64,000 nt of DNA from a virus (lineage: Duplodnaviria > Caudoviricetes). A model generated the notes under the pieces. It was not told where the DNA came from, searched no databases, and saw nothing but the letters and a program-made list of their open reading frames with translations. Shown piece by piece: positions 1 to 64,000 of the stretch (its first letter is position 1; every line of letters starts with the position of its first letter). Location: IMG/VR virus record IMGVR_UViG_3300028802_000012, positions 2,244 to 66,243 of that record; one strand, given 5' to 3'. Made by a program: the position numbers and the translations under genes.

Positions 1-3000
1 CTTGCTGATCAGCAGGCCTACGACGATCAGCAGCGGGTCGCCGAGGCCTTTCGGAAGCAGCAGCAGGATCTCGACGAGCTAGAGCGGAATCAGCTTCCTG
101 AAGATCCGCTCCAAGAGCAGCAACAGCGGCAAGCCGAGCAGGCCCAGCAGGATCAGCGCCTAGCTGCTATGCCGGGTTATCAGCTGCCTGGCATGCTGCA
201 GGTTCCAGACGCGCCTGCGCCGCCCGAAGCGGAGGTCCCGACTCCAGGAGAAACACGGGCTGATATCGAGTGGGACACGCAAGATCCGGCAGCCTGGGTC
301 GCGGTTCGTGACCTGGATAGTCAGACCGATCGCTGGATTCCTGTTAGCGAGTTCGATCCGACGCGACAACAGACCATCGACGAGCGGGCGCCAACACTGG
401 GTCCAGCCCCGGCAGGATCTGTTGCGCATCTGCGACGGGTCGGAGATCGGGAATATACGCCGCAGGCGAATCAGCCCGCTGCGCCGCAGGCGGCAGCGGT
501 AAGCAGCCCTCCCGTTCGCGATACCTGGCCGATAGAGCAGCATCAACAGGCAGCGACTGTAAGCAGCCCTCCTGTTCGCGATACCTGGCCGATAGAACAG
601 CATCAACAGCAGGCGGCAGCTGATGCGGCAGCCAAAGCAGCCGCTGATGCGACAGCCGCTGCTGGAGCGCCGACGGAACAGGTCGCGCAAGCGGCAGCCA
701 ACGCAGCAGTCGGAGCTATAGCTCCGGCTCCAGGACGAACGCTGGACGGTCAGACCTTTCAGCAGCAGACTGCCTGGACGAAGATGGCGTTCCAGGCCAG
801 GTACGGGACTGATGCAGCGAACCAGTGGGCCAGGGAACACAACGCTGAGCTGCAGCGGAACCAGCAGGTCTACGGTTCGCGTGAGCCAAGACCAGGGGAT
901 CCATCGAGAGTAGCTGGTATTGGTCCTGCCCCTGATCGACGGATCGGCGTGACACCCCCGCCAGGACCAGGACAGCAGGCGCGATTCGGGGTCAATAGCG
1001 GCATTGCCAGTGCTCCGATTCCGAAACCGGCAGGACCAGCGGCGGTTTCTCCGACGGCAGGTACAGCCGCTACGACGGGGAATGCGCTCGGCGTGGGAGC
1101 CTTGCCGGGTAGACCAGCTCCAGGAGCACCGACGGCACCTTCAGTAGCGACGACTCCGGCAGGCCGTGATCGCTATCCAGAAGAACCGTCGGGTCTTCCT
1201 CCGGCGACGACGCCTTCAGGGTTAGACCCTGGCAGTGATGCGATCTTGCCTCCTGGTGCGAATGTCTGGAAACCGTGGGAGCCTTCTGACTCTGAGAGTG
1301 GGAGAAATACGGCCGTTTCTGGGGACGTACCGCCTGAGCGTCCACTGCCGTCTGCGCCAGCAGCAGCCCCAGCGTCAGCGCCTGTGGCGGCAACTCCGCC
1401 TGTTGCTCAGGGGTCAGAGCTGGAACGACCGGGCGATACCCTGACGCTGCAGGCCAAGCACGATCCTCGGATCACGATGACGACGACCCGCGCCGACTGG
1501 GACCAGACCGACAAAGCCACGCAGAACGAGTGGAACGTCACCAATGCACGCGGCGCGTCGGTGACGGGACCGACGGGGAATTCGCCGTATGACGAGACGC
1601 CGCCGACAGCGGCGCCACCGCGCTCGACGGGTCCAGGCTATGACACGAATCCGATCTTGCCAGGACCAGGAGTGCCAGGACGATCAGGTCCCTTTGCGCC
1701 CCAGTCGACTGCTGCTCCTGTCGGGGCTGGGGCGGTGAGGCCCCTGATCGCGGCGTATTCCTACGATGAAGATGCGGCAAATTTCCAGGCCGTTCCGCGT
1801 CCTGCAGGCGCGCCGCCACGTGGGGTGCCGACCGACCCGTTTGATCTGGTCACCCTGCATGCAGCGCAAGCGCAGAATAGTCCCGACGTCGAAGCGTTCC
1901 GACGGAGCGTCGCCGGGGGACTGGCAGCGGGTGAAGCCTGGGCCGAACCGTATGCCGATAAGCTGGCCGAGCGCGCCTGGTATCAGGAGTCTGGCGGACT
2001 CGAAGGCGGTCCGGAGTACGCCGATCGGGGCTATGTCCAACGCTGGAAGAGTGCTTTCCGGGCAGGGAACATCAACGTCGTCGGTGTCCGGGAGGCGATG
2101 GAAGCCCTGGTCTCGCGCGGCGTTGCTCCTCCTTCGTCGGATCCGTTCAGGGCCGTTGTCGCAGACGCTGCTCGTCAGCAGGGCGCAACGGATCTGCAGG
2201 GCTTCGGACGCAGTGTGGCGGGTGGGATCGCCAAGGGCGAGGCCTGGGCGAAGCCGTACGTCGAGAAGCTGGCACAACTGGCGTGGTACAAGGAATCCGG
2301 TGGTCGAGAAGGAGGCCCCGAGAACGCCCCAGCGACGTATGTGCGAGATTGGACGAATGGGCTGCAGGCGGCTGATCACTCGATTCCTGGGGTCAAAGAA
2401 GTCAATCAGCGTCTGATTGAATTCGGGGCACGAACAACTCCGCCAGGAGGCGCGTTTGATTGGAAGAAGGTGTATGGTCCGACGGGTGAAGGTCTCGGAG
2501 CGAACGGTCCGACGCTGATTTCGCGGCAGTTCACCCAGATCGACTGCGGTCCAAACGCCTTCTCGAACATCATGCGTTCTCAGGGGTACAACGCGGCTCC
2601 CGCTGATGCGTTTACGTTTGCAAAGCAGTATGGGTACCACAGCGGAGAGATGTTCAATGGGCCTCAAGCCTATGTGAATATGCTGCAAAATGAACTGGGT
2701 TTGAAGGCGCAACAAGCTCCTGTAGATTGGAATCGCATCGATCAAGAATTGGCGGAAGGTCGTTTGGTAACGCTGTCGTCTCCTGGTGCGACGGGGCATT
2801 ATTGGACGATCGCGGCAAAAAATGATCAGGGTCAGTATTACACGGGGGCCACCGGAACGTTCGTCGGTGATCCAGCTTGGTCTCGTCCTAATCAGATTAC
2901 CTTCGCGAATAATCCGCCGACCACGATGATCACGTATTCGGGCACGATCGATCCGAACTCGCGCGCGGTGAAGTCGCCGATCCTGAACGTGACGCCGCCG

Positions 3001-4332
3001 AATGTCCAACAGACCCCGCAGCCGACGATGGTGACGGCGCCTGCTGCTGCTGCTTCTTCTTCTGCGGCGGCGCCGCCGACAGGGGCAACCCGACAGGGAC
3101 CGGGACCGGCTCCAGGACGCGAAGCTGCGCCTCAAGTGACAGACGTGTCGCTCCCTGATCAGTTGCCAACCAGAAATCGTGTTGAAAACTTGCGGGCTCT
3201 CCAGCCGGCATTGGAGGCGGCGGCGCGTCGCAGTGGTATTTCCGCCGAATCCTTAGCGGCGATTATTATCGCGGAGAATGGGGCGGGAGATTCTCAGGAT
3301 AATGATCTGGCTCGGGTGGGGAATAACCTGTTTTCGATTCAGGTCAGCGAGCAAGAAGGGCCGTATCAGAACGGTGCGTACGGGGCGGAGAAGCGCTTTG
3401 GAACGTACAAAAACCCGGTCGATTCTATCAATCACTTTTTGACGTTGGTTTCCACCACGCCTCGGTACAAAGAAGCGTGGGATAACCGCGCGGACCCTGA
3501 GAAATTCGTGGCTGGTCTTATGAAGGGCCAGTATATCGTCGATGAAGCAAGGCATCCGGCTGCAAAGTGGCAGCAAGAGATGGCTGATTATCGGGAGCAG
3601 TATCGTCGAGCGACCGGTGGGCGGCAGGGCTTTGAGAATCCTGACATGAACCAGACGATCCGAGCGATGGCTGGTCGGCCGGAGCGATCGGACGATCGTC
3701 GCATGGCACTGATGGGCTCGAATGGCCGTATGGAGAACATGTTCTCTCAGGCAGAAAACCGAGAGACGTATCAAGAACCGAGCGAACGAGCCAATCTCAA
3801 CGATCGCTTTACGGAGCAAGATGTCACGGAGATGCGTCAGCGAATCTTGGACGAAGCTCCCGATATCCGGTTTGATCCAGGGGATGACGTCGAGACTCGT
3901 ATGCAGAAGATGATGCCGGCCCTGGAATGGCTTCAGAAAGAATACGGCTGGAATGCTGAGGCTCTGGCAGGGATGGCCTACAACGAGAGTCGGATCGGGA
4001 CATCGGAGAAGGGCTACGCGGGCAAGGCGAATAATCTCTGGTCGACTACGTATATGCCGTCGGATACGCAGTCTACAGGACCGATTCCTGAAGGTCGCTG
4101 GTCGGCGTATCCGAACGTGAAGTCAGGTTTGGCGCGCTTTGTGGGCATGTACATGCATCCCGACAATGGGTACAAGAATACGCCGCAGTCTCGGAAGGAC
4201 GCAGACTCGTTGATCGAGGGACTGCTCAAGGATAAGTACATCAATCCAAACGAGAGTTCTGTTCCTGAATGGAAGCAAGGCATCAACGAGGGTCGGGCGA
4301 TGTATCGTCGCTTGAAAGGCCGACAACGATGA
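1..4332 (+). CDS. Large internal virion protein with C39-peptidase-like and two GH73/glucosaminidase-like muramidase domains (5' end truncated by the window)
   Basis: Frame is open from base 1 through the tracked ATG at 169. Motifs: QIDCGPNAF...GHYWTI (papain-like C39); IIAENG...NNLFSI...FGTYKNPVDSI and AYNES...NNLWS...AYPNVKSGL (GH73-like). Contains a tandem ~100-aa duplicated domain and Pro/Ala-rich linkers. Confidence 0.7.
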   Translation, partial: LADQQAYDDQQRVAEAFRKQQQDLDELERNQLPEDPLQEQQQRQAEQAQQDQRLAAMPGYQLPGMLQVPDAPAPPEAEVPTPGETRADIEWDTQDPAAWVAVRDLDSQTDRWIPVSEFDPTRQQTIDERAPTLGPAPAGSVAHLRRVGDREYTPQANQPAAPQAAAVSSPPVRDTWPIEQHQQAATVSSPPVRDTWPIEQHQQQAAADAAAKAAADATAAAGAPTEQVAQAAANAAVGAIAPAPGRTLDGQTFQQQTAWTKMAFQARYGTDAANQWAREHNAELQRNQQVYGSREPRPGDPSRVAGIGPAPDRRIGVTPPPGPGQQARFGVNSGIASAPIPKPAGPAAVSPTAGTAATTGNALGVGALPGRPAPGAPTAPSVATTPAGRDRYPEEPSGLPPATTPSGLDPGSDAILPPGANVWKPWEPSDSESGRNTAVSGDVPPERPLPSAPAAAPASAPVAATPPVAQGSELERPGDTLTLQAKHDPRITMTTTRADWDQTDKATQNEWNVTNARGASVTGPTGNSPYDETPPTAAPPRSTGPGYDTNPILPGPGVPGRSGPFAPQSTAAPVGAGAVRPLIAAYSYDEDAANFQAVPRPAGAPPRGVPTDPFDLVTLHAAQAQNSPDVEAFRRSVAGGLAAGEAWAEPYADKLAERAWYQESGGLEGGPEYADRGYVQRWKSAFRAGNINVVGVREAMEALVSRGVAPPSSDPFRAVVADAARQQGATDLQGFGRSVAGGIAKGEAWAKPYVEKLAQLAWYKESGGREGGPENAPATYVRDWTNGLQAADHSIPGVKEVNQRLIEFGARTTPPGGAFDWKKVYGPTGEGLGANGPTLISRQFTQIDCGPNAFSNIMRSQGYNAAPADAFTFAKQYGYHSGEMFNGPQAYVNMLQNELGLKAQQAPVDWNRIDQELAEGRLVTLSSPGATGHYWTIAAKNDQGQYYTGATGTFVGDPAWSRPNQITFANNPPTTMITYSGTIDPNSRAVKSPILNVTPPNVQQTPQPTMVTAPAAAASSSAAAPPTGATRQGPGPAPGREAAPQVTDVSLPDQLPTRNRVENLRALQPALEAAARRSGISAESLAAIIIAENGAGDSQDNDLARVGNNLFSIQVSEQEGPYQNGAYGAEKRFGTYKNPVDSINHFLTLVSTTPRYKEAWDNRADPEKFVAGLMKGQYIVDEARHPAAKWQQEMADYREQYRRATGGRQGFENPDMNQTIRAMAGRPERSDDRRMALMGSNGRMENMFSQAENRETYQEPSERANLNDRFTEQDVTEMRQRILDEAPDIRFDPGDDVETRMQKMMPALEWLQKEYGWNAEALAGMAYNESRIGTSEKGYAGKANNLWSTTYMPSDTQSTGPIPEGRWSAYPNVKSGLARFVGMYMHPDNGYKNTPQSRKDADSLIEGLLKDKYINPNESSVPEWKQGINEGRAMYRRLKGRQR
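487..606 (+). repeat. 60-bp tandem duplication within CDS (VSSPPVRDTWPIEQHQ x2)
   Basis: Two near-identical 60-bp copies at 487-546 and 547-606. Confidence 0.9.
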
Positions 4333-4787
4333 GCGTCGATATGAATGCGCTGATTCGGCTGATCGCTCAGCGTCGCGGCGGGGCGGCAGAACCGCCTGCG
4401 CGCGGTGAGATCCCGACAGCCCGGCCCCTGACAGACGATGCTCCGGCGTATCCCAGCGAAGGCGGCTACAGGAACCCCGATATCGATGTGCTTCCCGCTC
4501 CCGCCCGGGAGTATCCGGAAGAGTATCCACCGAACGACGGGACCGAAGATCCGCTGACGCGGTACGGCCCCGACGAATTCATGCCGATGCGACCGAACCC
4601 TGTTGATCCCTACAGTGGCGGTCCCGGCGGGTACGATAACTACGACGAAAACGCGTATGCTCGGTGGGTGCAAGAGGTCGAAGCACGCGGCAACGAGGTT
4701 CGCGAGACCAGTATCGGCACGTTCGAAGTCGCTGCTGGGACCAACAACATCGTGTCGCGTCCGCCGTCCCCGTATCCTTTGATCTGA
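4329..4787 (+). CDS. Hypothetical acidic/Pro-rich virion-module protein
   Basis: ATG at 4329 overlaps the upstream stop (ATGA coupling). Confidence 0.65.
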   Translation: MSVDMNALIRLIAQRRGGAAEPPARGEIPTARPLTDDAPAYPSEGGYRNPDIDVLPAPAREYPEEYPPNDGTEDPLTRYGPDEFMPMRPNPVDPYSGGPGGYDNYDENAYARWVQEVEARGNEVRETSIGTFEVAAGTNNIVSRPPSPYPLI

Positions 4788-4797
4788 GGATCCTGCG

Positions 4798-7700
4798 ATG
4801 CCGCTGCCGAGACTGCCCGACATCTCGCTGGATTCCTGGATTCGGGATCAGCAGCAGCAGTTTGAGCGCACGATCTCGGGCCTGGCGGAAGCGACCGAGT
4901 TCAAGGACGCGATCTCGGATATCGAGTCGCAGGTCCCGGCTGACTATCCGCATCCTGGCGGCACCGATCAGTGGGCCGACGCGCAGCGCCAGCAGCAAGA
5001 AGAAGAGTACCGGCGTCAGCAGGACGAAGACGAGCGTCGTAAAGCCCAGCAGCAGGCCGACGAGAACCAACGCCAGCTCGATGCCTATCTCAACGAGAAG
5101 ATGCGCTACGAGCAGGAGCAACAGCAGCAAGATGCGCTGACCCAGGCGCAGGGTCAAGCGCAGGATCTGGGCATTCCTTCTCCTGATCAGGCCGCTGCAT
5201 CGTTTCAGCAGATCCAGCCAGGCGACCTTCCACAGCCGGTTCAGGACTTTCACAGCTTCGCTGACCAGATCGAACAGGGTCAGACGCCTGAAGGGCTGCA
5301 GGCCCCGCCGCCGGTCAAACGCGGCGTGCCGAGTCCGTACAGTCTGACGCCGCCTGAAGAACCTTTGCAGGCACCGCCTCCTCTGGAAGAGGCACCGCCA
5401 CCACGACGCGGCGTCCCCAGTCCGTACACCCTTTCACCGCCGCCTGAGCCAGAACGACCCTACTGGACGCCGACGGCGCGCGAAGCAGAAGGCATGGGAC
5501 CGGCTGTCGGTCCTGATTGGCTGCCCGAACCGATCAGGCAAGCTGCCGGCGTCGTCAAGAAAGGTCTGGTGGACGCAGTCCACGCGGCCCCACAGGAAGA
5601 TATCTCCCTACCGACAGGGCGGCAGGTGCATGTTCCGGGGTTTGCCCAGCAGGCTGTCGGGTCGTTCAGTGCGGCGATGGAGCCTGTGCAGGCCGTCGAT
5701 GATTACACCGCCGCGAGGCTGGACCCGGAGACGTGGTACTTCGCGCGGGACGGTATTGCGCGAACGGAGCTTGATCCTGGGGAGTTCGACCGCTGGAATG
5801 AACTGCAAGGTTCTCGCCGGCTTGCACAGGGGACGAAGACAACCTGGACGCCTGAAGAGACGGCCGAAATCCAGCACACGTCGGAGAAGATCGATCGGAT
5901 CTATCAGTCGATCAAGGACGATCCCGACAAGCTCAACGACTATGCGAAAGCCTCGCCAGCGTATGAGATCACCCGAGGGATTACCCATACCGTGCTGGGT
6001 GGGGCGCTCGGCAATGTCGTCGGCGGCGCAGCGGGCAGTGCGGCTCGTGGTCTGGGGGCCGGTCATCGCGCGATCAAAGCCGCCGAGTACGCGGGAGACA
6101 TCGCCGCGCAGACGGCGTTCGACCCGACGACGCCGGCGATCCAGCCTCTGGGTGATCTGGCGCTACGAGGCGTCGGGGCGGGGATTCGCGGGACGCGATC
6201 TCTAGCAGGCCGTGCCGGTGAAGCTCTTGTTCGCTCCGCTGATGACGTTCCTGAGGGGGTTCAGCGTTTAGGTTCAGGGGTAAGTCCTGAAGAATCACGT
6301 CGGTTCTACCACGGGACGGCTGGAGAATTCGGCCGCCCTGATCCTGGGAAGTTCGACGAGGATGGGTTGTTTGGTCCGGGTTATTACCTGACGTCGGATC
6401 CTCGGGTGGCAGGGAGTTATGCAGAGACGCGGGGCGGCCGAATACCCGTCGATAATCCGTATACAACGTGGTCGAAGGAAGCGATTCAGGCTGGGATTGA
6501 TCGAGCATATAAAGAGTTAGAGGATCCTAGTTTAGATTTTGGGACTTCTCGTGACATTATGGATGACCTGGATCTGCTGGAAGCAGCGCGTGATGATCTG
6601 GTATTGCCGTCTCCACGATCAGGTCCGAATGTTCGAGCGATCGATGTTCCAAAGAATTTGAATTTATTGGATCTAGATAAGCCCGTAACTGCTGATCAAG
6701 CGCAGCGCGTGATCGACGCTACTCGAAAGGCAGGGTTTCCTGATTCAGCCGATGAATTGCAGGCGCATATCGATATGAAGCGCGAAGCTATTCGGCGTGA
6801 ATCGACCTACCGACAACCGACGAGTGATCCAAATATCGCATATGACACAGGTCAGGAACTCCATGAAGAGTTAGCGTACCGCTTGAATGAAGACTACCAG
6901 ACAGTGGTCGATACCGATCTGTACAGCGATAAGCCTGGAGCTAATCGCCTGCTGCGCGATGCTGGCTATGATGGAATGGTTCACACCGGGGGTAAGCGCG
7001 TTCCACTGCAGGATGCAGATGGGAAACCCATCGAACATGATGTGACGATCGTCTTTCCCGAGTCGCTGGATAAAATCCGCAACGCGTTCTCAGGAGAAGC
7101 CGGGGGTTCTGGCGTTATCCCGAACTTGCGTCGGCCGCTGTTCAACGCGGCCCAGGGCGCGTTTCTCGGGGCGTCATCCGAAGAGTTACAGGCCCGTGAA
7201 GAGGGTCGAGACGCCGATCCTGCCAGACGACTGCGCAGTGCGGGCATCGGGGCTGGACTGGCGATGCTGGCAGGCTCCCGAGGCGCTCGTCGCGTTGCTG
7301 GGCGAGCGTTGCAGGCGGTTGGATCCGGGGTTGTTCCTGAAGGTGCAGCCCAAGCCGCTCGCAAGGTGCCCGTCGAATTCAAGACAGCTAAAGGCTCGTC
7401 CTATGAACTGCTCCCTGATGGAACCACGATCAGGAACAAGGCCGCGCGGTCTGATCCTGGGCACGAAGGCGACTTTGGGATTAAGCCCCAGAGCGATGCG
7501 ACGTACTTCCTGACTAGCGAGAACTACCCGAAGCTCGGGCTGCCCGAAGGACCTAGCCGGATCGTTGATCACGGCGACGGGACGCTCTCCGTGGCAACGC
7601 AGAATGCGAATGGACGCTGGGGGATCGCGCCGAGTTCTCGAAACGTGCCGTACGAGACGGAACCTGCGGTCGGCCTGCACCCGTTGGAGGTCTGGGGACC

Positions 7701-10700
7701 GCAGAAGGTCAACGGTCTGCCGGCCTATAAAGACGTACATTTTGGGAACGTGATCACCGAGGTCGGTGGAGAGGCTGAGCAGGCGTTGGCTCGTATTCCG
7801 TCCGAGACCACGATGTTGGAGCCGCCGCCCAGGGCCGGTGAAGAAATCGCCAGTTCCGTGGCCGCTGCCGAGAACCGGATCCCTGAGGATCTCGAACAGG
7901 GCTATCTCCCTGGCATGCGGCCCAGAACGCGTCGTCCCAGTGCTGCGCAGCAGGCCGAAGCAACGGTCGATCAGATGCGGGAAGAAGTGCGAGGGCGCTA
8001 TCAGGACGAACGGCGACGGTTTACCGAGAAAGAGATCTGGGCGCTGGCCGCGAAGTTGCGTCGAACGACACCGGAAAAGCTTCAGGAGATTCTCGAAGGC
8101 GCGCAAAACATGCGCGGCGACGAAGCTGCGACGGCTGGGTCGGCTCTTCGACAGGAGGGCGCAGCCCTGGGTGAGGAGACGCGGCTGGTCACTGAGGACT
8201 GGATGCGGGCCACACAGGATCTGAATGATGAGCTTCGACGGCGGGGCATTGACCCGGCAGATCTGCCCGCCCGTCGTGATGCCCTGGCGGGCAAAGATCC
8301 TATTCTCAACGATCTCGCCGATGAAGTCGAAGCGTCAGTGCTGGCCCAAGCAGAGTCGATGGATCGGTTTGAAGCCTGGCAGCGGGGCGACTTGAAGCGA
8401 GGATCGTCTGCCGCGCTCGAACTGCGGATGCGGCAGAAGCCGGTCTCTGCGCGCCGCGCGTATCGGCAGCTGAAGGCGAATCGCTCCTTCTATGAGGACA
8501 TGCAGAATACGGCGAACGAGCTTCTGGCCAAGGGCGACCAGATGTCTGAGGCTGACTGGGAGAAGCTGACGTCGCTCCAAGAGCGGATGGGTCAGAAGGT
8601 CGGTTCGGGCGAGCTACTCGACGAAGTGAGTGGGCGCCGGATTCGTGACATCGAGCGCGAAGGCATTGCGAACGTTCAAGCCGGAAAGAAGCGAGCAGGT
8701 CGCGCACCGAAAGAAGCGCCACCTGAAACGCTGGCGGAACGCTACGGTCGGCTGGCTCGGCGCTTTGACGAATACAACGCCGAGGGCGACACTGACGCCG
8801 CACAAGCGATTCGGTCGATGATGGGCGACACTGTCGACGAGATGAAACTGCAGGCTGATGAGCGAGCGATCAAGATCCTCGATCAGGAACTCCCCGACGC
8901 CAAGACGCCCGAAGAAGGCATGAAGATCATCCAGAAAGCTGTCGGGGATAAGGTCGCCCAGAAGCTCAACAAGGCCGCGCTTGCGGCCGAGGATGTTCGT
9001 GAAGGCCCTGGCGGCGTCGACCTGTCGATGAAGCAGTGGCGCGATCTTCAGAAGCTGCAGCGGGCGTTCCAGAACCGCATCGATCGAGCGTTCAAGGCCG
9101 AGTCGAACGAACAGGTCAGGATCGCCCTGCGCGCCCAGATGTCCAGGGCGCGAGACATGATGAGTCGAGCGATCGATGATCCGACGTTTGCTCCAGCTTT
9201 GCAGGAGTTTCGGGATCGCGTGGCCGAGCTTCGGCAGCAGCCCGGTGTCGGTAAGACGACGGGCGAACGACTGGCCAAAATTCTTGAAGATCAGTTCACG
9301 GATCGAACAGCCGAGAAAGCCTTTACGCAGAGCGCTCAGGACGAGGTTGGTCTGCTGCAGGCCAGGATTCGGGGTATTCGACAGCAGCTGGACGAGGCCA
9401 TCAAAAACAAGGACGCACCGGGAGCCCAGGCGCGGGTCAAAGAACTTCTCCAGGACATGCAGGATGTCGGCGGCGTTGGGAAAGTCGCGGCCGATCGTCA
9501 GCGTGAGCGGTTGATGCGCCAGAATCTTCACGATATTCCGGGTATTGATAAGTCTCAGCTGCGGGACGCGCTTGCGACGATCGACTTGCAGGACCCGAGT
9601 TCTATTCGGGCTGTGCTGGACGCCATGCAGAACCCGACGAAGTGGGATCTGTTTCGTGAGCGACTGTATCAAGCGCGCCTCTCCAACCCCTGGACCTGGC
9701 TGACGAACTTCAGTTCCAATGTGCTGACGGCGGGCGGGCATCTCGGTTTGCAGAACCCTCTTGAACGTCTGTACGGGGGCGAAGCAGCCGGTGGATCTCG
9801 TGCCGCCTGGGAAGAATTCAAAGCTGCACGAGGAGAAGCCGGACAGCGAGCCTGGGATGTCCTGAAGTCGGGTCGGTCGCAGCAGAACCTGGAACAACTC
9901 GCGTCGGGTGACATGGGGGGTCTGCGGCGGGAGTTCACGACCGAGCAGGGCGCTTCGGAGTGGTATCACCGATTGTCGACGCGGCCTCTTGAAGCCGGAG
10001 ACCAGTCGCTGGGCTATATGGTCTACCAGTCCGAGATCGGCAAGCTGGCTCAGCGTCAGGCCGACCGCCTCTTGAAGGCGGGCGATGCGCGCGTCCAGGG
10101 GATGACGCCGCTTGAAGCGCGCAAGTCGATCATGACGGATATCTGGGACCACCCGGAGATTATCGAAGAAGCGCGTAAGATCCGCGATCAGGTGCTGTTG
10201 CGCGAGCACGGGTCTCAGGGCTGGGAACGGGCGCTGCAGCATGTAGCAGCTTGGAGGGATCCAGGTCTGAAACCGGGTATGAAAGACTACGCCCGTGCTG
10301 CCGTGATGGATTTCGTGCTGCCGTTCTTCAACGTCCCGCTGAACTACGCGAGACAGGGCGTGCAGCGATCGCTTGGTGCGCCGTTTTATGCCTACTCTGG
10401 GGCGCAGAAGCTGCGGGCCGGAGATCGGGTCGGAGCAGCTCAGGACTTTGCAAAGGGGACGATCGGCGCAGCGGCGATGACCTCAGCGGCTGCGCTGTAT
10501 TACGGCGACGCGCTGACGGGGGCTGGCCCCGATGATCCTGGGGATCGCGCGATCTGGCTCCGAACGCATCAGCCCTTCTCCTGGAAAGATCCGCTCGGCA
10601 ATTGGCATTCCTATCAAGGCACACCGCTGGCGATTCCGTTCGCGATCGTCGCTGGGGCTGGGGAGGGCTGGGAGAAGCCGGGATCCACTCCGATTGTGGG

Positions 10701-11523
10701 CGGCGAGCCGATGTCGAAGCTCGCAGGCGGCGCGCTCGGGATCGTAACCGGAGCGGGTCGCGGCATCGCGTCGCAGTCGTTCTTGCAGGGCCTCTCGCAG
10801 GGGATGGAAGTCCTGACGAATCCCAACTTCTCAGCAGGGAACGCGGCTCAGCTCGGAGCCAATCTGGCCTTGACGTACGGCGGCGCGGCCGGGTTGAGCG
10901 CCGGAGTCCCAACTCTGACGGGTATGGCGGGCTTTCTGGCGTCGATCACCGATCGCATGGAACGCGACGCGGGTCGACCGTCGGGGAAAGATGCCGGCGA
11001 GTTCGTCCAGAACGTTGGGGCACGGGTGGCCTCACGGATTCCCGTCGCTCGTTGGAATCTCGATCCGCGCATCGGCGCATACGGTGAGCCCGTGGTCAAT
11101 CAGCGAAGTCTGCAAGCCGCGGGGCCTCTAGCGCTTGATCCGTACTGGCGCGGACCGGCACCAGGCGGAAACGAACGAATCAGTCAGGATCTCGGGGCTC
11201 TTGGCGTAGGTCGTCCTCCGGCACCGGATGCTCTCACGATTCAGGGGTATGACGTTCCACTGACGATTCATGAACAACGTGAATTCGATACGGTCTATGG
11301 GCAAACGTACCGTGAGATCCTCGATGAACTCGAAAAATCTCGCGTCGAGACGACGGAGAAGACGGGTCAACGCCCGGTCTATAGTGCCGATCTGTATCTC
11401 CGCTTGCGAGAGGCGGCAAGAAAAGCAGCGCGGGGGCAGATTCTGGCGACGATTCCGGCTGCTGATCTAGAAGCCCGATTGACGCGGAGTATTGATCAGA
11501 AGCTGGCGGCCCCGAGGAGATAG
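4798..11523 (+). CDS. Giant (2241 aa) internal virion/polyvalent protein with ADP-ribosyltransferase-like domain
   Basis: FYHGT...FGPGYYLTSDPRVAGSYA...GYDGM...IVF motif (ART-like domain of polyvalent proteins). Long helical middle. C-terminal LPFFNVPLN...GAGP...QPFSW region resembles phage ejected-protein C-termini. Confidence 0.7.
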   Translation: MPLPRLPDISLDSWIRDQQQQFERTISGLAEATEFKDAISDIESQVPADYPHPGGTDQWADAQRQQQEEEYRRQQDEDERRKAQQQADENQRQLDAYLNEKMRYEQEQQQQDALTQAQGQAQDLGIPSPDQAAASFQQIQPGDLPQPVQDFHSFADQIEQGQTPEGLQAPPPVKRGVPSPYSLTPPEEPLQAPPPLEEAPPPRRGVPSPYTLSPPPEPERPYWTPTAREAEGMGPAVGPDWLPEPIRQAAGVVKKGLVDAVHAAPQEDISLPTGRQVHVPGFAQQAVGSFSAAMEPVQAVDDYTAARLDPETWYFARDGIARTELDPGEFDRWNELQGSRRLAQGTKTTWTPEETAEIQHTSEKIDRIYQSIKDDPDKLNDYAKASPAYEITRGITHTVLGGALGNVVGGAAGSAARGLGAGHRAIKAAEYAGDIAAQTAFDPTTPAIQPLGDLALRGVGAGIRGTRSLAGRAGEALVRSADDVPEGVQRLGSGVSPEESRRFYHGTAGEFGRPDPGKFDEDGLFGPGYYLTSDPRVAGSYAETRGGRIPVDNPYTTWSKEAIQAGIDRAYKELEDPSLDFGTSRDIMDDLDLLEAARDDLVLPSPRSGPNVRAIDVPKNLNLLDLDKPVTADQAQRVIDATRKAGFPDSADELQAHIDMKREAIRRESTYRQPTSDPNIAYDTGQELHEELAYRLNEDYQTVVDTDLYSDKPGANRLLRDAGYDGMVHTGGKRVPLQDADGKPIEHDVTIVFPESLDKIRNAFSGEAGGSGVIPNLRRPLFNAAQGAFLGASSEELQAREEGRDADPARRLRSAGIGAGLAMLAGSRGARRVAGRALQAVGSGVVPEGAAQAARKVPVEFKTAKGSSYELLPDGTTIRNKAARSDPGHEGDFGIKPQSDATYFLTSENYPKLGLPEGPSRIVDHGDGTLSVATQNANGRWGIAPSSRNVPYETEPAVGLHPLEVWGPQKVNGLPAYKDVHFGNVITEVGGEAEQALARIPSETTMLEPPPRAGEEIASSVAAAENRIPEDLEQGYLPGMRPRTRRPSAAQQAEATVDQMREEVRGRYQDERRRFTEKEIWALAAKLRRTTPEKLQEILEGAQNMRGDEAATAGSALRQEGAALGEETRLVTEDWMRATQDLNDELRRRGIDPADLPARRDALAGKDPILNDLADEVEASVLAQAESMDRFEAWQRGDLKRGSSAALELRMRQKPVSARRAYRQLKANRSFYEDMQNTANELLAKGDQMSEADWEKLTSLQERMGQKVGSGELLDEVSGRRIRDIEREGIANVQAGKKRAGRAPKEAPPETLAERYGRLARRFDEYNAEGDTDAAQAIRSMMGDTVDEMKLQADERAIKILDQELPDAKTPEEGMKIIQKAVGDKVAQKLNKAALAAEDVREGPGGVDLSMKQWRDLQKLQRAFQNRIDRAFKAESNEQVRIALRAQMSRARDMMSRAIDDPTFAPALQEFRDRVAELRQQPGVGKTTGERLAKILEDQFTDRTAEKAFTQSAQDEVGLLQARIRGIRQQLDEAIKNKDAPGAQARVKELLQDMQDVGGVGKVAADRQRERLMRQNLHDIPGIDKSQLRDALATIDLQDPSSIRAVLDAMQNPTKWDLFRERLYQARLSNPWTWLTNFSSNVLTAGGHLGLQNPLERLYGGEAAGGSRAAWEEFKAARGEAGQRAWDVLKSGRSQQNLEQLASGDMGGLRREFTTEQGASEWYHRLSTRPLEAGDQSLGYMVYQSEIGKLAQRQADRLLKAGDARVQGMTPLEARKSIMTDIWDHPEIIEEARKIRDQVLLREHGSQGWERALQHVAAWRDPGLKPGMKDYARAAVMDFVLPFFNVPLNYARQGVQRSLGAPFYAYSGAQKLRAGDRVGAAQDFAKGTIGAAAMTSAAALYYGDALTGAGPDDPGDRAIWLRTHQPFSWKDPLGNWHSYQGTPLAIPFAIVAGAGEGWEKPGSTPIVGGEPMSKLAGGALGIVTGAGRGIASQSFLQGLSQGMEVLTNPNFSAGNAAQLGANLALTYGGAAGLSAGVPTLTGMAGFLASITDRMERDAGRPSGKDAGEFVQNVGARVASRIPVARWNLDPRIGAYGEPVVNQRSLQAAGPLALDPYWRGPAPGGNERISQDLGALGVGRPPAPDALTIQGYDVPLTIHEQREFDTVYGQTYREILDELEKSRVETTEKTGQRPVYSADLYLRLREAARKAARGQILATIPAADLEARLTRSIDQKLAAPRR

Positions 11524-11525
11524 TC

Positions 11526-12905
11526 ATGGCGCGGATGACGCAACAGGAATTCGATCAACTTCTGGCGAGCCATATCCGGGGCGGAGAAGATCTTCGCCAC
11601 TCAAAGGCCTTGCCACCGAAGAAGATTCCGAATCCCGCGCTAGCTAATATGACCCCGGCGCAGGCCATCCTGGCAAAAGAAGCCGGGATGGATACGATCA
11701 TGGTCAGCCCGCAACGTTGGCAGGGCGTGGATACGCTGATCGAGGCGTATCAGAACGACGACGGGTCCTGGGAAGTGCAGCAGGAGTCTCAGGACAAGCC
11801 GACAATCTCTTCAACGTCGTCCGTCGGACCTGCCCAGCGAGCCCTCGCGGAAGCGAAGGCTCAAGCCGAGAAAGATCAACGTGACTGGAACCGGACACAT
11901 GGCCCAGGCACGGTTGATCCAGTCACCGGGGAACCAGGTCGGGGTTCGGGACTGGATGAAACCCATGCTGAGCGGACGAAGCGTGAATTCGAAGCGCAGG
12001 ACCAGGCGGGGCAACAGGAAACACGAGAAGCGGCGCGGCGGGCTGAGTTGCGAGCTATCGACGCCCAACGCCTGCAGGCCGAGCAGCAAGCTGAACAGAA
12101 CCGCCTTGCTCGCGACCGGCTTGATTTTGATAAAGATAAAGATCTCCGCCCACAGCTCGCCGGCACGCCGACCGATACGACCAGAAACATCGGCGTCTGG
12201 GACCCGGCATCTCAGACCTTGCGGTCGGTCGAGAACCCGATGTACGACGCGGCCAAAGTCGAGGCCGCCAGGCTGAAAGACCAGCTGTCGACGGGGATCG
12301 CCCTCAACCAGATCACGGCCCAGCAGGCTGCCCAGCAGTACAAGCAGTGGTGGGATACCAACGTCGAACTGCCCTTCAAGCAGTCAGCGGAAGTCCGCGC
12401 CCGCGCCACCGAACAGCGCGAAGCCCTGGCGGCTGAAGACCGCCGGAAGCAATTCGCCTCGGACTTCAGCCTGCGGCAGAACACTCTGGGGTTCAATGCC
12501 GGGGACGCCGCCGTCAAGAACGAGATCAGTTTGCTGCCGTATCGGGCCGGCCCGACCGAAGCGGCGGAAATGTCCTCGGCCATTACCTCGCTCGGCCAGG
12601 GCGGCAAGATCGCCGGCCCCGACGCCGGAGCGGGGATCAACTTTACGCCCGAAGCCTTTCAGTTCGACCGACCAGACTTTGACAAGATCGCCCAGAAAGC
12701 GACGAAGAACGCCCTGAAAGGGATCACGAAGTACACGCCGGAAGGGAAGTTCTCGCAGGGCGATTACTCGGGGATCTCGATGCCGTCTGGACAGGGCGCC
12801 CCGTCGTCGACGGGCGGCGGCATCGACTTGAGTACGCTCTGGAATCAGTACCTCCAGAACGGCGTTGCGCCCTATCAAGGGCCGGAAGACGATGCCAAGG
12901 GCTAA
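11526..12905 (+). CDS. Probable internal virion protein (coiled-coil rich)
   Basis: 459-aa ORF starting just after the upstream stop; Q/A/E-rich helices. Confidence 0.6.
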   Translation: MARMTQQEFDQLLASHIRGGEDLRHSKALPPKKIPNPALANMTPAQAILAKEAGMDTIMVSPQRWQGVDTLIEAYQNDDGSWEVQQESQDKPTISSTSSVGPAQRALAEAKAQAEKDQRDWNRTHGPGTVDPVTGEPGRGSGLDETHAERTKREFEAQDQAGQQETREAARRAELRAIDAQRLQAEQQAEQNRLARDRLDFDKDKDLRPQLAGTPTDTTRNIGVWDPASQTLRSVENPMYDAAKVEAARLKDQLSTGIALNQITAQQAAQQYKQWWDTNVELPFKQSAEVRARATEQREALAAEDRRKQFASDFSLRQNTLGFNAGDAAVKNEISLLPYRAGPTEAAEMSSAITSLGQGGKIAGPDAGAGINFTPEAFQFDRPDFDKIAQKATKNALKGITKYTPEGKFSQGDYSGISMPSGQGAPSSTGGGIDLSTLWNQYLQNGVAPYQGPEDDAKG

Positions 12906-12963
12906 TCATGCCTGGACGTAGCACACGTGCGAGTACTGTGCTACGCTAAGGCCGGAGTGTCGT

Positions 12964-13911
12964 ATGTCTCTCCCCCCGACCGATCCGCTCAATCCTGCAT
13001 CCGGGAACGGCTCATCTGAGGACCAGCGTGTTCGGGCCGCGAACCTCGCTGCGCCTCCGCCGCCCACCGCCCCGACTTCGGACCCCTCGTCAGAGCAGGC
13101 CCCCGAGGACACCACGGATTGGTTCCGGGCTGCCTTCGCCACCATGCGTGGCCAGCAGTACGGAGCGGCCCCCCGTGAGGATCCCACCGAGGCTCCCCCT
13201 GCTTTCACGAGTACGCCGCCTGAGTCGACCGTGTTCGGTGATAGACCTGCCCCGGGACGTGAGTCGGGTCAGCCTTCGGAGAGAACACCACCGTCGTCTC
13301 AGCGACGACGACAGCAGGCATCGCCCCCACCCCAGGAAGAATTCAATAGGGCTGTCCAATCGGAAGTCGATCGACGGCTCGATAAATTCAACCGGGAAGA
13401 GGCGATTCGGCGGCAGCGCGAACTTGAGGTTCGCCAGCACCAGCAGGAACGCTACCTGCGAGACAACGACCCGCACGAGTACGCTCGCCTGGTTCGTGAG
13501 CGTGAGGTCGAGCAGGCCGAAACCTCCAGGAAGCTCCAGGAGATCCAGAGTTTTGCGACCGAGCAGGTGACGACCTACGATCGGCACGTGCTCGATCCGA
13601 TTTTCAAGGCGCTCCCGGAATCCGATCGGCGCGAGATCCTGTCTCAAATTGAGGCCGGACTCGAAGGCCGAGGCAAAGCTGCCCAGGCTGCCCTGAAGGC
13701 GTTGGAGCGTCAGTACGTCGACAAAGGACGCCAATCGGCCCGCCAGAGTCTGATGCAGGATCCGACCTTTATCAAGGAGATCCTGACCAGGTACGGCGGC
13801 CAGAGTCCCGAGCCGACGTCGATCTCCGCCCTGCCCACGTCGCCCGGCACTGAGAGCGACAACATGAATGACCGGTTACGCGCGGCGGCGGCTGCTTCGC
13901 GCAAGCGGTAG
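12964..13911 (+). CDS. Probable capsid scaffolding protein
   Basis: Immediately upstream of the major capsid gene; disordered N-terminus, coiled coil, basic C-terminal tail. Confidence 0.65.
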   Translation: MSLPPTDPLNPASGNGSSEDQRVRAANLAAPPPPTAPTSDPSSEQAPEDTTDWFRAAFATMRGQQYGAAPREDPTEAPPAFTSTPPESTVFGDRPAPGRESGQPSERTPPSSQRRRQQASPPPQEEFNRAVQSEVDRRLDKFNREEAIRRQRELEVRQHQQERYLRDNDPHEYARLVREREVEQAETSRKLQEIQSFATEQVTTYDRHVLDPIFKALPESDRREILSQIEAGLEGRGKAAQAALKALERQYVDKGRQSARQSLMQDPTFIKEILTRYGGQSPEPTSISALPTSPGTESDNMNDRLRAAAAASRKR

Positions 13912-13929
13912 ACGCAGGGAGCCTCGACC

Positions 13930-14946
13930 ATGAGCTATACCCAGGTCGTCACCCGAGGGACGGGTCCTACCTACTCGTCCACCCCGGGGACCCATCCGCT
14001 GATCCCCGAACAGGTCAGCCAGACGATCATCAAGGCCTCGATTCAGAAGTCGGCCGTCCGTCAGCTGCTGAAGACCCGGACTATGAGCACGGCCCAGCAG
14101 CGCATGCCGGTGCTGGCCACGAAGCCGCAGGCGTATTTCGTCACCGGCGACACCGGCCTCAAGCAGACGACCTCGATGTCCTGGACGAACAAGTTCCTGG
14201 ATGCCGAAGAGCTGGCGGTGATCGTTCCGATCCCCGAGAAGCTCCTGGACGACGTCGGGTACGACCTCTGGGGCGAGATCAAGCCGGAGTTGGAAGAAGC
14301 GCTGGGCATCGCTCTCGATGCGGCGGTCCTGTTCGGCTACAACAAGCCGGCGTCATGGCCTGCCAGCATCGTTGCGGCGGCCATCGCGGCCGGGAATACC
14401 GTCACCCAGACGGTCCAGACGACCACCCACGACGTGGCGGACGACATCAACAACGTGATGGCGGCGGTCGAACTGGACGGCTACGACGTCAACGGGTTCT
14501 TCATTCGGAACTCGATGAAGGCCGAGCTACGCGGCCTGCGCGACAACCAGCACGGGTTCATTTTCAACCCGCCGGCAGATTCGGGTCTGACCAACACGGT
14601 CTACAAGGGCACGATCTACGGCGAGAAGGCCGTCTCGTCGATGTCCGGCATCTTCGAAGATGAAGACCTCGGGACCTACGGTCGCGCGGCCAACTCGGTC
14701 AAGCTGATCGCTGGCGATTGGTCGCAGGGCATCCTGGGGATTCGGCAGGACCTGACCTGGAAGATGCTCGACCAGTCGGTGATCACCGACGGGGATGGCA
14801 ACATCATCTGGAACCTGCCCCAGCAGGATATGGTGGCGCTCCGGGTCGTACAGCGCGTCGCGTTCCAAGTACCGAACCCCCTCAACCGCCTGAACATGGT
14901 AGAAGGAACCCGGTACCCGTTTTCTGTATTGAGAGACATAGCGTAG
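13930..14946 (+). CDS. Major capsid protein (HK97 fold)
   Basis: LIPEQVSQTII...AYFVTG...ELAVIVPIPEKLLDD...ALDAAVLFG...GDWSQ...QQDMVALRV, typical of phage MCPs; strongly biased codon usage. Confidence 0.9.
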   Translation: MSYTQVVTRGTGPTYSSTPGTHPLIPEQVSQTIIKASIQKSAVRQLLKTRTMSTAQQRMPVLATKPQAYFVTGDTGLKQTTSMSWTNKFLDAEELAVIVPIPEKLLDDVGYDLWGEIKPELEEALGIALDAAVLFGYNKPASWPASIVAAAIAAGNTVTQTVQTTTHDVADDINNVMAAVELDGYDVNGFFIRNSMKAELRGLRDNQHGFIFNPPADSGLTNTVYKGTIYGEKAVSSMSGIFEDEDLGTYGRAANSVKLIAGDWSQGILGIRQDLTWKMLDQSVITDGDGNIIWNLPQQDMVALRVVQRVAFQVPNPLNRLNMVEGTRYPFSVLRDIA

Positions 14947-14971
14947 TCGCAAAGATTACACGACAGGCGAT

Positions 14972-14988
14972 GGGGGGCTTCGGCCCCC
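14972..14988 (+). terminator. GC hairpin with cUUCGg loop after the MCP gene
   Basis: GGGGGC-TTCG-GCCCCC; no U-tract, so it may be an attenuator or stabiliser rather than a terminator. Confidence 0.5.
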
Positions 14989-15003
14989 GTCCGAGGAGTT
15001 TCG

Positions 15004-15423
15004 ATGAGCAGTGCAGGACCTTCCGGCATTCGCCAGGAACTGGCGACGGCCGATCATCCCGCGCAGGCGACGCCGGCGACCACAGAAAGCTTTGTCGTCG
15101 GTGAAGTTCAGATGAATGCCACGGTCACCGAAGTGGCCATCATTCCGGCGATCACTCAGGCTGGCGCCGATTCGACCACCCGGACCCTGACCCTCCAGAA
15201 TCGAGGGACCACCGGCGTCGGGACCACGGCGATTGCAACCTTCACCACCGACGTTGCCGGTGGGGGGTTTGTCGCCAACGACGAAAAACTGATGACGCTG
15301 TCGGTCGTCGCGAATGCCACGAACGTCGCGGTCGGCGACGTGCTGGCCGTGGTCGAGACCATCGCGTCCACCGGAGCCACTCATCCCGCGTTGCAGGTCG
15401 TCGTGCGCGGCGTAGCCCGCTAG
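15004..15423 (+). CDS. Probable capsid decoration/cement protein
   Basis: 139-aa beta-rich T/V/A protein directly after MCP; GAGGAG RBS. Confidence 0.55.
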   Translation: MSSAGPSGIRQELATADHPAQATPATTESFVVGEVQMNATVTEVAIIPAITQAGADSTTRTLTLQNRGTTGVGTTAIATFTTDVAGGGFVANDEKLMTLSVVANATNVAVGDVLAVVETIASTGATHPALQVVVRGVAR

Positions 15424-15433
15424 GAGAAGAGAT

Positions 15434-16165
15434 ATGGCCGACGATGTCGCCTACATCCAGATGACGCAGGCTCAGGCCGATGCCAGCTACGGCAAGCTAC
15501 AGCCGGGTCGAATATTGCGGGTCGATCAGGATCGGGCTGATCGCTGGATCACCGCTGGGCTGGCTGAGCCCTCCGACGAGGGTGCCTACCAGCAGCAGCT
15601 GGACGCCCGTGTCGAGACCATCAAAGACCGCGAAGGACGCTTTGCCCAGCTGAACCGCGATGACAAGGCCGCGCTCTGGGACGTCAGCACCCACCGTGAT
15701 GCCCTGACGGCGCCCGAAGCAGGCCTCCGCGCGGCGGTGGAAGCTGGCGTTCCGCTGGTGAACCTGGGCCGACTCAGGACGCCAGAGGGTCTGCCGATCG
15801 ATCCTGATGCGTCAGTCGAAGAGATTCTGGAAGCGCGGCAGAATCTGCATCCGGAACTGCTGGCACCACTGACCAGCCATGAGCGGGCCAGTACCTCCGG
15901 CGGCGGATCGCACTACGATATGCCGATGCCGCTGAACCCAGAACTGCGCCAGCAGGAACGGATCATCCGCCAGAACGAGCGCAACGCGCAGTCCGAGGCC
16001 TACGCCAACGAGCAGGAAGGTCAGGCGGCATCGCAGGACACGACGACCTTGTCGCCGTCGATTCGGCAGCAGGCAGCCGCTCGACGGTCCCAGGCGCAGC
16101 ACTCAGAGAAGCCGGCACCGCCAGCGCCGACTCCTCCATCGGCTCCGACTCCACCCCCGTCGTAA
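15434..16165 (+). CDS. Hypothetical virion-module protein
   Basis: 243-aa ORF with AGGAG RBS. Confidence 0.65.
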   Translation: MADDVAYIQMTQAQADASYGKLQPGRILRVDQDRADRWITAGLAEPSDEGAYQQQLDARVETIKDREGRFAQLNRDDKAALWDVSTHRDALTAPEAGLRAAVEAGVPLVNLGRLRTPEGLPIDPDASVEEILEARQNLHPELLAPLTSHERASTSGGGSHYDMPMPLNPELRQQERIIRQNERNAQSEAYANEQEGQAASQDTTTLSPSIRQQAAARRSQAQHSEKPAPPAPTPPSAPTPPPS

Positions 16166-16182
16166 TCGGGGGCGTGTTTCAC

Positions 16183-16212
16183 GAGGGGCCAGGCTGTCTC
16201 ACCTGGTCCCTC
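16183..16212 (+). terminator. Intergenic hairpin
   Basis: GAGGGGCCAGG-n8-CCTGGTCCCTC. Confidence 0.45.
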
Positions 16213-16235
16213 TCCTGTGGCTCTGTGAGGAAACC

Positions 16236-16970
16236 ATGAGCGTCGGCACGCAGCCCTCCGCACACGGGACGCTGTCCTACCAGCACGAACGGGTCTTCGC
16301 CCATCCCGCGCGACGGGGCTACGTCCGCGACGAGATCAACGGCCACTACCACCATGGTCGCGCCGGCTTGCTCCTGCATACTCAGGCTGTCAGAGCGCCG
16401 CGCCAACAGCAGGTGCTCGCCTGGCTGCGGGATCACGTCGACCATCGACTTCCCCGTGTATGGTACCGGCTTGTACTCGGCCACGATCTGCACATCGCCA
16501 CCTATGCTCGGCTCTTCGTCCAGCACTATCACGCCACGCAGCCCGACCCGTTCACCGGCAAGCGGGGCTGGCTGGAAAACGTCGGACTCGTCTCGGAAGA
16601 CAAAGTCACCACCGCTTTCCGAGACTTCGAGACGGCGCAGCTGGTGGCGGAAAGCTCCCTGTACGGCGACTTCATGTATCACGAAGCTGGGACATCGGCG
16701 ACCGCCGAAGCTAACACCCAGACGGCGCTGATCACCCCATCGGGCGTTGCCAGGGTCGCGGGCACCCAGGTCAACGTCGGGTCCGGCGTCTATCGCAGCG
16801 TCGCGACGATTACGGCAGCAGGTTCGCAAACCTGGCAGGAGCACGGGATCTTCAACGCCCTGACCACCGGAACGATGATGGATCGGAGCCTGATCTCTCC
16901 GACGGTCGCCGTGGTCGCGTCGGACACCGTGACCTTTACGTATGAGATAACCAAAAGTGCGGAGGCCTAG
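16236..16970 (+). CDS. Virion structural protein (tail-associated)
   Basis: C-terminal GTSATAEANTQTAL...EHGIFNALTTGTMMDRS...DTVTFTYEI resembles phage tail-fibre/baseplate-associated domains. Confidence 0.55.
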   Translation: MSVGTQPSAHGTLSYQHERVFAHPARRGYVRDEINGHYHHGRAGLLLHTQAVRAPRQQQVLAWLRDHVDHRLPRVWYRLVLGHDLHIATYARLFVQHYHATQPDPFTGKRGWLENVGLVSEDKVTTAFRDFETAQLVAESSLYGDFMYHEAGTSATAEANTQTALITPSGVARVAGTQVNVGSGVYRSVATITAAGSQTWQEHGIFNALTTGTMMDRSLISPTVAVVASDTVTFTYEITKSAEA

Positions 16971-16975
16971 CCGGT

Positions 16976-17983
16976 ATGGCTGGTAGTTTCCCCACAGGTG
17001 TCACCACCTACACCAATCCTGGTCCTACCGACACGACAGCCACGGTGATCGGTGGGCGCACCCACGATCAGTTGCACGGCGACGTCCAGGACGATCTCGA
17101 ACAGGTCATGACCAAGCTCGGGACCGGGGCCGGAGCAGCGACGGCGAATACCGTCCTGCGTGGAACCGGCGCCGGAACAACGGCCTTCGGTCAGATTCAG
17201 GCTGCCGACCTGGCAGCCGGGGTGGCCTTCGGCAACCCGATGACAACCCAGTACGACCTGATCGCGGGCGGGGCCAGTGGCGTGCCTGGTCGTCTGGCGA
17301 AGGGCGCGAACAATACGGTGCTGGCGGTGGACGCGAGCGGGATCCTGGCCTACCGTATGATCGTCGCCGCCGATATCGGGGCCGGCCAGGTCGTCCAGGG
17401 CAAGCTTGCATCTGACGCCGTCACGACGGCCACTATTGTCGATGGGCATGTGACCACTGCGAAGCTTGCTGATCAAGCCGTCGGCGTCGCAAAGCTCGGG
17501 TTGGGCGCGGTCTGGAATGTCAATGTTCAAGATAACCAGATCGTCGGCTCTCAGAAGCTCTATGACGGGTCCGTGACGACGGACAAACTCGCTGCCAACG
17601 CCGTGACGCAGTCGGTACTCGCTGTTGGATCAACCGGAAATCCGACCCAGGCCTCGGCGACCGACGCCGTCATGCCGCAGATGACCGTCACCCTGACCAC
17701 AGTAGGGGGTCCCGTGCTGGTCATCGCGTCGGCGATGGGCAGCAACAACACCGCTGGCGGTCAAACCTCGTACACCTTCTACATCAACGGAGTAAATTCG
17801 AGCGTTCAGCGCATCTATAACGGCGCCAATGGGAACGAAACGATCAATGTCGTGATGATGCATCTCTTCACGGGACTTGGAGCTGGGACCTATACCTATG
17901 ATCTTCGTTGGCACGTCGATTCCGGGGTAGCTACATCGAGCGGGGTAAGTCGAGAATTGATCGCCATCGAATTCAAGCGCTAG
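16976..17983 (+). CDS. Tail fibre-like protein
   Basis: Repeated VTTAKLAD/AVT motifs and a C-terminal beta domain. Confidence 0.65.
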   Translation: MAGSFPTGVTTYTNPGPTDTTATVIGGRTHDQLHGDVQDDLEQVMTKLGTGAGAATANTVLRGTGAGTTAFGQIQAADLAAGVAFGNPMTTQYDLIAGGASGVPGRLAKGANNTVLAVDASGILAYRMIVAADIGAGQVVQGKLASDAVTTATIVDGHVTTAKLADQAVGVAKLGLGAVWNVNVQDNQIVGSQKLYDGSVTTDKLAANAVTQSVLAVGSTGNPTQASATDAVMPQMTVTLTTVGGPVLVIASAMGSNNTAGGQTSYTFYINGVNSSVQRIYNGANGNETINVVMMHLFTGLGAGTYTYDLRWHVDSGVATSSGVSRELIAIEFKR

Positions 17984-17995
17984 CGAGGGATACGC

Positions 17996-18589
17996 ATGCG
18001 GGTCACGAAGCCGATCGATCTCCAGCTCCTGATCCGTGAGCTTGCCACGGCGTCCGTGACCGTTCCCCTCGGGCTGGGCATGTCCGGGGAATCCCCAGAG
18101 GATCCCGGGGCGCAGGATCTGCATACCTACGGGGCCGACGGGTACCCGGCCGAGTTGCCCCCTGACGCTGTGCCCGTGGTCAACGCCCACGTAGCTCCGC
18201 CGTCTGTCATTGAACATGTTGAAACCAGGACCGTCAGCGCTGTAACCCGGACCACGGACGGGGTGTTCCGAGAGATCTGGCGCCTGTCGACGACCTTCAA
18301 GCACATCTACCGAGCCAGCTTAGAAATGCGCGCCACGGACGCGACCGACGGGACGACCAAAGCCCAGCAGGCCGTCCTGGTCTTCAAGGGGCTGGCAAGT
18401 TCTGTGGTGCAAGTCGGGACGACGACCGTCCTCTGGTCGGCCCCAGACGCGGGGACCACGGCCTGGGCGATTCAGGCCCAGGTGCAGGGCCAGGATCTGG
18501 TGTTCGGGGTTCGCGGGGCTGCTGGGAAGACCATCGACTGGAGTTTGGCTGGCGAGGTGGTGATCTTCGCCCCGGAAGGACTGGCGTAA
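17996..18589 (+). CDS. Hypothetical structural protein
   Basis: 197-aa ORF in the tightly packed structural operon. Confidence 0.6.
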   Translation: MRVTKPIDLQLLIRELATASVTVPLGLGMSGESPEDPGAQDLHTYGADGYPAELPPDAVPVVNAHVAPPSVIEHVETRTVSAVTRTTDGVFREIWRLSTTFKHIYRASLEMRATDATDGTTKAQQAVLVFKGLASSVVQVGTTTVLWSAPDAGTTAWAIQAQVQGQDLVFGVRGAAGKTIDWSLAGEVVIFAPEGLA

Positions 18590-18951
18590 TGGGCAAAGCC
18601 CACGTGCTGACGACGTCGGGTGAGAAGACCCACGTGGTCTATCACATTCCGGTTCCGAGTGGGAATAACGTCGTAGGCATCCCCTGGTCCACTGCACTTG
18701 TCAACAGCGGTCTTGGCGGAACGACAGTGTTGCCCGACGGGAACGGCGATGGCGGCAGTATCTCCGCCGCCGAGAAAGCCAGCATCGAAGCCGGTACCGT
18801 GTATGAAACGGATGCGACGCTCCTGCTCCAGCCGACGATGACGCCGGCCGAAGCGAATGCGTTCATCGATGCGCACTACGACGCGGCCCGTGCTGACGTC
18901 CAAACCGCCATTCCTGCGCAGCTCCGCATGTTCGGCCATACAAGGACCTAG
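18589..18951 (+). CDS. Hypothetical structural protein
   Basis: TAATG stop/start coupling. Confidence 0.6.
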   Translation: MGKAHVLTTSGEKTHVVYHIPVPSGNNVVGIPWSTALVNSGLGGTTVLPDGNGDGGSISAAEKASIEAGTVYETDATLLLQPTMTPAEANAFIDAHYDAARADVQTAIPAQLRMFGHTRT

Positions 18952-18953
18952 CC

Positions 18954-19550
18954 ATGCCGCTGACCAAAACCGATGAGACAACGGTCTACGCCATCGCTTC
19001 GATCGCGTCGAACTCGGTCAGCGTTGGAACGGCCCTGGATGTCTCGACGTATTACGGCTGTCTGCTGCGCATCAAGATGGGGAGAGCCACGGGATCAGCC
19101 TTTACGACGGCGCCCATCTGCCGGATCGAAGGCACGGCCGAGCAAAGCGCGGCCACCGCCAATCAGTGGACGGTGCTGGCGCAGTTCCAGCCAGCGGTCG
19201 GAGCGACGCTGGCGTCGCAGGCCGTCTCTGGAACGGAAGCGGCCGGCCAGACAACCGTCACACTCGCAGCGGCGACAAACTTCGGCTCGGGGGATTACGT
19301 CTTCTTCCACAACACGACCCTGGCCAACAGCGAGTGGTCCCGGGTTGTCTCGATCTCCACGAACGACCTGATTCTGGAAGAAGGGCTCGTCTTCGCCCAG
19401 ACCGGGGCCACGGCCCGAGATCAAGCCGAGCAGTATCTGTGCTCGCTCGATCTGACCGCCCTCAATAAACTGCGGGTGGTCATCGACGGTCGAGCCACGG
19501 GCCAGGCCGTGATCTTTGAGGTCCAGGGCGGCTTCGTCAGCGGGCTCTAA
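18954..19550 (+). CDS. Hypothetical structural protein
   Basis: 198-aa beta-rich ORF in the operon. Confidence 0.6.
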   Translation: MPLTKTDETTVYAIASIASNSVSVGTALDVSTYYGCLLRIKMGRATGSAFTTAPICRIEGTAEQSAATANQWTVLAQFQPAVGATLASQAVSGTEAAGQTTVTLAAATNFGSGDYVFFHNTTLANSEWSRVVSISTNDLILEEGLVFAQTGATARDQAEQYLCSLDLTALNKLRVVIDGRATGQAVIFEVQGGFVSGL

Positions 19551-19553
19551 TCG

Positions 19554-21308
19554 ATGCCCTCGTTCTGGCGCTCCAAACCTCCCGCCGGAACGCGACTGCA
19601 GCGTGAGCATCCGCTTGCTCGGGATCTGATCCTGTTCGTGCCCTTCAACGAAGGGGCAGGCCGTCCCCAGGATCTGATCAGCGGCATCACCGGCGAGACG
19701 ACGATCGCCAGTGGCATCGGCATGTCGTGGGTCCCGAGCCCGCAGGGCATGGCGGTCAAGCACGACAACTCGGCGACCGGGTTCACCGACTCGGGCTCGA
19801 TCACCTACCCGAACGCCTGTGCCCCACGTGGGCAGGCGTTTACGTTCTGGGTGCGGTACTACCGCGCAGGGCTCGGGGCGAACGACTGTCGGATTCGGAC
19901 CGAACATCCCGCGAACGGCGGGTTTCAGTTCGGCGTCGATACCTCGAACGCACTCCAACTCGTCCGTGCCGAAGAAGCGGGGTTCACGTCGAGCGCAAGC
20001 ACCGTGCCGGTCGGCTGGGTCGATATTGCCGTTGCGCACGCCGTCGACAACACCTATCGCTACTACCTGAACGGCCAGGACATCGGCGGTGGCACGTCGT
20101 CTGGAACGTTCAACGTCACCAAGCGGATCAACATCGGTGGGTCCAGTACGAGCGCCTTTGCGCCGAACGGGTCGATCTCGTCCCAGGTCTTGATCTGGAA
20201 TCGCACGCTCTCGGCGGGCGAGATTGCCTCACTGACCCCGGATTCGCACACCCTCTTTGAGGAACCGTTCTGGCGGCGGTTCTCGCGTGCGGTCAAAGCC
20301 GCGCAGCTTGTCGGAGCACAACCGGCTGCAACAGGAACGCTGACCCGATTCAAGACGGCTCTGCGGACGCTGACGGGCGCGCAACCCTCAGGAGCCGGGA
20401 TTCTCACGCGCCGACTGGCGGCACCGAGGACGCTGCTTGGCAGCCAACCCGCCGCGACGGGAACGCTGGTCGGGCTGGCGATCAAAGCCCGGACCGTTCT
20501 CGGAAGCCCGCCGTCTTCGACAGGCCTGGTCACCCGCATTCTGGCGGCGCTCCGGTTGCTGGCGGGGGCGCCGTCTGCCGCAACAGGGACGGTGACGCGG
20601 CGCCTCGCTGCGGGACGATCCCTCACAGGAAGCCAGCCGTCTCCGACCGGGATCGTTTCCCGCATCGCCCAGGCGCTTCGGCCGCTGACGGGAGCGCAGC
20701 CTGCCGCGACAGGCCTCCTGACGCGCACGTCGGGATTTGCTCGTGCGGTGACGGGCGCCCAGCCGTTCTCGACAGCGACGCTCACCGCTCGCATCGCACT
20801 CCGACGAATGATCACAGGGGCACAGCCGTCGGCAACGGGGATCCTGGTCCGATTTACGACCGTCGCGCGCGCGCTGACGGGCAGTCAGCCGTCTGGGACG
20901 AGTACGCTCACCACGACGCTCGTGAGCGGGCGTGCCCTCGCTGGCGCCCAGGACGCTCCCAGTGGACAGCTGACGAGCGTCACCGGCGTCTATCATCGCA
21001 CCTGCCAGGGCGTGCAGCCTGCGCCAAAAGGCGCGCTCACGGCCTTCCATCAGTGGCGGATGTACGTTGTCCCCGAGCACGGCCAGGGGACGTCGCCCGA
21101 CGAGTACGTCCCCGGCCAGGTCTTCGGAACGGTTTACGACTACGGCTACGATCCGATCGCCTCGGGTCCACCGGCCTCAGGCTACGAGCTTGTGACCTAT
21201 GCTGACCCGACCGTGCTGTATAGCGATCCCGACGTGACCTATCAGGGCCGCATCGTTGCGGCTACGGTTCCGCATAGCGGACGCGTGACCTATGTCGTGA
21301 AACGGTAG
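19554..21308 (+). CDS. LamG/concanavalin-like domain protein with ~21-aa repeat stalk
   Basis: LFVPFNEGAG...WVDIAV...YYLNG...INIGG...LIWNRTLSAGEI (LamG-like), then about a dozen LTGAQPAATGxLTR repeats. Confidence 0.7.
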   Translation: MPSFWRSKPPAGTRLQREHPLARDLILFVPFNEGAGRPQDLISGITGETTIASGIGMSWVPSPQGMAVKHDNSATGFTDSGSITYPNACAPRGQAFTFWVRYYRAGLGANDCRIRTEHPANGGFQFGVDTSNALQLVRAEEAGFTSSASTVPVGWVDIAVAHAVDNTYRYYLNGQDIGGGTSSGTFNVTKRINIGGSSTSAFAPNGSISSQVLIWNRTLSAGEIASLTPDSHTLFEEPFWRRFSRAVKAAQLVGAQPAATGTLTRFKTALRTLTGAQPSGAGILTRRLAAPRTLLGSQPAATGTLVGLAIKARTVLGSPPSSTGLVTRILAALRLLAGAPSAATGTVTRRLAAGRSLTGSQPSPTGIVSRIAQALRPLTGAQPAATGLLTRTSGFARAVTGAQPFSTATLTARIALRRMITGAQPSATGILVRFTTVARALTGSQPSGTSTLTTTLVSGRALAGAQDAPSGQLTSVTGVYHRTCQGVQPAPKGALTAFHQWRMYVVPEHGQGTSPDEYVPGQVFGTVYDYGYDPIASGPPASGYELVTYADPTVLYSDPDVTYQGRIVAATVPHSGRVTYVVKR

Positions 21309-21320
21309 AATGAGGGTGCC

Positions 21321-22496
21321 ATGAGCGTGATCTCGATCCTGCGCTACGTCAACGGCGAGCTGGCCTCGGCCGAGATGACGACGCTGACTATCGAGAACAC
21401 CAACGGCGTGGTCGTCTCGGGACCCGTCCTTGTTCCGCCTGTCTCGATCGGGACCTACGTCTACGATGTGACGGCGCTTGGGCCTGGGAACTACACGGCC
21501 AACTGGACCTTCCAGGTCACAGGCGAGCCGACGGCTGTCGTCGCCCGCGCCTTTGTGATCGATGCGCCGTCGACCGTAACTGCCGGCACGACCCTGATGG
21601 CGATTGAACAGGCCCTGGCCGGGAGATTAGGCGGCAGCTATCGGAGGCTCGTCGCAACGACGGGCAGCACGATCACGGTCATCAAAGCCGGCCGGCTCCG
21701 ATCGACGATCGACATCGGCGACTACGAAGACCTCTACGTGCTGCGTCGGGGGGTCCTGCGCGATGGGTCGAGGGTCAATAACTTCGACGAGGCTGACCGG
21801 ATTCGGATGGTCGAGACCTATGACCATGCTGACGGCCGGCTGGTCGTCGACGACCCCTACACCACCGCCCCGCAGAGCACCGAGATCGTCGAGCTGCACT
21901 ATTTTGATCCCGAGTTCGAGCTACGGCCGTCGGTCCTGGATGGGTTGACCCGGTGTTACTTCTGGGACACGGTGAACATCGCCAGCACGGCGCCCTATGG
22001 GACGGTCGCAGTGTCCGATCTGGTCCCGTGGCTGGCCGATCCACGCCAGATCTTCGGGGTCGCGGGCCAGCTGACGAACAGCCGCTGGCCATCTCGAAGA
22101 ATCCCCTGGTCCAGAGCGTACAGGAGGGGCGCGGGCATCTATCTCGACACCGAGAACACGATGCCGGGCACGCTGGCCCTGACGGTGCTCCGGCCGGTGT
22201 CGACCCTGGTCAACGACACGGCGTCGCTCGCGGGACCGAACGACGACTGGGATGTCCTGCCCGTCGAACTGGAGTATGCTGTGCGAGCCGCGCACGTCGC
22301 GGCCTGGATGCGCCATCCCGAGCGCTTGACGCCCGTCGCGGCCCTCGGGATGGGCATCCCGCTCTCGATGTGTGCGCAGGCCTTCTCGATTCGGTCCCTG
22401 GCCCTGGTCAACTTCCAGCCCGAATTCCCTCAGATCAGGTTTGGACTGTATGCTGGTGACGTCGTTCTCGGGAACGCGCCTGAGGCCGTCGTCTGA
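21321..22496 (+). CDS. Probable head-tail adaptor/tail tube protein with N-terminal Ig-like part
   Basis: 391-aa ORF directly before the large nozzle-like gene; call is mainly positional. Confidence 0.45.
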   Translation: MSVISILRYVNGELASAEMTTLTIENTNGVVVSGPVLVPPVSIGTYVYDVTALGPGNYTANWTFQVTGEPTAVVARAFVIDAPSTVTAGTTLMAIEQALAGRLGGSYRRLVATTGSTITVIKAGRLRSTIDIGDYEDLYVLRRGVLRDGSRVNNFDEADRIRMVETYDHADGRLVVDDPYTTAPQSTEIVELHYFDPEFELRPSVLDGLTRCYFWDTVNIASTAPYGTVAVSDLVPWLADPRQIFGVAGQLTNSRWPSRRIPWSRAYRRGAGIYLDTENTMPGTLALTVLRPVSTLVNDTASLAGPNDDWDVLPVELEYAVRAAHVAAWMRHPERLTPVAALGMGIPLSMCAQAFSIRSLALVNFQPEFPQIRFGLYAGDVVLGNAPEAVV

Positions 22497-22591
22497 TGAC
22501 CAGGAACGAGCGCGACCTTGCCTGGTATGTCGGTCTCTACGTGCTCGCCACGGGGGTTACGTACGTGCTCTGGCGGCTGGGAGTACGGTAG
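22496..22591 (+). CDS. 31-aa membrane peptide (MTRNERDLAWYVGLYVLATGVTYVLWRLGVR)
   Basis: Fills the gap exactly: TGATG overlap at the start, and its TAG abuts the next ATG; one hydrophobic helix. Confidence 0.6.
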   Translation: MTRNERDLAWYVGLYVLATGVTYVLWRLGVR

Positions 22592-24751
22592 ATGGCCCAC
22601 CCCGTCGTCCAGCGATCGAACTCCAAACGGCGGCCCTACCCGTACGACATGTACATCGCCAACACCAAAGTCATCCTCGAACCGGGTGCTGATGGGAACC
22701 TGGTCGCCCAGAAGACCAAGACCCTGGACGCGACGGCGCCGGTGGACTACACCTACTCGTCGGCCAACCCGTTCAAAGAGCGGACGTTCGAGTGGACCAA
22801 GCTGTACGGCGGCTATGGCCAGGAGATCGAGGGCACCGCCCAGCCCCGACGCTTCGAGCACGGCGAGTACGTCGATAGCTCGATCAACGGGCTGATCTTC
22901 AAGGGTCCCAGGTTTGAAACGCACGTCGAAACGATCGCCGGAGCTGGAACCGTCCGCCAGTTTATTCTGGCCCTGCACGGGGGCGTCGAAACCCTGTTTG
23001 TGATCTGTTCGAACGGCGTCTGGCGGCGCGATCCGTCGGATTCGGGAGCCTGGATCGCCTCGCTCACTACGTCGACCACGCCACCGCTCCCAGGGGGCAA
23101 GAACCCGCAGTCAGCCCTACGGTTTCGGTCGAATGACATCACGACCAATGCGGCGACCACAAAGCTGCCGATCTACGGTGTCGATTACCTGTACGTGGCC
23201 TGTTCCTCGGGCAACCTGCTGCGCTACACCGGCGTGGTGGGAGGGTGGAGCGAAGCGGCAGCGCCTGATGGGCCGGGCATCGGCGCGACGGGCTCGGGTG
23301 AGGCTCGGTATCTGGAACAGGTCGGCAACGAGTTCTGGGTCGCCGGCGACTACTGGATTGTCAAAACCGAAGACGATCCGATGGTGCGCTCTCGCTACGC
23401 GGCGGTGATTTGGATCGGCGACCTGACCGCGAAGATCACGTTCCTGCGCCAGATCGACAACACCCTCTACATCTTCAAAGAAGACGGGATCTACACCCTC
23501 TCCGACACCGGCGAAGACCAGGAGATCCTGCCGACCCTGCGGGGAGCCAACAACCGCCAGAACGGGGTCAACGCGACCATCTGGCTGGACAAGATGTGGG
23601 TGCCGTATGGGGACCAGACCTTCACGCTCGACGCCCAGGGCAACGTCCGGCCCGACGGCATCGAACAGGTGCTGGAGAACCAGTCCGACGTCAGAGGCCG
23701 CTGGGCAGCCGGCGCATCGCACAACACCTGGTTCATGTACGAGATCTACTACAACCCGCTGACGGCCGATTCGTACCTGATCAAGCACGGCACCTGGATC
23801 GAGGCGAACGAATCGGGTCAGACGGTCCCGGGCCTGGCCCAGTTCGCGGACGCCCATCACGGCGCGCTCTTCATCTGGAACAACGCCGAGGTTACGGCCG
23901 CGAATATCCTGCCCGAGACGCTCTTTCCCGGCAGCAACGATCGGTTCTTCGTCGGGATGACGACCCAGGCAGCGCCAACGGCCGCGACGATCAGCTGGTG
24001 CGTCCTGCCCCAGACGGGGCCGAATCCTACGCTTGACCAGGCCTGCGAATTCACGACCAACACCAGCTGGATCTACCTGCCGGTCCACCATATGGGGTAT
24101 CAGGCCGACAATAAGCTCTACCGGGGGATCTCGGTCGTCGGCCCGCACCTGACCAACAGCGAGTGGGTCGAGATCGAGTACAAGTTCGACACGGTCGATC
24201 CGTTCGCGGCCTGGACCCTGATTGAACCGACCAACCCCAGATATACCCTCCCGAACGATCGCAAAGAATTCCCGAACAACACCTACGGACGGTCGGTCAA
24301 GCTCCGGATCAAACTGATGGCCCCTGGCGCCCGTACGCCGATCATCGACGGCATCGCCGTCCACCAGGCCCTCCGTCCCTCGTTGGCCCTGGAGTGGGTG
24401 TTCTCGGTCAAGCTGGCCAGTCACCTGGCCAAGCACAACGGAACGACCGATAGACGCCGGGGCAGCGAACTGCGCCGCGAAATTCTGGACGCCTGTGCCT
24501 ACACCGGCAATACGGTCATCGTCTTGCCGACGGGCGAGACCGAACTGATGACGCTGACCGACTACCGAGAGTCCGCAGGCACCTGGACCAAGCGCCGCGA
24601 TCACGAGTGGCTGGCGCAGATCACCGGGATCCAACTGCGAACCCTGTCCCGCCTGGAGCCCGGCTTCACCGGCCTGACCTATGCAACCCTGGAGCAGTAC
24701 ACGCTCGGCCAGCTGGAGATGAACTCGTTGATCTCGGGAGGAATTACCTGA
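22592..24751 (+). CDS. Probable tail nozzle/tube protein (beta-propeller-like)
   Basis: 719-aa beta-rich protein; size and position fit short-tail nozzle proteins. Confidence 0.55.
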   Translation: MAHPVVQRSNSKRRPYPYDMYIANTKVILEPGADGNLVAQKTKTLDATAPVDYTYSSANPFKERTFEWTKLYGGYGQEIEGTAQPRRFEHGEYVDSSINGLIFKGPRFETHVETIAGAGTVRQFILALHGGVETLFVICSNGVWRRDPSDSGAWIASLTTSTTPPLPGGKNPQSALRFRSNDITTNAATTKLPIYGVDYLYVACSSGNLLRYTGVVGGWSEAAAPDGPGIGATGSGEARYLEQVGNEFWVAGDYWIVKTEDDPMVRSRYAAVIWIGDLTAKITFLRQIDNTLYIFKEDGIYTLSDTGEDQEILPTLRGANNRQNGVNATIWLDKMWVPYGDQTFTLDAQGNVRPDGIEQVLENQSDVRGRWAAGASHNTWFMYEIYYNPLTADSYLIKHGTWIEANESGQTVPGLAQFADAHHGALFIWNNAEVTAANILPETLFPGSNDRFFVGMTTQAAPTAATISWCVLPQTGPNPTLDQACEFTTNTSWIYLPVHHMGYQADNKLYRGISVVGPHLTNSEWVEIEYKFDTVDPFAAWTLIEPTNPRYTLPNDRKEFPNNTYGRSVKLRIKLMAPGARTPIIDGIAVHQALRPSLALEWVFSVKLASHLAKHNGTTDRRRGSELRREILDACAYTGNTVIVLPTGETELMTLTDYRESAGTWTKRRDHEWLAQITGIQLRTLSRLEPGFTGLTYATLEQYTLGQLEMNSLISGGIT

Positions 24752-25962
24752 TGGCCCGTACGGTGACGACGAACTATCAGGCCGATGGTCCTCCCCCGGT
24801 TTCCGGAGGATCCGTCACCGACAGTACCTGGTTTGCCTATGCGGACAACGATAGCGATCCGTTCAGTCGCGAGCAGGACCTGTACTATCTCGCCCTGGCC
24901 CTCGAACGACACGATCACCGCGATGGCCGGGGGCTCTCGGTCGGTCGGATCGATGCCAGCGCTATCACGGCAGCAGCCCTCGGACCGAACAGCGTCGGGA
25001 GTTCGGCTATCGCTGATGGTGCTGTCGGGACCACTGAGCTGGCCGACAACGCGGTGACCACGGCCAAGATCCTGGACGGGACGATCAAGGGCGTCGACAT
25101 GGAGCCGACCGCGATCGTCGATCGACTCGGCTACACCCCGATCAACAAGGCCGGCGACATCGATATCGGCCCCCTGACGTTCGGCAAGGTCGGCCCACCC
25201 GCCGTGGCCACGACCCTCACGCTGCTCGGGAACAGCGGCATCCAGTTCGGCCAGGGCGCCATCAGTGGGAACGGCAGCGTGGTGGTCGCGCGGACGGTGG
25301 CCGGAACCGCCGCCGACTTCAGAGGAGTAACCGGTGGCAGCACCGTGCTGAATATCCACAATAGCAACGCGGACCACGTTGGTCCCGGATATTCACTCGG
25401 CGTGCTCAACGAAGCGGCCAGTGGCTGGGAAATCCTGTGGAGTCACGGCGCTGCCTCGTTCAATATCCCGATCGGGTCGGGTGTCGCCCAGGGCACGGCC
25501 CCGATCGCCGTTGGCAGCACGACGATCTGCCCCAACCTGAACGCCAACTTCTTGAACGGCTTTCGGGACACCGACTTCGTCAAGAGCGCGTCAGGCGGGG
25601 CTGTTCCCAGCGGGATGCACGCCTTCTTCGCCACGGCAGCCTTGATGCCGACGGGCTGGACTCGTGCGACATCTGGTCAGGGCTATCTCCTGGGTATATC
25701 CGGAACAGCGTTCTCGCAGACCCTCGGGGAGAACGAACTGTCCGGCAGCAGCTGGGTCCACACCCATGATTTGCGGAATCACCATCATGGTGGAGCCGAT
25801 CACACCCACGACGGGACGATCGGTGGAACCGGAGCTGTTGGCAGCAGTGGAAACGCTGGCGCCCACTACACAGCTTTGTCGGGGACGCCTGATAGCAACT
25901 TCACGGATACCCCGGCGCGGAGCCTTCCCATCTATGCCATGGTCCTCTGCTTCAAGAACTAG
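24751..25962 (+). CDS. Tail fibre protein
   Basis: ATG at 24751 overlaps the upstream TGA; IADGAVGTTELADNAVTTAKI, NLNANFLNG, VPSG...PTGW and HTH repeats typical of fibres. Confidence 0.7.
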   Translation: MARTVTTNYQADGPPPVSGGSVTDSTWFAYADNDSDPFSREQDLYYLALALERHDHRDGRGLSVGRIDASAITAAALGPNSVGSSAIADGAVGTTELADNAVTTAKILDGTIKGVDMEPTAIVDRLGYTPINKAGDIDIGPLTFGKVGPPAVATTLTLLGNSGIQFGQGAISGNGSVVVARTVAGTAADFRGVTGGSTVLNIHNSNADHVGPGYSLGVLNEAASGWEILWSHGAASFNIPIGSGVAQGTAPIAVGSTTICPNLNANFLNGFRDTDFVKSASGGAVPSGMHAFFATAALMPTGWTRATSGQGYLLGISGTAFSQTLGENELSGSSWVHTHDLRNHHHGGADHTHDGTIGGTGAVGSSGNAGAHYTALSGTPDSNFTDTPARSLPIYAMVLCFKN

Positions 25963-25974
25963 GAGGCACGCTCG

Positions 25975-26274
25975 ATGCCCTTCGAGAAGAAGCTCACCCC
26001 GGCTCAGTGGAAAGAGCGGTTGATCACGGAAAACACCCCGATCACGCTCGAAGAGTATCACGCCGGAGCGATCATCCGTTTGATGGGCCAGATGATCGAA
26101 GCCACCCAGGCCCTGAGTCATCTGGAAGGCATGCTCGGGGCCATCGACGAGGCCTTCTCACGCCACGACGCGAACTATGCTGGCAGCTCAAAGATTCGGG
26201 AGGCCCTGCATCAGCAGCGGCTGGCCCTGACAACGGCCCTGCGCACGAATGGCCAGGTCCATGACCCGACTTGA
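25975..26274 (+). CDS. Hypothetical protein
   Basis: AGGAGG RBS; 99 aa. Confidence 0.55.
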   Translation: MPFEKKLTPAQWKERLITENTPITLEEYHAGAIIRLMGQMIEATQALSHLEGMLGAIDEAFSRHDANYAGSSKIREALHQQRLALTTALRTNGQVHDPT

Positions 26275-26617
26275 GGGTCACGATCTCTGGGAGTACCACC
26301 GGCTGCAGCTGCAGCTCGAAGAGCGGCAGCTCCTGTATCGCAGCGCAGCTCGCATGCTGGAACGCTTCGGGCAGAGCATGAAGACCAAGTATCTCTTCAG
26401 CGACGAGGAACTGATCGATCCGAACGGCGAGATCATCTCGAAGCAGACCTGGCAGGCGCAGCACGCGCAGACCGAACAGCCGGATCAAACCCCGCTTCAG
26501 CCTGCGTCGCCCCCTGATAATGGGACCCCAGATCCGCATGGCCATACAGCCGCTGGGCCGGCTTTTCCATTCGGACAAAATACACCTGGCAGATCGGCTG
26601 ACCCGGCCGCAGAATAA
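26261..26617 (+). CDS. Hypothetical protein
   Basis: Overlaps the previous stop; 3' part overlaps the convergent dcd gene. Confidence 0.45.
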   Translation: MTRLEGHDLWEYHRLQLQLEERQLLYRSAARMLERFGQSMKTKYLFSDEELIDPNGEIISKQTWQAQHAQTEQPDQTPLQPASPPDNGTPDPHGHTAAGPAFPFGQNTPGRSADPAAE

Positions 26618-27068
26618 TCGTTGCCGGACCAGCGTTGAAGACTTCCAGGGTCAGCGCGCCTGACCAGCCTGGATCGGCCAACCCTGCTGCTTCGACGTGC
26701 AGGCCGTCGCGGGCGAGCGTGCTCTTCCCACACAGGATCGCCACCAGCCGTGGATCGTGCAGGGTGATCGACTCCGCCGTGGCGCAGAGCACGAATTCGC
26801 GAGGACCCAGCACGAGCATCTCATCATGCGCATAGGTGCGATACGTAACGTCCGGTCCCGTCGGTTCAGGACCGTAGCGATCGATACGCGTCGGGAGGAG
26901 CGCCCCCATCGTTGGACCCAGATGGAGGTCGATCGTACAGGGCTGAATACGCGCTGATGGTGGGACGCGTAGACCACCCGGGGATCGCCAATCGGCGAGA
27001 TCTGGTTCTATCTGGATACGCTCCTCCCAGATCGCCTCGATGATCTCGTCATCGCTCAAGATGCTCAC
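26433..27068 (-). CDS. dcd: dCTP deaminase
   Basis: ILSDDEI...IQPCTIDLHLG...GKSTLARDGL...AGLADPGWSGALTLEV...ICQV...YQG; likely GTG start at 27068. Confidence 0.9.
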   Translation of the reverse strand: MSILSDDEIIEAIWEERIQIEPDLADWRSPGGLRVPPSARIQPCTIDLHLGPTMGALLPTRIDRYGPEPTGPDVTYRTYAHDEMLVLGPREFVLCATAESITLHDPRLVAILCGKSTLARDGLHVEAAGLADPGWSGALTLEVFNAGPATIILRPGQPICQVYFVRMEKPAQRLYGHADLGSHYQGATQAEAGFDPAVRSARAAPARSASR

Positions 27069-27355
27069 AGCGCTTTCTCCCACCGTTCGCTGTCTCGGAG
27101 AAAAAAGGTGTACATCTCGACGACGTGGTCGCGTGGTTCCTTCCAGGTTTGGTCAGGCAGCATCTGGTACCAGGCCCAGCCATTGACGAGCTTGAACCGC
27201 AGAAATTCTTTGCGGTCAAACATCATCCCGAACGCCTCGTCTTCGGTTCCAAGCTGCGCCAGCAGCTGGTCAGAGACGTCGATCTCTGGGAGCCACTCCG
27301 GGTCTACAAGCACTGTAAATCCTTGCGTATCGGTCCTGAACGACAGGCCCGGCAT
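27065..27355 (-). CDS. Hypothetical protein
   Basis: AGGAGG RBS before ATG 27355; stop overlaps the dcd start. Confidence 0.6.
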   Translation of the reverse strand: MPGLSFRTDTQGFTVLVDPEWLPEIDVSDQLLAQLGTEDEAFGMMFDRKEFLRFKLVNGWAWYQMLPDQTWKEPRDHVVEMYTFFLRDSERWEKAL

Positions 27356-27372
27356 AGCTTCTCCTCCTGCTT

Positions 27373-27774
27373 TTAGGTGGGGGTGATAATCTCGATCAGA
27401 GGTCGAGGACCCCGACACGTCTGACGGGTGCAGAGTCCGACAGCCGCGATCATCCAGTGCTGGCCCAGCATGCCATGCACCCGGGTCTCGAAGCCGACCT
27501 GGCCGTCTTCGTAGTATTCGACGTTGGGCTCCGCCCGCTCAGCTAGCGCTTTCAAGGACCGGAAGGCCCCTAGCTGACTGTCGTAGCGGGTGTCCCAGTC
27601 CGTGCTGATCGTGCCGCTTTTCGGATGACAATACACGAGATGGTAATGCTCCGGGAGCAGCGGCTGGGGGGCGATGACCTCTGACCGCTGCAGCTCCCGC
27701 AGCCTGCGGCGGCGCTTCAAGGCTTGACGGCCCGCCGCTTTGATATCGGCACCGGTCAGAAGATCATCGCTCAT
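27373..27774 (-). CDS. Hypothetical protein immediately downstream of the array
   Basis: AAGGGGAG RBS; 133 aa. Confidence 0.6.
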   Translation of the reverse strand: MSDDLLTGADIKAAGRQALKRRRRLRELQRSEVIAPQPLLPEHYHLVYCHPKSGTISTDWDTRYDSQLGAFRSLKALAERAEPNVEYYEDGQVGFETRVHGMLGQHWMIAAVGLCTRQTCRGPRPLIEIITPT

Positions 27775-27785
27775 GACTCCCCCTT

Positions 27786-29092
27786 GGGGCGCTCCTGATG
27801 GATGGGATGGTCGTATCTCATGGCTCGCTCACGGGGCTTGGGGTATTCAAGAAGCTGGGCTCGCTCCGATCCTTGGGTGCTCGCAGGTAGAAGGGCTCGC
27901 TCACGGTGATTGGTGCTACTCCTCATGCCCGGCTCGCTCGACTGGCTTGGTGCGCACATCCATTAGGGCTCGCTCCGCTTGTCTGGAACACTCCCTACAT
28001 CATGGCTCGCTCCAACAGCAGGGTGCTCTTCGGATCGATGGCGCGCTCTTCGTATATGGGGCTGTCGCAGCGTGTGGCTCGCTCACTATTCCTGGGATGT
28101 TCGGGAGTTATGGCTCGCTCATCGAGATGGGGTGCTCTGCTGACATGGCTCGCTCTTCTGCCAGGGAACACACAGTCTTCGGGGCTCGCTCCCCTTCCAC
28201 GGTACGCTCGTCGGATACGGCTCGCTCTCAAGACATGGTGCTCATGCGCGAACTGGCTCGCTCCATACATTTGGGACGTTCGAGCGGTGTGGCTCACACT
28301 ACGAGACTGGTTCACTCCTCCAGCGTGGTTCGCTCGCGCTATCTGGACCGCTCAGCAGGCTGGGCTCGCTCCACCGCTATGGGTCTCACTGACATGGGGC
28401 TCGCTCTGCCTGATAGGTGCTCTCAGGGCGGAGGGCTCACTCCATTGGCAGGGCACCCTCTCACTGGTTGGATCGCTCAGGTGCTTTGGGCCGGCTCACA
28501 TGGATTGACTCGATCAGCTACTTTGGTCCACCTCGCCAGGGTTGACTCACTCAATCGTTCGGGTGCTCTCCCATCTTTGGGCTCGCTCCAATGGCTTGGT
28601 GCTCTTCTGCTGAGGGGCTCGTTCAGGGACTGGGGTGCTCTCCTCCAGTGTGACTCGCTCTCAAACTGTGGTGTTCTCGAACTGTGTGACTCGCTGCAAA
28701 GGTATGGTGCTCTCCCTGGATAGGGCTCGCTCTGCCATTTTGGAACGCTCTCTTACTAGGGCTCGCTCCCTCTTCTGGGGGACTCCGAACTCACGGCTCG
28801 CTCGCCTTACCTGGTACTCCCGGTATCGTGTGGCTCGCTCAGAGAATTTGGATCACTCCAGAACGCTGGCTCGCTTCGCGAAGGTGGTGCTCTTCCGCTG
28901 TAGGGCTCGCTCCGGATCGACGGTGCTCTCGTGCATGATGGCTCGCTCGCTCTCTGTGGAACGCACTTGAATGGTGGCTCGCTCTCGGACCAGGGTTCAC
29001 GCTTGGATCAAGGCTCGCTCCGATTCTTTGGTGCTCTCATGAACTATGGCTCGCTCTCGGACCAGGGTTCACTCGGAGGCTTTGGCTAGGAA
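27786..29092 (-). ncRNA. TIGR-like tandem guide array (~36 units of 36 bp)
   Basis: + strand unit = GGCTCGCTC-N9-GGTGCTCTC(variable)-N9. Period 36 (a few 35/37). Edge repeats at 27786, 27822, 27858 ... 29012, 29048, 29084. Both variable segments differ between units. Abuts the Nop/IS110-like gene. Confidence 0.88.
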
Positions 29093-29949
29093 ACCGGCTC
29101 GATACACGCATGATTGGGTATTCCTCGCAAATGTGTATGATGGAGATGCGCGATCGGGTACGGGAATGGCGGGAGTTTCCCGTAGTGCTGCTCGTACATC
29201 ACATGGTGCAAATCGGCCAGGAACTGCTTCACCGCAAATCGCTCGGCGCGCGCCTGAATGTGCGCCGGAGGCAGCTTACCGATCGAGTACGCTTTATAGG
29301 CGTCGGTGTCTTTGCCGATTCGCTTGCGTTCCAGGATGCCCGCCGCCTGGTCGGCCAGCTCACCACCCTCATTGCGGGTCTGCTCGTACAGTTTTCGGGT
29401 CTGGTACAGCTTGCCGTAGGTATCTCTGGGGTTGTTGCTGACCTTCACGAACGACTGCCCGAGTTTCCAGCAGAGCACTTTCAGCCGCGCGTTCCAGGGG
29501 CGCTTCTGGCCCTTGTCCCAGACGGCGGTCGGGTTCAACCCCGCGAAACTCCAGATGTGTCCCACCGTCGGGGCGCGTTCGATGTCGATGTGGGCCAGGA
29601 ATCCAGCAGCGAGGACCGGCCCGATGCCGACGATCGAGCGAGCCCATTGCCCGACCCCCGTCGGCTCGTTCTTCGAGTAGACATCGAGGCCTTTACGGAT
29701 TTCGTCCTCGATGCGCACGAACGCTGCACTGGTCCATTCCAACAGCGACGTCGGCTCGATGCCGTCTTCGAGGGCGCGAACCTGGTTCGACGCCGTAATC
29801 CGATACCCTTGCACGGTGTAATAGGTGTCCACCAGAAACCGAATTTCCGCGACCGAGAGGGTCGCGGCTGCCTGTCGAAGATCCTTCTTCGCACGTTCGA
29901 GCGGCTCCAACGCGGTGCCGTTGATGGGCGGATCTTGCACGTCGACCAT
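29086..29949 (-). CDS. tasA: TasA-like Nop/IS110-related RNA-binding protein without nuclease domain
   Basis: Coiled coil plus SIVGIGPVLAAGFLAHI...IWSFAGLNP...WNARLK (IS110 C-terminal/Nop-like). Only 287 aa, with no DEDD RuvC or HNH motif. Sits directly upstream of the dual-repeat array. Confidence 0.8.
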   Translation of the reverse strand: MVDVQDPPINGTALEPLERAKKDLRQAAATLSVAEIRFLVDTYYTVQGYRITASNQVRALEDGIEPTSLLEWTSAAFVRIEDEIRKGLDVYSKNEPTGVGQWARSIVGIGPVLAAGFLAHIDIERAPTVGHIWSFAGLNPTAVWDKGQKRPWNARLKVLCWKLGQSFVKVSNNPRDTYGKLYQTRKLYEQTRNEGGELADQAAGILERKRIGKDTDAYKAYSIGKLPPAHIQARAERFAVKQFLADLHHVMYEQHYGKLPPFPYPIAHLHHTHLRGIPNHACIEPVS

Positions 29950-29970
29950 GATGGTCTCTCCTTTGGGTGC

Positions 29971-29984
29971 GTGTACTTTTACAC
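29971..29984. promoter_or_regulatory. Operator-like palindrome GTGTA-N4-TACAC upstream of tasA
   Basis: GTGTACTTTTACAC; its exact reverse complement is at 36373-36386. Confidence 0.6.
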
Positions 29985-30229
29985 TATTCCTGCGGGCCTG
30001 ACAAGGCGCAGGGTTGCCGCGTCGTGCGTCCCTTCAGGGGTGGAAGATCGAGAGGCTGCTCGTCGTCGATGACGATCAGCAGATTCCCGGTGATCAGACG
30101 GCTGATCGAGACCAGAGTTCCCGGGGTGAACCCTGCTCGCCAGGCTGCCTCCCCCAACGGCAGGCAGCCATCGCTGCGCACGGCGCTCTTGTAGGTCATG
30201 GTTCCGCTAATCCTGCATATGTTCGTCAC
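29984..30229 (-). CDS. Small AbrB/SpoVT-like protein
   Basis: DGCLPLGEAAWRAGFTPGTLVSISRLITGNLLIV fits the swapped-hairpin AbrB pattern. Confidence 0.5.
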   Translation of the reverse strand: MTNICRISGTMTYKSAVRSDGCLPLGEAAWRAGFTPGTLVSISRLITGNLLIVIDDEQPLDLPPLKGRTTRQPCALSGPQE

Positions 30230-30543
30230 TCGGGCGCGTGTGTCACTCGGGGGTCTATCCGTGAGAGCGCGGACAACCTCGCCAGAGCCTGACGCAGTTG
30301 CTCTCGGAGTCCCTCGACCTCGGCGCGTGCCATGTCGCGCTCAGCCCGCATCTGCCGGGCTTCCTCGACGAGTCGGTACGCCTCCGCCGACGTCTTTAGC
30401 GCCCGCTCAGCCGAGGGTTCAATGCCGGCGGCCGTCAGGCGTTCGATCTCGGCCTCCAGCCGCTCAACCTCTGATGCCCTCTCGTCGCGCCCATCCTGAT
30501 ACGTGGCGAATCGGTATCCGTGCGGCATATTCCCTGTCGTCAT
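30226..30543 (-). CDS. Coiled-coil hypothetical protein
   Basis: GGAGG RBS; heptad repeats. Confidence 0.6.
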   Translation of the reverse strand: MTTGNMPHGYRFATYQDGRDERASEVERLEAEIERLTAAGIEPSAERALKTSAEAYRLVEEARQMRAERDMARAEVEGLREQLRQALARLSALSRIDPRVTHAPE

Positions 30544-30588
30544 ACGCCTCCTCCACTCGGGTAGTGCCGAAACTAAGGCTGAATATCT

Positions 30589-32712
30589 TCACCAGGTCAG
30601 GGCGACGCGGCTATCGATCTTGATCGGGGCCGTCGGACCCAGCACGTCCTGCATACCCCGGTGCAGACAGCCCTTGGCGACCTCGGCCAGGTCGCGCGCG
30701 TCTTCTTCGGGAAACTCCAGCAGGATCTCATCGTGGATCTGGCCACACAAGAACGGCAGTAAGCCAGCCTCCATGAGACCAGGGAAGCTGTTCTTCAATC
30801 CGTACCCGGCAGTACTCTGGATCCAGGAGTTCAACCAGGACGTCGGCTTCCGGTTGTGACCTTCCAGAATTCTCCGAAACCCGACCTGGTTGACGACGTC
30901 AATCCGGGGTTCGGACTGCTCCATCGTCCGATAGGCTTGCTGGCGTTTGATGGCCATGCCGAGATAGGTCCGAAAATATTTTCGGATGGTCTCAGCCGCC
31001 TGCTCCATCGAGATCTCGACGTCGAACAGGTCACGGGCCTGCTTGACGTAGCCGTTGACGCCACCCCCGAACAGCAGGCCGAAGTTGGCGATCTTGGCGT
31101 CCTGTCGCTGGCTGCTGGTGACCTCCTCCTGCGGGATGTTGAGCAGCGCGGCAGCCACAGCCGCGTGGGGATCACCAGTCCGACAGGCTTCGAGCAGCGC
31201 CGTGTCGTTGGCGAAGACGGCCGCTGTGACGACTTCGATGCTGGAATAGTCCAGCGACGCTAAGCGCATCCCTTCTTCGGCCACAAACATCCGTCGAAAC
31301 TCTGGCGCCCGGGGGATCTGCTGAAGATTGGGGTACGCACACGAGTACCGGGACGTCTCCGTCCCAATCTGCCGCCAGGACGGATGAAACCGGCGACAGA
31401 CAGTGCAGACGTGCAGGTCCAGAAACCGCCCTTTCTTGGCGTACCCCCAGTTCTCGATGCGTTTCTGCGACAACCGAAAGTCCAACAGTTGTTGGACCGG
31501 CCGATACCCGGCCCGTGCCAGAGATTTCAGCGTCGCCTTTCTGGTGTCCGCCAGTGGAAAGCCCAGGACGTCGTTCGACGTAGCCTTGAGTTGCACCGGC
31601 GACCGAAAGTTCTTGACCCCTGGCCAGGATCGAATCAGGTGCCAGAGCATGTGGTCCCGATCCTGCTCCCAGGTGGGGATGGACGCTTCCCAGAGAGCGA
31701 CGTCGGGCTTGAGCCCGTTGTAGGTCATCCAGGCCGTGGCTGGGACGGCCCGTTGCTCGATCCAGTTGGCCCGCTCCTGCCCTTGCGCCATAAGGAGACC
31801 ATCCTGGCGGTCTGCGAGCCGTTCAAGATGGACGATATCCTCCAGCATGTACGCCACCATGTCTTGCGTCCACGGACCCGTCCAATCTGTTGTTTCATGA
31901 TCGATCTCCTTGGCGATCGCGACCCCGAGCCGTTCTGCCAGCACCGATTGCAGATCGTTCGGCTTCCAGGACGTGGGTCGACCAGCCTTTGCGGCTCCGG
32001 TTCTGGTACGATACTCATGCAGGAGCAAGGACTGGATCAGCGTGTCGGTCGTGTTCCGGATGTACGCCATGTCGTCGCCCTGGTAGTGACTGAGCATCCA
32101 TGCCAGGTCGAACGACAGGTTGTGGCCGATGACGCGGGTCTCGTCGTCGGCCAGGATCTCACGCCACCAGGCGGGCAGCGTCCTCAGGATGAAGGTGTCT
32201 TGCCCGACCGCGAAGATCGCTGCGCCAATAGCAGCGCTTTCCGACGCGTGGAAAGCGAGCCCGGTTGTTTCAAGGTCGACGGCGACGGTGCCGTGTCGGG
32301 CGATGGCTGTTCGGAGGGCGCGTTCGTCGTCGTTGTAGCGGAGCGTGCGGCGCGTGCGGCTTCGGCGCGCTGTACCGCCGACGTGAGCGTTTCCTCCAGA
32401 CGCTTGATCGGTTTGGAGTTCGCCGGTGTGAGCAGGATCGCTGGCGGCTTCTCCTTCGGAGGCGGCACGCTCGGCGTCGAGGGCGTCGCCAGAACTTCCT
32501 CCCGGCTCTTGGCGTACAGGACGAGTGGCGGAAGGGTCAGCCCGGCTGGGCTGTTCGGCAACGGTAACCCGGCCCAGAAGCTCGGCTCGTATCGCCAGGA
32601 TTTTATCAGCATCTGATAGAGGTTCTGGGTGGCCCACTTCTTGGGACCCGTCCACTCCAGCGTCTGAAAGGCTGGCCCGGTTGCGTCGAGCCCGACCTTT
32701 CCCTGTTGGCAT
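30589..32712 (-). CDS. Family A DNA polymerase with 3'-5' exonuclease
   Basis: VAVDLETTGL, GHNLSFD, NLQQIPR, LDYSSIEV, RQDAKIANFGLLFG, QIHDEIL; GGAGG RBS before ATG 32712. Confidence 0.95.
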   Translation of the reverse strand: MPTGKGRARRNRASLSDAGVDGSQEVGHPEPLSDADKILAIRAELLGRVTVAEQPSRADPSATRPVRQEPGGSSGDALDAERAASEGEAASDPAHTGELQTDQASGGNAHVGGTARRSRTRRTLRYNDDERALRTAIARHGTVAVDLETTGLAFHASESAAIGAAIFAVGQDTFILRTLPAWWREILADDETRVIGHNLSFDLAWMLSHYQGDDMAYIRNTTDTLIQSLLLHEYRTRTGAAKAGRPTSWKPNDLQSVLAERLGVAIAKEIDHETTDWTGPWTQDMVAYMLEDIVHLERLADRQDGLLMAQGQERANWIEQRAVPATAWMTYNGLKPDVALWEASIPTWEQDRDHMLWHLIRSWPGVKNFRSPVQLKATSNDVLGFPLADTRKATLKSLARAGYRPVQQLLDFRLSQKRIENWGYAKKGRFLDLHVCTVCRRFHPSWRQIGTETSRYSCAYPNLQQIPRAPEFRRMFVAEEGMRLASLDYSSIEVVTAAVFANDTALLEACRTGDPHAAVAAALLNIPQEEVTSSQRQDAKIANFGLLFGGGVNGYVKQARDLFDVEISMEQAAETIRKYFRTYLGMAIKRQQAYRTMEQSEPRIDVVNQVGFRRILEGHNRKPTSWLNSWIQSTAGYGLKNSFPGLMEAGLLPFLCGQIHDEILLEFPEEDARDLAEVAKGCLHRGMQDVLGPTAPIKIDSRVALTW

Positions 32713-33029
32713 ATCGTCCTCCAGTTGTAGAGAAACAAGGAGTCGGTGCCCACGCCAACGGCCAGGATCGCACAGCCGTTGGCGCTCTCACCGACCCTGT
32801 TCAGGATGTCTTGCTGCACCGGTGGCACCAGCGTGTTCGGGGTGAACGACTTCCGGTTTGCGGGCAGGCTCTTGACTTCGATGACGATGCAGCGACCCAG
32901 AATGTCGCACGCGATAAAGTCGATCCTCGGTTTGCCCCCGTAGCCAGGGCTATCGGGGGCCTTGAAGTACCAGACGATCTCCAGGCCCGCTAAGAGCAGC
33001 TTGACCCGGTCCTCCCATTGGCCTTTCAC
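32184..33029 (-). CDS. PD-(D/E)xK nuclease (VRR-NUC/Holliday-junction resolvase-like)
   Basis: KAPDS...IDFIAC...IEVKS...QQDIL; 3' part overlaps the polymerase gene. Confidence 0.65.
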   Translation of the reverse strand: MKGQWEDRVKLLLAGLEIVWYFKAPDSPGYGGKPRIDFIACDILGRCIVIEVKSLPANRKSFTPNTLVPPVQQDILNRVGESANGCAILAVGVGTDSLFLYNWRTICQQGKVGLDATGPAFQTLEWTGPKKWATQNLYQMLIKSWRYEPSFWAGLPLPNSPAGLTLPPLVLYAKSREEVLATPSTPSVPPPKEKPPAILLTPANSKPIKRLEETLTSAVQRAEAARAARSATTTTNAPSEQPSPDTAPSPSTLKQPGSLSTRRKALLLAQRSSRSGKTPSS

Positions 33030-35021
33030 CTAGTCATCACCTCGTGTCTGGTCGTCGGTGTCGTCCCCGAGCAGATCGCCAACCCTGTTCGCGGCCAACG
33101 TCAGGGCCGAGTCGTAGCCGGGACCTGCGCGGAAACGGTAGAGCTTGCCACCAGCGGCTTTGCTCTCATCCAGGACGACCAGCGTGCCCTCCGTCTCCAT
33201 GTCGTTCAAGCGTTCCTTCAGCAGGGCTTCACTGGGCGGGTCGGTCGGCCCCGACCAGGACATCGGCAGCACGTTGACCAGCTGCTTGACCCGCATACCC
33301 GCACTCCTGGGGTTCATGGCTGACATCGCGATCATGCTGGTTGTCAGCCAGGCAATAAGCTTTTTGGGATCATTCTTGGCCACCGACGCGACCCGTGACT
33401 GCGCGTCACTGATCTTGCCGGTGAACTTCATCGACACGTACGCTCCAGCGTGGGTGTCGAACTCACTCAAGAAGCCAGGGAGTTCCAGGCTGGTGCGGGC
33501 TTTGGCGTGGATCACCGACAGCTGTCGGGTATCCGTGGCCCGCTCCTCCTGGTCGTACTCGGCCAGGATCAGGGCAGCGTCCGCTTGCTGCATGATCTGC
33601 CCCGACCCCCGAATCGAAAACTGCACGTGATCTTTCTTGCGGGTCCCTGAGGGTTTCAAAAGATGGTGGATCAACCCCCAGGCTACGCCGGTTCGTTCCG
33701 TGATGCCCCGCAAGTAGGCGTAAAACCTCCCGACTTCGGACGAGCTGTTCTCGTCTCCGGTCCAGCACATCGAGAAACTGTCCAGGATCACCAGCCGCAC
33801 ACCCAGATCCAGAATTGCCGTCTCGATGCGGCGGCGCTGCATCTCTTCGGTAAAATCAATCACCGACTCGTCGGCAAAGTGAATCCGTTCCCGGATCACC
33901 GTCTCGTAGTCGCTGTGCTTGGCGTACCGTTCGTTCCGGGCGATGGCTCGCAGCCGTTGGCCCAGCATCTTGGAGCCCATCTCCTTGTTGACATACAGGG
34001 TGGAGAAGGCGTCCGGATGTTTGAGATCAGGGTGGTCCAACCAGGGGATTCCGAGCGCGCCGTCCAGACACAGCTGCAAGCCATGCCAGGTCTTATAGGA
34101 CCCGGAATGCCCACCGATCACCAGGATCCCCTCTTCAGGGAGCAGCGGATTGATCAGGTGCGGGACGTCACGCACGGCTTCTTCGATCAAGGTAAAGGCG
34201 GTCTTGACGATGAGGGGTGGGGCCTCATCGAGGGCGGCGTCCGCCAGTGCGAACGTCGGAGTGGTCGCCGCTCCCAGGAGATCCGCAAGCGTCCCACCCC
34301 CAGCCAGGTAATCGTCAGCCCCCTGTCGTTCCAGCCCGGCGTACGGTACGACCGCGACGTAGACGTGACGCGCACCCGTCTTCGCTGAAGCGTACTGCGC
34401 GAGATCTGACCACCCTGCACGGACTGCGTCGTTCGTACGAAAGTCGGAATCTGGCGTCGTATACACCCGACGACGCTTGAGCGGAAGATCCAGGAAATCG
34501 TAGCTCGCCACACTGGACCCGGATTCGGTCTTGCAGCGCCAGCCGTAGTTCCCATTGAGGGCGACCACGACACAGGGGATGCCCTCCCGTCGGGCAGCGC
34601 TGAGTATTGCATCGCCTTTCTTGACTCCTTCCGCGAAGATCAACGGGACCTGTTCGTCGTACAGGTCAGCAAAGAATCCCGGATGGACCATCAGCGCGTT
34701 CCGCGTCCCCGTCGGCCAGACGTACTTCGTCGGGAAGCTCCCACCGAAGACGCGCATGACCTCACAATGCTTCTCACCGTCGGGTCGATGAACCGGGATA
34801 GCCAGCCAGGAGTCCGCCGTCAGGATCCGATCTTGCACCAGTCCAGCAGCCACCAGGGCTGCCATCTGGCGCGTGGTCGGTGAGTAGTAGCCGCGCCCCA
34901 CCACGATGTCGCCGTCGATACCGCTGTCGTCTTCGAGCACTTTCCGGTGGGCGTCAGAAAGCTGACGCTCTCGCAGGGGGACGGCCTGTTCCCACGCGTC
35001 GACAGGACCAGGCGTAGGCAT
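33030..35021 (-). CDS. Primase-helicase (Toprim/DUF3854-like + RecA/AAA_25 helicase)
   Basis: FAEGVKKG...PDSD...GADDYL; GHSGSYKT Walker A, VILDSF Walker B, HH..K, RGSG. Confidence 0.85.
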   Translation of the reverse strand: MPTPGPVDAWEQAVPLRERQLSDAHRKVLEDDSGIDGDIVVGRGYYSPTTRQMAALVAAGLVQDRILTADSWLAIPVHRPDGEKHCEVMRVFGGSFPTKYVWPTGTRNALMVHPGFFADLYDEQVPLIFAEGVKKGDAILSAARREGIPCVVVALNGNYGWRCKTESGSSVASYDFLDLPLKRRRVYTTPDSDFRTNDAVRAGWSDLAQYASAKTGARHVYVAVVPYAGLERQGADDYLAGGGTLADLLGAATTPTFALADAALDEAPPLIVKTAFTLIEEAVRDVPHLINPLLPEEGILVIGGHSGSYKTWHGLQLCLDGALGIPWLDHPDLKHPDAFSTLYVNKEMGSKMLGQRLRAIARNERYAKHSDYETVIRERIHFADESVIDFTEEMQRRRIETAILDLGVRLVILDSFSMCWTGDENSSSEVGRFYAYLRGITERTGVAWGLIHHLLKPSGTRKKDHVQFSIRGSGQIMQQADAALILAEYDQEERATDTRQLSVIHAKARTSLELPGFLSEFDTHAGAYVSMKFTGKISDAQSRVASVAKNDPKKLIAWLTTSMIAMSAMNPRSAGMRVKQLVNVLPMSWSGPTDPPSEALLKERLNDMETEGTLVVLDESKAAGGKLYRFRAGPGYDSALTLAANRVGDLLGDDTDDQTRGDD

Positions 35022-35045
35022 AGGCAGAGACTCCCGTAGAAGATC

Positions 35046-35088
35046 AAAAAGCGGGCGGGCTTCTCCTGAAGGAAAGGCCCGCCCGCTT
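35046..35088 (-). terminator. Rho-independent terminator
   Basis: 12-bp stem AAGCGGGCGGGC/GCCCGCCCGCTT ending in a T-run on the - strand. Confidence 0.75.
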
Positions 35089-35109
35089 CTTCCTATCCCG
35101 AAGCAGGCG

Positions 35110-36033
35110 CTACTCGGGATCGGCTTCTAGGGTAGCTCGAATCGACGCAGAGTTCACAACCTTGGCCAGCTTCATCGCCCGCGCCCGCGCCGTGGGATAC
35201 TCTCGCGAGTCGCCGACGTACTCAGCTTCCGGCTTCTTATACGGTCCCATCGGACTGCTGGCATCTCCCAGCCGGATGGAGATCGCGAGATCCCACCACT
35301 CGCAGTCGTCCTCCATCTTCATCCCGATGATGTCCTTCGCCGCACTGATGCCCGTCTTGCGGAAGGTCACCACCCCACGGAGCAGCGGACTATCTTCGTT
35401 ATCCGGCTCAGGAATGATGATGACGGTGAAGTTGTAGTTCTCGCCACAGAGCGGTGCCCCCGACGGATTGGTGGTGGTCTTCTCGCCCCAGTTCTTGAGC
35501 GGGCAGCCGGCGGTCTTTCCCTGGGTGCTCTGCTCCTGAATGGTCCCCTCGCAGAGGCCCCCCGGCGTCCCTTCGCCCACGGTGAAGTTGAAGGAGCGAC
35601 ACATCAGACCTGCAGAACCACCGACGTAGTAGCTCCTGGTTTTCTGCATGTCCACCGGAATAACCAGGACCTCGGTCCCGAGATCACGATCGCGACTGGT
35701 GTGATACCAGTTACCAAGTGGTACCCGGCCTTCACGGACGACCTTGGACATTGACTGCGCAACTTTCAGCTGCGGGATCTTGACATCGCTCGATGTGATC
35801 TCGCGCGACTTGTCGATCTGCGGCAAGACCAGGGATCCGTTGTCCTTTGGGAGAGCGGCAATCGCAACGGCGCGCTGGATCATCTGCTCGGTGACCTCGA
35901 CGGCGGGGGTCGAGGCGGCAAACGTCGGGGTCGAGGCAGTTTCGACAGCGGACTTCGCACGTGCCGAAGCCGCCGTCGCTGCCCGTCGCTTGGCCATCAG
36001 TCGGTCTTTCTCGGTTTGTCGTGTGTCTGACAT
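35110..36033 (-). CDS. Probable ssDNA-binding/annealing protein
   Basis: AGGAG RBS before ATG 36033; IPQLKVAQSMS motif; first gene of the replication cluster; call is mostly positional. Confidence 0.45.
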   Translation of the reverse strand: MSDTRQTEKDRLMAKRRAATAASARAKSAVETASTPTFAASTPAVEVTEQMIQRAVAIAALPKDNGSLVLPQIDKSREITSSDVKIPQLKVAQSMSKVVREGRVPLGNWYHTSRDRDLGTEVLVIPVDMQKTRSYYVGGSAGLMCRSFNFTVGEGTPGGLCEGTIQEQSTQGKTAGCPLKNWGEKTTTNPSGAPLCGENYNFTVIIIPEPDNEDSPLLRGVVTFRKTGISAAKDIIGMKMEDDCEWWDLAISIRLGDASSPMGPYKKPEAEYVGDSREYPTARARAMKLAKVVNSASIRATLEADPE

Positions 36034-36144
36034 CGTCGTGTTCTCCTGCGGTGGTGTGCTGTCGGTGATGCAAAGATGTGATGGTCGTCGTGATGACACG
36101 GTGGCGGCGTCGCTCGCAGGGTGTGGTGCGCTCCCAGAGATGGG

Positions 36145-36352
36145 CTGAGCAGGAACGCTCGGGGTTTCGGGGGCTCTCAGTTGATCGGGCTGCGAGGGTC
36201 GCTCTGCGCAGAAGCCGTACCCACGGGTGGGTGCTGGTCCTTTCGGGGCTCCTGACCCCCTTCAGCGGCGATTTTCACGGTGTTTGGGAGGCTGACCGTG
36301 TCTGCTCCCAGCGTCTGGAGCGGTCCGCCTCCCGCTGAGGACCGAGAACTGA
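36145..36352 (-). ncRNA. Candidate structured leader RNA with pseudoknot
   Basis: Nested complementary segments 36177-36188/36342-36352, 36236-41/36338-43, 36262-68/36332-38; hairpin 36286-90/36305-09 whose loop pairs with 36276-81. Confidence 0.45.
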
Positions 36353-36372
36353 CCTCCTTTCGGCGGGCTAGG

Positions 36373-36407
36373 GTGTAAAAGTACACTTCTCCGAGTGGCC
36401 CCGTCAA
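36373..36407 (-). promoter_or_regulatory. Sigma70-like leftward promoter overlapped by operator palindrome
   Basis: - strand TTGACG-N18-TACTTT; GTGTAAAAGTACAC at 36373-36386 covers the -10. Confidence 0.6.
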
Positions 36408-36439
36408 GCGGGCCGTCGCACTCGAAGGGAAGCGATGTC

Positions 36440-36679
36440 ATGGGCCTGGCCTGCACGGCCGAGAACTATCGCGCCGAGATCGCCCGCCACCAGATCCAGC
36501 AGCAGGATCTGGCCGACGCCATCGGCATGAACAGGAACCAGCTGTCCAACTATCTCACCGGGAACCGCCCACTCCCCGACTGGGCGGCGCGCACGATTGC
36601 GGCGGGGCTCAATCGTCTGCTGGGCCGAGAGATCTTCTCCGTCGCGGAGGGTGATCGTCATCGCCGTGCGGGCACATGA
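36440..36679 (+). CDS. XRE-family HTH regulator
   Basis: IQQQDLADAIGMNRNQLSNYLTGNRP; lone + strand gene divergent from the replication operon. Confidence 0.8.
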   Translation: MGLACTAENYRAEIARHQIQQQDLADAIGMNRNQLSNYLTGNRPLPDWAARTIAAGLNRLLGREIFSVAEGDRHRRAGT

Positions 36680-36745
36680 ATTCTGAGATAGGGTTCGGTG
36701 GGGTGGCTCCAGAGGACGGCTTGCCCGAGCTTGCCCCGCAATGGA

Positions 36746-36813
36746 AGCCCCCCAAACCAGCGGTGGCCCTTTTTAACGGTGGCCCTAAAGGGCCACCGCT
36801 GGTTTGGGGGGCT
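36746..36813. repeat. Perfect 27-bp inverted repeat with a third internal copy of CGGTGGCCCT
   Basis: AGCCCCCCAAACCAGCGGTGGCCCTTT (36746-72) / reverse complement (36787-813); 14-nt spacer TTAACGGTGGCCCT. Confidence 0.9.
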
Positions 36814-36896
36814 GAAAGGGCAAGCCGCCCGCATGGCCCCCGAAAAATTGGGAGGGGCTGACCAAAACGTAAAGTTTTGCCACGGACCCGCCGCGC

Positions 36897-37220
36897 TCAC
36901 GACGAAGCCGTCCGACGATGGCGGGGCACCGTATTGACCCGGAGTACATCGCAGATCCGCATGAAGCCGTGGGCGTACTGGTGCGATCCGCTCCGGCGCA
37001 CGGACAGCCCGCGACTGGCGACCGTGATCCAGTTCCAAGCTTTCTCCGGCTTGTAGTTCCCGCATGTGGGGCAGAGATTCGGTGCCCAGATCTCCCGGTC
37101 TGGGAGCTTCATCAGCTCCCGAACCGGAAACGTCATATGGTCGCCGCAGTTTCGGCACACCAGGATCAAGACTTTGTCGTGCTCGTTAGGGTTGTGTTCC
37201 GCTGTCTCGTTGTTGCTCAT
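36897..37220 (-). CDS. Zinc-ribbon protein
   Basis: CRNC...CPTC. Confidence 0.6.
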   Translation of the reverse strand: MSNNETAEHNPNEHDKVLILVCRNCGDHMTFPVRELMKLPDREIWAPNLCPTCGNYKPEKAWNWITVASRGLSVRRSGSHQYAHGFMRICDVLRVNTVPRHRRTASS

Positions 37221-38271
37221 GTTTCGGCTCTTTCTTTTGACGCACAGACGCGCCCGTACTCGTCTTGCTGACGCGCCCATGATACGCACGGCGTTGTCGA
37301 TCGGGATTATCACGCTCGCGTATACGCGCCTTGATCAGGGTGTTCGCCTGCCGTAAACGGCGCGCCCGCTCGGCGAGAATTTTCGGATCCGGAATCCCCA
37401 TATTCGTGCGTGGAATCCAGTCCGGGTTGGGACACGCGACGTCAGGCTGACTGTGCAGGACGGCGCCTTCCAGGTAGTAGCCTCGACGCGTGGTCGCTTT
37501 GACCTCGGGCCGCCGGGCTCGAAGCCGCCGCAATTGTTTCAGGGCTCGGGCGTGGGGGATGCCGAGATAGTCCGCGATCTCTCCCACCGACACGTACCGT
37601 TCGTTGGCCCCGAGTTCGAGCAGCGTATCCAGATACTTCTGGTCGTGATTCGGCCGACCGATCGGACCCGTAGAAATCCGGGTCTGGATATGCTCGACGG
37701 CGTCTTGCAGGACGGCCTCGGCCTGCTCGATCTCGCCCTCCTCTAAAAACTTGAGGGCGGTCTGGACCGTGCTGCGAACTTCGACACGTGAGTAGCCCAC
37801 GGACGTCTCCTCCTGCAGTGCATTCCTGTCCTCCTCCTCGTCGCGTACACCCGACGGTACGCACGGTCGGCGAGCCAGCATCCGACTGCTGGTCGTTTGA
37901 GACCCGGCATAGATGAGGTTGTTCAGGTGATAGGCCTGAAATTTTTTGCGTATTCTATGGATCACGTTGTCCAGGTTCTTCCGCCGGCTCTGATACGGGA
38001 CCAGGTCGACGTTGTCCAGGTTCAGGATGGCCCGGCTCAGATCTTTCTCGTGGACCAGCCGGCCCAGATGACTGGCCAGAACCTGAAGCACCCGGGTCTC
38101 GATGGCGGAGAACCGCACGATCTGGCTGTCAATCCTGATCTCCGCCGAGTGCAGATCGATGGACAGCCGGTCCGTCTGGACCAGCTGCGGTGTCAGGTCA
38201 CGAACGGCTTCCTCATAGCCGGCTTGCCAGGCGAGCGCCAGGCGTGTTTCGCCATACGGTGCGCGTGCCAT
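37186..38271 (-). CDS. OmpR/PhoB-type winged-helix protein with a second HTH and no receiver domain
   Basis: LSIDLHSAEIRIDSQIVRFSAIETRVLQVLASHLGRLV...NVIHRIRKKF; later VGEIADYLGI...RRGYYL. Confidence 0.7.
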   Translation of the reverse strand: MARAPYGETRLALAWQAGYEEAVRDLTPQLVQTDRLSIDLHSAEIRIDSQIVRFSAIETRVLQVLASHLGRLVHEKDLSRAILNLDNVDLVPYQSRRKNLDNVIHRIRKKFQAYHLNNLIYAGSQTTSSRMLARRPCVPSGVRDEEEDRNALQEETSVGYSRVEVRSTVQTALKFLEEGEIEQAEAVLQDAVEHIQTRISTGPIGRPNHDQKYLDTLLELGANERYVSVGEIADYLGIPHARALKQLRRLRARRPEVKATTRRGYYLEGAVLHSQPDVACPNPDWIPRTNMGIPDPKILAERARRLRQANTLIKARIRERDNPDRQRRAYHGRVSKTSTGASVRQKKEPKHEQQRDSGTQP

Positions 38272-38471
38272 TAGCCGACGATAGCGGACGGCACTTCGAG
38301 CACCTCTTCGCTGTCGAAGTCGCGGTCGTCGGCTCCGAATGCCTGGAAATACACGAGGGTTCTCTCCGGCTTGCGACCTGCTGCCTCCAGACGGTTGATG
38401 GTCTGGACCCGATCCAGGTTGACGTAGACCTCGGTTCCATCGCAGCGCGTCAGGCGTTTGAACGTCGGCAT
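38271..38471 (-). CDS. Small FlbD-like protein
   Basis: FKRLTRCDGTEVYVNLDRVQTI. Confidence 0.55.
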   Translation of the reverse strand: MPTFKRLTRCDGTEVYVNLDRVQTINRLEAAGRKPERTLVYFQAFGADDRDFDSEEVLEVPSAIVG

Positions 38472-38707
38472 TACTCGATGTCCTCCAGATGTTGCCGGAT
38501 ATCGAGGAAATCGTTGAACGATTCGATGTAGGTCATCCCGTGTTCTCCGAAGTAGAGTCGGGTTCGTTCGGGCAGTCCTCGATCTCGATCCCAGGTGTTG
38601 GTCGGCGTGATCGGTGTGGCGTCCAGGCGTATGGCCATCTGGATGTGATCCAGATTGACAAGAACGGACTTCCCAGCGAGCGACGTGAAGGAGCGCAACG
38701 TGGCCAT
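38471..38707 (-). CDS. Small FlbD-like protein (paralog of the neighbouring gene)
   Basis: LRSFTSLAGKSVLVNLDHIQMA...PERTRLYF. Confidence 0.55.
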   Translation of the reverse strand: MATLRSFTSLAGKSVLVNLDHIQMAIRLDATPITPTNTWDRDRGLPERTRLYFGEHGMTYIESFNDFLDIRQHLEDIE

Positions 38708-38712
38708 GCTGG

Positions 38713-39018
38713 CTACTCCTGGTTCTTCAGGCTTGGTCGACAGGTCGTGCAGAGAAATCCGTAGGTGACTTTCCGCAGGATCTTTCCGGGAACTTTTCGT
38801 CCGCGACGAGATCGGGTGTAGTCTTTGCGCAGACCTTCAACGGTCTCGTCACACGGACGTGGCGACAGGTGGTACTTTGCCCAGATCGTCCCGTCGAGCA
38901 CGGCGGGAACACGATTCCACGCGTCGTCTGGAAACAGTTCGTGACACACCCAGCAGTGGTCGTACATGCCGGTTGGAACACTGCGTCGTTCGGGGTAGTG
39001 CAACTTGATGGCGGCCAT
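38713..39018 (-). CDS. Cys-motif hypothetical protein
   Basis: CWVC...CTTC; AGGAG RBS. Confidence 0.6.
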   Translation of the reverse strand: MAAIKLHYPERRSVPTGMYDHCWVCHELFPDDAWNRVPAVLDGTIWAKYHLSPRPCDETVEGLRKDYTRSRRGRKVPGKILRKVTYGFLCTTCRPSLKNQE

Positions 39019-39027
39019 CTGCGCTCC

Positions 39028-40446
39028 TTATTTGAGCATCGCCAGGGCGTCGGACCGGGTGAGTTGCCTGCTCATACCCGCTTTGCCTACCAATTTCTGG
39101 CGGACGTATTCGTCGACTGTGTTGCGCACGACCAGGTGCTCGATCTCCAGGTGATCGGCGGTCGTGGTGAGACGGTTGTTCCGTTCTTGCGACTGCATGA
39201 GCGCGTCCAAATCCCAGGTCAGGCTGTGATAGATCATCCGGGTAGCCCGGGTGAGGTTCAATCCATAGGCTCCCTTCGCCAGCTGGCTGATGTAGACGTT
39301 GGCCTCGCCCCGCATGAAGCGATCACGCGAGCCATCTCCTGCCTTCTTGAACGTGATGAACGGGATGCCTTCCTTGGCTAAGCTCCCTTCGATAATGGCC
39401 AGCTCTGGCGTCCACCAGTACCAGAGCACGGTCGGTTTGTCGGGATCTTCCAGAAGCAGCTCGATCATCTCGTCGGTTTTCTGGGAGCCGAAGAGCCTGA
39501 TCTCACCCTCGACGTTTCGCGCAAAGCCGGAGGCTATTTCTAGGAGCCTGGTCAGCCTGACAGAGTAGGTACTGGCCTCGGCTTTGAACTCCGCTTCGGT
39601 CAGGCTCTGGATCCAGACCCGGAGTTCTTCCCGCATCTGGCTATAGACCTCGGTCTGGAGCCCGCTCTTGAGATTGACCCGGCGGACGGACAGCGTCCGC
39701 AGCGGCATGGTCCTGACGTCGGACAGCTCCGCGTGAATCGCATGCGCATCGATGATCCGCTTGAGCTGCTGGATTCGATCGGGACGAATCCCAATGGCTG
39801 CCGTGCCGGTGTAGCCTCCGAGCACACAGTATTCGGTCTTGAAGGTCTGGATGTTCCTGGTCCCGAAGAGCCCCGGGACCAGGAAGTTCATGATGTACCA
39901 GACATCGGCGGGATTTCGGGGCATGATGTTGCCCGAGAAGACGTACCGGGACTTCGACCGCTGGCCGATGACCTGCAGGGTTCGCGTGCGCTGCGAGTAG
40001 TTCCTGAACCTGGACCCCTCGTCGATGAACGTCGCTGCCCACTGCCGCTTGCGCAACCCTTCGCGAATCTTCGGATACGACAGGCTCTCCGTCGAGAGCA
40101 GGTAGACCGTTTCGTGTTTGGTGATACCTCCACCCGTATTGGAGAGGTACTCTGCTCGCTTCTGGATACTGGTGGATCCGTCCATCACCAACACGTGCTT
40201 GAGGCGCCAGGCTCTCCCGAGCCACTGCTCGTACTCTTCGACCGTCTGTTCGATCAGGGAGTTCGGCACGACGTGCAGGATCGGCACGTCGCCAGCTCCG
40301 ACCAGGATGTCGATGGCTTCTATAGCTACCCGAGTCTTTCCTAACCCGGTGCCATGCCGCACCAGCAGGGCCTCGCGTTCGATGATCACGTCGATGGCCT
40401 GCCACTGGTGCGGCATAACATCCGGTATGGTGGGTGTGACAGTCAT
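39028..40446 (-). CDS. SNF2-like superfamily 2 helicase
   Basis: HQ...GTGLGKT, FIDEGS, SGNIMPRN, GAYGLNLT, QSQERNNR; AGGAGG RBS before ATG 40446. Confidence 0.9.
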   Translation of the reverse strand: MTVTPTIPDVMPHQWQAIDVIIEREALLVRHGTGLGKTRVAIEAIDILVGAGDVPILHVVPNSLIEQTVEEYEQWLGRAWRLKHVLVMDGSTSIQKRAEYLSNTGGGITKHETVYLLSTESLSYPKIREGLRKRQWAATFIDEGSRFRNYSQRTRTLQVIGQRSKSRYVFSGNIMPRNPADVWYIMNFLVPGLFGTRNIQTFKTEYCVLGGYTGTAAIGIRPDRIQQLKRIIDAHAIHAELSDVRTMPLRTLSVRRVNLKSGLQTEVYSQMREELRVWIQSLTEAEFKAEASTYSVRLTRLLEIASGFARNVEGEIRLFGSQKTDEMIELLLEDPDKPTVLWYWWTPELAIIEGSLAKEGIPFITFKKAGDGSRDRFMRGEANVYISQLAKGAYGLNLTRATRMIYHSLTWDLDALMQSQERNNRLTTTADHLEIEHLVVRNTVDEYVRQKLVGKAGMSRQLTRSDALAMLK

Positions 40447-41000
40447 GTCTCCTCCTTTCGTAGCGGCCAGGAGAGTCCGAAGTCTCGGCGCTTGATCTTC
40501 ACCATCCTTCCATCTTCGTGGTGCCAGACGATGCCTTCGATGGCGTTCGCTTCGAGGTAGGCGTGAATGCTGTCGAAACTTCTCGACGGCAGCGTCAGAA
40601 ACGCTCGGCCGTGAGGGACTAAGACGTGCGTCGTGAAGCCGTGTGGATTGCCCTGCACTTTTGGACCGCATAACTCGTACGTGCCATTCGTCTCATCGTG
40701 AAACGCCTCACGATGCCAGCGATCTTCGGGTCCACCGCCTACTGGCACCCATCCCTGTACCCGGCCAGTCACCGGGTCTGGTTCTCCGCTTTGCTCAAAT
40801 CCAAGAGGAGGTCGACGCCCGGGCTTGGCGTCGTAGCGCCTGTACAGCACCCCCTCTCGGACCATGCATGACGTACCGTCGTACTTGACCGTCGCTACGC
40901 CCTGACCTTCGAGCACCCACTCAGCACCGGGTACTATCTCGTCTCGCACGAGCCTGTCCGTCTCGTAGTTCCTCTGGAACAGACTGATGATCTTTTCCAT
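40443..41000 (-). CDS. RNA-ligase-like nucleotidyltransferase (DUF5565/RLIG1-like)
   Basis: KYDGT motif I, ELCGPKVQGNP, EGIVW, KIK. Confidence 0.7.
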   Translation of the reverse strand: MEKIISLFQRNYETDRLVRDEIVPGAEWVLEGQGVATVKYDGTSCMVREGVLYRRYDAKPGRRPPLGFEQSGEPDPVTGRVQGWVPVGGGPEDRWHREAFHDETNGTYELCGPKVQGNPHGFTTHVLVPHGRAFLTLPSRSFDSIHAYLEANAIEGIVWHHEDGRMVKIKRRDFGLSWPLRKEET

Positions 41001-41002
41001 GC

Positions 41003-41128
41003 TTACCTCCAATCTTTGGTCTGGTTGAGAATGATGACGACCAACACGAGGATCACCCCGACCCAGAAGGCGACGCCCAGGCACAGCAGCAAGAGCAGCC
41101 ACCAGAGGGTCGAGGTGACGTCAGGCAT
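41003..41128 (-). CDS. 41-aa membrane peptide
   Basis: MPDVTSTLWWLLLLLCLGVAFWVGVILVLVVIILNQTKDWR fills the intergenic gap. Confidence 0.55.
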   Translation of the reverse strand: MPDVTSTLWWLLLLLCLGVAFWVGVILVLVVIILNQTKDWR

Positions 41129-41135
41129 GGCCGTC

Positions 41136-41456
41136 TCAGTGAGTGGGACGGTACTCGGGCGGAGGAGTCTGGGGCTCCTCCCGCTTTGGGGTCACGTCGC
41201 GTCCGTCCAGGATCAGCTTGTCCCCGACATGCCGGATCTCGACGTTCATCGGATAGCGTCCTTCCCGGCGAGCCTGTTCCTCGTCCAGCTGAACTTCGCG
41301 GGACCGATCGCTATGCCCTCGGATATACCCTCGCCGGTAGATCTTGTAGAGCATCTCGGCCAGGGTCTCTTCGAGGATCTTGTCCATGCCTTCATGCTTG
41401 ACCCGGTTGTACTCGTCCTCGAAGGCCGCCTGGATTCTTTCGTTTTGTACTGACAT
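41136..41456 (-). CDS. Hypothetical protein
   Basis: GAGG RBS before ATG 41456. Confidence 0.6.
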   Translation of the reverse strand: MSVQNERIQAAFEDEYNRVKHEGMDKILEETLAEMLYKIYRRGYIRGHSDRSREVQLDEEQARREGRYPMNVEIRHVGDKLILDGRDVTPKREEPQTPPPEYRPTH

Positions 41457-41458
41457 CG

Positions 41459-41809
41459 TCAGTACCTCGGTCTTCGGAAGCAGGCCCACCTGGTACCTGT
41501 CAAGGCGTACGCTTCTTGCCGGGTCCATGTTGCGATGTCGAGCCACGGCATAGGCTCGCCGTGGCCGAGCATCCCACGATCAGCTACCCGGAAGGTTCCA
41601 AGCCCATCGATGTCGACCCAGCTTCCCATCTTCACATCCCAACTTGCTGCCACAATCGCTTCGCCGGTCCATATCGAGGTGCCGTCGTAGGTCTGGGCGT
41701 TACCCTCCGTTCGCACATAGGCTGTGTTTTTGGTCAAGCCACACCAGGGCGCTTCAGCAGGGGAGAACAGGCTGGTCAGGAGCAGGGCCGCACCGATGGC
41801 GGTCGTCAT
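41459..41809 (-). CDS. Exported 3D-domain (MltA-like) protein
   Basis: Signal-peptide-like N-terminus; TAY...IVAA...GSWVDIDGLG.FRVADRG...LDI. Confidence 0.7.
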   Translation of the reverse strand: MTTAIGAALLLTSLFSPAEAPWCGLTKNTAYVRTEGNAQTYDGTSIWTGEAIVAASWDVKMGSWVDIDGLGTFRVADRGMLGHGEPMPWLDIATWTRQEAYALTGTRWACFRRPRY

Positions 41810-41839
41810 ACGTGACGTCCTTTCAGTATTCCTTCGGTA

Positions 41840-42028
41840 TTACTCGGGCGTTGTGTCGATCTCTAGCTCAGCTTCGAGATCCACGTAGATACGCAAGGCT
41901 TCGCGAGCTGCGGTATCCGGGTCAGCGTGATAGACCTTGACCACGAGACCGGGAGGACCTTTTGCTCGGCTACTGATCTCCACGCTGGACAACGGGGTGT
42001 CGGTGGTGCTGACGGTGTGGTCGGACAT
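41840..42028 (-). CDS. Hypothetical protein
   Basis: 62-aa ORF co-oriented with its neighbours. Confidence 0.55.
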   Translation of the reverse strand: MSDHTVSTTDTPLSSVEISSRAKGPPGLVVKVYHADPDTAAREALRIYVDLEAELEIDTTPE

Positions 42029-42072
42029 GCTCTATACTTTCCTGGTACGGTGGATTCGCCTTCGGCGGGCAC

Positions 42073-42109
42073 CCGACGACCCCCGGTCGCACAGACTGGG
42101 GGTCGTCGG
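42073..42109 (-). terminator. Strong intergenic hairpin
   Basis: CCGACGACCCCC...GGGGGTCGTCGG. Confidence 0.55.
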
Positions 42110-42121
42110 TCGTTCAGGCGC

Positions 42122-42865
42122 TTACTTGGCGGCGGTCATGCGCTGGCGCATCGCAGCTCGGCGCCGTTCGCTGCTGGCCTGGCTCCGCTTCTCAGCGGCC
42201 GACGGCTGGGCGACAGGTGCCGGAGCCGGAGCTTCCTCCTCCTCCTCTTCTTCCTCGTCGTCGATGATGTCGTCGTCGATGTCCTCCTCTTCCGGCTCGC
42301 TATCGTAGACGATCTCAGCAGTATCCAGATCATCGTCGTCGAGTTCCGGGGGTGCAGCCTCCGCGACCGTCTCGGTCAGACCCTTCTTGGGCTGGCGCTT
42401 GCTCGGCGGCTTCGGGGTGATGGCGGCCCAGGTTCCACCGACGCCGCCACTGGCCGTCGGCATCGACCCGAAGGTGATCGCGTTGTCCCGCACCCAGATG
42501 TGCATGAGGATCGTCTTGTCCGAACCCGGCACCAGCTTCAGTCCCTTGGTGAAGGCGGCCAGCGGGTCGGTCATCTCGCCGGTGTGTATGAGGTACTGCC
42601 GCCAGGCGCAGAGTTCGTCCTCCGCCCCGCCGCCGAGGTTGTAGTGGGCGACGCCGTTACAGTGCGGGCAGCGCGGCTTCTCGGTCTTCTTGCCGCGCGG
42701 CATCCCTGCCCCTGAGCGAGAGACAACGGGCGCCGCCCCTTTGGTGACGGTGAAGCTACTCCCAGGGCAGTTGTGTCCATCCATCGTCTGCCCACACCCT
42801 GAGCAGAGCAGGTCGTGTAGCTCGATCTCTTCGCCCGAGTCGGCGTCCTTTGCGGTGGTCACCAT
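42122..42865 (-). CDS. Zn-finger and highly acidic hypothetical protein
   Basis: CSGC..HNC, CPHC; long D/E tract near the C-terminus. Confidence 0.6.
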   Translation of the reverse strand: MVTTAKDADSGEEIELHDLLCSGCGQTMDGHNCPGSSFTVTKGAAPVVSRSGAGMPRGKKTEKPRCPHCNGVAHYNLGGGAEDELCAWRQYLIHTGEMTDPLAAFTKGLKLVPGSDKTILMHIWVRDNAITFGSMPTASGGVGGTWAAITPKPPSKRQPKKGLTETVAEAAPPELDDDDLDTAEIVYDSEPEEEDIDDDIIDDEEEEEEEEAPAPAPVAQPSAAEKRSQASSERRRAAMRQRMTAAK

Positions 42866-42973
42866 AATCCTTTTGCTCCCGTCGAATTTCGTACGGCACA
42901 CGGAAAAAGCGGCCAGAAAATTTTTCTGGTTTTTCCTCCTGGCCGGAGGACTTTTGTCCCCCGGCATGATACC

Positions 42974-44521
42974 TTAGAGGCAGTAGCTGACCGGCTGCGC
43001 CCGGATCGGATCGGGCCACACCAACGTATGGTCCAGGGGTCCCCAGTGCGGGACGCTGAAGTCCCAGGCGTTCTTGCTGACACACGTCGCATAGAGCGTC
43101 ACGCGCTGGCGCTTCAACAACAGGTGCATGACCTTCAAGGTCGGCACTCGCAAGATCTCATGCTGCTTCATCATCCGGTTGCACTCGTCGACCAGCTTCC
43201 CGTGACTGCTCATCCATCCTCGCATTCGGTGATGCTCGGGTCTGGCGCCGTCGTGCAGTCCGCCGCAGACCAGACCGTCAGACAGCCACAACCTGGGCTT
43301 GGGCCAGGTGGCGAGCAGCTTCAGGGCTTCGAGATCGACCTCGTTGCCCTGGGAGGCATCAGACTCCTGCTTGCTGACGTGCTTGGCGAACCGCCCGTGC
43401 TTGGCCAGGATGCAGATCCGACCCGTCACCGGACCAGCACTCGTGTACTTGTGGACGCCGTTGTACCTGCCGATCCAGACCGCCGGCATCCGCGCGATGA
43501 CGGCTTCCATGTCCTCGTCGGTCCAGGCCATGGACCCGGAGCCGTCGATCATGATACCGCCTTCGGTCAGGACCCGCTGCGCAAAGACGGCTTTGTCCAG
43601 CATGTACCGATGGGCGAACGTAAACTTGACCCCGGCAAACACGGGGATCTCTTTGCGCGCGATCCGCATGCTGGGCCGCCTGATCGAGGCGGTATGATCG
43701 TGGATCTCATGGCTGCCTTCGAGGGCTGGCTCGCCGCCCGCGCCGGATTCTTCTTCCTCCTCGCGCTGGTCGCGTTCCTGCTCTTTGCGCTCCTCTTCGT
43801 CCTGTTTCTGCTGTTCTTCCGGCTTCGGCGGCGGTAACTCCTCGTCCGGTTCTTCCTCTTTGGGGGGAAAGTAGGCTGCCAGCTCAGCCGCCACCGAATT
43901 CCGCATCTGGTGGGTCGGATCCAGGTACATGCGCTGGCAGCCACGAACCAGAGCCGGCAGGATCTCGTCGTTGTAGTCCTCGACCACGGCCCAGCACTGG
44001 TCGAAGAACGCTTCCACGTCCTCAGCTACAGGTCGTGGTGGTGGGGCATCGGGGATGGCGCCCAGCCCTTTCGATCCCCAGACCGTCCAGGCCAGCTGCA
44101 GGACCCAGCCCAGCGCACGCCAGGGTTCGTCGGGGACCTTCATCGACGCCCAGTCCAGCACTTCGCGGGCCGAACGGATGTCCCGCTTGTACCAGTGCCA
44201 GCCGAGCCAGTCGACCCTGTTTTCCTCCAGCATCTTGAGCATCTTCATGCTCACGTCTTGTCGAACCGATTCACCGTTGGCGATAGCCCGCGCCATGGTG
44301 TCGGCCAGCTCAGCCCGCCAATCCCGGGGGCTATGCTTGACGTGGATCAGCTCGTGCAGCCGGGCCAGGATCTGGGCCTCGGTGTGCGGCTTCGGCACCC
44401 GGATCATACGATGGCGGGTGTCGACGGCTGACTCGCGAATATCGCACTGGTACTTCTGCCAGCGTCCAGCTTCTGGTTCGAGCAGCTCTGGCAGGATCAG
44501 GCCGCTAGTCCTACTCGGCAT
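42974..44521 (-). CDS. HExxH metallopeptidase-like + VWA-like protein
   Basis: HELIH; acidic linker; IDGSGSM MIDAS-like motif; LSDG. Confidence 0.7.
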   Translation of the reverse strand: MPSRTSGLILPELLEPEAGRWQKYQCDIRESAVDTRHRMIRVPKPHTEAQILARLHELIHVKHSPRDWRAELADTMARAIANGESVRQDVSMKMLKMLEENRVDWLGWHWYKRDIRSAREVLDWASMKVPDEPWRALGWVLQLAWTVWGSKGLGAIPDAPPPRPVAEDVEAFFDQCWAVVEDYNDEILPALVRGCQRMYLDPTHQMRNSVAAELAAYFPPKEEEPDEELPPPKPEEQQKQDEEERKEQERDQREEEEESGAGGEPALEGSHEIHDHTASIRRPSMRIARKEIPVFAGVKFTFAHRYMLDKAVFAQRVLTEGGIMIDGSGSMAWTDEDMEAVIARMPAVWIGRYNGVHKYTSAGPVTGRICILAKHGRFAKHVSKQESDASQGNEVDLEALKLLATWPKPRLWLSDGLVCGGLHDGARPEHHRMRGWMSSHGKLVDECNRMMKQHEILRVPTLKVMHLLLKRQRVTLYATCVSKNAWDFSVPHWGPLDHTLVWPDPIRAQPVSYCL

Positions 44522-45468
44522 TACTCGTCGTCCCAGCTTTCGTCGTCGTCGATGTCGTCGATGTTGTCGTTCAGGCCAGGGATCTCGTCTTCCTCAAGAG
44601 CGCCAGCATCGTTCAGGGTCGCCTGACGCGTGGTCGTGCGCGGCGTTGACGTACCCCGAGCATGGGTTCTGGCTTTCCTGGGGGGCGTGACCTCTTCGAT
44701 GGGATCGGTCAGCTGGATGACCTCGAAGAGGCTCTGGGCCAGGCCCTTGTTGCCATTGCAGGCACTGAGCACGGCCATTTCCAATGGCATGATCTTGCGC
44801 AGTTTCTGCAGGCCCACCAGCATCCGAAACGTCGTCTCGGGACCAGCCATCTCGTCCTCGACGACCTCCGCCGAGTAGTAATCACGGCAGATGTCACGCA
44901 GATCCGGCTCCAGAAGTTGGAGCTGTTCCTCCGACGGTTGCGTGACGATAAACCAGGCGTCAAAGCGATCGAGCAGCGCTGGTGACAGCCCACCCTGGTC
45001 AGGCCAGCCGTTCATCGTGGCCACGACCTGATAGCCCGGCTGCTGGACGAACGTCCGTCCCGCATACGAGATCGTCCCACCCGGCCCACGATCCAACGCC
45101 CCGTACAGGAACGTCTTCATCGGCCCCGACGCTTCGATGATCTCGTCGATCACCAGCAGGCCGCCCTGCGTATAGCACAGGTCGATCGGCCCCGGCATCC
45201 ACTGAAACCCGTTCTCGACCGGGACATACATGCCAAGCCACTCGGCGGGCGAGACCTCGCTGTGACTCTGGGTTTTGTGGGTCACCTTGGGGAGCTTCTT
45301 GTTCGGGCTCTGGGTCCGACAGAGCATCGCCCCGTAGGTCTTGCCGACCCCTGGCGGGCCAGCCAGCCCGACCTGGATGGTCGGATCGGCGAGCGCCTTC
45401 TTGATGTAGTCCCAGCTGGCACGCTCCACGACAATCGGAAGCGGTTCTTCGTGTTTCCTGGCAGCCAT
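44521..45468 (-). CDS. MoxR/CbbQ-family AAA+ ATPase
   Basis: GPPGVGKT, LVIDEI, ATMN, ALLDRF. Confidence 0.85.
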   Translation of the reverse strand: MAARKHEEPLPIVVERASWDYIKKALADPTIQVGLAGPPGVGKTYGAMLCRTQSPNKKLPKVTHKTQSHSEVSPAEWLGMYVPVENGFQWMPGPIDLCYTQGGLLVIDEIIEASGPMKTFLYGALDRGPGGTISYAGRTFVQQPGYQVVATMNGWPDQGGLSPALLDRFDAWFIVTQPSEEQLQLLEPDLRDICRDYYSAEVVEDEMAGPETTFRMLVGLQKLRKIMPLEMAVLSACNGNKGLAQSLFEVIQLTDPIEEVTPPRKARTHARGTSTPRTTTRQATLNDAGALEEDEIPGLNDNIDDIDDDESWDDE

Positions 45469-45471
45469 AAT

Positions 45472-45693
45472 TCAGGTGTCATCCTTGCTACGCGACCCCT
45501 CAGACGGTGGATCGAAGGGTCGGTGATAGAGCGAGGGACAGTCGGCCCCGCAGATTTCAACGTAGGCCGACCAGCCCTGGCGATGGAGTTCATTCCGTTC
45601 AGCCCGCGCCTCAGCAGGCGTGTGATACGTCCTGATCTCCTCGTCTTCGGTGATCATGACGTGGTAGTGGATGCCATCTTCAGGCAGCGTCAT
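45472..45693 (-). CDS. Hypothetical protein
   Basis: Small co-oriented ORF. Confidence 0.5.
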   Translation of the reverse strand: MTLPEDGIHYHVMITEDEEIRTYHTPAEARAERNELHRQGWSAYVEICGADCPSLYHRPFDPPSEGSRSKDDT

Positions 45694-45767
45694 CTCAGGG
45701 GCCTCGATCCATAGATTCCTCCTCGGAATGGGGACTGTAGCAGACAGAAAGAATTCTGTCCAGCATG

Positions 45768-46121
45768 CTACCGTTCGGTGGGTTCCCAGTCGTCATCGTC
45801 CAGAAGCTGATCGATAAACCGGGTGATCTGCTCCGATGCTGGTGCTCGACCAGACTGCAGCCAGCGATCAGCGACGATCGGCCGCAGGGTCAGGCAGGTC
45901 TGGCCGGTCTCCCGACTGACGACCCGAATGACGTTCTGGTGCGAGCGTGCGACGACCAGATAGGGCTGGTCGTGCTCGTGCTGGACGATGTACTGGTGGG
46001 CGATCTGCAACGCGATCCGGACCGCCGCATCTTCCCTGGAGTAGCGCCGGTCCAAGAGGACGTCGACCTGACCCGGCCCACTGTAGACCAGGCCCCATCC
46101 GGGGGAATCAGGAGATGACAT
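45768..46121 (-). CDS. Hypothetical protein
   Basis: Small co-oriented ORF. Confidence 0.55.
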   Translation of the reverse strand: MSSPDSPGWGLVYSGPGQVDVLLDRRYSREDAAVRIALQIAHQYIVQHEHDQPYLVVARSHQNVIRVVSRETGQTCLTLRPIVADRWLQSGRAPASEQITRFIDQLLDDDDWEPTER

Positions 46122-46362
46122 ACGGCCCCCGTGGGGCAGCGGCTATCGAGGCCGCTGCCAGGTCGGTAGGCACCCAGCCGAGCGATGCTGCACAGGCCAG
46201 GTGATAGCTGCCGCCCCCTTTCTCCCGGGCTATGACCAGCAACGTCGCCATGTCGATCCCGCGACGACAGTGCCAGCAGGGCAACACGTCGTCGTCGTTG
46301 ACAGCCAGCAGGCCGTCGAGCAGGACATCGTCGTCGATACTATCGTCGCTGTTGTGCGACAT
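46108..46362 (-). CDS. Hypothetical protein (CxxC...HxxC)
   Basis: AGGAGG RBS; CWHC, HLAC. Confidence 0.55.
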   Translation of the reverse strand: MSHNSDDSIDDDVLLDGLLAVNDDDVLPCWHCRRGIDMATLLVIAREKGGGSYHLACAASLGWVPTDLAAASIAAAPRGPYVIS

Positions 46363-46371
46363 ACACCCTCC

Positions 46372-46464
46372 TTATGGTGCGAATACGATGTACAGCAGGA
46401 CCAGCGTGGCCAGCAGCAGGATCAGCGCGATGAACTGCCACCAGGTATCCCGATACTCGTTCAT
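46372..46464 (-). CDS. 30-aa membrane peptide
   Basis: MNEYRDTWWQFIALILLLATLVLLYIVFAP; ATGA coupling with the upstream gene. Confidence 0.5.
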   Translation of the reverse strand: MNEYRDTWWQFIALILLLATLVLLYIVFAP

Positions 46465-46997
46465 CGCCGCCTCGCTGGCAGTCCCGTACTCGGGATCAAC
46501 GTGCCCTCCTGGAGCAACGGCGATTCGAGCAGCCAGTCGTTGTAGAGCACGCCGTACATCCCATGGTGAGTAATCAACCGGCCCAGGATATCCTGCGGAA
46601 TGATGATCCCCCAGTACGACGCCTTTTCCGGGTGCTTCCAGGTCAGGTCGACAACGACGCCGTCTTCGACGTTCCAGGCATGCTCGACGACGATGCCGTA
46701 CTCGGACATGGCATAGCCTTCGACATAGGCATAGCCATACTGAAACATGGCCCGGGTACTGTTGCGGTAGCACAACTTATTGCGCTGTTTGCGCAGGCCT
46801 TTCGGGCGGGGTGCAGCCACGAACGGCTGCCCCAGATCGAGCAGCGCCTCGTAATAGGAGGCGTAGCAGGCGGTGCGTGGATCGTTCGCGCGTAGATGAC
46901 GCTGCTGCATCAGGCGGACGACCTCTGCCATCTGGCGGAGGTAATCCCCAACGGAGTGTGAGGCGGCGTCATCCTGGTCGAGCGTGTCAGCGGTCAT
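46461..46997 (-). CDS. Hypothetical protein with transglutaminase/papain-like C-H-D pattern
   Basis: CYRNS...YVEGYA...HAWNV...DLTW. Confidence 0.6.
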   Translation of the reverse strand: MTADTLDQDDAASHSVGDYLRQMAEVVRLMQQRHLRANDPRTACYASYYEALLDLGQPFVAAPRPKGLRKQRNKLCYRNSTRAMFQYGYAYVEGYAMSEYGIVVEHAWNVEDGVVVDLTWKHPEKASYWGIIIPQDILGRLITHHGMYGVLYNDWLLESPLLQEGTLIPSTGLPARRR

Positions 46998-46999
46998 GC

Positions 47000-47341
47000 T
47001 CAGCCTTTCCAGGCATAGCCTGCGAGCAGGCCCCGAGTTCCTCGGGGGGTGAGTTCGTAGACCGAGAGCAACCGGCTGGGATGGTTGCGTCGTTCGCCAA
47101 GCTTGGCGCGAATACTCCCAATGGCCGTTCGGACGCTGTCCTTGGTCGGCCCGCCCCAGGCCGGGTTCGGCACGATCGACGAACGCAGCTTCCTGACGAT
47201 GGCATCGAGCATCACCGGATTCGGGGAGTTCGACGCGATCAGGTTCAGGATCACCGCTTCCACCGGCGTAAAGCGCGGGAAGACCGGCTTCATCAGGGGA
47301 TGCGCTGGTGCCTCTGGCTCACGCTGTTGTTGGATCTGCAT
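47000..47341 (-). CDS. Stand-alone OmpR/PhoB-type winged-helix protein
   Basis: FTPVEAVILNLIASN...SVRTAIGSIRAKLGE...PSRLLSV...GY. Confidence 0.65.
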   Translation of the reverse strand: MQIQQQREPEAPAHPLMKPVFPRFTPVEAVILNLIASNSPNPVMLDAIVRKLRSSIVPNPAWGGPTKDSVRTAIGSIRAKLGERRNHPSRLLSVYELTPRGTRGLLAGYAWKG

Positions 47342-47556
47342 CAGGCGTACTCCTCGGCGCCGAACTCGTAGCTATGCAGGGTCACGCCGTTGCGCTGGAC
47401 CAGCACGTAGCCGGAGCCGTCGGCGTTGACCTGGCAGGACACAAACGTCTGCCAGGTATTGACCTGGGACTGGGCAGCAAAGCTACCCAGTCGATGCACT
47501 TCTTTCTGTCGTCCGTTCGTGTCAATCCCGGTACAGATCGCGATCGTCTTCGCCAT
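47341..47556 (-). CDS. Hypothetical protein
   Basis: AGGAGG RBS before ATG 47556. Confidence 0.55.
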   Translation of the reverse strand: MAKTIAICTGIDTNGRQKEVHRLGSFAAQSQVNTWQTFVSCQVNADGSGYVLVQRNGVTLHSYEFGAEEYA

Positions 47557-47585
47557 GCGTGGCTTCCTCCTTGGATGTGGGGGCG

Positions 47586-47828
47586 TCATTCGCCCTCTTC
47601 CCACGAGTCGATGATGTCTCGCTCGCTAATGGTGTCCGGCTGAATCTTCAACCACACCCGCGCGTAGATTCCCTGGTCGGAATCCTGCAGCGTGATCGGA
47701 TCTTCCGCGTCGACCGTACGATCAGCGAATGCTCGCATCTGCGCGACAGCTTCTTCTGGTGACGATGCGGTACTGTCCACGACAATATCCGCATACTCTC
47801 CCGCGAACTCAAACTGATACACGGGCAT
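47586..47828 (-). CDS. Acidic hypothetical protein
   Basis: 80-aa ORF with GGAGG RBS. Confidence 0.55.
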   Translation of the reverse strand: MPVYQFEFAGEYADIVVDSTASSPEEAVAQMRAFADRTVDAEDPITLQDSDQGIYARVWLKIQPDTISERDIIDSWEEGE

Positions 47829-47829
47829 G

Positions 47830-48051
47830 TCAGTACGCCTCCGGCCTGGTGCAGCCTTCAGATCCAGGAAGGTGGACCTGATAGGCCGTGATGTCGGTGA
47901 TCTGATCGTAGTCGTACATTCCGAACTTGACGGGCACCCGGAACCGCGCTGGTGCGCGCTTCCAGGTCTGCGTCATGCCGTTCCGGCGCCATCGCCTGCA
48001 CTGCTCGTCGTGGAACAGGTTCGCCGTCAGCGCCTCGTGCTTGGTGATCAT
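47830..48051 (-). CDS. Hypothetical protein
   Basis: WRRNGMTQTWKR.P.RFRVPVKFG motif; GAGGAG RBS. Confidence 0.6.
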   Translation of the reverse strand: MITKHEALTANLFHDEQCRRWRRNGMTQTWKRAPARFRVPVKFGMYDYDQITDITAYQVHLPGSEGCTRPEAY

Positions 48052-48156
48052 GCTGATCACTCCTCTCGGTCCCCCATGTCGGGAGCCGGTGAAATTTCGC
48101 CTGTCTCGTGGCAGGCGCGGGAATCCACGAACACACCTCATGGACTCCGGCGCATG

Positions 48157-48594
48157 TCAGCGGGCGGCTCGGGTTAGTACGCGGAGCTGGTGTACGGCGT
48201 CCTGGGTTTCGGCGTAGACCTCGGGGATCGTCCAGTCGTGAGCACCAGGATGTCCTGTCCCATATGTGATGTCGAGTTTCGACAGGTCCCTGGAATGGGC
48301 ATAGTCCCAGCCGTACCAGTACCACCCGGCTGGGAACGATGGCGTCCCGCCTGCGCTGGCATAGGTCAGTCCGCCATGGACGTCGAGCCGGAAGTCGTCG
48401 TAGCTCTGGCCTGCCAGTGGATGGTCGAGCGGCAGGCCGACGTAGGCCGTGAGCGAGGCCGTACTTTCCACGACCATCGCGCGGATTGGGGTGTCGTGCT
48501 CGTCGTCGCCCCGATCAACCCAATCGTGGTAGACGAAACCAATATCGTCAGGTCGGCGCTCGGGGGTGCGGACCAGCTCAGAGAGCGATGGCAT
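48157..48594 (-). CDS. Conserved-type phage hypothetical protein
   Basis: YVGLP..HPL...VHGGLTY...WYGWDYAH motif common in phage early genes. Confidence 0.65.
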   Translation of the reverse strand: MPSLSELVRTPERRPDDIGFVYHDWVDRGDDEHDTPIRAMVVESTASLTAYVGLPLDHPLAGQSYDDFRLDVHGGLTYASAGGTPSFPAGWYWYGWDYAHSRDLSKLDITYGTGHPGAHDWTIPEVYAETQDAVHQLRVLTRAAR

Positions 48595-48596
48595 GG

Positions 48597-48821
48597 TCAG
48601 ATCCTTTCTGGGGTGTCGGAGATGTTCGCGCGGCGCTGGAGTGCCAGCAGATCCTGACGCAGGGTCAGCAGATCGGCCAGGTACCGGAGCGCTTCTACTT
48701 CGCTCGTCTCCGCGCAGCCCTGCCAGGTGCTATCGGTGGACATTCGTCGCGCTGTTGCGAGCGCCTCGCAGAGATGCTTGTCGGCTTCCTGCAGCTGGCC
48801 CCAGAGGGTTGGGAGTCGCAT
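48597..48821 (-). CDS. Hypothetical protein
   Basis: ATG 48821 behind a GAGAAAGG leader. Confidence 0.5.
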   Translation of the reverse strand: MRLPTLWGQLQEADKHLCEALATARRMSTDSTWQGCAETSEVEALRYLADLLTLRQDLLALQRRANISDTPERI

Positions 48822-48909
48822 GATCGGGCCTTTCTCGTCTCCTGGTAGGAGACGGTGCGTGGCGCGCTGGAGGCCCTGTGAGGGCCTCCAGTCGCGATGG
48901 TGAGGGTGT

Positions 48910-50013
48910 CTAGCTGGCGCTGGTGCGCTGGGCCTTGGCCTGGGCCTTACGAGCCGCCTTGGCGGTGTCATTGGGCACGACGGCGCCCGTGATCGTCTTG
49001 TCGCGGACGGTCGCCAGGATCGGCGTGCTGTTGCCGTGCGCGGTCAACATGTCCAGCAGCTTCGGCTGGATCTCATCGCTGGCGAAGTAGCTATAGCCGC
49101 CGCCCGTCTGGCCGTTCTGGAACAGATCGCCGCTGAGCCGGAAGATCGTCTTGTACTTATTGCAGCCATCGAGAATGGCGTAGTGCGTCCCGCTGGTCGG
49201 CCGTTCGGTCCCGAACGGCTTCTCCTGTGGCGCGGGTGCCGGCGTGCGTGCCTCCTCCGTGACCACGTCCAGCGTGGTTTCGTTCTGCGGATTGCTCATG
49301 GCCTTGACCACGGCACTGGTGCCGTGGTGCCGACAGGGGCTCTTGGCCGTGTTCCACTGGCACGGTGTGCCGTCCTTCTTGGGCAGACCGCACCGTGTGA
49401 CACCCGGCTTGTCCTGGGCCTGTTCAGCTGGCGTCAGCGCGCTGTCGTTCTGGCGCGCGTTCCTGGTCTGCTCGTCGTACGGCGCATAGATGGCAGCCGC
49501 TTTCGCGGCTGCCAATTCCTGCTCTAGCTCCTGGATGCGCTGGCGCTGCATCTCCAGGATCGGCCTGATCGCGGCGAGCTTGGTCAGGTACTCAGCCTCG
49601 ATGGTGGCGCGAAGCTGGGCTTCGTCGATCGTCGGGGCAGGGGTGCTGGTTTGGACATCCGCACCCAAACCCGCAGGGGTGGGCAGGCTGATCGCCGCTG
49701 TGCGCTTCTCCGCTCTGGCCGCCTCACGCGCGGCATCGCGGCGGGTCTCGTAGGCTTTCATCGCCTTGAACTTGGCCGCGCCGTCGGTGCTCAGCGTGGC
49801 ACCAGGCACCTGGCGCAAGCACTCGATGTGCGTCCAGACAATCGCCGTCCCCGTGAAGGAACGGGCGGCGATCGCGCCAGAAGGCACGCTCACGTTGCAG
49901 AACAGGCAATCATAGTTGGTCGTCCTGCTTTCGCCACTGGCGCGAGTGCTCTGGAAAAAGGGCGTGAAAATGTTGTACTTCTGCACAGGTGTCACGGTGT
50001 CAGTGTAGGCCAC
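48910..50013 (-). CDS. Multi-domain early protein with Zn-binding motifs and coiled coil
   Basis: CLFC...HIEC; RCGLPKKDGTPC...CRHHG. Confidence 0.65.
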   Translation of the reverse strand: MAYTDTVTPVQKYNIFTPFFQSTRASGESRTTNYDCLFCNVSVPSGAIAARSFTGTAIVWTHIECLRQVPGATLSTDGAAKFKAMKAYETRRDAAREAARAEKRTAAISLPTPAGLGADVQTSTPAPTIDEAQLRATIEAEYLTKLAAIRPILEMQRQRIQELEQELAAAKAAAIYAPYDEQTRNARQNDSALTPAEQAQDKPGVTRCGLPKKDGTPCQWNTAKSPCRHHGTSAVVKAMSNPQNETTLDVVTEEARTPAPAPQEKPFGTERPTSGTHYAILDGCNKYKTIFRLSGDLFQNGQTGGGYSYFASDEIQPKLLDMLTAHGNSTPILATVRDKTITGAVVPNDTAKAARKAQAKAQRTSAS

Positions 50014-50018
50014 AATCG

Positions 50019-50146
50019 TGTCTTTCTCGCAGGCAAAACTGCCTGGTGTACGGATGAGCCGACGCCATAGGTCATCGCAGATTTGACCTATCCCTGTTCA
50101 GACAGGGTCCGTGTCTACTCCATTCTGGAGTAGACAGGGTCGCACG
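50019..50146 (-). promoter_or_regulatory. Four-hairpin leader element, copy A
   Basis: Shares TGTCTTTCTC, CTGGTGTACG, ACGCCATAGG and TCGCACG anchors and hairpin order with 50873-50988. Confidence 0.7.
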
Positions 50147-50161
50147 AATGGCTCGCGCTGG

Positions 50162-50254
50162 CTAGATGGAGCGGCGCACGTACGCCGGATACCGATAGCG
50201 GAACCAATCAACTTCTGCGCGCAGCTTCCAGTACCAGACGATCAGGGTTTCCAT
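50162..50254 (-). CDS. 30-aa peptide (METLIVWYWKLRAEVDWFRYRYPAYVRRSI)
   Basis: ATG behind the same GAGAAAGAC leader as neighbouring genes. Confidence 0.45.
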   Translation of the reverse strand: METLIVWYWKLRAEVDWFRYRYPAYVRRSI

Positions 50255-50348
50255 GCGTTGGTCTTTCTCCTGGCATGGCCAGGGTGAACGTAGACCCCCG
50301 TAGCGCGCCGCTACGGGGGTCAAAAGGCACGCTAGGCTCGCGGCTGGA

Positions 50349-50864
50349 CTAGACGCGCTTGATGAGGAACCAGACACCCTTTTCGGTGGCATGGGCGCGG
50401 CAATCAAACTTGCCGGCGCTCGCCAGGCGAAGCTTCAACGAGCGGGTGATCGCAGCCCAGATTTTCGTCGTCGGCGACTTGGCCGCGCTGTTCTCGGAGC
50501 GGCGAATGCGCAGCATGCACGACGGCTGCGTGTCGAGCCACTCCAGCACGGGGTACCAGTCGTTCGTCGTGGCGCGCAGTGCCAATGCCTTGAAGAGCAC
50601 CTCGTCAATCTTTTCCGTCTCGACGACGAACCCGTCAGGACTGGTGAAACTGGCGACACCCTTGACGGGAGCGGTCTTGACGGGAGCGGTCTTGACGGGA
50701 GCGGTCTTGACGGGAGCGGTCTTGACGGGAGCGGTCTTGACGGGAGCGGTCTTGACGGGAGCGGTCTTGACGGTCACAGGGGCGACAGGGGCGACGCCAT
50801 ACTTCGCCTGGAGCGCGGCCATTTCCTGGTCAAAGGACATCGGAGCAACAGTCTGGGCGGTCAT
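50349..50864 (-). CDS. Early protein with (TAPVK)7 repeat
   Basis: 171-aa ORF behind leader copy B. Confidence 0.65.
   Translation of the reverse strand: MTAQTVAPMSFDQEMAALQAKYGVAPVAPVTVKTAPVKTAPVKTAPVKTAPVKTAPVKTAPVKTAPVKGVASFTSPDGFVVETEKIDEVLFKALALRATTNDWYPVLEWLDTQPSCMLRIRRSENSAAKSPTTKIWAAITRSLKLRLASAGKFDCRAHATEKGVWFLIKRV
50661..50773. repeat. 15-bp tandem repeat x7 plus a partial copy (CTTGACGGGAGCGGT)
   Basis: Perfect copies starting 50661 through 50751. Confidence 0.95.
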
Positions 50865-50872
50865 ACCGGTTC

Positions 50873-50988
50873 TGTCTTTCTCAGTTTTGCAACTGGTGTA
50901 CGAATTCCTACGCCATAGGCTATCGCAAACTTAGCCTATCCCGTTGCATCGGGCACAGCCTGCTAGCGTGCTAGCAGGCTATCGCACG
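50873..50988 (-). promoter_or_regulatory. Four-hairpin leader element, copy B
   Basis: See copy A; stems differ in sequence but keep pairing. Confidence 0.7.
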
Positions 50989-50989
50989 C

Positions 50990-51427
50990 TTAGAGTGCTG
51001 CGTAATCCGCGCGGGATTTCAACAATCGCGCCGTGATTTTCTCTCGATGCGACAACACGCGGCCCGTTTCTTTCTCGCGATGCTGCAACGTTTTGGGATC
51101 AGGATCTTCGCGAGTTTTGGGCAGTGACCGCGAGCTAACGTCGTGCAAGCGTGGCTCACAGTACCGACCTAGACACTCCTGACATCCTGGTAGGATCACT
51201 GGCGCACTGGTCGTGACAACTTCTGAGGGTTTCTCGCACGTTGGCGTGCGACGCTTGGCTGGTCGGTAGGGATCGGGCAGCACATAGGCTGATCGCGTTG
51301 TCGCCAGATACTTCGAGCGTTGTGACATGCGGGGCAGCATCTCGCCTGTAAGCCGTTTCTCACGGCGCTTTGACGCACGACGATTGCCGCGCGCAGTGAC
51401 CAGGACATCAGTCACAAAATCAGACAT
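50990..51427 (-). CDS. Basic hypothetical protein
   Basis: AGGAG RBS before ATG 51427. Confidence 0.45.
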   Translation of the reverse strand: MSDFVTDVLVTARGNRRASKRREKRLTGEMLPRMSQRSKYLATTRSAYVLPDPYRPAKRRTPTCEKPSEVVTTSAPVILPGCQECLGRYCEPRLHDVSSRSLPKTREDPDPKTLQHREKETGRVLSHREKITARLLKSRADYAAL

Positions 51428-51499
51428 GGATCGTTGCTCCTGAGGATGATGGATCGGCGGACGTGCCAGACAATTGAATCTGGTCACAGGGAATTGCAC

Positions 51500-53470
51500 C
51501 CCATGTAACTGAATTCACGTCCTAAGAAGGCGCAATCCCGTTGGTCGCTACGCCAGTCACCAATGGCGACCTATTCACGTACACAACGTGATTGCTGTTT
51601 CACTCGTTATCTGGCCGTTTCTTACGCTGCCCATCAGTTACATGGGGGACACGAACGGGGCAAACACAGGGGAGGGAACCGACCAGGATTTGAACGTTGC
51701 CGTTCCGATCGATTCTTCCTGCCGCTACCGTCTCGCGGGTGGTTCTGGGAATGACCAGAACCACTAGTACGCATGGTCATCCTGATACCCCCGTTTCCTA
51801 GGGGGTGGGTGCCTGCGAGTCGGGCGGGCAGTGGACACGTCCAATGTGCCCGCCCGACGAGAAGAGATCAGGACAATCTGCGATCCGTCACCTACTCACA
51901 GGGGACGTACCAGAAAACTATGATCCGTCACCCCGTCAGGATCGCTCGCCAGCGTACGGCGGTCCGATCCTTCGAGTGTTCAGGTGTCAAGGTGCTGCGC
52001 CGCTCGTCGTTCGGAGGGAAGAGGAGCGGGCAGCGATACCTTGACGGTTCTCCTGGTAGGGGTGCAAATGATGTTTTGTCTGTCAAGGGGCGTGCTGCAT
52101 CGGTTTAGCAGGCGGGCTTTGCGGGTCTGACTCGAAGGGACGGAACGAATTCAGGGCAGTCCCAGCAACCGCTCGTTTTGGGGTCTTTTGGGCAATCGAA
52201 GATGCTCCGTTTTTCCCGTCGCGTAACGATAGGCGTAACGATAGAAACGGCTCTTATCGGGACGGAGTCTCATCAAGACGCGGCTTGCGGGACGGCTTTT
52301 TGGGTACCTGGCAAGCGCTCTGAGAATGCCAGGTTTCATCGCGCACATGAGACAGTACGGCGATGCCGTACGGTATGGAGCATTAGGACGACAGCGTGTC
52401 GCGCCAGACTTGCAAATGTGAAGGGTGACGCAAAGAATTCGTTGCATCATTGTTCAGAGGGGAAGAGATAGCGCTAAATCCTGGAGATAATTCGCATCCT
52501 TAGAGAAAGCATCGTTGCTCAATGCGACGCTTTTGCAGATCCGCAACACTCGAAGAAGCTACCCTCTTTTCTAGATAGACAGACCAGTCTGTCTATCTAC
52601 TTTTCCCTGTAGTCTCTAGGTATAGGTCGGGAATAGCAGGCACGATAAAGCACTCCCTGAGTGCTACCTAAGTGATCCCTATGGAGTAGTCTTTTTCAAC
52701 CTGTCGCGAGTCTGTGACGGGTTTCCACGTTATGCGAAGAGTTTTCTGTCGCATGTTTAGGTTCGCGCTTTTTCGCGACAGCTAAACCGGTTCAGGATCA
52801 CTCACCGTTTCGCGTCTCTGACACTGCCAGTCGCGCCGTGCGATCGCTTTTCTTTTATCCTTATGGGTGCCTGCGAACACTTCCGAGAAAAATAACCCGC
52901 GTCCCCTTCATGACGCGCTCGCGCGCGCGGCTACGCCCGCCTGCGCCGGGGGCCTACGGCCCCCCTCGCCGTCCTCGCCGTCCAGGCTCCTTCGTCGCCT
53001 GGACGGCGAGGACGGCTCGGCCATGGCTGGGGTCTTTTGGGTACTCAGGTTTAAACACGAAGAAACGGCATGGGATGCTGAGATGCCGATTACCCCGTGA
53101 TTCTGCGTGGAAGCTTTAAAGCAACCGTCTCAGAATCCCAAATACCCACGTTCCACGCTCACTCGTCGTCAAAGCCCCGACACTGCGTCACCATTCGACG
53201 CTGGCATCTCAAAACAGGGAGAAACCACGGCAACGCGGCGAACTTTCGACACTGACAACACACAAACGCACCGGTTTCCCTTCGAGTCAGCCCCGCCTGG
53301 CTGCGTTGCACTGGTCTAGCATCGTTGTGACTGCTAGTCGCGATCATCCGCGGGCGGCGCTGGCGCGTGGCGTATGGGTACACCGGCTCAAATTTTGTGG
53401 TAGTAGGAGCACCCCAGGGTCTATTTTGAGATATATACGCTGGAAACGCTCGAAAAGAGCCTCATAAAGA
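51500..53470. other. ~2-kb largely non-coding divergence region (candidate genome end/origin/early promoters)
   Basis: Lower GC, no convincing ORF, transcription diverges; perfect inverted repeats at 52572-52599 and 52968-53016. Confidence 0.6.
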
Positions 53471-53473
53471 CTA

Positions 53474-53503
53474 TTGACACGTTTGCAGCGCACCCGCTAA
53501 ACT
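53474..53503 (+). promoter_or_regulatory. Sigma70-like promoter
   Basis: TTGACA-N18-TAAACT, then GGAGG RBS and ATG 53524. Confidence 0.75.
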
Positions 53504-53523
53504 CCTGAGGGAGGAGAAAAGCG

Positions 53524-53937
53524 ATGGAAGACCTCTCCCAGCAACTGTCGGAGATCGTGAAAACGTGGCGGGCTCGGAGAAAATGGAATCAGGTGCAGCT
53601 ATCGGCTGCTTCCGGGGTCAGTTTGACCGTCGTCCAGGGTGTTGAACAGGAGACGCAGCTGCCGAATCTACGCACCCTCAATCGCTTAGCGCATGCGCTA
53701 GGCATAGAACTCCGGTTGACAGCGAGCGCGCCTACCGAGGCCTCCTCGGAGGAGGAAGCGTCCCCGACGCAAGAAGAATCGGAAGATGAACGTCTCCGAG
53801 AGGGTGACGTGATGATCGTGCAGGCGTTTCGACGGAGGTTTCCGGACCCGGAGCACGTCGCAGCCAGGAGTTATGCCGAGGAGTATCCTGACGTAGCGGC
53901 GGCGCTCGCCCGTCATGAGGCCAGAAATGGCCGCTGA
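53524..53937 (+). CDS. XRE-family HTH regulator
   Basis: WRARRKWNQVQLSAASGVSLTVVQGVEQETQLPNLRTLNRLAHALG. Confidence 0.85.
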   Translation: MEDLSQQLSEIVKTWRARRKWNQVQLSAASGVSLTVVQGVEQETQLPNLRTLNRLAHALGIELRLTASAPTEASSEEEASPTQEESEDERLREGDVMIVQAFRRRFPDPEHVAARSYAEEYPDVAAALARHEARNGR

Positions 53938-54004
53938 AGGCCCCGTACAGCCCGCGAAGCCCCCAGACGTGACTCCGAGGTCAGGCAGGGGCTAGAATCG
54001 GGCT

Positions 54005-54595
54005 ATGGGGTACGGCTATTTGCTCCCGCCACATCAGGGCAATGACCCGGTCCAGGATGAGGTCGACCGCTTGCGACGCGAGCGACCCCACACGGCGAAC
54101 GCGAATCAGCAGCAGAACCAGCACGCCCAGCCCGATGGACGGTTCCTGCCGCCGGGCGGACTCTCCAGAAAAGCGCGCCAGATGCACGCCAGAAACGGGA
54201 ACGGCCAGAACAGCACCGCGCCGACCCTGACAGCGGAGCGGGTGATCGAGCAGGATCTGGTTCCCGGCGAACCGGCTCCGATCCTCCCACCAGCCATGAA
54301 CGTCGACGCGGTCCTGCGGTATGCGCCTTCCCCGGATCCGCAGCCGACGGTGACCACGGGGACACCGACGCTGTCGATCCCAGCGCCCCCAGCGTCGGTC
54401 TCGCCAACCCCAACCCCCCTGGCTCCGCTGTCTGGACCCTGCACCGAGGGGGTCTTTATCCGGGTCCAGCAGCACAGAATGCTGTTGGACTGCACCCTGC
54501 AGGGGCCGCACCCGAATCAGCCGCACATGGCGCCACTCGTCCCGATCGAAGCCGGAGACTCCGTCTTCGTCGGCTGGTGGCACCAGGGAGAATAA
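54005..54595 (+). CDS. Pro-rich hypothetical protein
   Basis: 196-aa co-oriented ORF. Confidence 0.5.
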   Translation: MGYGYLLPPHQGNDPVQDEVDRLRRERPHTANANQQQNQHAQPDGRFLPPGGLSRKARQMHARNGNGQNSTAPTLTAERVIEQDLVPGEPAPILPPAMNVDAVLRYAPSPDPQPTVTTGTPTLSIPAPPASVSPTPTPLAPLSGPCTEGVFIRVQQHRMLLDCTLQGPHPNQPHMAPLVPIEAGDSVFVGWWHQGE

Positions 54596-54599
54596 CCGG

Positions 54600-54908
54600 A
54601 TGAGTTTGCCGCCCCCAGAACCATCGCCGCTGCCCCCACCCGCAACGCCGCCCCTCCCACCCGTGACGCCGCCGCTGCCCACCCAGAACCTGATTCCAGC
54701 GCAGGCTCCGATCCAGGGCGACGATCTCGTCAGACGGGACGAGGTCCAGCACATGGTCGCCGGGACCATGGACCTGGTCCAGAAGTACGCCGAGCTGACC
54801 GGCCAGATCAGTCTGCTCCGGAGTCAGATCGACACCCTGCAGGGCAGCGTGGATGCCCTCGACGCGGAGGTCGCAACGATGCAGGAGCAGGCCGTCCCGC
54901 ATGGTTGA
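54600..54908 (+). CDS. Pro-rich/coiled-coil hypothetical protein
   Basis: 102-aa ORF in the operon. Confidence 0.55.
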   Translation: MSLPPPEPSPLPPPATPPLPPVTPPLPTQNLIPAQAPIQGDDLVRRDEVQHMVAGTMDLVQKYAELTGQISLLRSQIDTLQGSVDALDAEVATMQEQAVPHG

Positions 54909-55608
54909 TCTCGAAAGCCGGTTGGAAATTCTGGAAGCCCTGGTCGCACGACTGCTCCGCGAGCGGTTTCTGGACCTGCCCGCCCCTCACCAGCCGGAGG
55001 CCTCCGACCCGCCCCCGCGTTCTTCCTCTCTGCTGACCTGGGAGCGCATAGAACCTCCTCCGCCTGTCTCGCCCTCGGCGCCCCTGCTCACGCAGGACGC
55101 CTCGCAGTTCGTACATCCGGAGCCGCACCCGGCGTGGCTGCCTGTCGTCCATGCGAACGGGTCGACAGCCTGCGGACGACCCGGGCTCTTTCTGACCCAG
55201 CGAGTCTCTGGCGTGCACAAAGCCGGCCCGAATTTCGTACGGATCCTGCCGCGCCTTCGGGATCCCGCGACGGGGATCTGGATCACCGAACCGTTCCGCG
55301 CTCCCGTCTCCAGCGATCTCGTGGTCTGCGCAAGCTGCGCGTCGCCCCTGGAGATCTGGTCCTCGCAGGATCTGGACTACCGGCCGCATCTCGATAATGA
55401 GATCGGCCAGCCCATGCACCCGAAGGCGGCCAGCGCAGCATCCCCCACCCTCCCCGACATCCCCCAGGCCTCAGCTTCACCCACCCCCACCCCGTTTACG
55501 GACGACGAACGGCTGGCGCAGCTCAAAGCGCAGGCCGCGATCCTGCGCGATCAGGCCAGTCAGGATCGGGAGCGGGTCTACGGTGCCCCGATCGCCGCGC
55601 ACTCGTGA
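54901..55608 (+). CDS. Hypothetical protein
   Basis: ATG 54901 overlapping the previous gene; CASC motif. Confidence 0.5.
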   Translation: MVDLESRLEILEALVARLLRERFLDLPAPHQPEASDPPPRSSSLLTWERIEPPPPVSPSAPLLTQDASQFVHPEPHPAWLPVVHANGSTACGRPGLFLTQRVSGVHKAGPNFVRILPRLRDPATGIWITEPFRAPVSSDLVVCASCASPLEIWSSQDLDYRPHLDNEIGQPMHPKAASAASPTLPDIPQASASPTPTPFTDDERLAQLKAQAAILRDQASQDRERVYGAPIAAHS

Positions 55609-55990
55609 GCAGCAGCAGGCCGACCGGGACGCCTCCAGGATCTATCATCTGGAGGTCCGGCTGCATATTGCGAGACGGCTCACCGACGGGTTCACCATCG
55701 ACGAGATCGCCGACGAACTCCAACTCACCCCGGGTCAGGTCCGTTGGGAGCACCAGCAGACCATCGCCCGGTACACGAAGATTCTGACCTGGCGCGCGAA
55801 AGCCCTGGAGACGCAGCGATGGCGCAAGGCCCGACGCGATGAGCAGCGAGCCCAGGCCCGAGCCGCCTGGTACCGGCAGAGCCCTCGTCCCGACCGTGCG
55901 CCGGGTGTCGGGTACGGTCTTCGGACCCGAGGCGCTCGATCCCCGAGCCCGGCAGGTATTGGATCTGCGCAAGCGTGCCCTGCCCTATGA
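55583..55990 (+). CDS. HTH protein
   Basis: RRLTDGFTIDEIADELQLTPGQVR; start uncertain. Confidence 0.5.
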   Translation: MPRSPRTREQQQADRDASRIYHLEVRLHIARRLTDGFTIDEIADELQLTPGQVRWEHQQTIARYTKILTWRAKALETQRWRKARRDEQRAQARAAWYRQSPRPDRAPGVGYGLRTRGARSPSPAGIGSAQACPAL

Positions 55991-56396
55991 CGTCATCGCC
56001 GAGATGCTCGGGATCACCGAAGACGAGGCCACCGACCTGGGTCGGCAGGCCCTGCGGGCGATCAAGCGGGCCACCGTCGAAGAGCTGGACCTGGCCCGCC
56101 AGCTCCAAGTAGAACAGCTGGAAGCGATGATCGCTGCCATCTATACGCCGGCAACCGGCACCGATCTGGATGGCACGCCGCAGCTGGTCAGCCTGGACGC
56201 CATCGATCGGATGGTCAAGCTCCTCGATGCCAAGGCCAAACTGCTGGGCCTGAACGCGCCGACGAAGATCGACATCGACGCCCGCCTGGTTGTCATGGCC
56301 GAGGAGCTGAACGCCGACGTCGATGAGCTGCGGGCGATCGCGAACGACGTGCTCAAGGGCTATACTCCGTCCAGAGCTGGCCGGCGAACGGAGTAG
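55839..56396 (+). CDS. Probable terminase small subunit (HTH)
   Basis: VLDLRKRALPYDVIAEMLGI...AIDRMVKLLDAKAKLLGLNAP; upstream of TerL. Confidence 0.6.
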   Translation: MSSEPRPEPPGTGRALVPTVRRVSGTVFGPEALDPRARQVLDLRKRALPYDVIAEMLGITEDEATDLGRQALRAIKRATVEELDLARQLQVEQLEAMIAAIYTPATGTDLDGTPQLVSLDAIDRMVKLLDAKAKLLGLNAPTKIDIDARLVVMAEELNADVDELRAIANDVLKGYTPSRAGRRTE

Positions 56397-56403
56397 CCCC
56401 CTC

Positions 56404-56652
56404 ATGCATGAACCGGTACGCGAAGCCGCCGTCGTCAGCCCGGTCGCCCACGAAAAGGCGCATACCCGCCTGGCCCTGGCGGCCCTGCTGGCCAGTCTGG
56501 CGGCCGTGGTCATCGCCGTCATGCTGGCGGTGTACCTGCTGTGGATCATCGTCTCCCAACCGAAAGCCACCGGCTTCGATGCTGACGGCGTCCGCTGCTA
56601 TCGGGCGGCCTCGGAGATGACCTGCATCAAGACGGCGGAGCCGCCACGCTAA
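56404..56652 (+). CDS. Single-TM membrane protein (possible lysis protein)
   Basis: Long hydrophobic segment; lies just upstream of the peptidase gene. Confidence 0.5.
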   Translation: MHEPVREAAVVSPVAHEKAHTRLALAALLASLAAVVIAVMLAVYLLWIIVSQPKATGFDADGVRCYRAASEMTCIKTAEPPR

Positions 56653-56873
56653 TGCGGCGGTTTGTGCTGGAACGTGACGTCGACGCCACGGGGATCTCGG
56701 GCACGGGGCTGGTCGCCGAAGGCGTCCAGTTCAGTACCGGCTGGTGCGCGATGATCTGGCTCGGGGCCTACTTCAGCGCCGTGATCTATCCGAACGTCGA
56801 GCACGTCCTGCAGATTCACGGCCACCAGGGCACGACGCGGCTGGTCTGGATGGACGATGACGGTCGACCCTAG
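56652..56873 (+). CDS. Conserved-type phage hypothetical protein
   Basis: RRFVLERDVDATGISGTGLVAEGVQFSTG. Confidence 0.65.
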   Translation: MRRFVLERDVDATGISGTGLVAEGVQFSTGWCAMIWLGAYFSAVIYPNVEHVLQIHGHQGTTRLVWMDDDGRP

Positions 56874-57615
56874 TCGCTGGCTGCCCCGCTATGACGCTGA
56901 CGCGCCGGCGATTACGCAGCAGCATGACTGGGATTGTTCGGAGGAGAGCGCCCACTGGATGCTCTGTGCCTACGGCCGCGACCCGAGCGAGTCCTGGATG
57001 GAAGCGTCTCTGATAGAAACCGGGACAGTGACGCCTGCGTATGGCTTGATGGACGCTTCTGGGTTCGGCATGGCCGCCTGGCTCAACGATCAGTATGGGG
57101 ACTTCGGCTACCTGGCCTCGAACGATAATCCGGTGTCGTTCGACGAGCTGGCCAGCGAAGCGGGCAGTCTCCAGCATCCGTTGATGATCGGCGGGCGGGC
57201 GTTCTATCACTGGGTCGGCCTCAGAGGCTACGATCCCGGCCAGGACATCCTGGTCCTGGCCAACCCAGCCCCTGGATACCGGGGCGTCTATCAGGAGCTG
57301 ACCCGATCGCAGTTCGCGGCTCTGGGAAGCTTCTCGCTGGTTCGGCTGACCCATCCTGAGGCCGAAGATACGCGGCCGCCGTCACCGCCGCCAGCCCCGC
57401 CGGAGCAGCCCAATCCTGGTGACTGGGACGGGCGGATCGGCTCGGGGCTCTTAGCGATGATGGCGCGGGATAGCACCTATCCGGCGCAGGCGATCTCGAC
57501 CTGGCTGCCCCTGGGCCAGCACCCCGCGTCGATCGAAGAGGCCTATGCCGTCAATGGCACGCGCTACGTCTGGCTCCTCGGGCCGAATCAGGGGTTTCGC
57601 TATGTACCGTCCTAG
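56857..57615 (+). CDS. C39-like cysteine peptidase (probable endolysin)
   Basis: QQHDWDCS...HWVGLRGYD...LANPA; Pro linker and C-terminal domain. Confidence 0.65.
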   Translation: MTVDPSRWLPRYDADAPAITQQHDWDCSEESAHWMLCAYGRDPSESWMEASLIETGTVTPAYGLMDASGFGMAAWLNDQYGDFGYLASNDNPVSFDELASEAGSLQHPLMIGGRAFYHWVGLRGYDPGQDILVLANPAPGYRGVYQELTRSQFAALGSFSLVRLTHPEAEDTRPPSPPPAPPEQPNPGDWDGRIGSGLLAMMARDSTYPAQAISTWLPLGQHPASIEEAYAVNGTRYVWLLGPNQGFRYVPS

Positions 57616-57838
57616 GGAGACGCGGCCCCTGCCGAAGCGCGCCCAGGTTCGGCCGGCGACCGTCGACCGCGTGGTCTGGGAGCGCCTCTGGAGTGCCTGT
57701 GGGCGCAAGGTCCTGTACGCCAGCCAGGCGCAGGCCGAACAGGCCCCGTCGGCGCGCACGGCGGACCTGGTGCCGTACCTCTGTCCGACGGGTGAGCACC
57801 ACTGGCACCTGACCAAGCGGACCGCCCCGGATGCCTAG
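57602..57838 (+). CDS. Small Zn-finger-like protein
   Basis: CGRKVLY...YLCPTGEHHWHLT. Confidence 0.55.
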   Translation: MYRPRETRPLPKRAQVRPATVDRVVWERLWSACGRKVLYASQAQAEQAPSARTADLVPYLCPTGEHHWHLTKRTAPDA

Positions 57839-59426
57839 GCTGCCGCGCAGCCCGCTCTACGATGTCCCGGCGGCCGATGCCGATCCCGTTCTCCAGGAAG
57901 TCCAGATCCGCTACGCCGTCCAGAAAACGCTGGGCCGCCAGCAGGTCGATCCCGCCCTGGGCGAAACCCCGGAAGACGTCCAGCGGGCGCTGTCGGAGAT
58001 GCGGACCAGGGTCGGGCCGTATGCGAAGTACGTCTACGGCCTGGAGCCGGCCCGGGTCCATCGCCTGTGGAACAACGCCATGGACGACATCATCGAGCGC
58101 AGATGCCGGCAGAACAAGCTGCTGATCATCGCGCCGCCGAACTCGGCCAAGAGCACCTATGCCAGCATCATTCGGCCGACGCACTATCTGGGCAACCATC
58201 CCGATCACCACCTGCTGTTCTTCACCAGCTCCGACGAGATGTCCAAGACTTTCGGGTCGACGGTGCGGCTGGCCCTGGATCAGAACGAGAAGCACAAGGC
58301 CGTCTTCCCCGATTTCGCGACCCGGCCCGATAAGAAGCGCGGGTGGTCCAGCGACGGCCTGTATCTGCAGGGGACGCCCCCGGCTGCCAAAGATCCGGCC
58401 TACAAGGCCGTCGGGTTCAACGCCACGATCATGGGGGCCAGAGCCCACGGGGTGATCCTGGACGACCCGCTCGATCAGAAGGACGCCGTCTCCGAGATCG
58501 AGCAGGCCAAGGCCAAGAACTACTACACCCAGACCATCCGGTCCCGACTGCACACCTCGGAAGGTTGGCTCGTGGCCATCATGACCCGCTTTCACGAGCA
58601 CGACCTGGCGAGTTATTTCATCGAGCTGGCCGAGCAGTCCGGCGAGTGGCTGGTCCTGCGAACCCCGCTGGTCGCCGAAGATCAGGGCGATCTGCTGGGT
58701 CGCTCCCCTGGCGAGAGCCTCTGGCCGGAGCAATATCCTCAGGCCTACATCCAGCAGACCCAGGCCGGGATGTCGATCGCCGAGTTCAACCTGGTCTACC
58801 AGGGCGACCCGACGGGCATGGGCGGCGATATCTTCGAGTCCGAAAGCTGGTTTCAGGATCTGCCGCCGGGCTTCTGGACGGAGATCGAGCCGAAGACCCA
58901 GACGGTGCAGGCCTGGGACCTGGCCTGGTCCGAGAAAGACCGGACCTGCTACACGGTCGGGATGACCTGTGCCGTCGATCAGCACCTGAACATGTACATC
59001 CTGCATGTGACTCGCCAGCGGCTGACCGACCTGGCGCTCGAAGACGAGATGGTGCGGGCGATCCGACTGGCGAAGCCCGTCGTGGTCGGCATCGAAGAGT
59101 CGACCTTTCACCTGACGGTCACGCGGTCCCTGGTCCAGCGCATCCTCGGGCGGGTGATATGCAACATCCAGCTGCCTCGGCCTGATAAAGACAAGATCAC
59201 CCGCGCCCGATTGCCGGCCGGTCGCGCTCAGCATGGCAAGATCTTTGTCGACAAACGCCGAGCCTGGTACCGGACGTTTATCTCGGAGTGCCTGGGCTTT
59301 CCGAACACCCGTTACAAAGATCAGGTCGATGCGCTATCGTTGCTGACGTTGCTGGTGCAGAACCTGGGCGAGGACCAGCGGGAACGACGGGCAGTGCGGC
59401 AGGTAGAAACGGCGATGTCGGCATGA
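57831..59426 (+). CDS. terL: Terminase large subunit
   Basis: IIAPPNSAKST, GARAHGVILDDP, IMTRFHEHDL, YQGDP, QAWDLA, FPNTRYKDQVDA. Confidence 0.95.
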   Translation: MPRLPRSPLYDVPAADADPVLQEVQIRYAVQKTLGRQQVDPALGETPEDVQRALSEMRTRVGPYAKYVYGLEPARVHRLWNNAMDDIIERRCRQNKLLIIAPPNSAKSTYASIIRPTHYLGNHPDHHLLFFTSSDEMSKTFGSTVRLALDQNEKHKAVFPDFATRPDKKRGWSSDGLYLQGTPPAAKDPAYKAVGFNATIMGARAHGVILDDPLDQKDAVSEIEQAKAKNYYTQTIRSRLHTSEGWLVAIMTRFHEHDLASYFIELAEQSGEWLVLRTPLVAEDQGDLLGRSPGESLWPEQYPQAYIQQTQAGMSIAEFNLVYQGDPTGMGGDIFESESWFQDLPPGFWTEIEPKTQTVQAWDLAWSEKDRTCYTVGMTCAVDQHLNMYILHVTRQRLTDLALEDEMVRAIRLAKPVVVGIEESTFHLTVTRSLVQRILGRVICNIQLPRPDKDKITRARLPAGRAQHGKIFVDKRRAWYRTFISECLGFPNTRYKDQVDALSLLTLLVQNLGEDQRERRAVRQVETAMSA

Positions 59427-61552
59427 GCATAGCTCTCTGGGATAAGCCCGTCTCGCTGGTGTCGGGCGAGCCGACCATCACCGATGCCGATCGGGCCGCC
59501 CTGGTGCTGGACTTCGCCCTGGATCTGACCCAGGATTTCGCTCGCCGCAACCAGCAGTTTGCCCTGATCGACGACGTGATCTTCCTGCAGCAGGCCGTGC
59601 AGATCCCCGAGAACTTCAGGAACACGGCCGTCGAGGTCAGAACACCGCTGCCGGCGCATATTGCTAACAACATCACGGCGGCCATGTCGGTCAACGCTCC
59701 GAGGGTGATCTTTCGCCCGATCGAATTTGGGGATCCCGGTGAGGAAGAAGCGGCCTATCGGGCCAGGTTCTTCGAGGGGTCGTGGCTCAGACAGCAACGC
59801 GAGAAGAAGCGCCCGTTGCACCGCCTGTTCATGCACAGCGTCGTGACGAAAGGCGAGGGGATTCTCAAGACGATCCCCCGAAAGAACCGCGCCTGGGCCA
59901 AGTACAAAGACTTCTCGCTGAAAGCCCTCGAAGAGATGGACGCGGCCGTCGAGCGGGGCGACCTGGATAGAAATTCGGCCGTGCGGGTCTGGGACGCGAA
60001 GACCGAGGAGTACAAGCGCGGGGCGCCGTATCCGATCGAGACGACCGATATTCCGCCGGAGACGTTCTATTATCAGCGCGGCGAAGACGGGTTTACCCGC
60101 GTCGCCGAGATCAAGAACGTCCCGTACTACGAGACCTTGCTGCGCTACAACTGCTCGCTGAATCCCGAGGGGAAAGTGATATGGGACGACGTGACCGGTC
60201 TGGGTGTCCCGGCCACCGAGTGGGGGCAGGCGTTCACGGGCGACAGCACGCGCCGCACGATCCAGATGGTGGAGATGTGGGACGCCAGAGAATGTCAGAT
60301 CGTCCTGCGGGGACCGGGCGACCTGTCGTCATCGGGGAGTGGCCATCGCGGCTCGGGCCTGCTTGTCGAACGCTTCTCGCACAACTACGGCAGCACCGAG
60401 CTTGGGACGCTCAAAGGGCCATACTTTCATGCATCCGGCATCATGACGAGCAGCCGCGAACCGCACCGCGCGAGCTTGAGCGTCTTGTTCGCCTATCTCC
60501 ACTTGTTTCCCCTGCTCAACAGCCTGCTGACGATGCAGTCACAAGCCGCCTTTTCCACGTCGTATCCGGCGTACCGGCGCACCACCGCGCCACTGGTCGG
60601 TATGCCCGAGACACCGTTCGGCTTCGACGCCGTGGAGATCAATCAGTCCCGCGAGAAGCTCGTCCCTGGCGCAATCTTCCCCTACGATATCGCCCCGATG
60701 GACCAGCCCCGGACCTCGATCGATTTGGACAAGGCGATTGGCTTCGTGCGTTCGATGATCGATATGGCGCTCCCCGATTCGATCCAGGGCGTGATTACCG
60801 GCGAGACGGCTGGCTACGCCTTGAATCAGTCTGCGCATCTCGCAAGCTTGCAGTGGACGCCGATCGTCGCCAATGTCCAGGAGACGCTGTCTGATCGGAC
60901 CAGCTGGGAATCCGAGCTGATCGAGACGACCATCGGCGAGACGGTCTACGTCTGGGGCGCGGTCCCGCAGCCCCGCAAGCAACCCGGCCAGCCTCGACAG
61001 TACAAAGACGGCTGGATGGGGATGGCCCCCAAAGACCTCAAGGGGTATCACAACTACGAGGTCAAGTTGGAGCCGGCGATCCTGGACAACCAGGAGATCA
61101 AGCTCCGCGTGATCAAGCAGAAACTCGACATGCGGTTGATCTCGCCGGCCGATGCCGTGCGCGAGATCGGCGGGAACCCCGTCGAAGTCGAGCGGGCCTG
61201 GATGCTCTACGAGATCAAGCAGGATCCCGAGATCCGCAAGAACCTCAAGCAACGGATCTTCTCCCGACTCGGGTCGCTGGAACAGGAAGAGATGTCCAAG
61301 GTCCCAGCGGCGATGATGCCCAACGCCGCGCCGCCCCCAGGGTTCCAGCAGCCAGCGGGTGCGACCCCTGGCGTTTCGCAGGGCTTGCCGGTTACGGGCT
61401 TTGTCCCACCCCAGGGCGCCGTGCCGAACGCCCCGCCGCCAGAGGGCGGCGGTATGCCGATCACGAACTTGCCGCCGGGGACGGCGACGGGCCAGCCAGG
61501 CCCGACCAGGAACGCCCCGCCGCAGCACGTGCCGTTGCCAGGACAGAGCTAG
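59423..61552 (+). CDS. Probable portal protein
   Basis: ATGA-coupled to terL; ~709 aa, helical, Pro-rich tail. Confidence 0.75.
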   Translation: MSIALWDKPVSLVSGEPTITDADRAALVLDFALDLTQDFARRNQQFALIDDVIFLQQAVQIPENFRNTAVEVRTPLPAHIANNITAAMSVNAPRVIFRPIEFGDPGEEEAAYRARFFEGSWLRQQREKKRPLHRLFMHSVVTKGEGILKTIPRKNRAWAKYKDFSLKALEEMDAAVERGDLDRNSAVRVWDAKTEEYKRGAPYPIETTDIPPETFYYQRGEDGFTRVAEIKNVPYYETLLRYNCSLNPEGKVIWDDVTGLGVPATEWGQAFTGDSTRRTIQMVEMWDARECQIVLRGPGDLSSSGSGHRGSGLLVERFSHNYGSTELGTLKGPYFHASGIMTSSREPHRASLSVLFAYLHLFPLLNSLLTMQSQAAFSTSYPAYRRTTAPLVGMPETPFGFDAVEINQSREKLVPGAIFPYDIAPMDQPRTSIDLDKAIGFVRSMIDMALPDSIQGVITGETAGYALNQSAHLASLQWTPIVANVQETLSDRTSWESELIETTIGETVYVWGAVPQPRKQPGQPRQYKDGWMGMAPKDLKGYHNYEVKLEPAILDNQEIKLRVIKQKLDMRLISPADAVREIGGNPVEVERAWMLYEIKQDPEIRKNLKQRIFSRLGSLEQEEMSKVPAAMMPNAAPPPGFQQPAGATPGVSQGLPVTGFVPPQGAVPNAPPPEGGGMPITNLPPGTATGQPGPTRNAPPQHVPLPGQS

Positions 61553-61695
61553 TGCCGCTCTTCAGGGGGAAGAAAAACGTCAGCCGGAACATCCGACAGC
61601 TGCATCGGGACAATGCTGGGCGCAAGAAGAAGCGCCCGAATAAGCAGATCATCGCGATTGCCCTGGCGGTGAGTCGGCGGCGCAAGAAGCGATGA
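61552..61695 (+). CDS. 47-aa basic protein (MPLFRGKKNVSRNI...KQIIAIAL)
   Basis: GTG overlaps the portal stop; matches the common phage MPL..G....NI...KQA.AIAL small-protein pattern. Confidence 0.65.
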   Translation: MPLFRGKKNVSRNIRQLHRDNAGRKKKRPNKQIIAIALAVSRRRKKR

Positions 61696-61744
61696 CGCGA
61701 CTGGCCGGGGGTGGTATGCTGGCCGAAGCAGAAAGCGGGATGTC

Positions 61745-62278
61745 GTGCCTGAACCGCCCCACTACTTAGACGACCTGGCTGATACGGTCGCCAATGGCCT
61801 GGACGACGAAGCCGACTGGTACGCCGAGGCCATGCGGGGCGGATCGCGGTCGCCGTTTGCTGCGCCGGTCAGTCAGAAACAGCTGGGCGACGTGTACGTG
61901 CGGACGTTTTTCAAACAGCGGCCGGACGGTTCTATCGATTGGGACGCGCCGAACGAAGATCAGCGCGCCAAGCTGATGTCGTCCGGTGGGATCAAGAACT
62001 ATCTGGACGCGGCCAAGTACGTTATGAGCGTGCGGCCCAAGACCGGGGTTCGACCGCTGGACCAGCTCATAGAACCTCCGAAGTCGGCGCTGCCGCCCCT
62101 GGAAGTCCCGCCGCCCTATGCGGGGCCGACGCCGCTAGGTCCGCCGCCTGAGGGTCCGCCAGATGGGCTCATGCAGCCACCACTGCCTGAGCCGGCGCTT
62201 GGTGGTCCTCCTGCCTCAGGCGGCGGTCCTAGCGGTGCGCCGCCGATGCCGATGCCGCCGCCAGGGATCGGGCCATGA
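61745..62278 (+). CDS. Hypothetical protein with Pro-rich tail
   Basis: 177-aa ORF. Confidence 0.6.
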   Translation: MPEPPHYLDDLADTVANGLDDEADWYAEAMRGGSRSPFAAPVSQKQLGDVYVRTFFKQRPDGSIDWDAPNEDQRAKLMSSGGIKNYLDAAKYVMSVRPKTGVRPLDQLIEPPKSALPPLEVPPPYAGPTPLGPPPEGPPDGLMQPPLPEPALGGPPASGGGPSGAPPMPMPPPGIGP

Positions 62279-62487
62279 TGAAGGCTGCGCCGCGAAAAGC
62301 GCTCGCCGGTCATTGCCGGGAGCTGGGGTGCGACATGGTCGTGGTGACGCAGTCGACGGTGGTCACGATCCTCCACATTCATGCCGACCGGGTGCATACC
62401 TATCATCCGACGGACGAGATGTTGGACGATCTGAGTTTTGATATCTGGGACGATGTCAAGCACTGGGCGGAAGGTTTGCACGGGTAA
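62275..62487 (+). CDS. Hypothetical protein
   Basis: ATGA and TAATG coupling on both sides. Confidence 0.55.
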   Translation: MMKAAPRKALAGHCRELGCDMVVVTQSTVVTILHIHADRVHTYHPTDEMLDDLSFDIWDDVKHWAEGLHG

Positions 62488-64000
62488 TGCCGAATCAAAC
62501 CGATCAACTTATTAACCTTCAGGCCCAGCAGTTGGCTGCTCAGGTGGCTAATTGGGCAGCGCAACTTGATTTTGCAAAAGAGAGATTTCGGCTGCTCGAA
62601 CTGCCCGAGATGCAGGGCAAGAGCCAGCTGGAGATCGATCGGCTGGCCTTTGAGAAGGCCCAGGACACCTGGAAGCGGGCCATGCAGGAGGCCACGCTGA
62701 CCGGGACCTATAACGGTCAGCCGACGATGGAGTGGCTGACCCAGCAGGCCCAGCTAACAGGGGTCTTGAACGGCCAGCAGACGCTCCAGGGGAAGCTGAC
62801 CGACGCCCAGATCACCCAGATGAACGAGCAGATGCGGCTGGCCAACCAGCAGTTCCTCGTTCAGACCACCGGGTATCTGGACGGCCGGCCGACCTTCGAG
62901 CGCGAGCAGTGGCAGACCGGCCAGACGGGCTACATTGGCGATCAGGCCACGATGGCTCGCCAGCAGATGGAAGCCAATCTCTCGGGGTACTTCAACGGGA
63001 GATCCACGCTTGAACGGGAGAAGTTCGGGGCCGACCAGACCCAGAATTATCTGAACCTGTTGTCGAGTTTGCAGGGGCCGGGCAACGCCTTCAAGCAGAT
63101 GCGAGTCCTGGGGGCCACTGATCCGAACCTCCAGAACCTGGTCTCGGGGTGGGCCGGGACCTATAACATGCCCGGGTTCGGGAGTTCTGGTGCGCCTGGC
63201 CAGGCCCAGATCTCCGATCTCTGGCTTGGGGCCGGGATGCCAGGGTCGCAGCCCTATGCTCCGAACACGGGTCCGCCAGGGATGCCCGGACAGTGGTCGC
63301 CGTACGGCCAGGCTCCAGGGGGTGGAGGCGCGTACGTGCCTCCAGGCGGGGGACCGCTGCCGGTAGCGCATCAGATGACGATCCCGACGTACACCGGACC
63401 CGCTGGGATTACGCCCCCTGCAGCTGGCGAGGTGATCCCTGGGCGAGGCTTCACGCCTGATCAGTGGAACGATGCGACGCGGGCAGCAGTCGCGGCCTGG
63501 AACGCGGCCCATCCAGGGTTTATCGCTGACGGCTCGCAACAGGGCTACGCGTCGACAACGAGTGGAGCGTCCGCCCCGTATACGGCTCCGGCGCCGAATT
63601 ATGGCTCGCTGGGGGAGCCCTATACTCGCTGGTTGAACCAGGGTCCGGGGACGGGTCAACCCTGGATCTCGCAGAACGAGTTGTCGGAACGCTGGGGGGC
63701 GATGACCGACGCGGAACGTCGCGCCTGGTTCTCGTCGCAGCCTGGTGTTACGCCTGAACAGGCTGCCAACGCGCTGTACGCGAGTTGGGGACTGCAAGCC
63801 GACGCGGGGGCCGCGAATCTCCCTGTGCCTACCGACCCTGGGTATGCCCAGTACATAGCGCTGTTCGGAGCGCATGGGAACGAACCCGAAAGAATCTATG
63901 AGTGGAGCCAGTTGTCGCCGGAGGTCAGAGCGTACTACGCTGCGTTGCCGACTTCGACTCCGACTCCGACTCCGACTCCTGTTCCGCCCGCTGCTGCCGT
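62487..64000 (+). CDS. Probable internal virion/ejection protein (3' truncated; absent from the ORF track)
   Basis: ATG 62487 (MPNQTDQLINLQAQ...), open to the window end in the stretches I read; repeated TGx(Y/F/L)(N/D)GxxT motifs, Q-rich. Confidence 0.65.
   Translation, partial: MPNQTDQLINLQAQQLAAQVANWAAQLDFAKERFRLLELPEMQGKSQLEIDRLAFEKAQDTWKRAMQEATLTGTYNGQPTMEWLTQQAQLTGVLNGQQTLQGKLTDAQITQMNEQMRLANQQFLVQTTGYLDGRPTFEREQWQTGQTGYIGDQATMARQQMEANLSGYFNGRSTLEREKFGADQTQNYLNLLSSLQGPGNAFKQMRVLGATDPNLQNLVSGWAGTYNMPGFGSSGAPGQAQISDLWLGAGMPGSQPYAPNTGPPGMPGQWSPYGQAPGGGGAYVPPGGGPLPVAHQMTIPTYTGPAGITPPAAGEVIPGRGFTPDQWNDATRAAVAAWNAAHPGFIADGSQQGYASTTSGASAPYTAPAPNYGSLGEPYTRWLNQGPGTGQPWISQNELSERWGAMTDAERRAWFSSQPGVTPEQAANALYASWGLQADAGAANLPVPTDPGYAQYIALFGAHGNEPERIYEWSQLSPEVRAYYAALPTSTPTPTPTPVPPAAA

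Follow-up and report, generated by a model that had tools for sequence, protein, structure and literature searches.

What kind of element is formed by a 287-aa gene and the array of ~36-bp units that runs from its stop codon in a tailed soil phage? The phage genome (66,243 bp, complete or near-complete) was examined mainly through a 64-kb window, the 64,000-nt stretch that contains the locus. An earlier note had read the pair as a TIGR-TasA locus without a nuclease, and both the gene (here tasA) and the array lie as that note described them (Table 1). The locus is very probably a dual-repeat TIGR-TasA system, with RNA-guided DNA binding or repression as its proposed function.

Table 1. Positions in the window of tasA, the units of its guide array and the surrounding genes.
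Feature	Position	Strand	Remark
dCTP deaminase	26433-27083	-	
orf133, next gene, 133 aa, no family match	27373-27774	-	begins 15 nt past array
Antisense open frame through array, 327 codons	27740-28723	+	read as repeat artefact
Guide array, 36 units of ~36 bp	27790-29092	-	runs right from tasA stop codon
Last edge repeat, 3'-truncated, half repeat GAGCG	27790-27794	-	closes array
Units 12-23, central block of mutated edge repeats	28264-28696	-	
Unit 2, canonical: GAGCGAGCCA, 8-nt spacer, GAGAGCACCA, 8-nt spacer	29021-29056	-	
Unit 1, 5'-truncated edge repeat	29057-29092	-	TAGCCA instead of GAGCCA; holds tasA stop codon
tasA ORF, 287 aa, ATG start	29086-29949	-	solo coiled coil and Nop domain, predicted without nuclease domain
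Candidate Tyr/His dyad for cutting of precursor guide RNA, Y264 to H271 codons	29137-29160	-	
GIGP codons, G108-I109-G110-P111	29617-29628	-	motif common to IS110 and Nop RNA-binding domains
Shine-Dalgarno-like AAAGGAGAG 5' of tasA ATG	29956-29964	-	direct sequence reading
DNA polymerase	30589-32712	-	
Primase/helicase	33030-35021	-	

TasA scores above the cutoff of the curated NCBIfam model for TIGR-Tas (NF052498.1; 196.9 bits, E 4e-58, cutoff 100 bits), with residues 36–251 matching model positions 1–214/215, and fails the IS110 model NF033542 (24.8 bits over residues 77–141 only, cutoff 140 bits). A sequence search of the PDB ranks TasR (9mty, E 1.2e-10) and TasH (21kl, E 3e-9) at the top. 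The Pfam matches at E ≤ 1 are limited to a partial Transposase_20 (PF02371, residues 104–141) and, in the C-terminal region, a sub-threshold HNH_3 (E 0.62), and the same search found no IS110 DEDD transposase domain. The part of TasA that PF02371 picks up is the GIGP motif, which aligns with the GIGP of TasR and the GVGP of TasH and whose G108, G110 and P111 do not vary across the 50 aligned relatives; the signature originally recognized in the protein, GIGPVLAA followed by FAGLNP, is found in full in the 287-aa translation. PADLOC returned no match for the TasA protein. The expectation that such a protein would be annotated as a transposase is borne out by PHROG 4285 and by the relative from Halomonas sp. 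NO4, both of which carry that name, but not by the NCBI library, which already holds the TIGR-Tas model that TasA passes. Both the older name 'transposase' and the current NCBI product name 'endonuclease' misdescribe a TasA that is free of a nuclease.

The predicted fold points the same way. The AF2 model of TasA (pLDDT 90.4, pTM 0.85) retrieves TasH and TasR chains as all of its top ten Foldseek matches (E 1e-7 to 3e-6, probability 1.0), followed by IS110-type recombinases at E 1e-2. Structural alignment with VIA gives Z 19.9 against TasH (226 residues aligned, model 30–283 to TasH 65–309) and Z 18.2 against TasR (model 34–281 to TasR 112–322, 26% identity over 193 residues), compared to 13.2 against IS621 and 7.2 against Nop5. 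A helical hairpin in the model (33–60/68–94) aligns with the coiled coil of TasH and TasR. The alignments begin past the nuclease domains of both proteins, at model residue 30–34, and the model, with ~29 residues before its coiled coil, does not include the regions that house the HNH in TasH and the RuvC in TasR. TasA is thus modelled without an HNH or RuvC nuclease domain, and the Nop fold and the absence of DEDD and nuclease domains, which the earlier note had proposed and wanted checked by structure prediction and HMM comparison, are in agreement with these results.

TasA also has a candidate loop for the processing of precursor tigRNA. In SpTasH, Y289 and H296 are catalytic and cut the precursor guide RNA (PMC13421893; bioRxiv 10.64898/2026.09.09.750476). 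Y264 and H271 of TasA have the same Y-x6-H spacing and are 18 and 25 residues past a shared FLAD motif (17 and 24 in SpTasH), an equivalence based on spacing and motif, with MAFFT one residue off and the BLASTP alignment ending at FLAD. Amongst the 50 relatives H271 is invariant and Y264 is conserved in at least 90%.

The array consists of 36 units, running on the minus strand from position 29092 down to 27795, most of which are exactly 36 bp (28/36; five of 37 bp and three of 35 bp), as the number of units and the period had first been given. The 35 full edge repeats (units 2–36) are exactly GAGCGAGCC in 24 cases, with one mismatch in seven and two mismatches in four, and begin with GAG in 30. 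All four of the two-mismatch edge repeats and five of the seven with one mismatch fall within units 12–23. In the window GAGCGAGCC occurs 25 times, compared to an expectation of 1.88 (sd 1.35, largest 6) from 100 dinucleotide-preserving shuffles, none of which reached 25; 24 copies are minus-strand copies within the array, and one, on the plus strand, falls inside the tasA gene. The loop repeat is conserved at its ends only, being exactly GAGAGCACC in just 6/36 units while the CC end, when loop repeats are registered to the next edge repeat, is present in 35/35. Edge and loop repeats alike end in CC and for the most part begin with GAG, and the loop repeat is far more variable than the formula of the earlier note has it.

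After CC the 72 half-units have A (43) or C (22), and otherwise G (5) or T (2), so that the reported preference for A or C is seen in 65. The other eight spacer positions carry 0.00–0.20 bits each (both spacers pooled), and the variable stretches are, as had been noticed, almost all unique, with two exact duplicates in 2,556 pairs. Arrays of this clade combine 10-nt repeats (G-A/T-G ... CCA) with 8-nt spacers. What follows CC is accordingly the third base of box C, and the spacers, originally taken as 9 nt, are one base shorter. Some guides may be dead because the array is partly degenerate, in its loop repeats, in the non-A third base of box C (29/72), in the off-length units (8/36) and in units 12–23. 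The array escaped Tandem Repeats Finder, since half of each unit is variable, and Rfam (E ≤ 1) had no match in 27000–30600. Near-identical and variant copies occur in several soil metagenomes, and there are duplicated half-units within the array.

The pairing of gene and array extends to the relatives. Of 102 related viral and metagenome loci, made non-redundant, 86 have an array of ~36 bp period, frequently built of the same repeats as here. The median is 14 units (range, 4–102), such that 36 units is long, not extreme, for the relatives fetched; for dual-repeat TIGR arrays 5–15 units are most usual (PMC12045711). Two related loci (L035 and L037) have a consensus repeat pair identical to that of unit 2. 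In the 34 distinct repeat pairs of the relatives, the edge and loop repeats have the first two nucleotides in common in 22 and the last two in 25. Related proteins at 70–80% identity exist, while the best matches of the viral and metagenome scans are at 57–61%. The sole cultured-phage relative found is SpTasH of Salicola phage CGphi29 (24.6% identity).

Set against known systems, the array has the layout of a dual-repeat TIGR, with alternating repeats, 8–9-nt spacers and a ~36-nt unit; TIGR arrays have been described as two alternating 8–12-nt repeats with spacers that are typically 9 nt and up to 12 nt (PMC12045711). FpTIGR of Flavonifractor plautii (PMC12045711) and MbTasA (bioRxiv 10.64898/2026.09.09.750476) are closest in kind, each with a solo Nop protein without a nuclease, as far as the proteins can be likened by description. 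The phage array resembles dual-repeat TIGR-TasA in the truncated edge repeats at both array ends, and in that both of its repeats have a box C and a box D at their ends, but has 10-nt repeats and 8-nt spacers where FpTIGR has 9-nt spacers. The best structural match, SpTIGR-TasH of Salicola phage CGphi29 (PDB 21kl, 9vzx, 9w02-9w04; PMC13421893), is likewise phage-borne, has a total variable guide length of 16 nt, as here, and shares the Y-x6-H loop. TasH cuts DNA and begins with an HNH nuclease (residues 1 to ~64), whereas the phage TasA begins at the coiled coil and should, by this comparison, bind DNA without cutting. TaTasR (PDB 9mty; PMC12045711) has the coiled coil and Nop fold in common with the phage TasA but possesses an N-terminal RuvC (residues 1 to ~111), 9-nt spacers and repeats of the form UG...CCA.

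The IS110 bridge-RNA recombinases (IS621 8wt6/8wt9 and ISCro4 9t56; Z 12.8–13.2) have a similar RNA-binding coiled coil and Nop-like region and the GIGP motif. Unlike these, the phage locus has no DEDD/RuvC-like domain and no transposon ends, and has a tandem guide array instead of a single bridge RNA. Nop5 of the archaeal box C/D sRNP (1nt2) is a distant Nop fold (146 residues, with the Z of 7.2 within the chance range for helical proteins) and shares the box C/D RNA logic with the phage array. No fibrillarin or L7Ae partner was seen in the phage, and Nop5 guides act on rRNA while those of the phage TasA would, by homology, act on DNA.

The locus is within a minus-strand block of replication and nucleotide-metabolism genes. 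The GAGCG end of the array runs straight into CCCCAAGGGGGAG and the orf133 start codon ATG, there is no T-run or terminator-like site between the array end and orf133, and orf133 is presumably transcribed together with tasA and the array. The 11 sequencing runs listed for this DNA include none recorded as RNA. The missing terminator was considered as a distinguishing feature of the phage locus and dropped, as most array-bearing loci examined are alike, with a terminator-like site after the array in 11/82 (relatives and this window; crude test). The immediate neighbours of tasA are not conserved beside it in the 31 viral relatives, where tblastn (E ≤ 1e-3) found nothing for orf81, orf105, orf133, orf117 or the dCTP deaminase and no more than weak matches for the polymerase, in three loci. 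There is no tRNA gene in the window.

TasA proteins bind 36-nt tigRNAs (PMC12045711), and MbTasA binds its target DNA and represses transcription (bioRxiv 10.64898/2026.09.09.750476). By analogy, the most likely action of the phage locus is RNA-guided DNA binding or repression. In the proposed scheme tasA and the array would be transcribed together, TasA would dimerize and bind edge and loop repeats at their GAG...CC(A) ends (box D and box C), and the Y264/H271 loop would cut within the edge repeats to release ~36 tigRNAs of 36 nt. One DNA strand would pair with spacer A of a tigRNA, and the adjoining stretch of the opposite strand with spacer B; the target would therefore read as spacer A then the reverse complement of spacer B, 16–18 bp in total. 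The complex, having no nuclease, would remain on the DNA and block the transcription or replication of genes of the host or of rival elements.

The order of the two halves was deduced from the 8-nt 3' overhangs reported for TIGR-Tas (PMC12045711), and targets were built by joining spacer A to the reverse complement of spacer B, with the opposite order also tried. The range of 16–18 bp given in the earlier note is best narrowed to its lower end, 16 bp being likelier than 18 bp with 8-nt spacers. As 18-mers, the targets had no match at ≤2 mismatches and one at 3 in the 66,243-bp phage genome with the array excluded. As 16-mers, the best fits in the phage genome were 13/16 (spacer A plus reverse complement of B) and 14/16 (other order), while mismatched A_i/B_j control pairs reached 15/16. 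The result was the same against the 31 viral loci (246 kb) and against all 149 related loci (807 kb), with 14 matched positions for real pairs and 15 for controls in both. Single-spacer 8-mers had 155 matches in the phage genome versus 140 ± 18 in shuffles, neither enriched nor depleted. Neither the phage nor the 807 kb of related DNA yielded a target in this search with paired spacers, which the earlier note had suggested.

The comparison with the phage's own genome also bears on a TIGR-TasA with a role other than silencing, in which a guided sharp bend in the DNA serves phage replication, recombination, integration or partition, or in which guide processing regulates the operon transcript. 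The position of the locus amongst the polymerase, primase/helicase and dCTP deaminase genes, all on the minus strand, and the lack of a terminator before the next gene would suit such a role, and a recombination aid and ParB-linked TasA roles have been raised by Faure et al. (PMC12045711). Nevertheless, it is improbable, as no guide fits the phage genome better than mismatched spacer pairs, single spacers occur there at the level of the shuffles, and the immediate neighbours are not kept beside tasA in the 31 viral relatives; TasA has been demonstrated to act only by binding DNA and repressing (bioRxiv 10.64898/2026.09.09.750476). Much the same array features that suggest dead guides could be taken as signs that the entire system is decaying, with a drifting array and a protein kept by chance: the degenerate loop repeats, CCC in place of the CCA box C in 22/72 half-units, the 35- and 37-bp units and the central block of mutated edge repeats. 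Wholesale decay is very unlikely given an intact tasA with 47 family-invariant positions kept (by construction of that count), a CC in every registered loop repeat and the 24 exact edge repeats. Additionally, identical array pieces of 151–266 bp, without any differing letter, are present in contigs from three other soil studies, and the interior of the TasR loop makes no sequence-specific contacts (PMC12045711).

Explanations outside the TIGR-Tas family (an IS110 transposase remnant beside an unrelated satellite, a miniature CRISPR or a translated protein of 12-aa repeats) have almost no probability left. The partial Transposase_20 match and the 'transposase' name of PHROG 4285 would be expected of an IS110 remnant, but the IS110 model stays far under its cutoff and the DEDD domain is missing. 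An unrelated satellite is at odds with the gene-array pairing in the 86 loci, and a CRISPR with the two alternating 9–10-nt repeats, the 8–9-nt spacers and the lack of a cas-like family amongst the 32 ORFs scanned with PHROGs. The antisense open frame that crosses the array is what a translated repeat protein would call for; it was rejected as a gene based on its GC3 (0.58 versus 0.77 for tasA) and on the 35- and 37-bp units, which move the repeats through different frames of the ORF. On the tasA strand each frame of the array has 11–17 stops.

For a TIGR-TasA system that silences, a more elaborate proposal can be made, though as a whole it is rather unlikely. The 36 guides may work as a multiplex silencer aimed at host or rival-phage DNA with a higher AT content than that of the phage. 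As the array is inside the replication operon without a terminator, the cutting of edge repeats by TasA would sever the operon transcript and so could tie the expression of orf133, orf117 and the dCTP deaminase to TasA levels. Turnover of the array by exchange of whole or half units is suggested by the duplicated half-units and by the variant arrays in other soils.

The TIGR-Tas family, its structures and the repressor activity of TasA have already been published (PMC12045711; bioRxiv 10.64898/2026.09.09.750476), and with the TIGR-TasA kind known since the 2025 publication, the locus adds another member and no new principle. Genome engineering currently takes an interest in TIGR-Tas systems as compact RNA-guided DNA binders that need no PAM, and their natural targets and spacer acquisition are stated open questions (PMC12045711; bioRxiv 10.64898/2026.09.09.750476). 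With a complete or near-complete phage genome, an intact tasA with a candidate dyad and an array of 36 guides, the locus offers a clean and complete example for the bench.

Relatives from cultured phages reach ≤44.5% identity for the capsid and ≤27% for the polymerase. The capsid was not found in five TasA-bearing genomes, while matches turned up in one genome among 401 from one phylum (51% identity) and in nine among 401 from another (best 48%).

The tasA gene and the repeat array behind it are a dual-repeat TIGR-TasA system, as the earlier note had proposed from a reading of the sequence; its assignment of a TIGR-TasA locus with about 36 guides is supported by a match of the protein to NF052498, a fold shared with TasH and TasR, the count of 36 units and the presence of an array in most related loci. 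Such systems are already known, the dual-repeat TIGR-TasA type having been published in 2025 and followed in 2026 by structures and a repressor function, and NCBI annotation models already recognise such a locus. It introduces no new principle; its long array and complete phage context make it apt for experiments.

The array that had been noted as running from the stop codon of the 287-aa gene was found on the minus strand, at 27795–29092, as 36 units (28 of 36 bp, five of 37 bp and three of 35 bp), each composed of an edge repeat, spacer A, the loop repeat and then spacer B. The last element, ending at 27790, is half an edge repeat, its 5' part. The noted two-repeat formula held for the edge repeat, which is exactly GAGCGAGCC in 24 of 35 full copies, with one mismatch in seven and two in four, the mutated copies falling mostly within units 12–23; this 9-mer occurs 25 times in the window vs 1.88 expected, a count reached in 0 of 100 shuffles. 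The loop repeat is looser than claimed, being exactly GAGAGCACC in only six of 36 units, though 35 of 35 end in CC when registered to the next edge repeat. Across the 72 half-units the base after CC is, as described earlier, usually A or C (A 43, C 22, G 5, T 2), and the eight positions that follow this base are near random (0.00–0.20 bits each, both spacers pooled). Tandem Repeats Finder and Rfam gave no report at the array. Edge-like sequences also occur within tasA, as a 9-mer with two mismatches in its last codons (29096–29104, minus strand), 12 nt upstream of unit 1 and outside the 36-nt register, and as an exact copy on the plus strand (29636–29644).

Two other identities were considered, for the array and for the protein. 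Translation of the array as a 12-aa repeat protein is ruled out on the tasA strand by 11–17 stops per frame; an antisense open frame of 327 codons does run through the array, with a GC3 of 0.58 vs 0.77 for tasA, and crosses the 35- and 37-bp units, which move the repeats between frames, and is therefore not such a protein. For the product of tasA, the only Pfam match is to Transposase_20, partial and confined to residues 104–141, and the IS110 model failed (24.8 bits vs a cutoff of 140). The curated NCBIfam model NF052498, ‘TIGR-Tas system RNA-guided endonuclease’, was matched over residues 36–251 at 196.9 bits vs a cutoff of 100, and the top sequence matches among solved structures are TasR (9mty, E 1.2e-10) and TasH (21kl, E 3e-9). 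Regarding names, PHROG 4285 and some GenBank relatives carry the label ‘transposase’, a mislabelling that had been predicted, and NF052498 would give ‘RNA-guided endonuclease’, yet no nuclease domain is present here.

A structure predicted from an alignment of 50 homologues (pLDDT 90.4, pTM 0.85) has a helical hairpin (residues 33–60 and 68–94), then a helical domain and, at the C terminus, a short beta-hairpin. Each of the best ten Foldseek matches in the PDB (E 1e-7 to 3e-6) is a TasH or TasR chain, with IS110-type recombinases next (E 1e-2). The suggested comparison with Tas, Nop5 and IS110 likewise placed Tas proteins highest, with VIA-align Z scores of 19.9 for TasH (model 30–283 on TasH 65–309), 18.2 for TasR (model 34–281 on TasR 112–322), 13.2 for IS621 and 7.2 for Nop5. 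The modelled architecture is that of a nuclease-free TasA, in agreement with the nuclease-less Tas protein first described, since the alignments start past the N-terminal HNH part of TasH and RuvC part of TasR, neither of which has a counterpart here, and the coiled coil comes after only some 29 residues, which are poorly ordered.

Residues Y264 and H271 are read from the alignments as a putative processing dyad. SpTasH is described (PMC13421893 section 15) as cleaving its own precursor RNA through two residues of a flexible C-terminal loop, Y289 and H296, and this TasA has the same Y-x6-H spacing. Among 50 relatives H271 is invariant and Y264 at least 90% conserved, with a family consensus of PY.I.HLGH at the loop. 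The BLASTP alignment with SpTasH extends to a common FLAD motif; counted from there, the Tyr is 18 residues on and the His 25 in this TasA, vs 17 and 24 in SpTasH, and MAFFT places the two Tyr/His pairs one column apart.

A total of 3,885 of 5,250 candidate proteins match at E ≤ 1e-3, which makes this a very large family, with a best non-self match 80% identical and nearly all relatives unnamed, ‘hypothetical’ or ‘transposase’. The fetched set comprised 31 viral, 80 metagenome and 33 genome-assembly loci. Periodicity of 36 bp adjoins the gene in 24 of the 31 viral loci, and an array, taken as four or more anchors spaced about 36 bp apart, is present in 86 of 102 non-redundant viral and metagenome loci, the remaining 16 including several short contigs; 17 of the 33 genome-assembly loci have an array of the same kind. 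The viral and metagenome arrays have a median of 14 units (range 4–102). In relatives the consensus units consist of 10-nt repeats and 8-nt spacers, most commonly GAGCGAGCCA with GA(G/C)AG.ACCA, and two loci (L035 and L037) share exactly the repeat pair of the window. Within a locus, edge and loop repeats tend to be alike at their ends: of 34 distinct pairs, 22 agree in the first 2 nt and 25 in the last 2 nt. Faure et al. relate such likeness to symmetric-dimer binding (PMC12045711 section 8). Conservation of the genes flanking tasA was not seen in the 31 viral relatives, and therefore gene plus array is the module.

In relatives, 36-nt RNAs extending from the middle of one edge repeat to the middle of the next are bound by TasA, TasR and TasH (PMC12045711 section 5), with one tigRNA per Tas dimer, pairing of spacer A to one DNA strand and of spacer B to the adjacent part of the other, and no PAM (PMC12045711 sections 6–8). 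Target-DNA binding and reversible repression of transcription are reported for TasA (bioRxiv 10.64898/2026.09.09.750476 section 12; 10.64898/2026.08.11.744272). From these experiments we infer that tasA and the array would be co-transcribed in this phage, that up to 36 guides would be freed by the Y/H loop, and that TasA–guide complexes would occupy, but not cut, 16–18-bp sites in the DNA of the host or of rival elements. A target would probably read as spacer A and then the reverse complement of spacer B, because TasR cuts are reported with 3' overhangs.

In the phage genome, across 246 kb from viral relatives and across all fetched loci (807 kb), real guide pairs gave no better matches than pairs of mismatched spacers, and single spacers were neither enriched nor depleted in the phage genome; natural targets are mostly not yet determinable according to the Discussion of bioRxiv 10.64898/2026.09.09.750476. 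The phage DNA is present in soil and rhizosphere metagenome runs only, none of the 11 listed being recorded as RNA, and capsid searches of cultured phages, five TasA-bearing genomes and 401 genomes in each of two phyla revealed no host. Among cultured phages, the only relative found was that of Salicola phage CGphi29, from which SpTasH comes. Ten of the 33 genome-assembly loci (L113–L145) are named Bryobacterales, Solibacteraceae, Pyrinomonadaceae, Acidobacteriaceae or Thermoanaerobaculia, which we take to be Acidobacteriota lineages, and others with a TasA relative belong to many phyla and one archaeon; none of this points to a host for the phage.

G+C is 51% in the spacer cores vs 62% in the phage genome. 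In relatives, spacers have a lower G+C fraction than flanks (means 0.48 and 0.55) for 29 of 34 distinct repeat pairs; possible reasons for the difference are AT-rich targets, mutational drift or limits on duplex stability. Two spacer 8-mers each occur twice vs 0.06 expected from column shuffles, one as spacer B of units 1 and 3 (29057–29065 and 28985–28993), where the loop variant is also the same, and one as spacer B of unit 5 (28913–28920) and spacer A of unit 30 (28031–28038), a hint that half-units are exchanged or duplicated. Further metagenomes from soil and rhizosphere (runs X2–X5) were compared over 27659–29107, and contigs of three other soil studies contain array pieces of 151–266 bp with zero differing letters. 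One contig has the units at 28760–28912 in common and different array units on either side, and another has a possible 210-bp skip, from 28803 to 29014, with only 25 letters on one side. As these contigs are of low depth, they give only a hint of unit-level array turnover.

The source virus record is a single sequence of 66,243 bp, of which the window covers 2244–66243, and PHROG scans of 32 ORFs revealed a tailed-phage gene layout, with tasA and the array inside a long minus-strand block of replication-type and nucleotide genes (helicase, primase/helicase, polymerase and dCTP deaminase).

Coordinates of the tasA gene and of the PHROG-assigned phage genes in the window
Feature	Position	Strand	Basis and remarks
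Major head protein	13930-14946	+	PHROG
Tail-fibre-like proteins		+	PHROG
dCTP deaminase	26433-27083	-	PHROG; within long minus-strand block
tasA, 287 aa	29086-29949	-	ORF; AAAGGAGAG upstream; array starts from its stop codon
Family-A DNA polymerase	30589-32712	-	PHROG; within long minus-strand block
Primase/helicase	33030-35021	-	PHROG; within long minus-strand block
Helicase	39028-40671	-	PHROG; within long minus-strand block

The next gene begins at 27774, 15 bases past the array end, with no terminator-like site between them. Between orf81 and tasA lies a 34-nt gap whose A+T content is unusually high for the genome; a sigma-70 scan of its minus strand gave no match, and a small inverted repeat within it, TGTA-aaag-TACA, just upstream of the tasA ribosome-binding site (29965–29990, minus strand) could be a promoter or operator. 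Of two very large plus-strand ORFs (169–4332 and 4798–11523), the one of 1,387 aa is without a PHROG match and the one of 2,241 aa, possibly a tape-measure-like protein or a lysin associated with the tail, has an endolysin-like segment (residues 849–1016; PHROG). Where the gene blocks converge, a 122-aa ORF (26249–26617, plus strand) shares 185 nt with the dCTP deaminase gene at the latter's 3' end, so one of the two calls is probably spurious. The sole minus-strand terminator-like site lies at 26053–26036.
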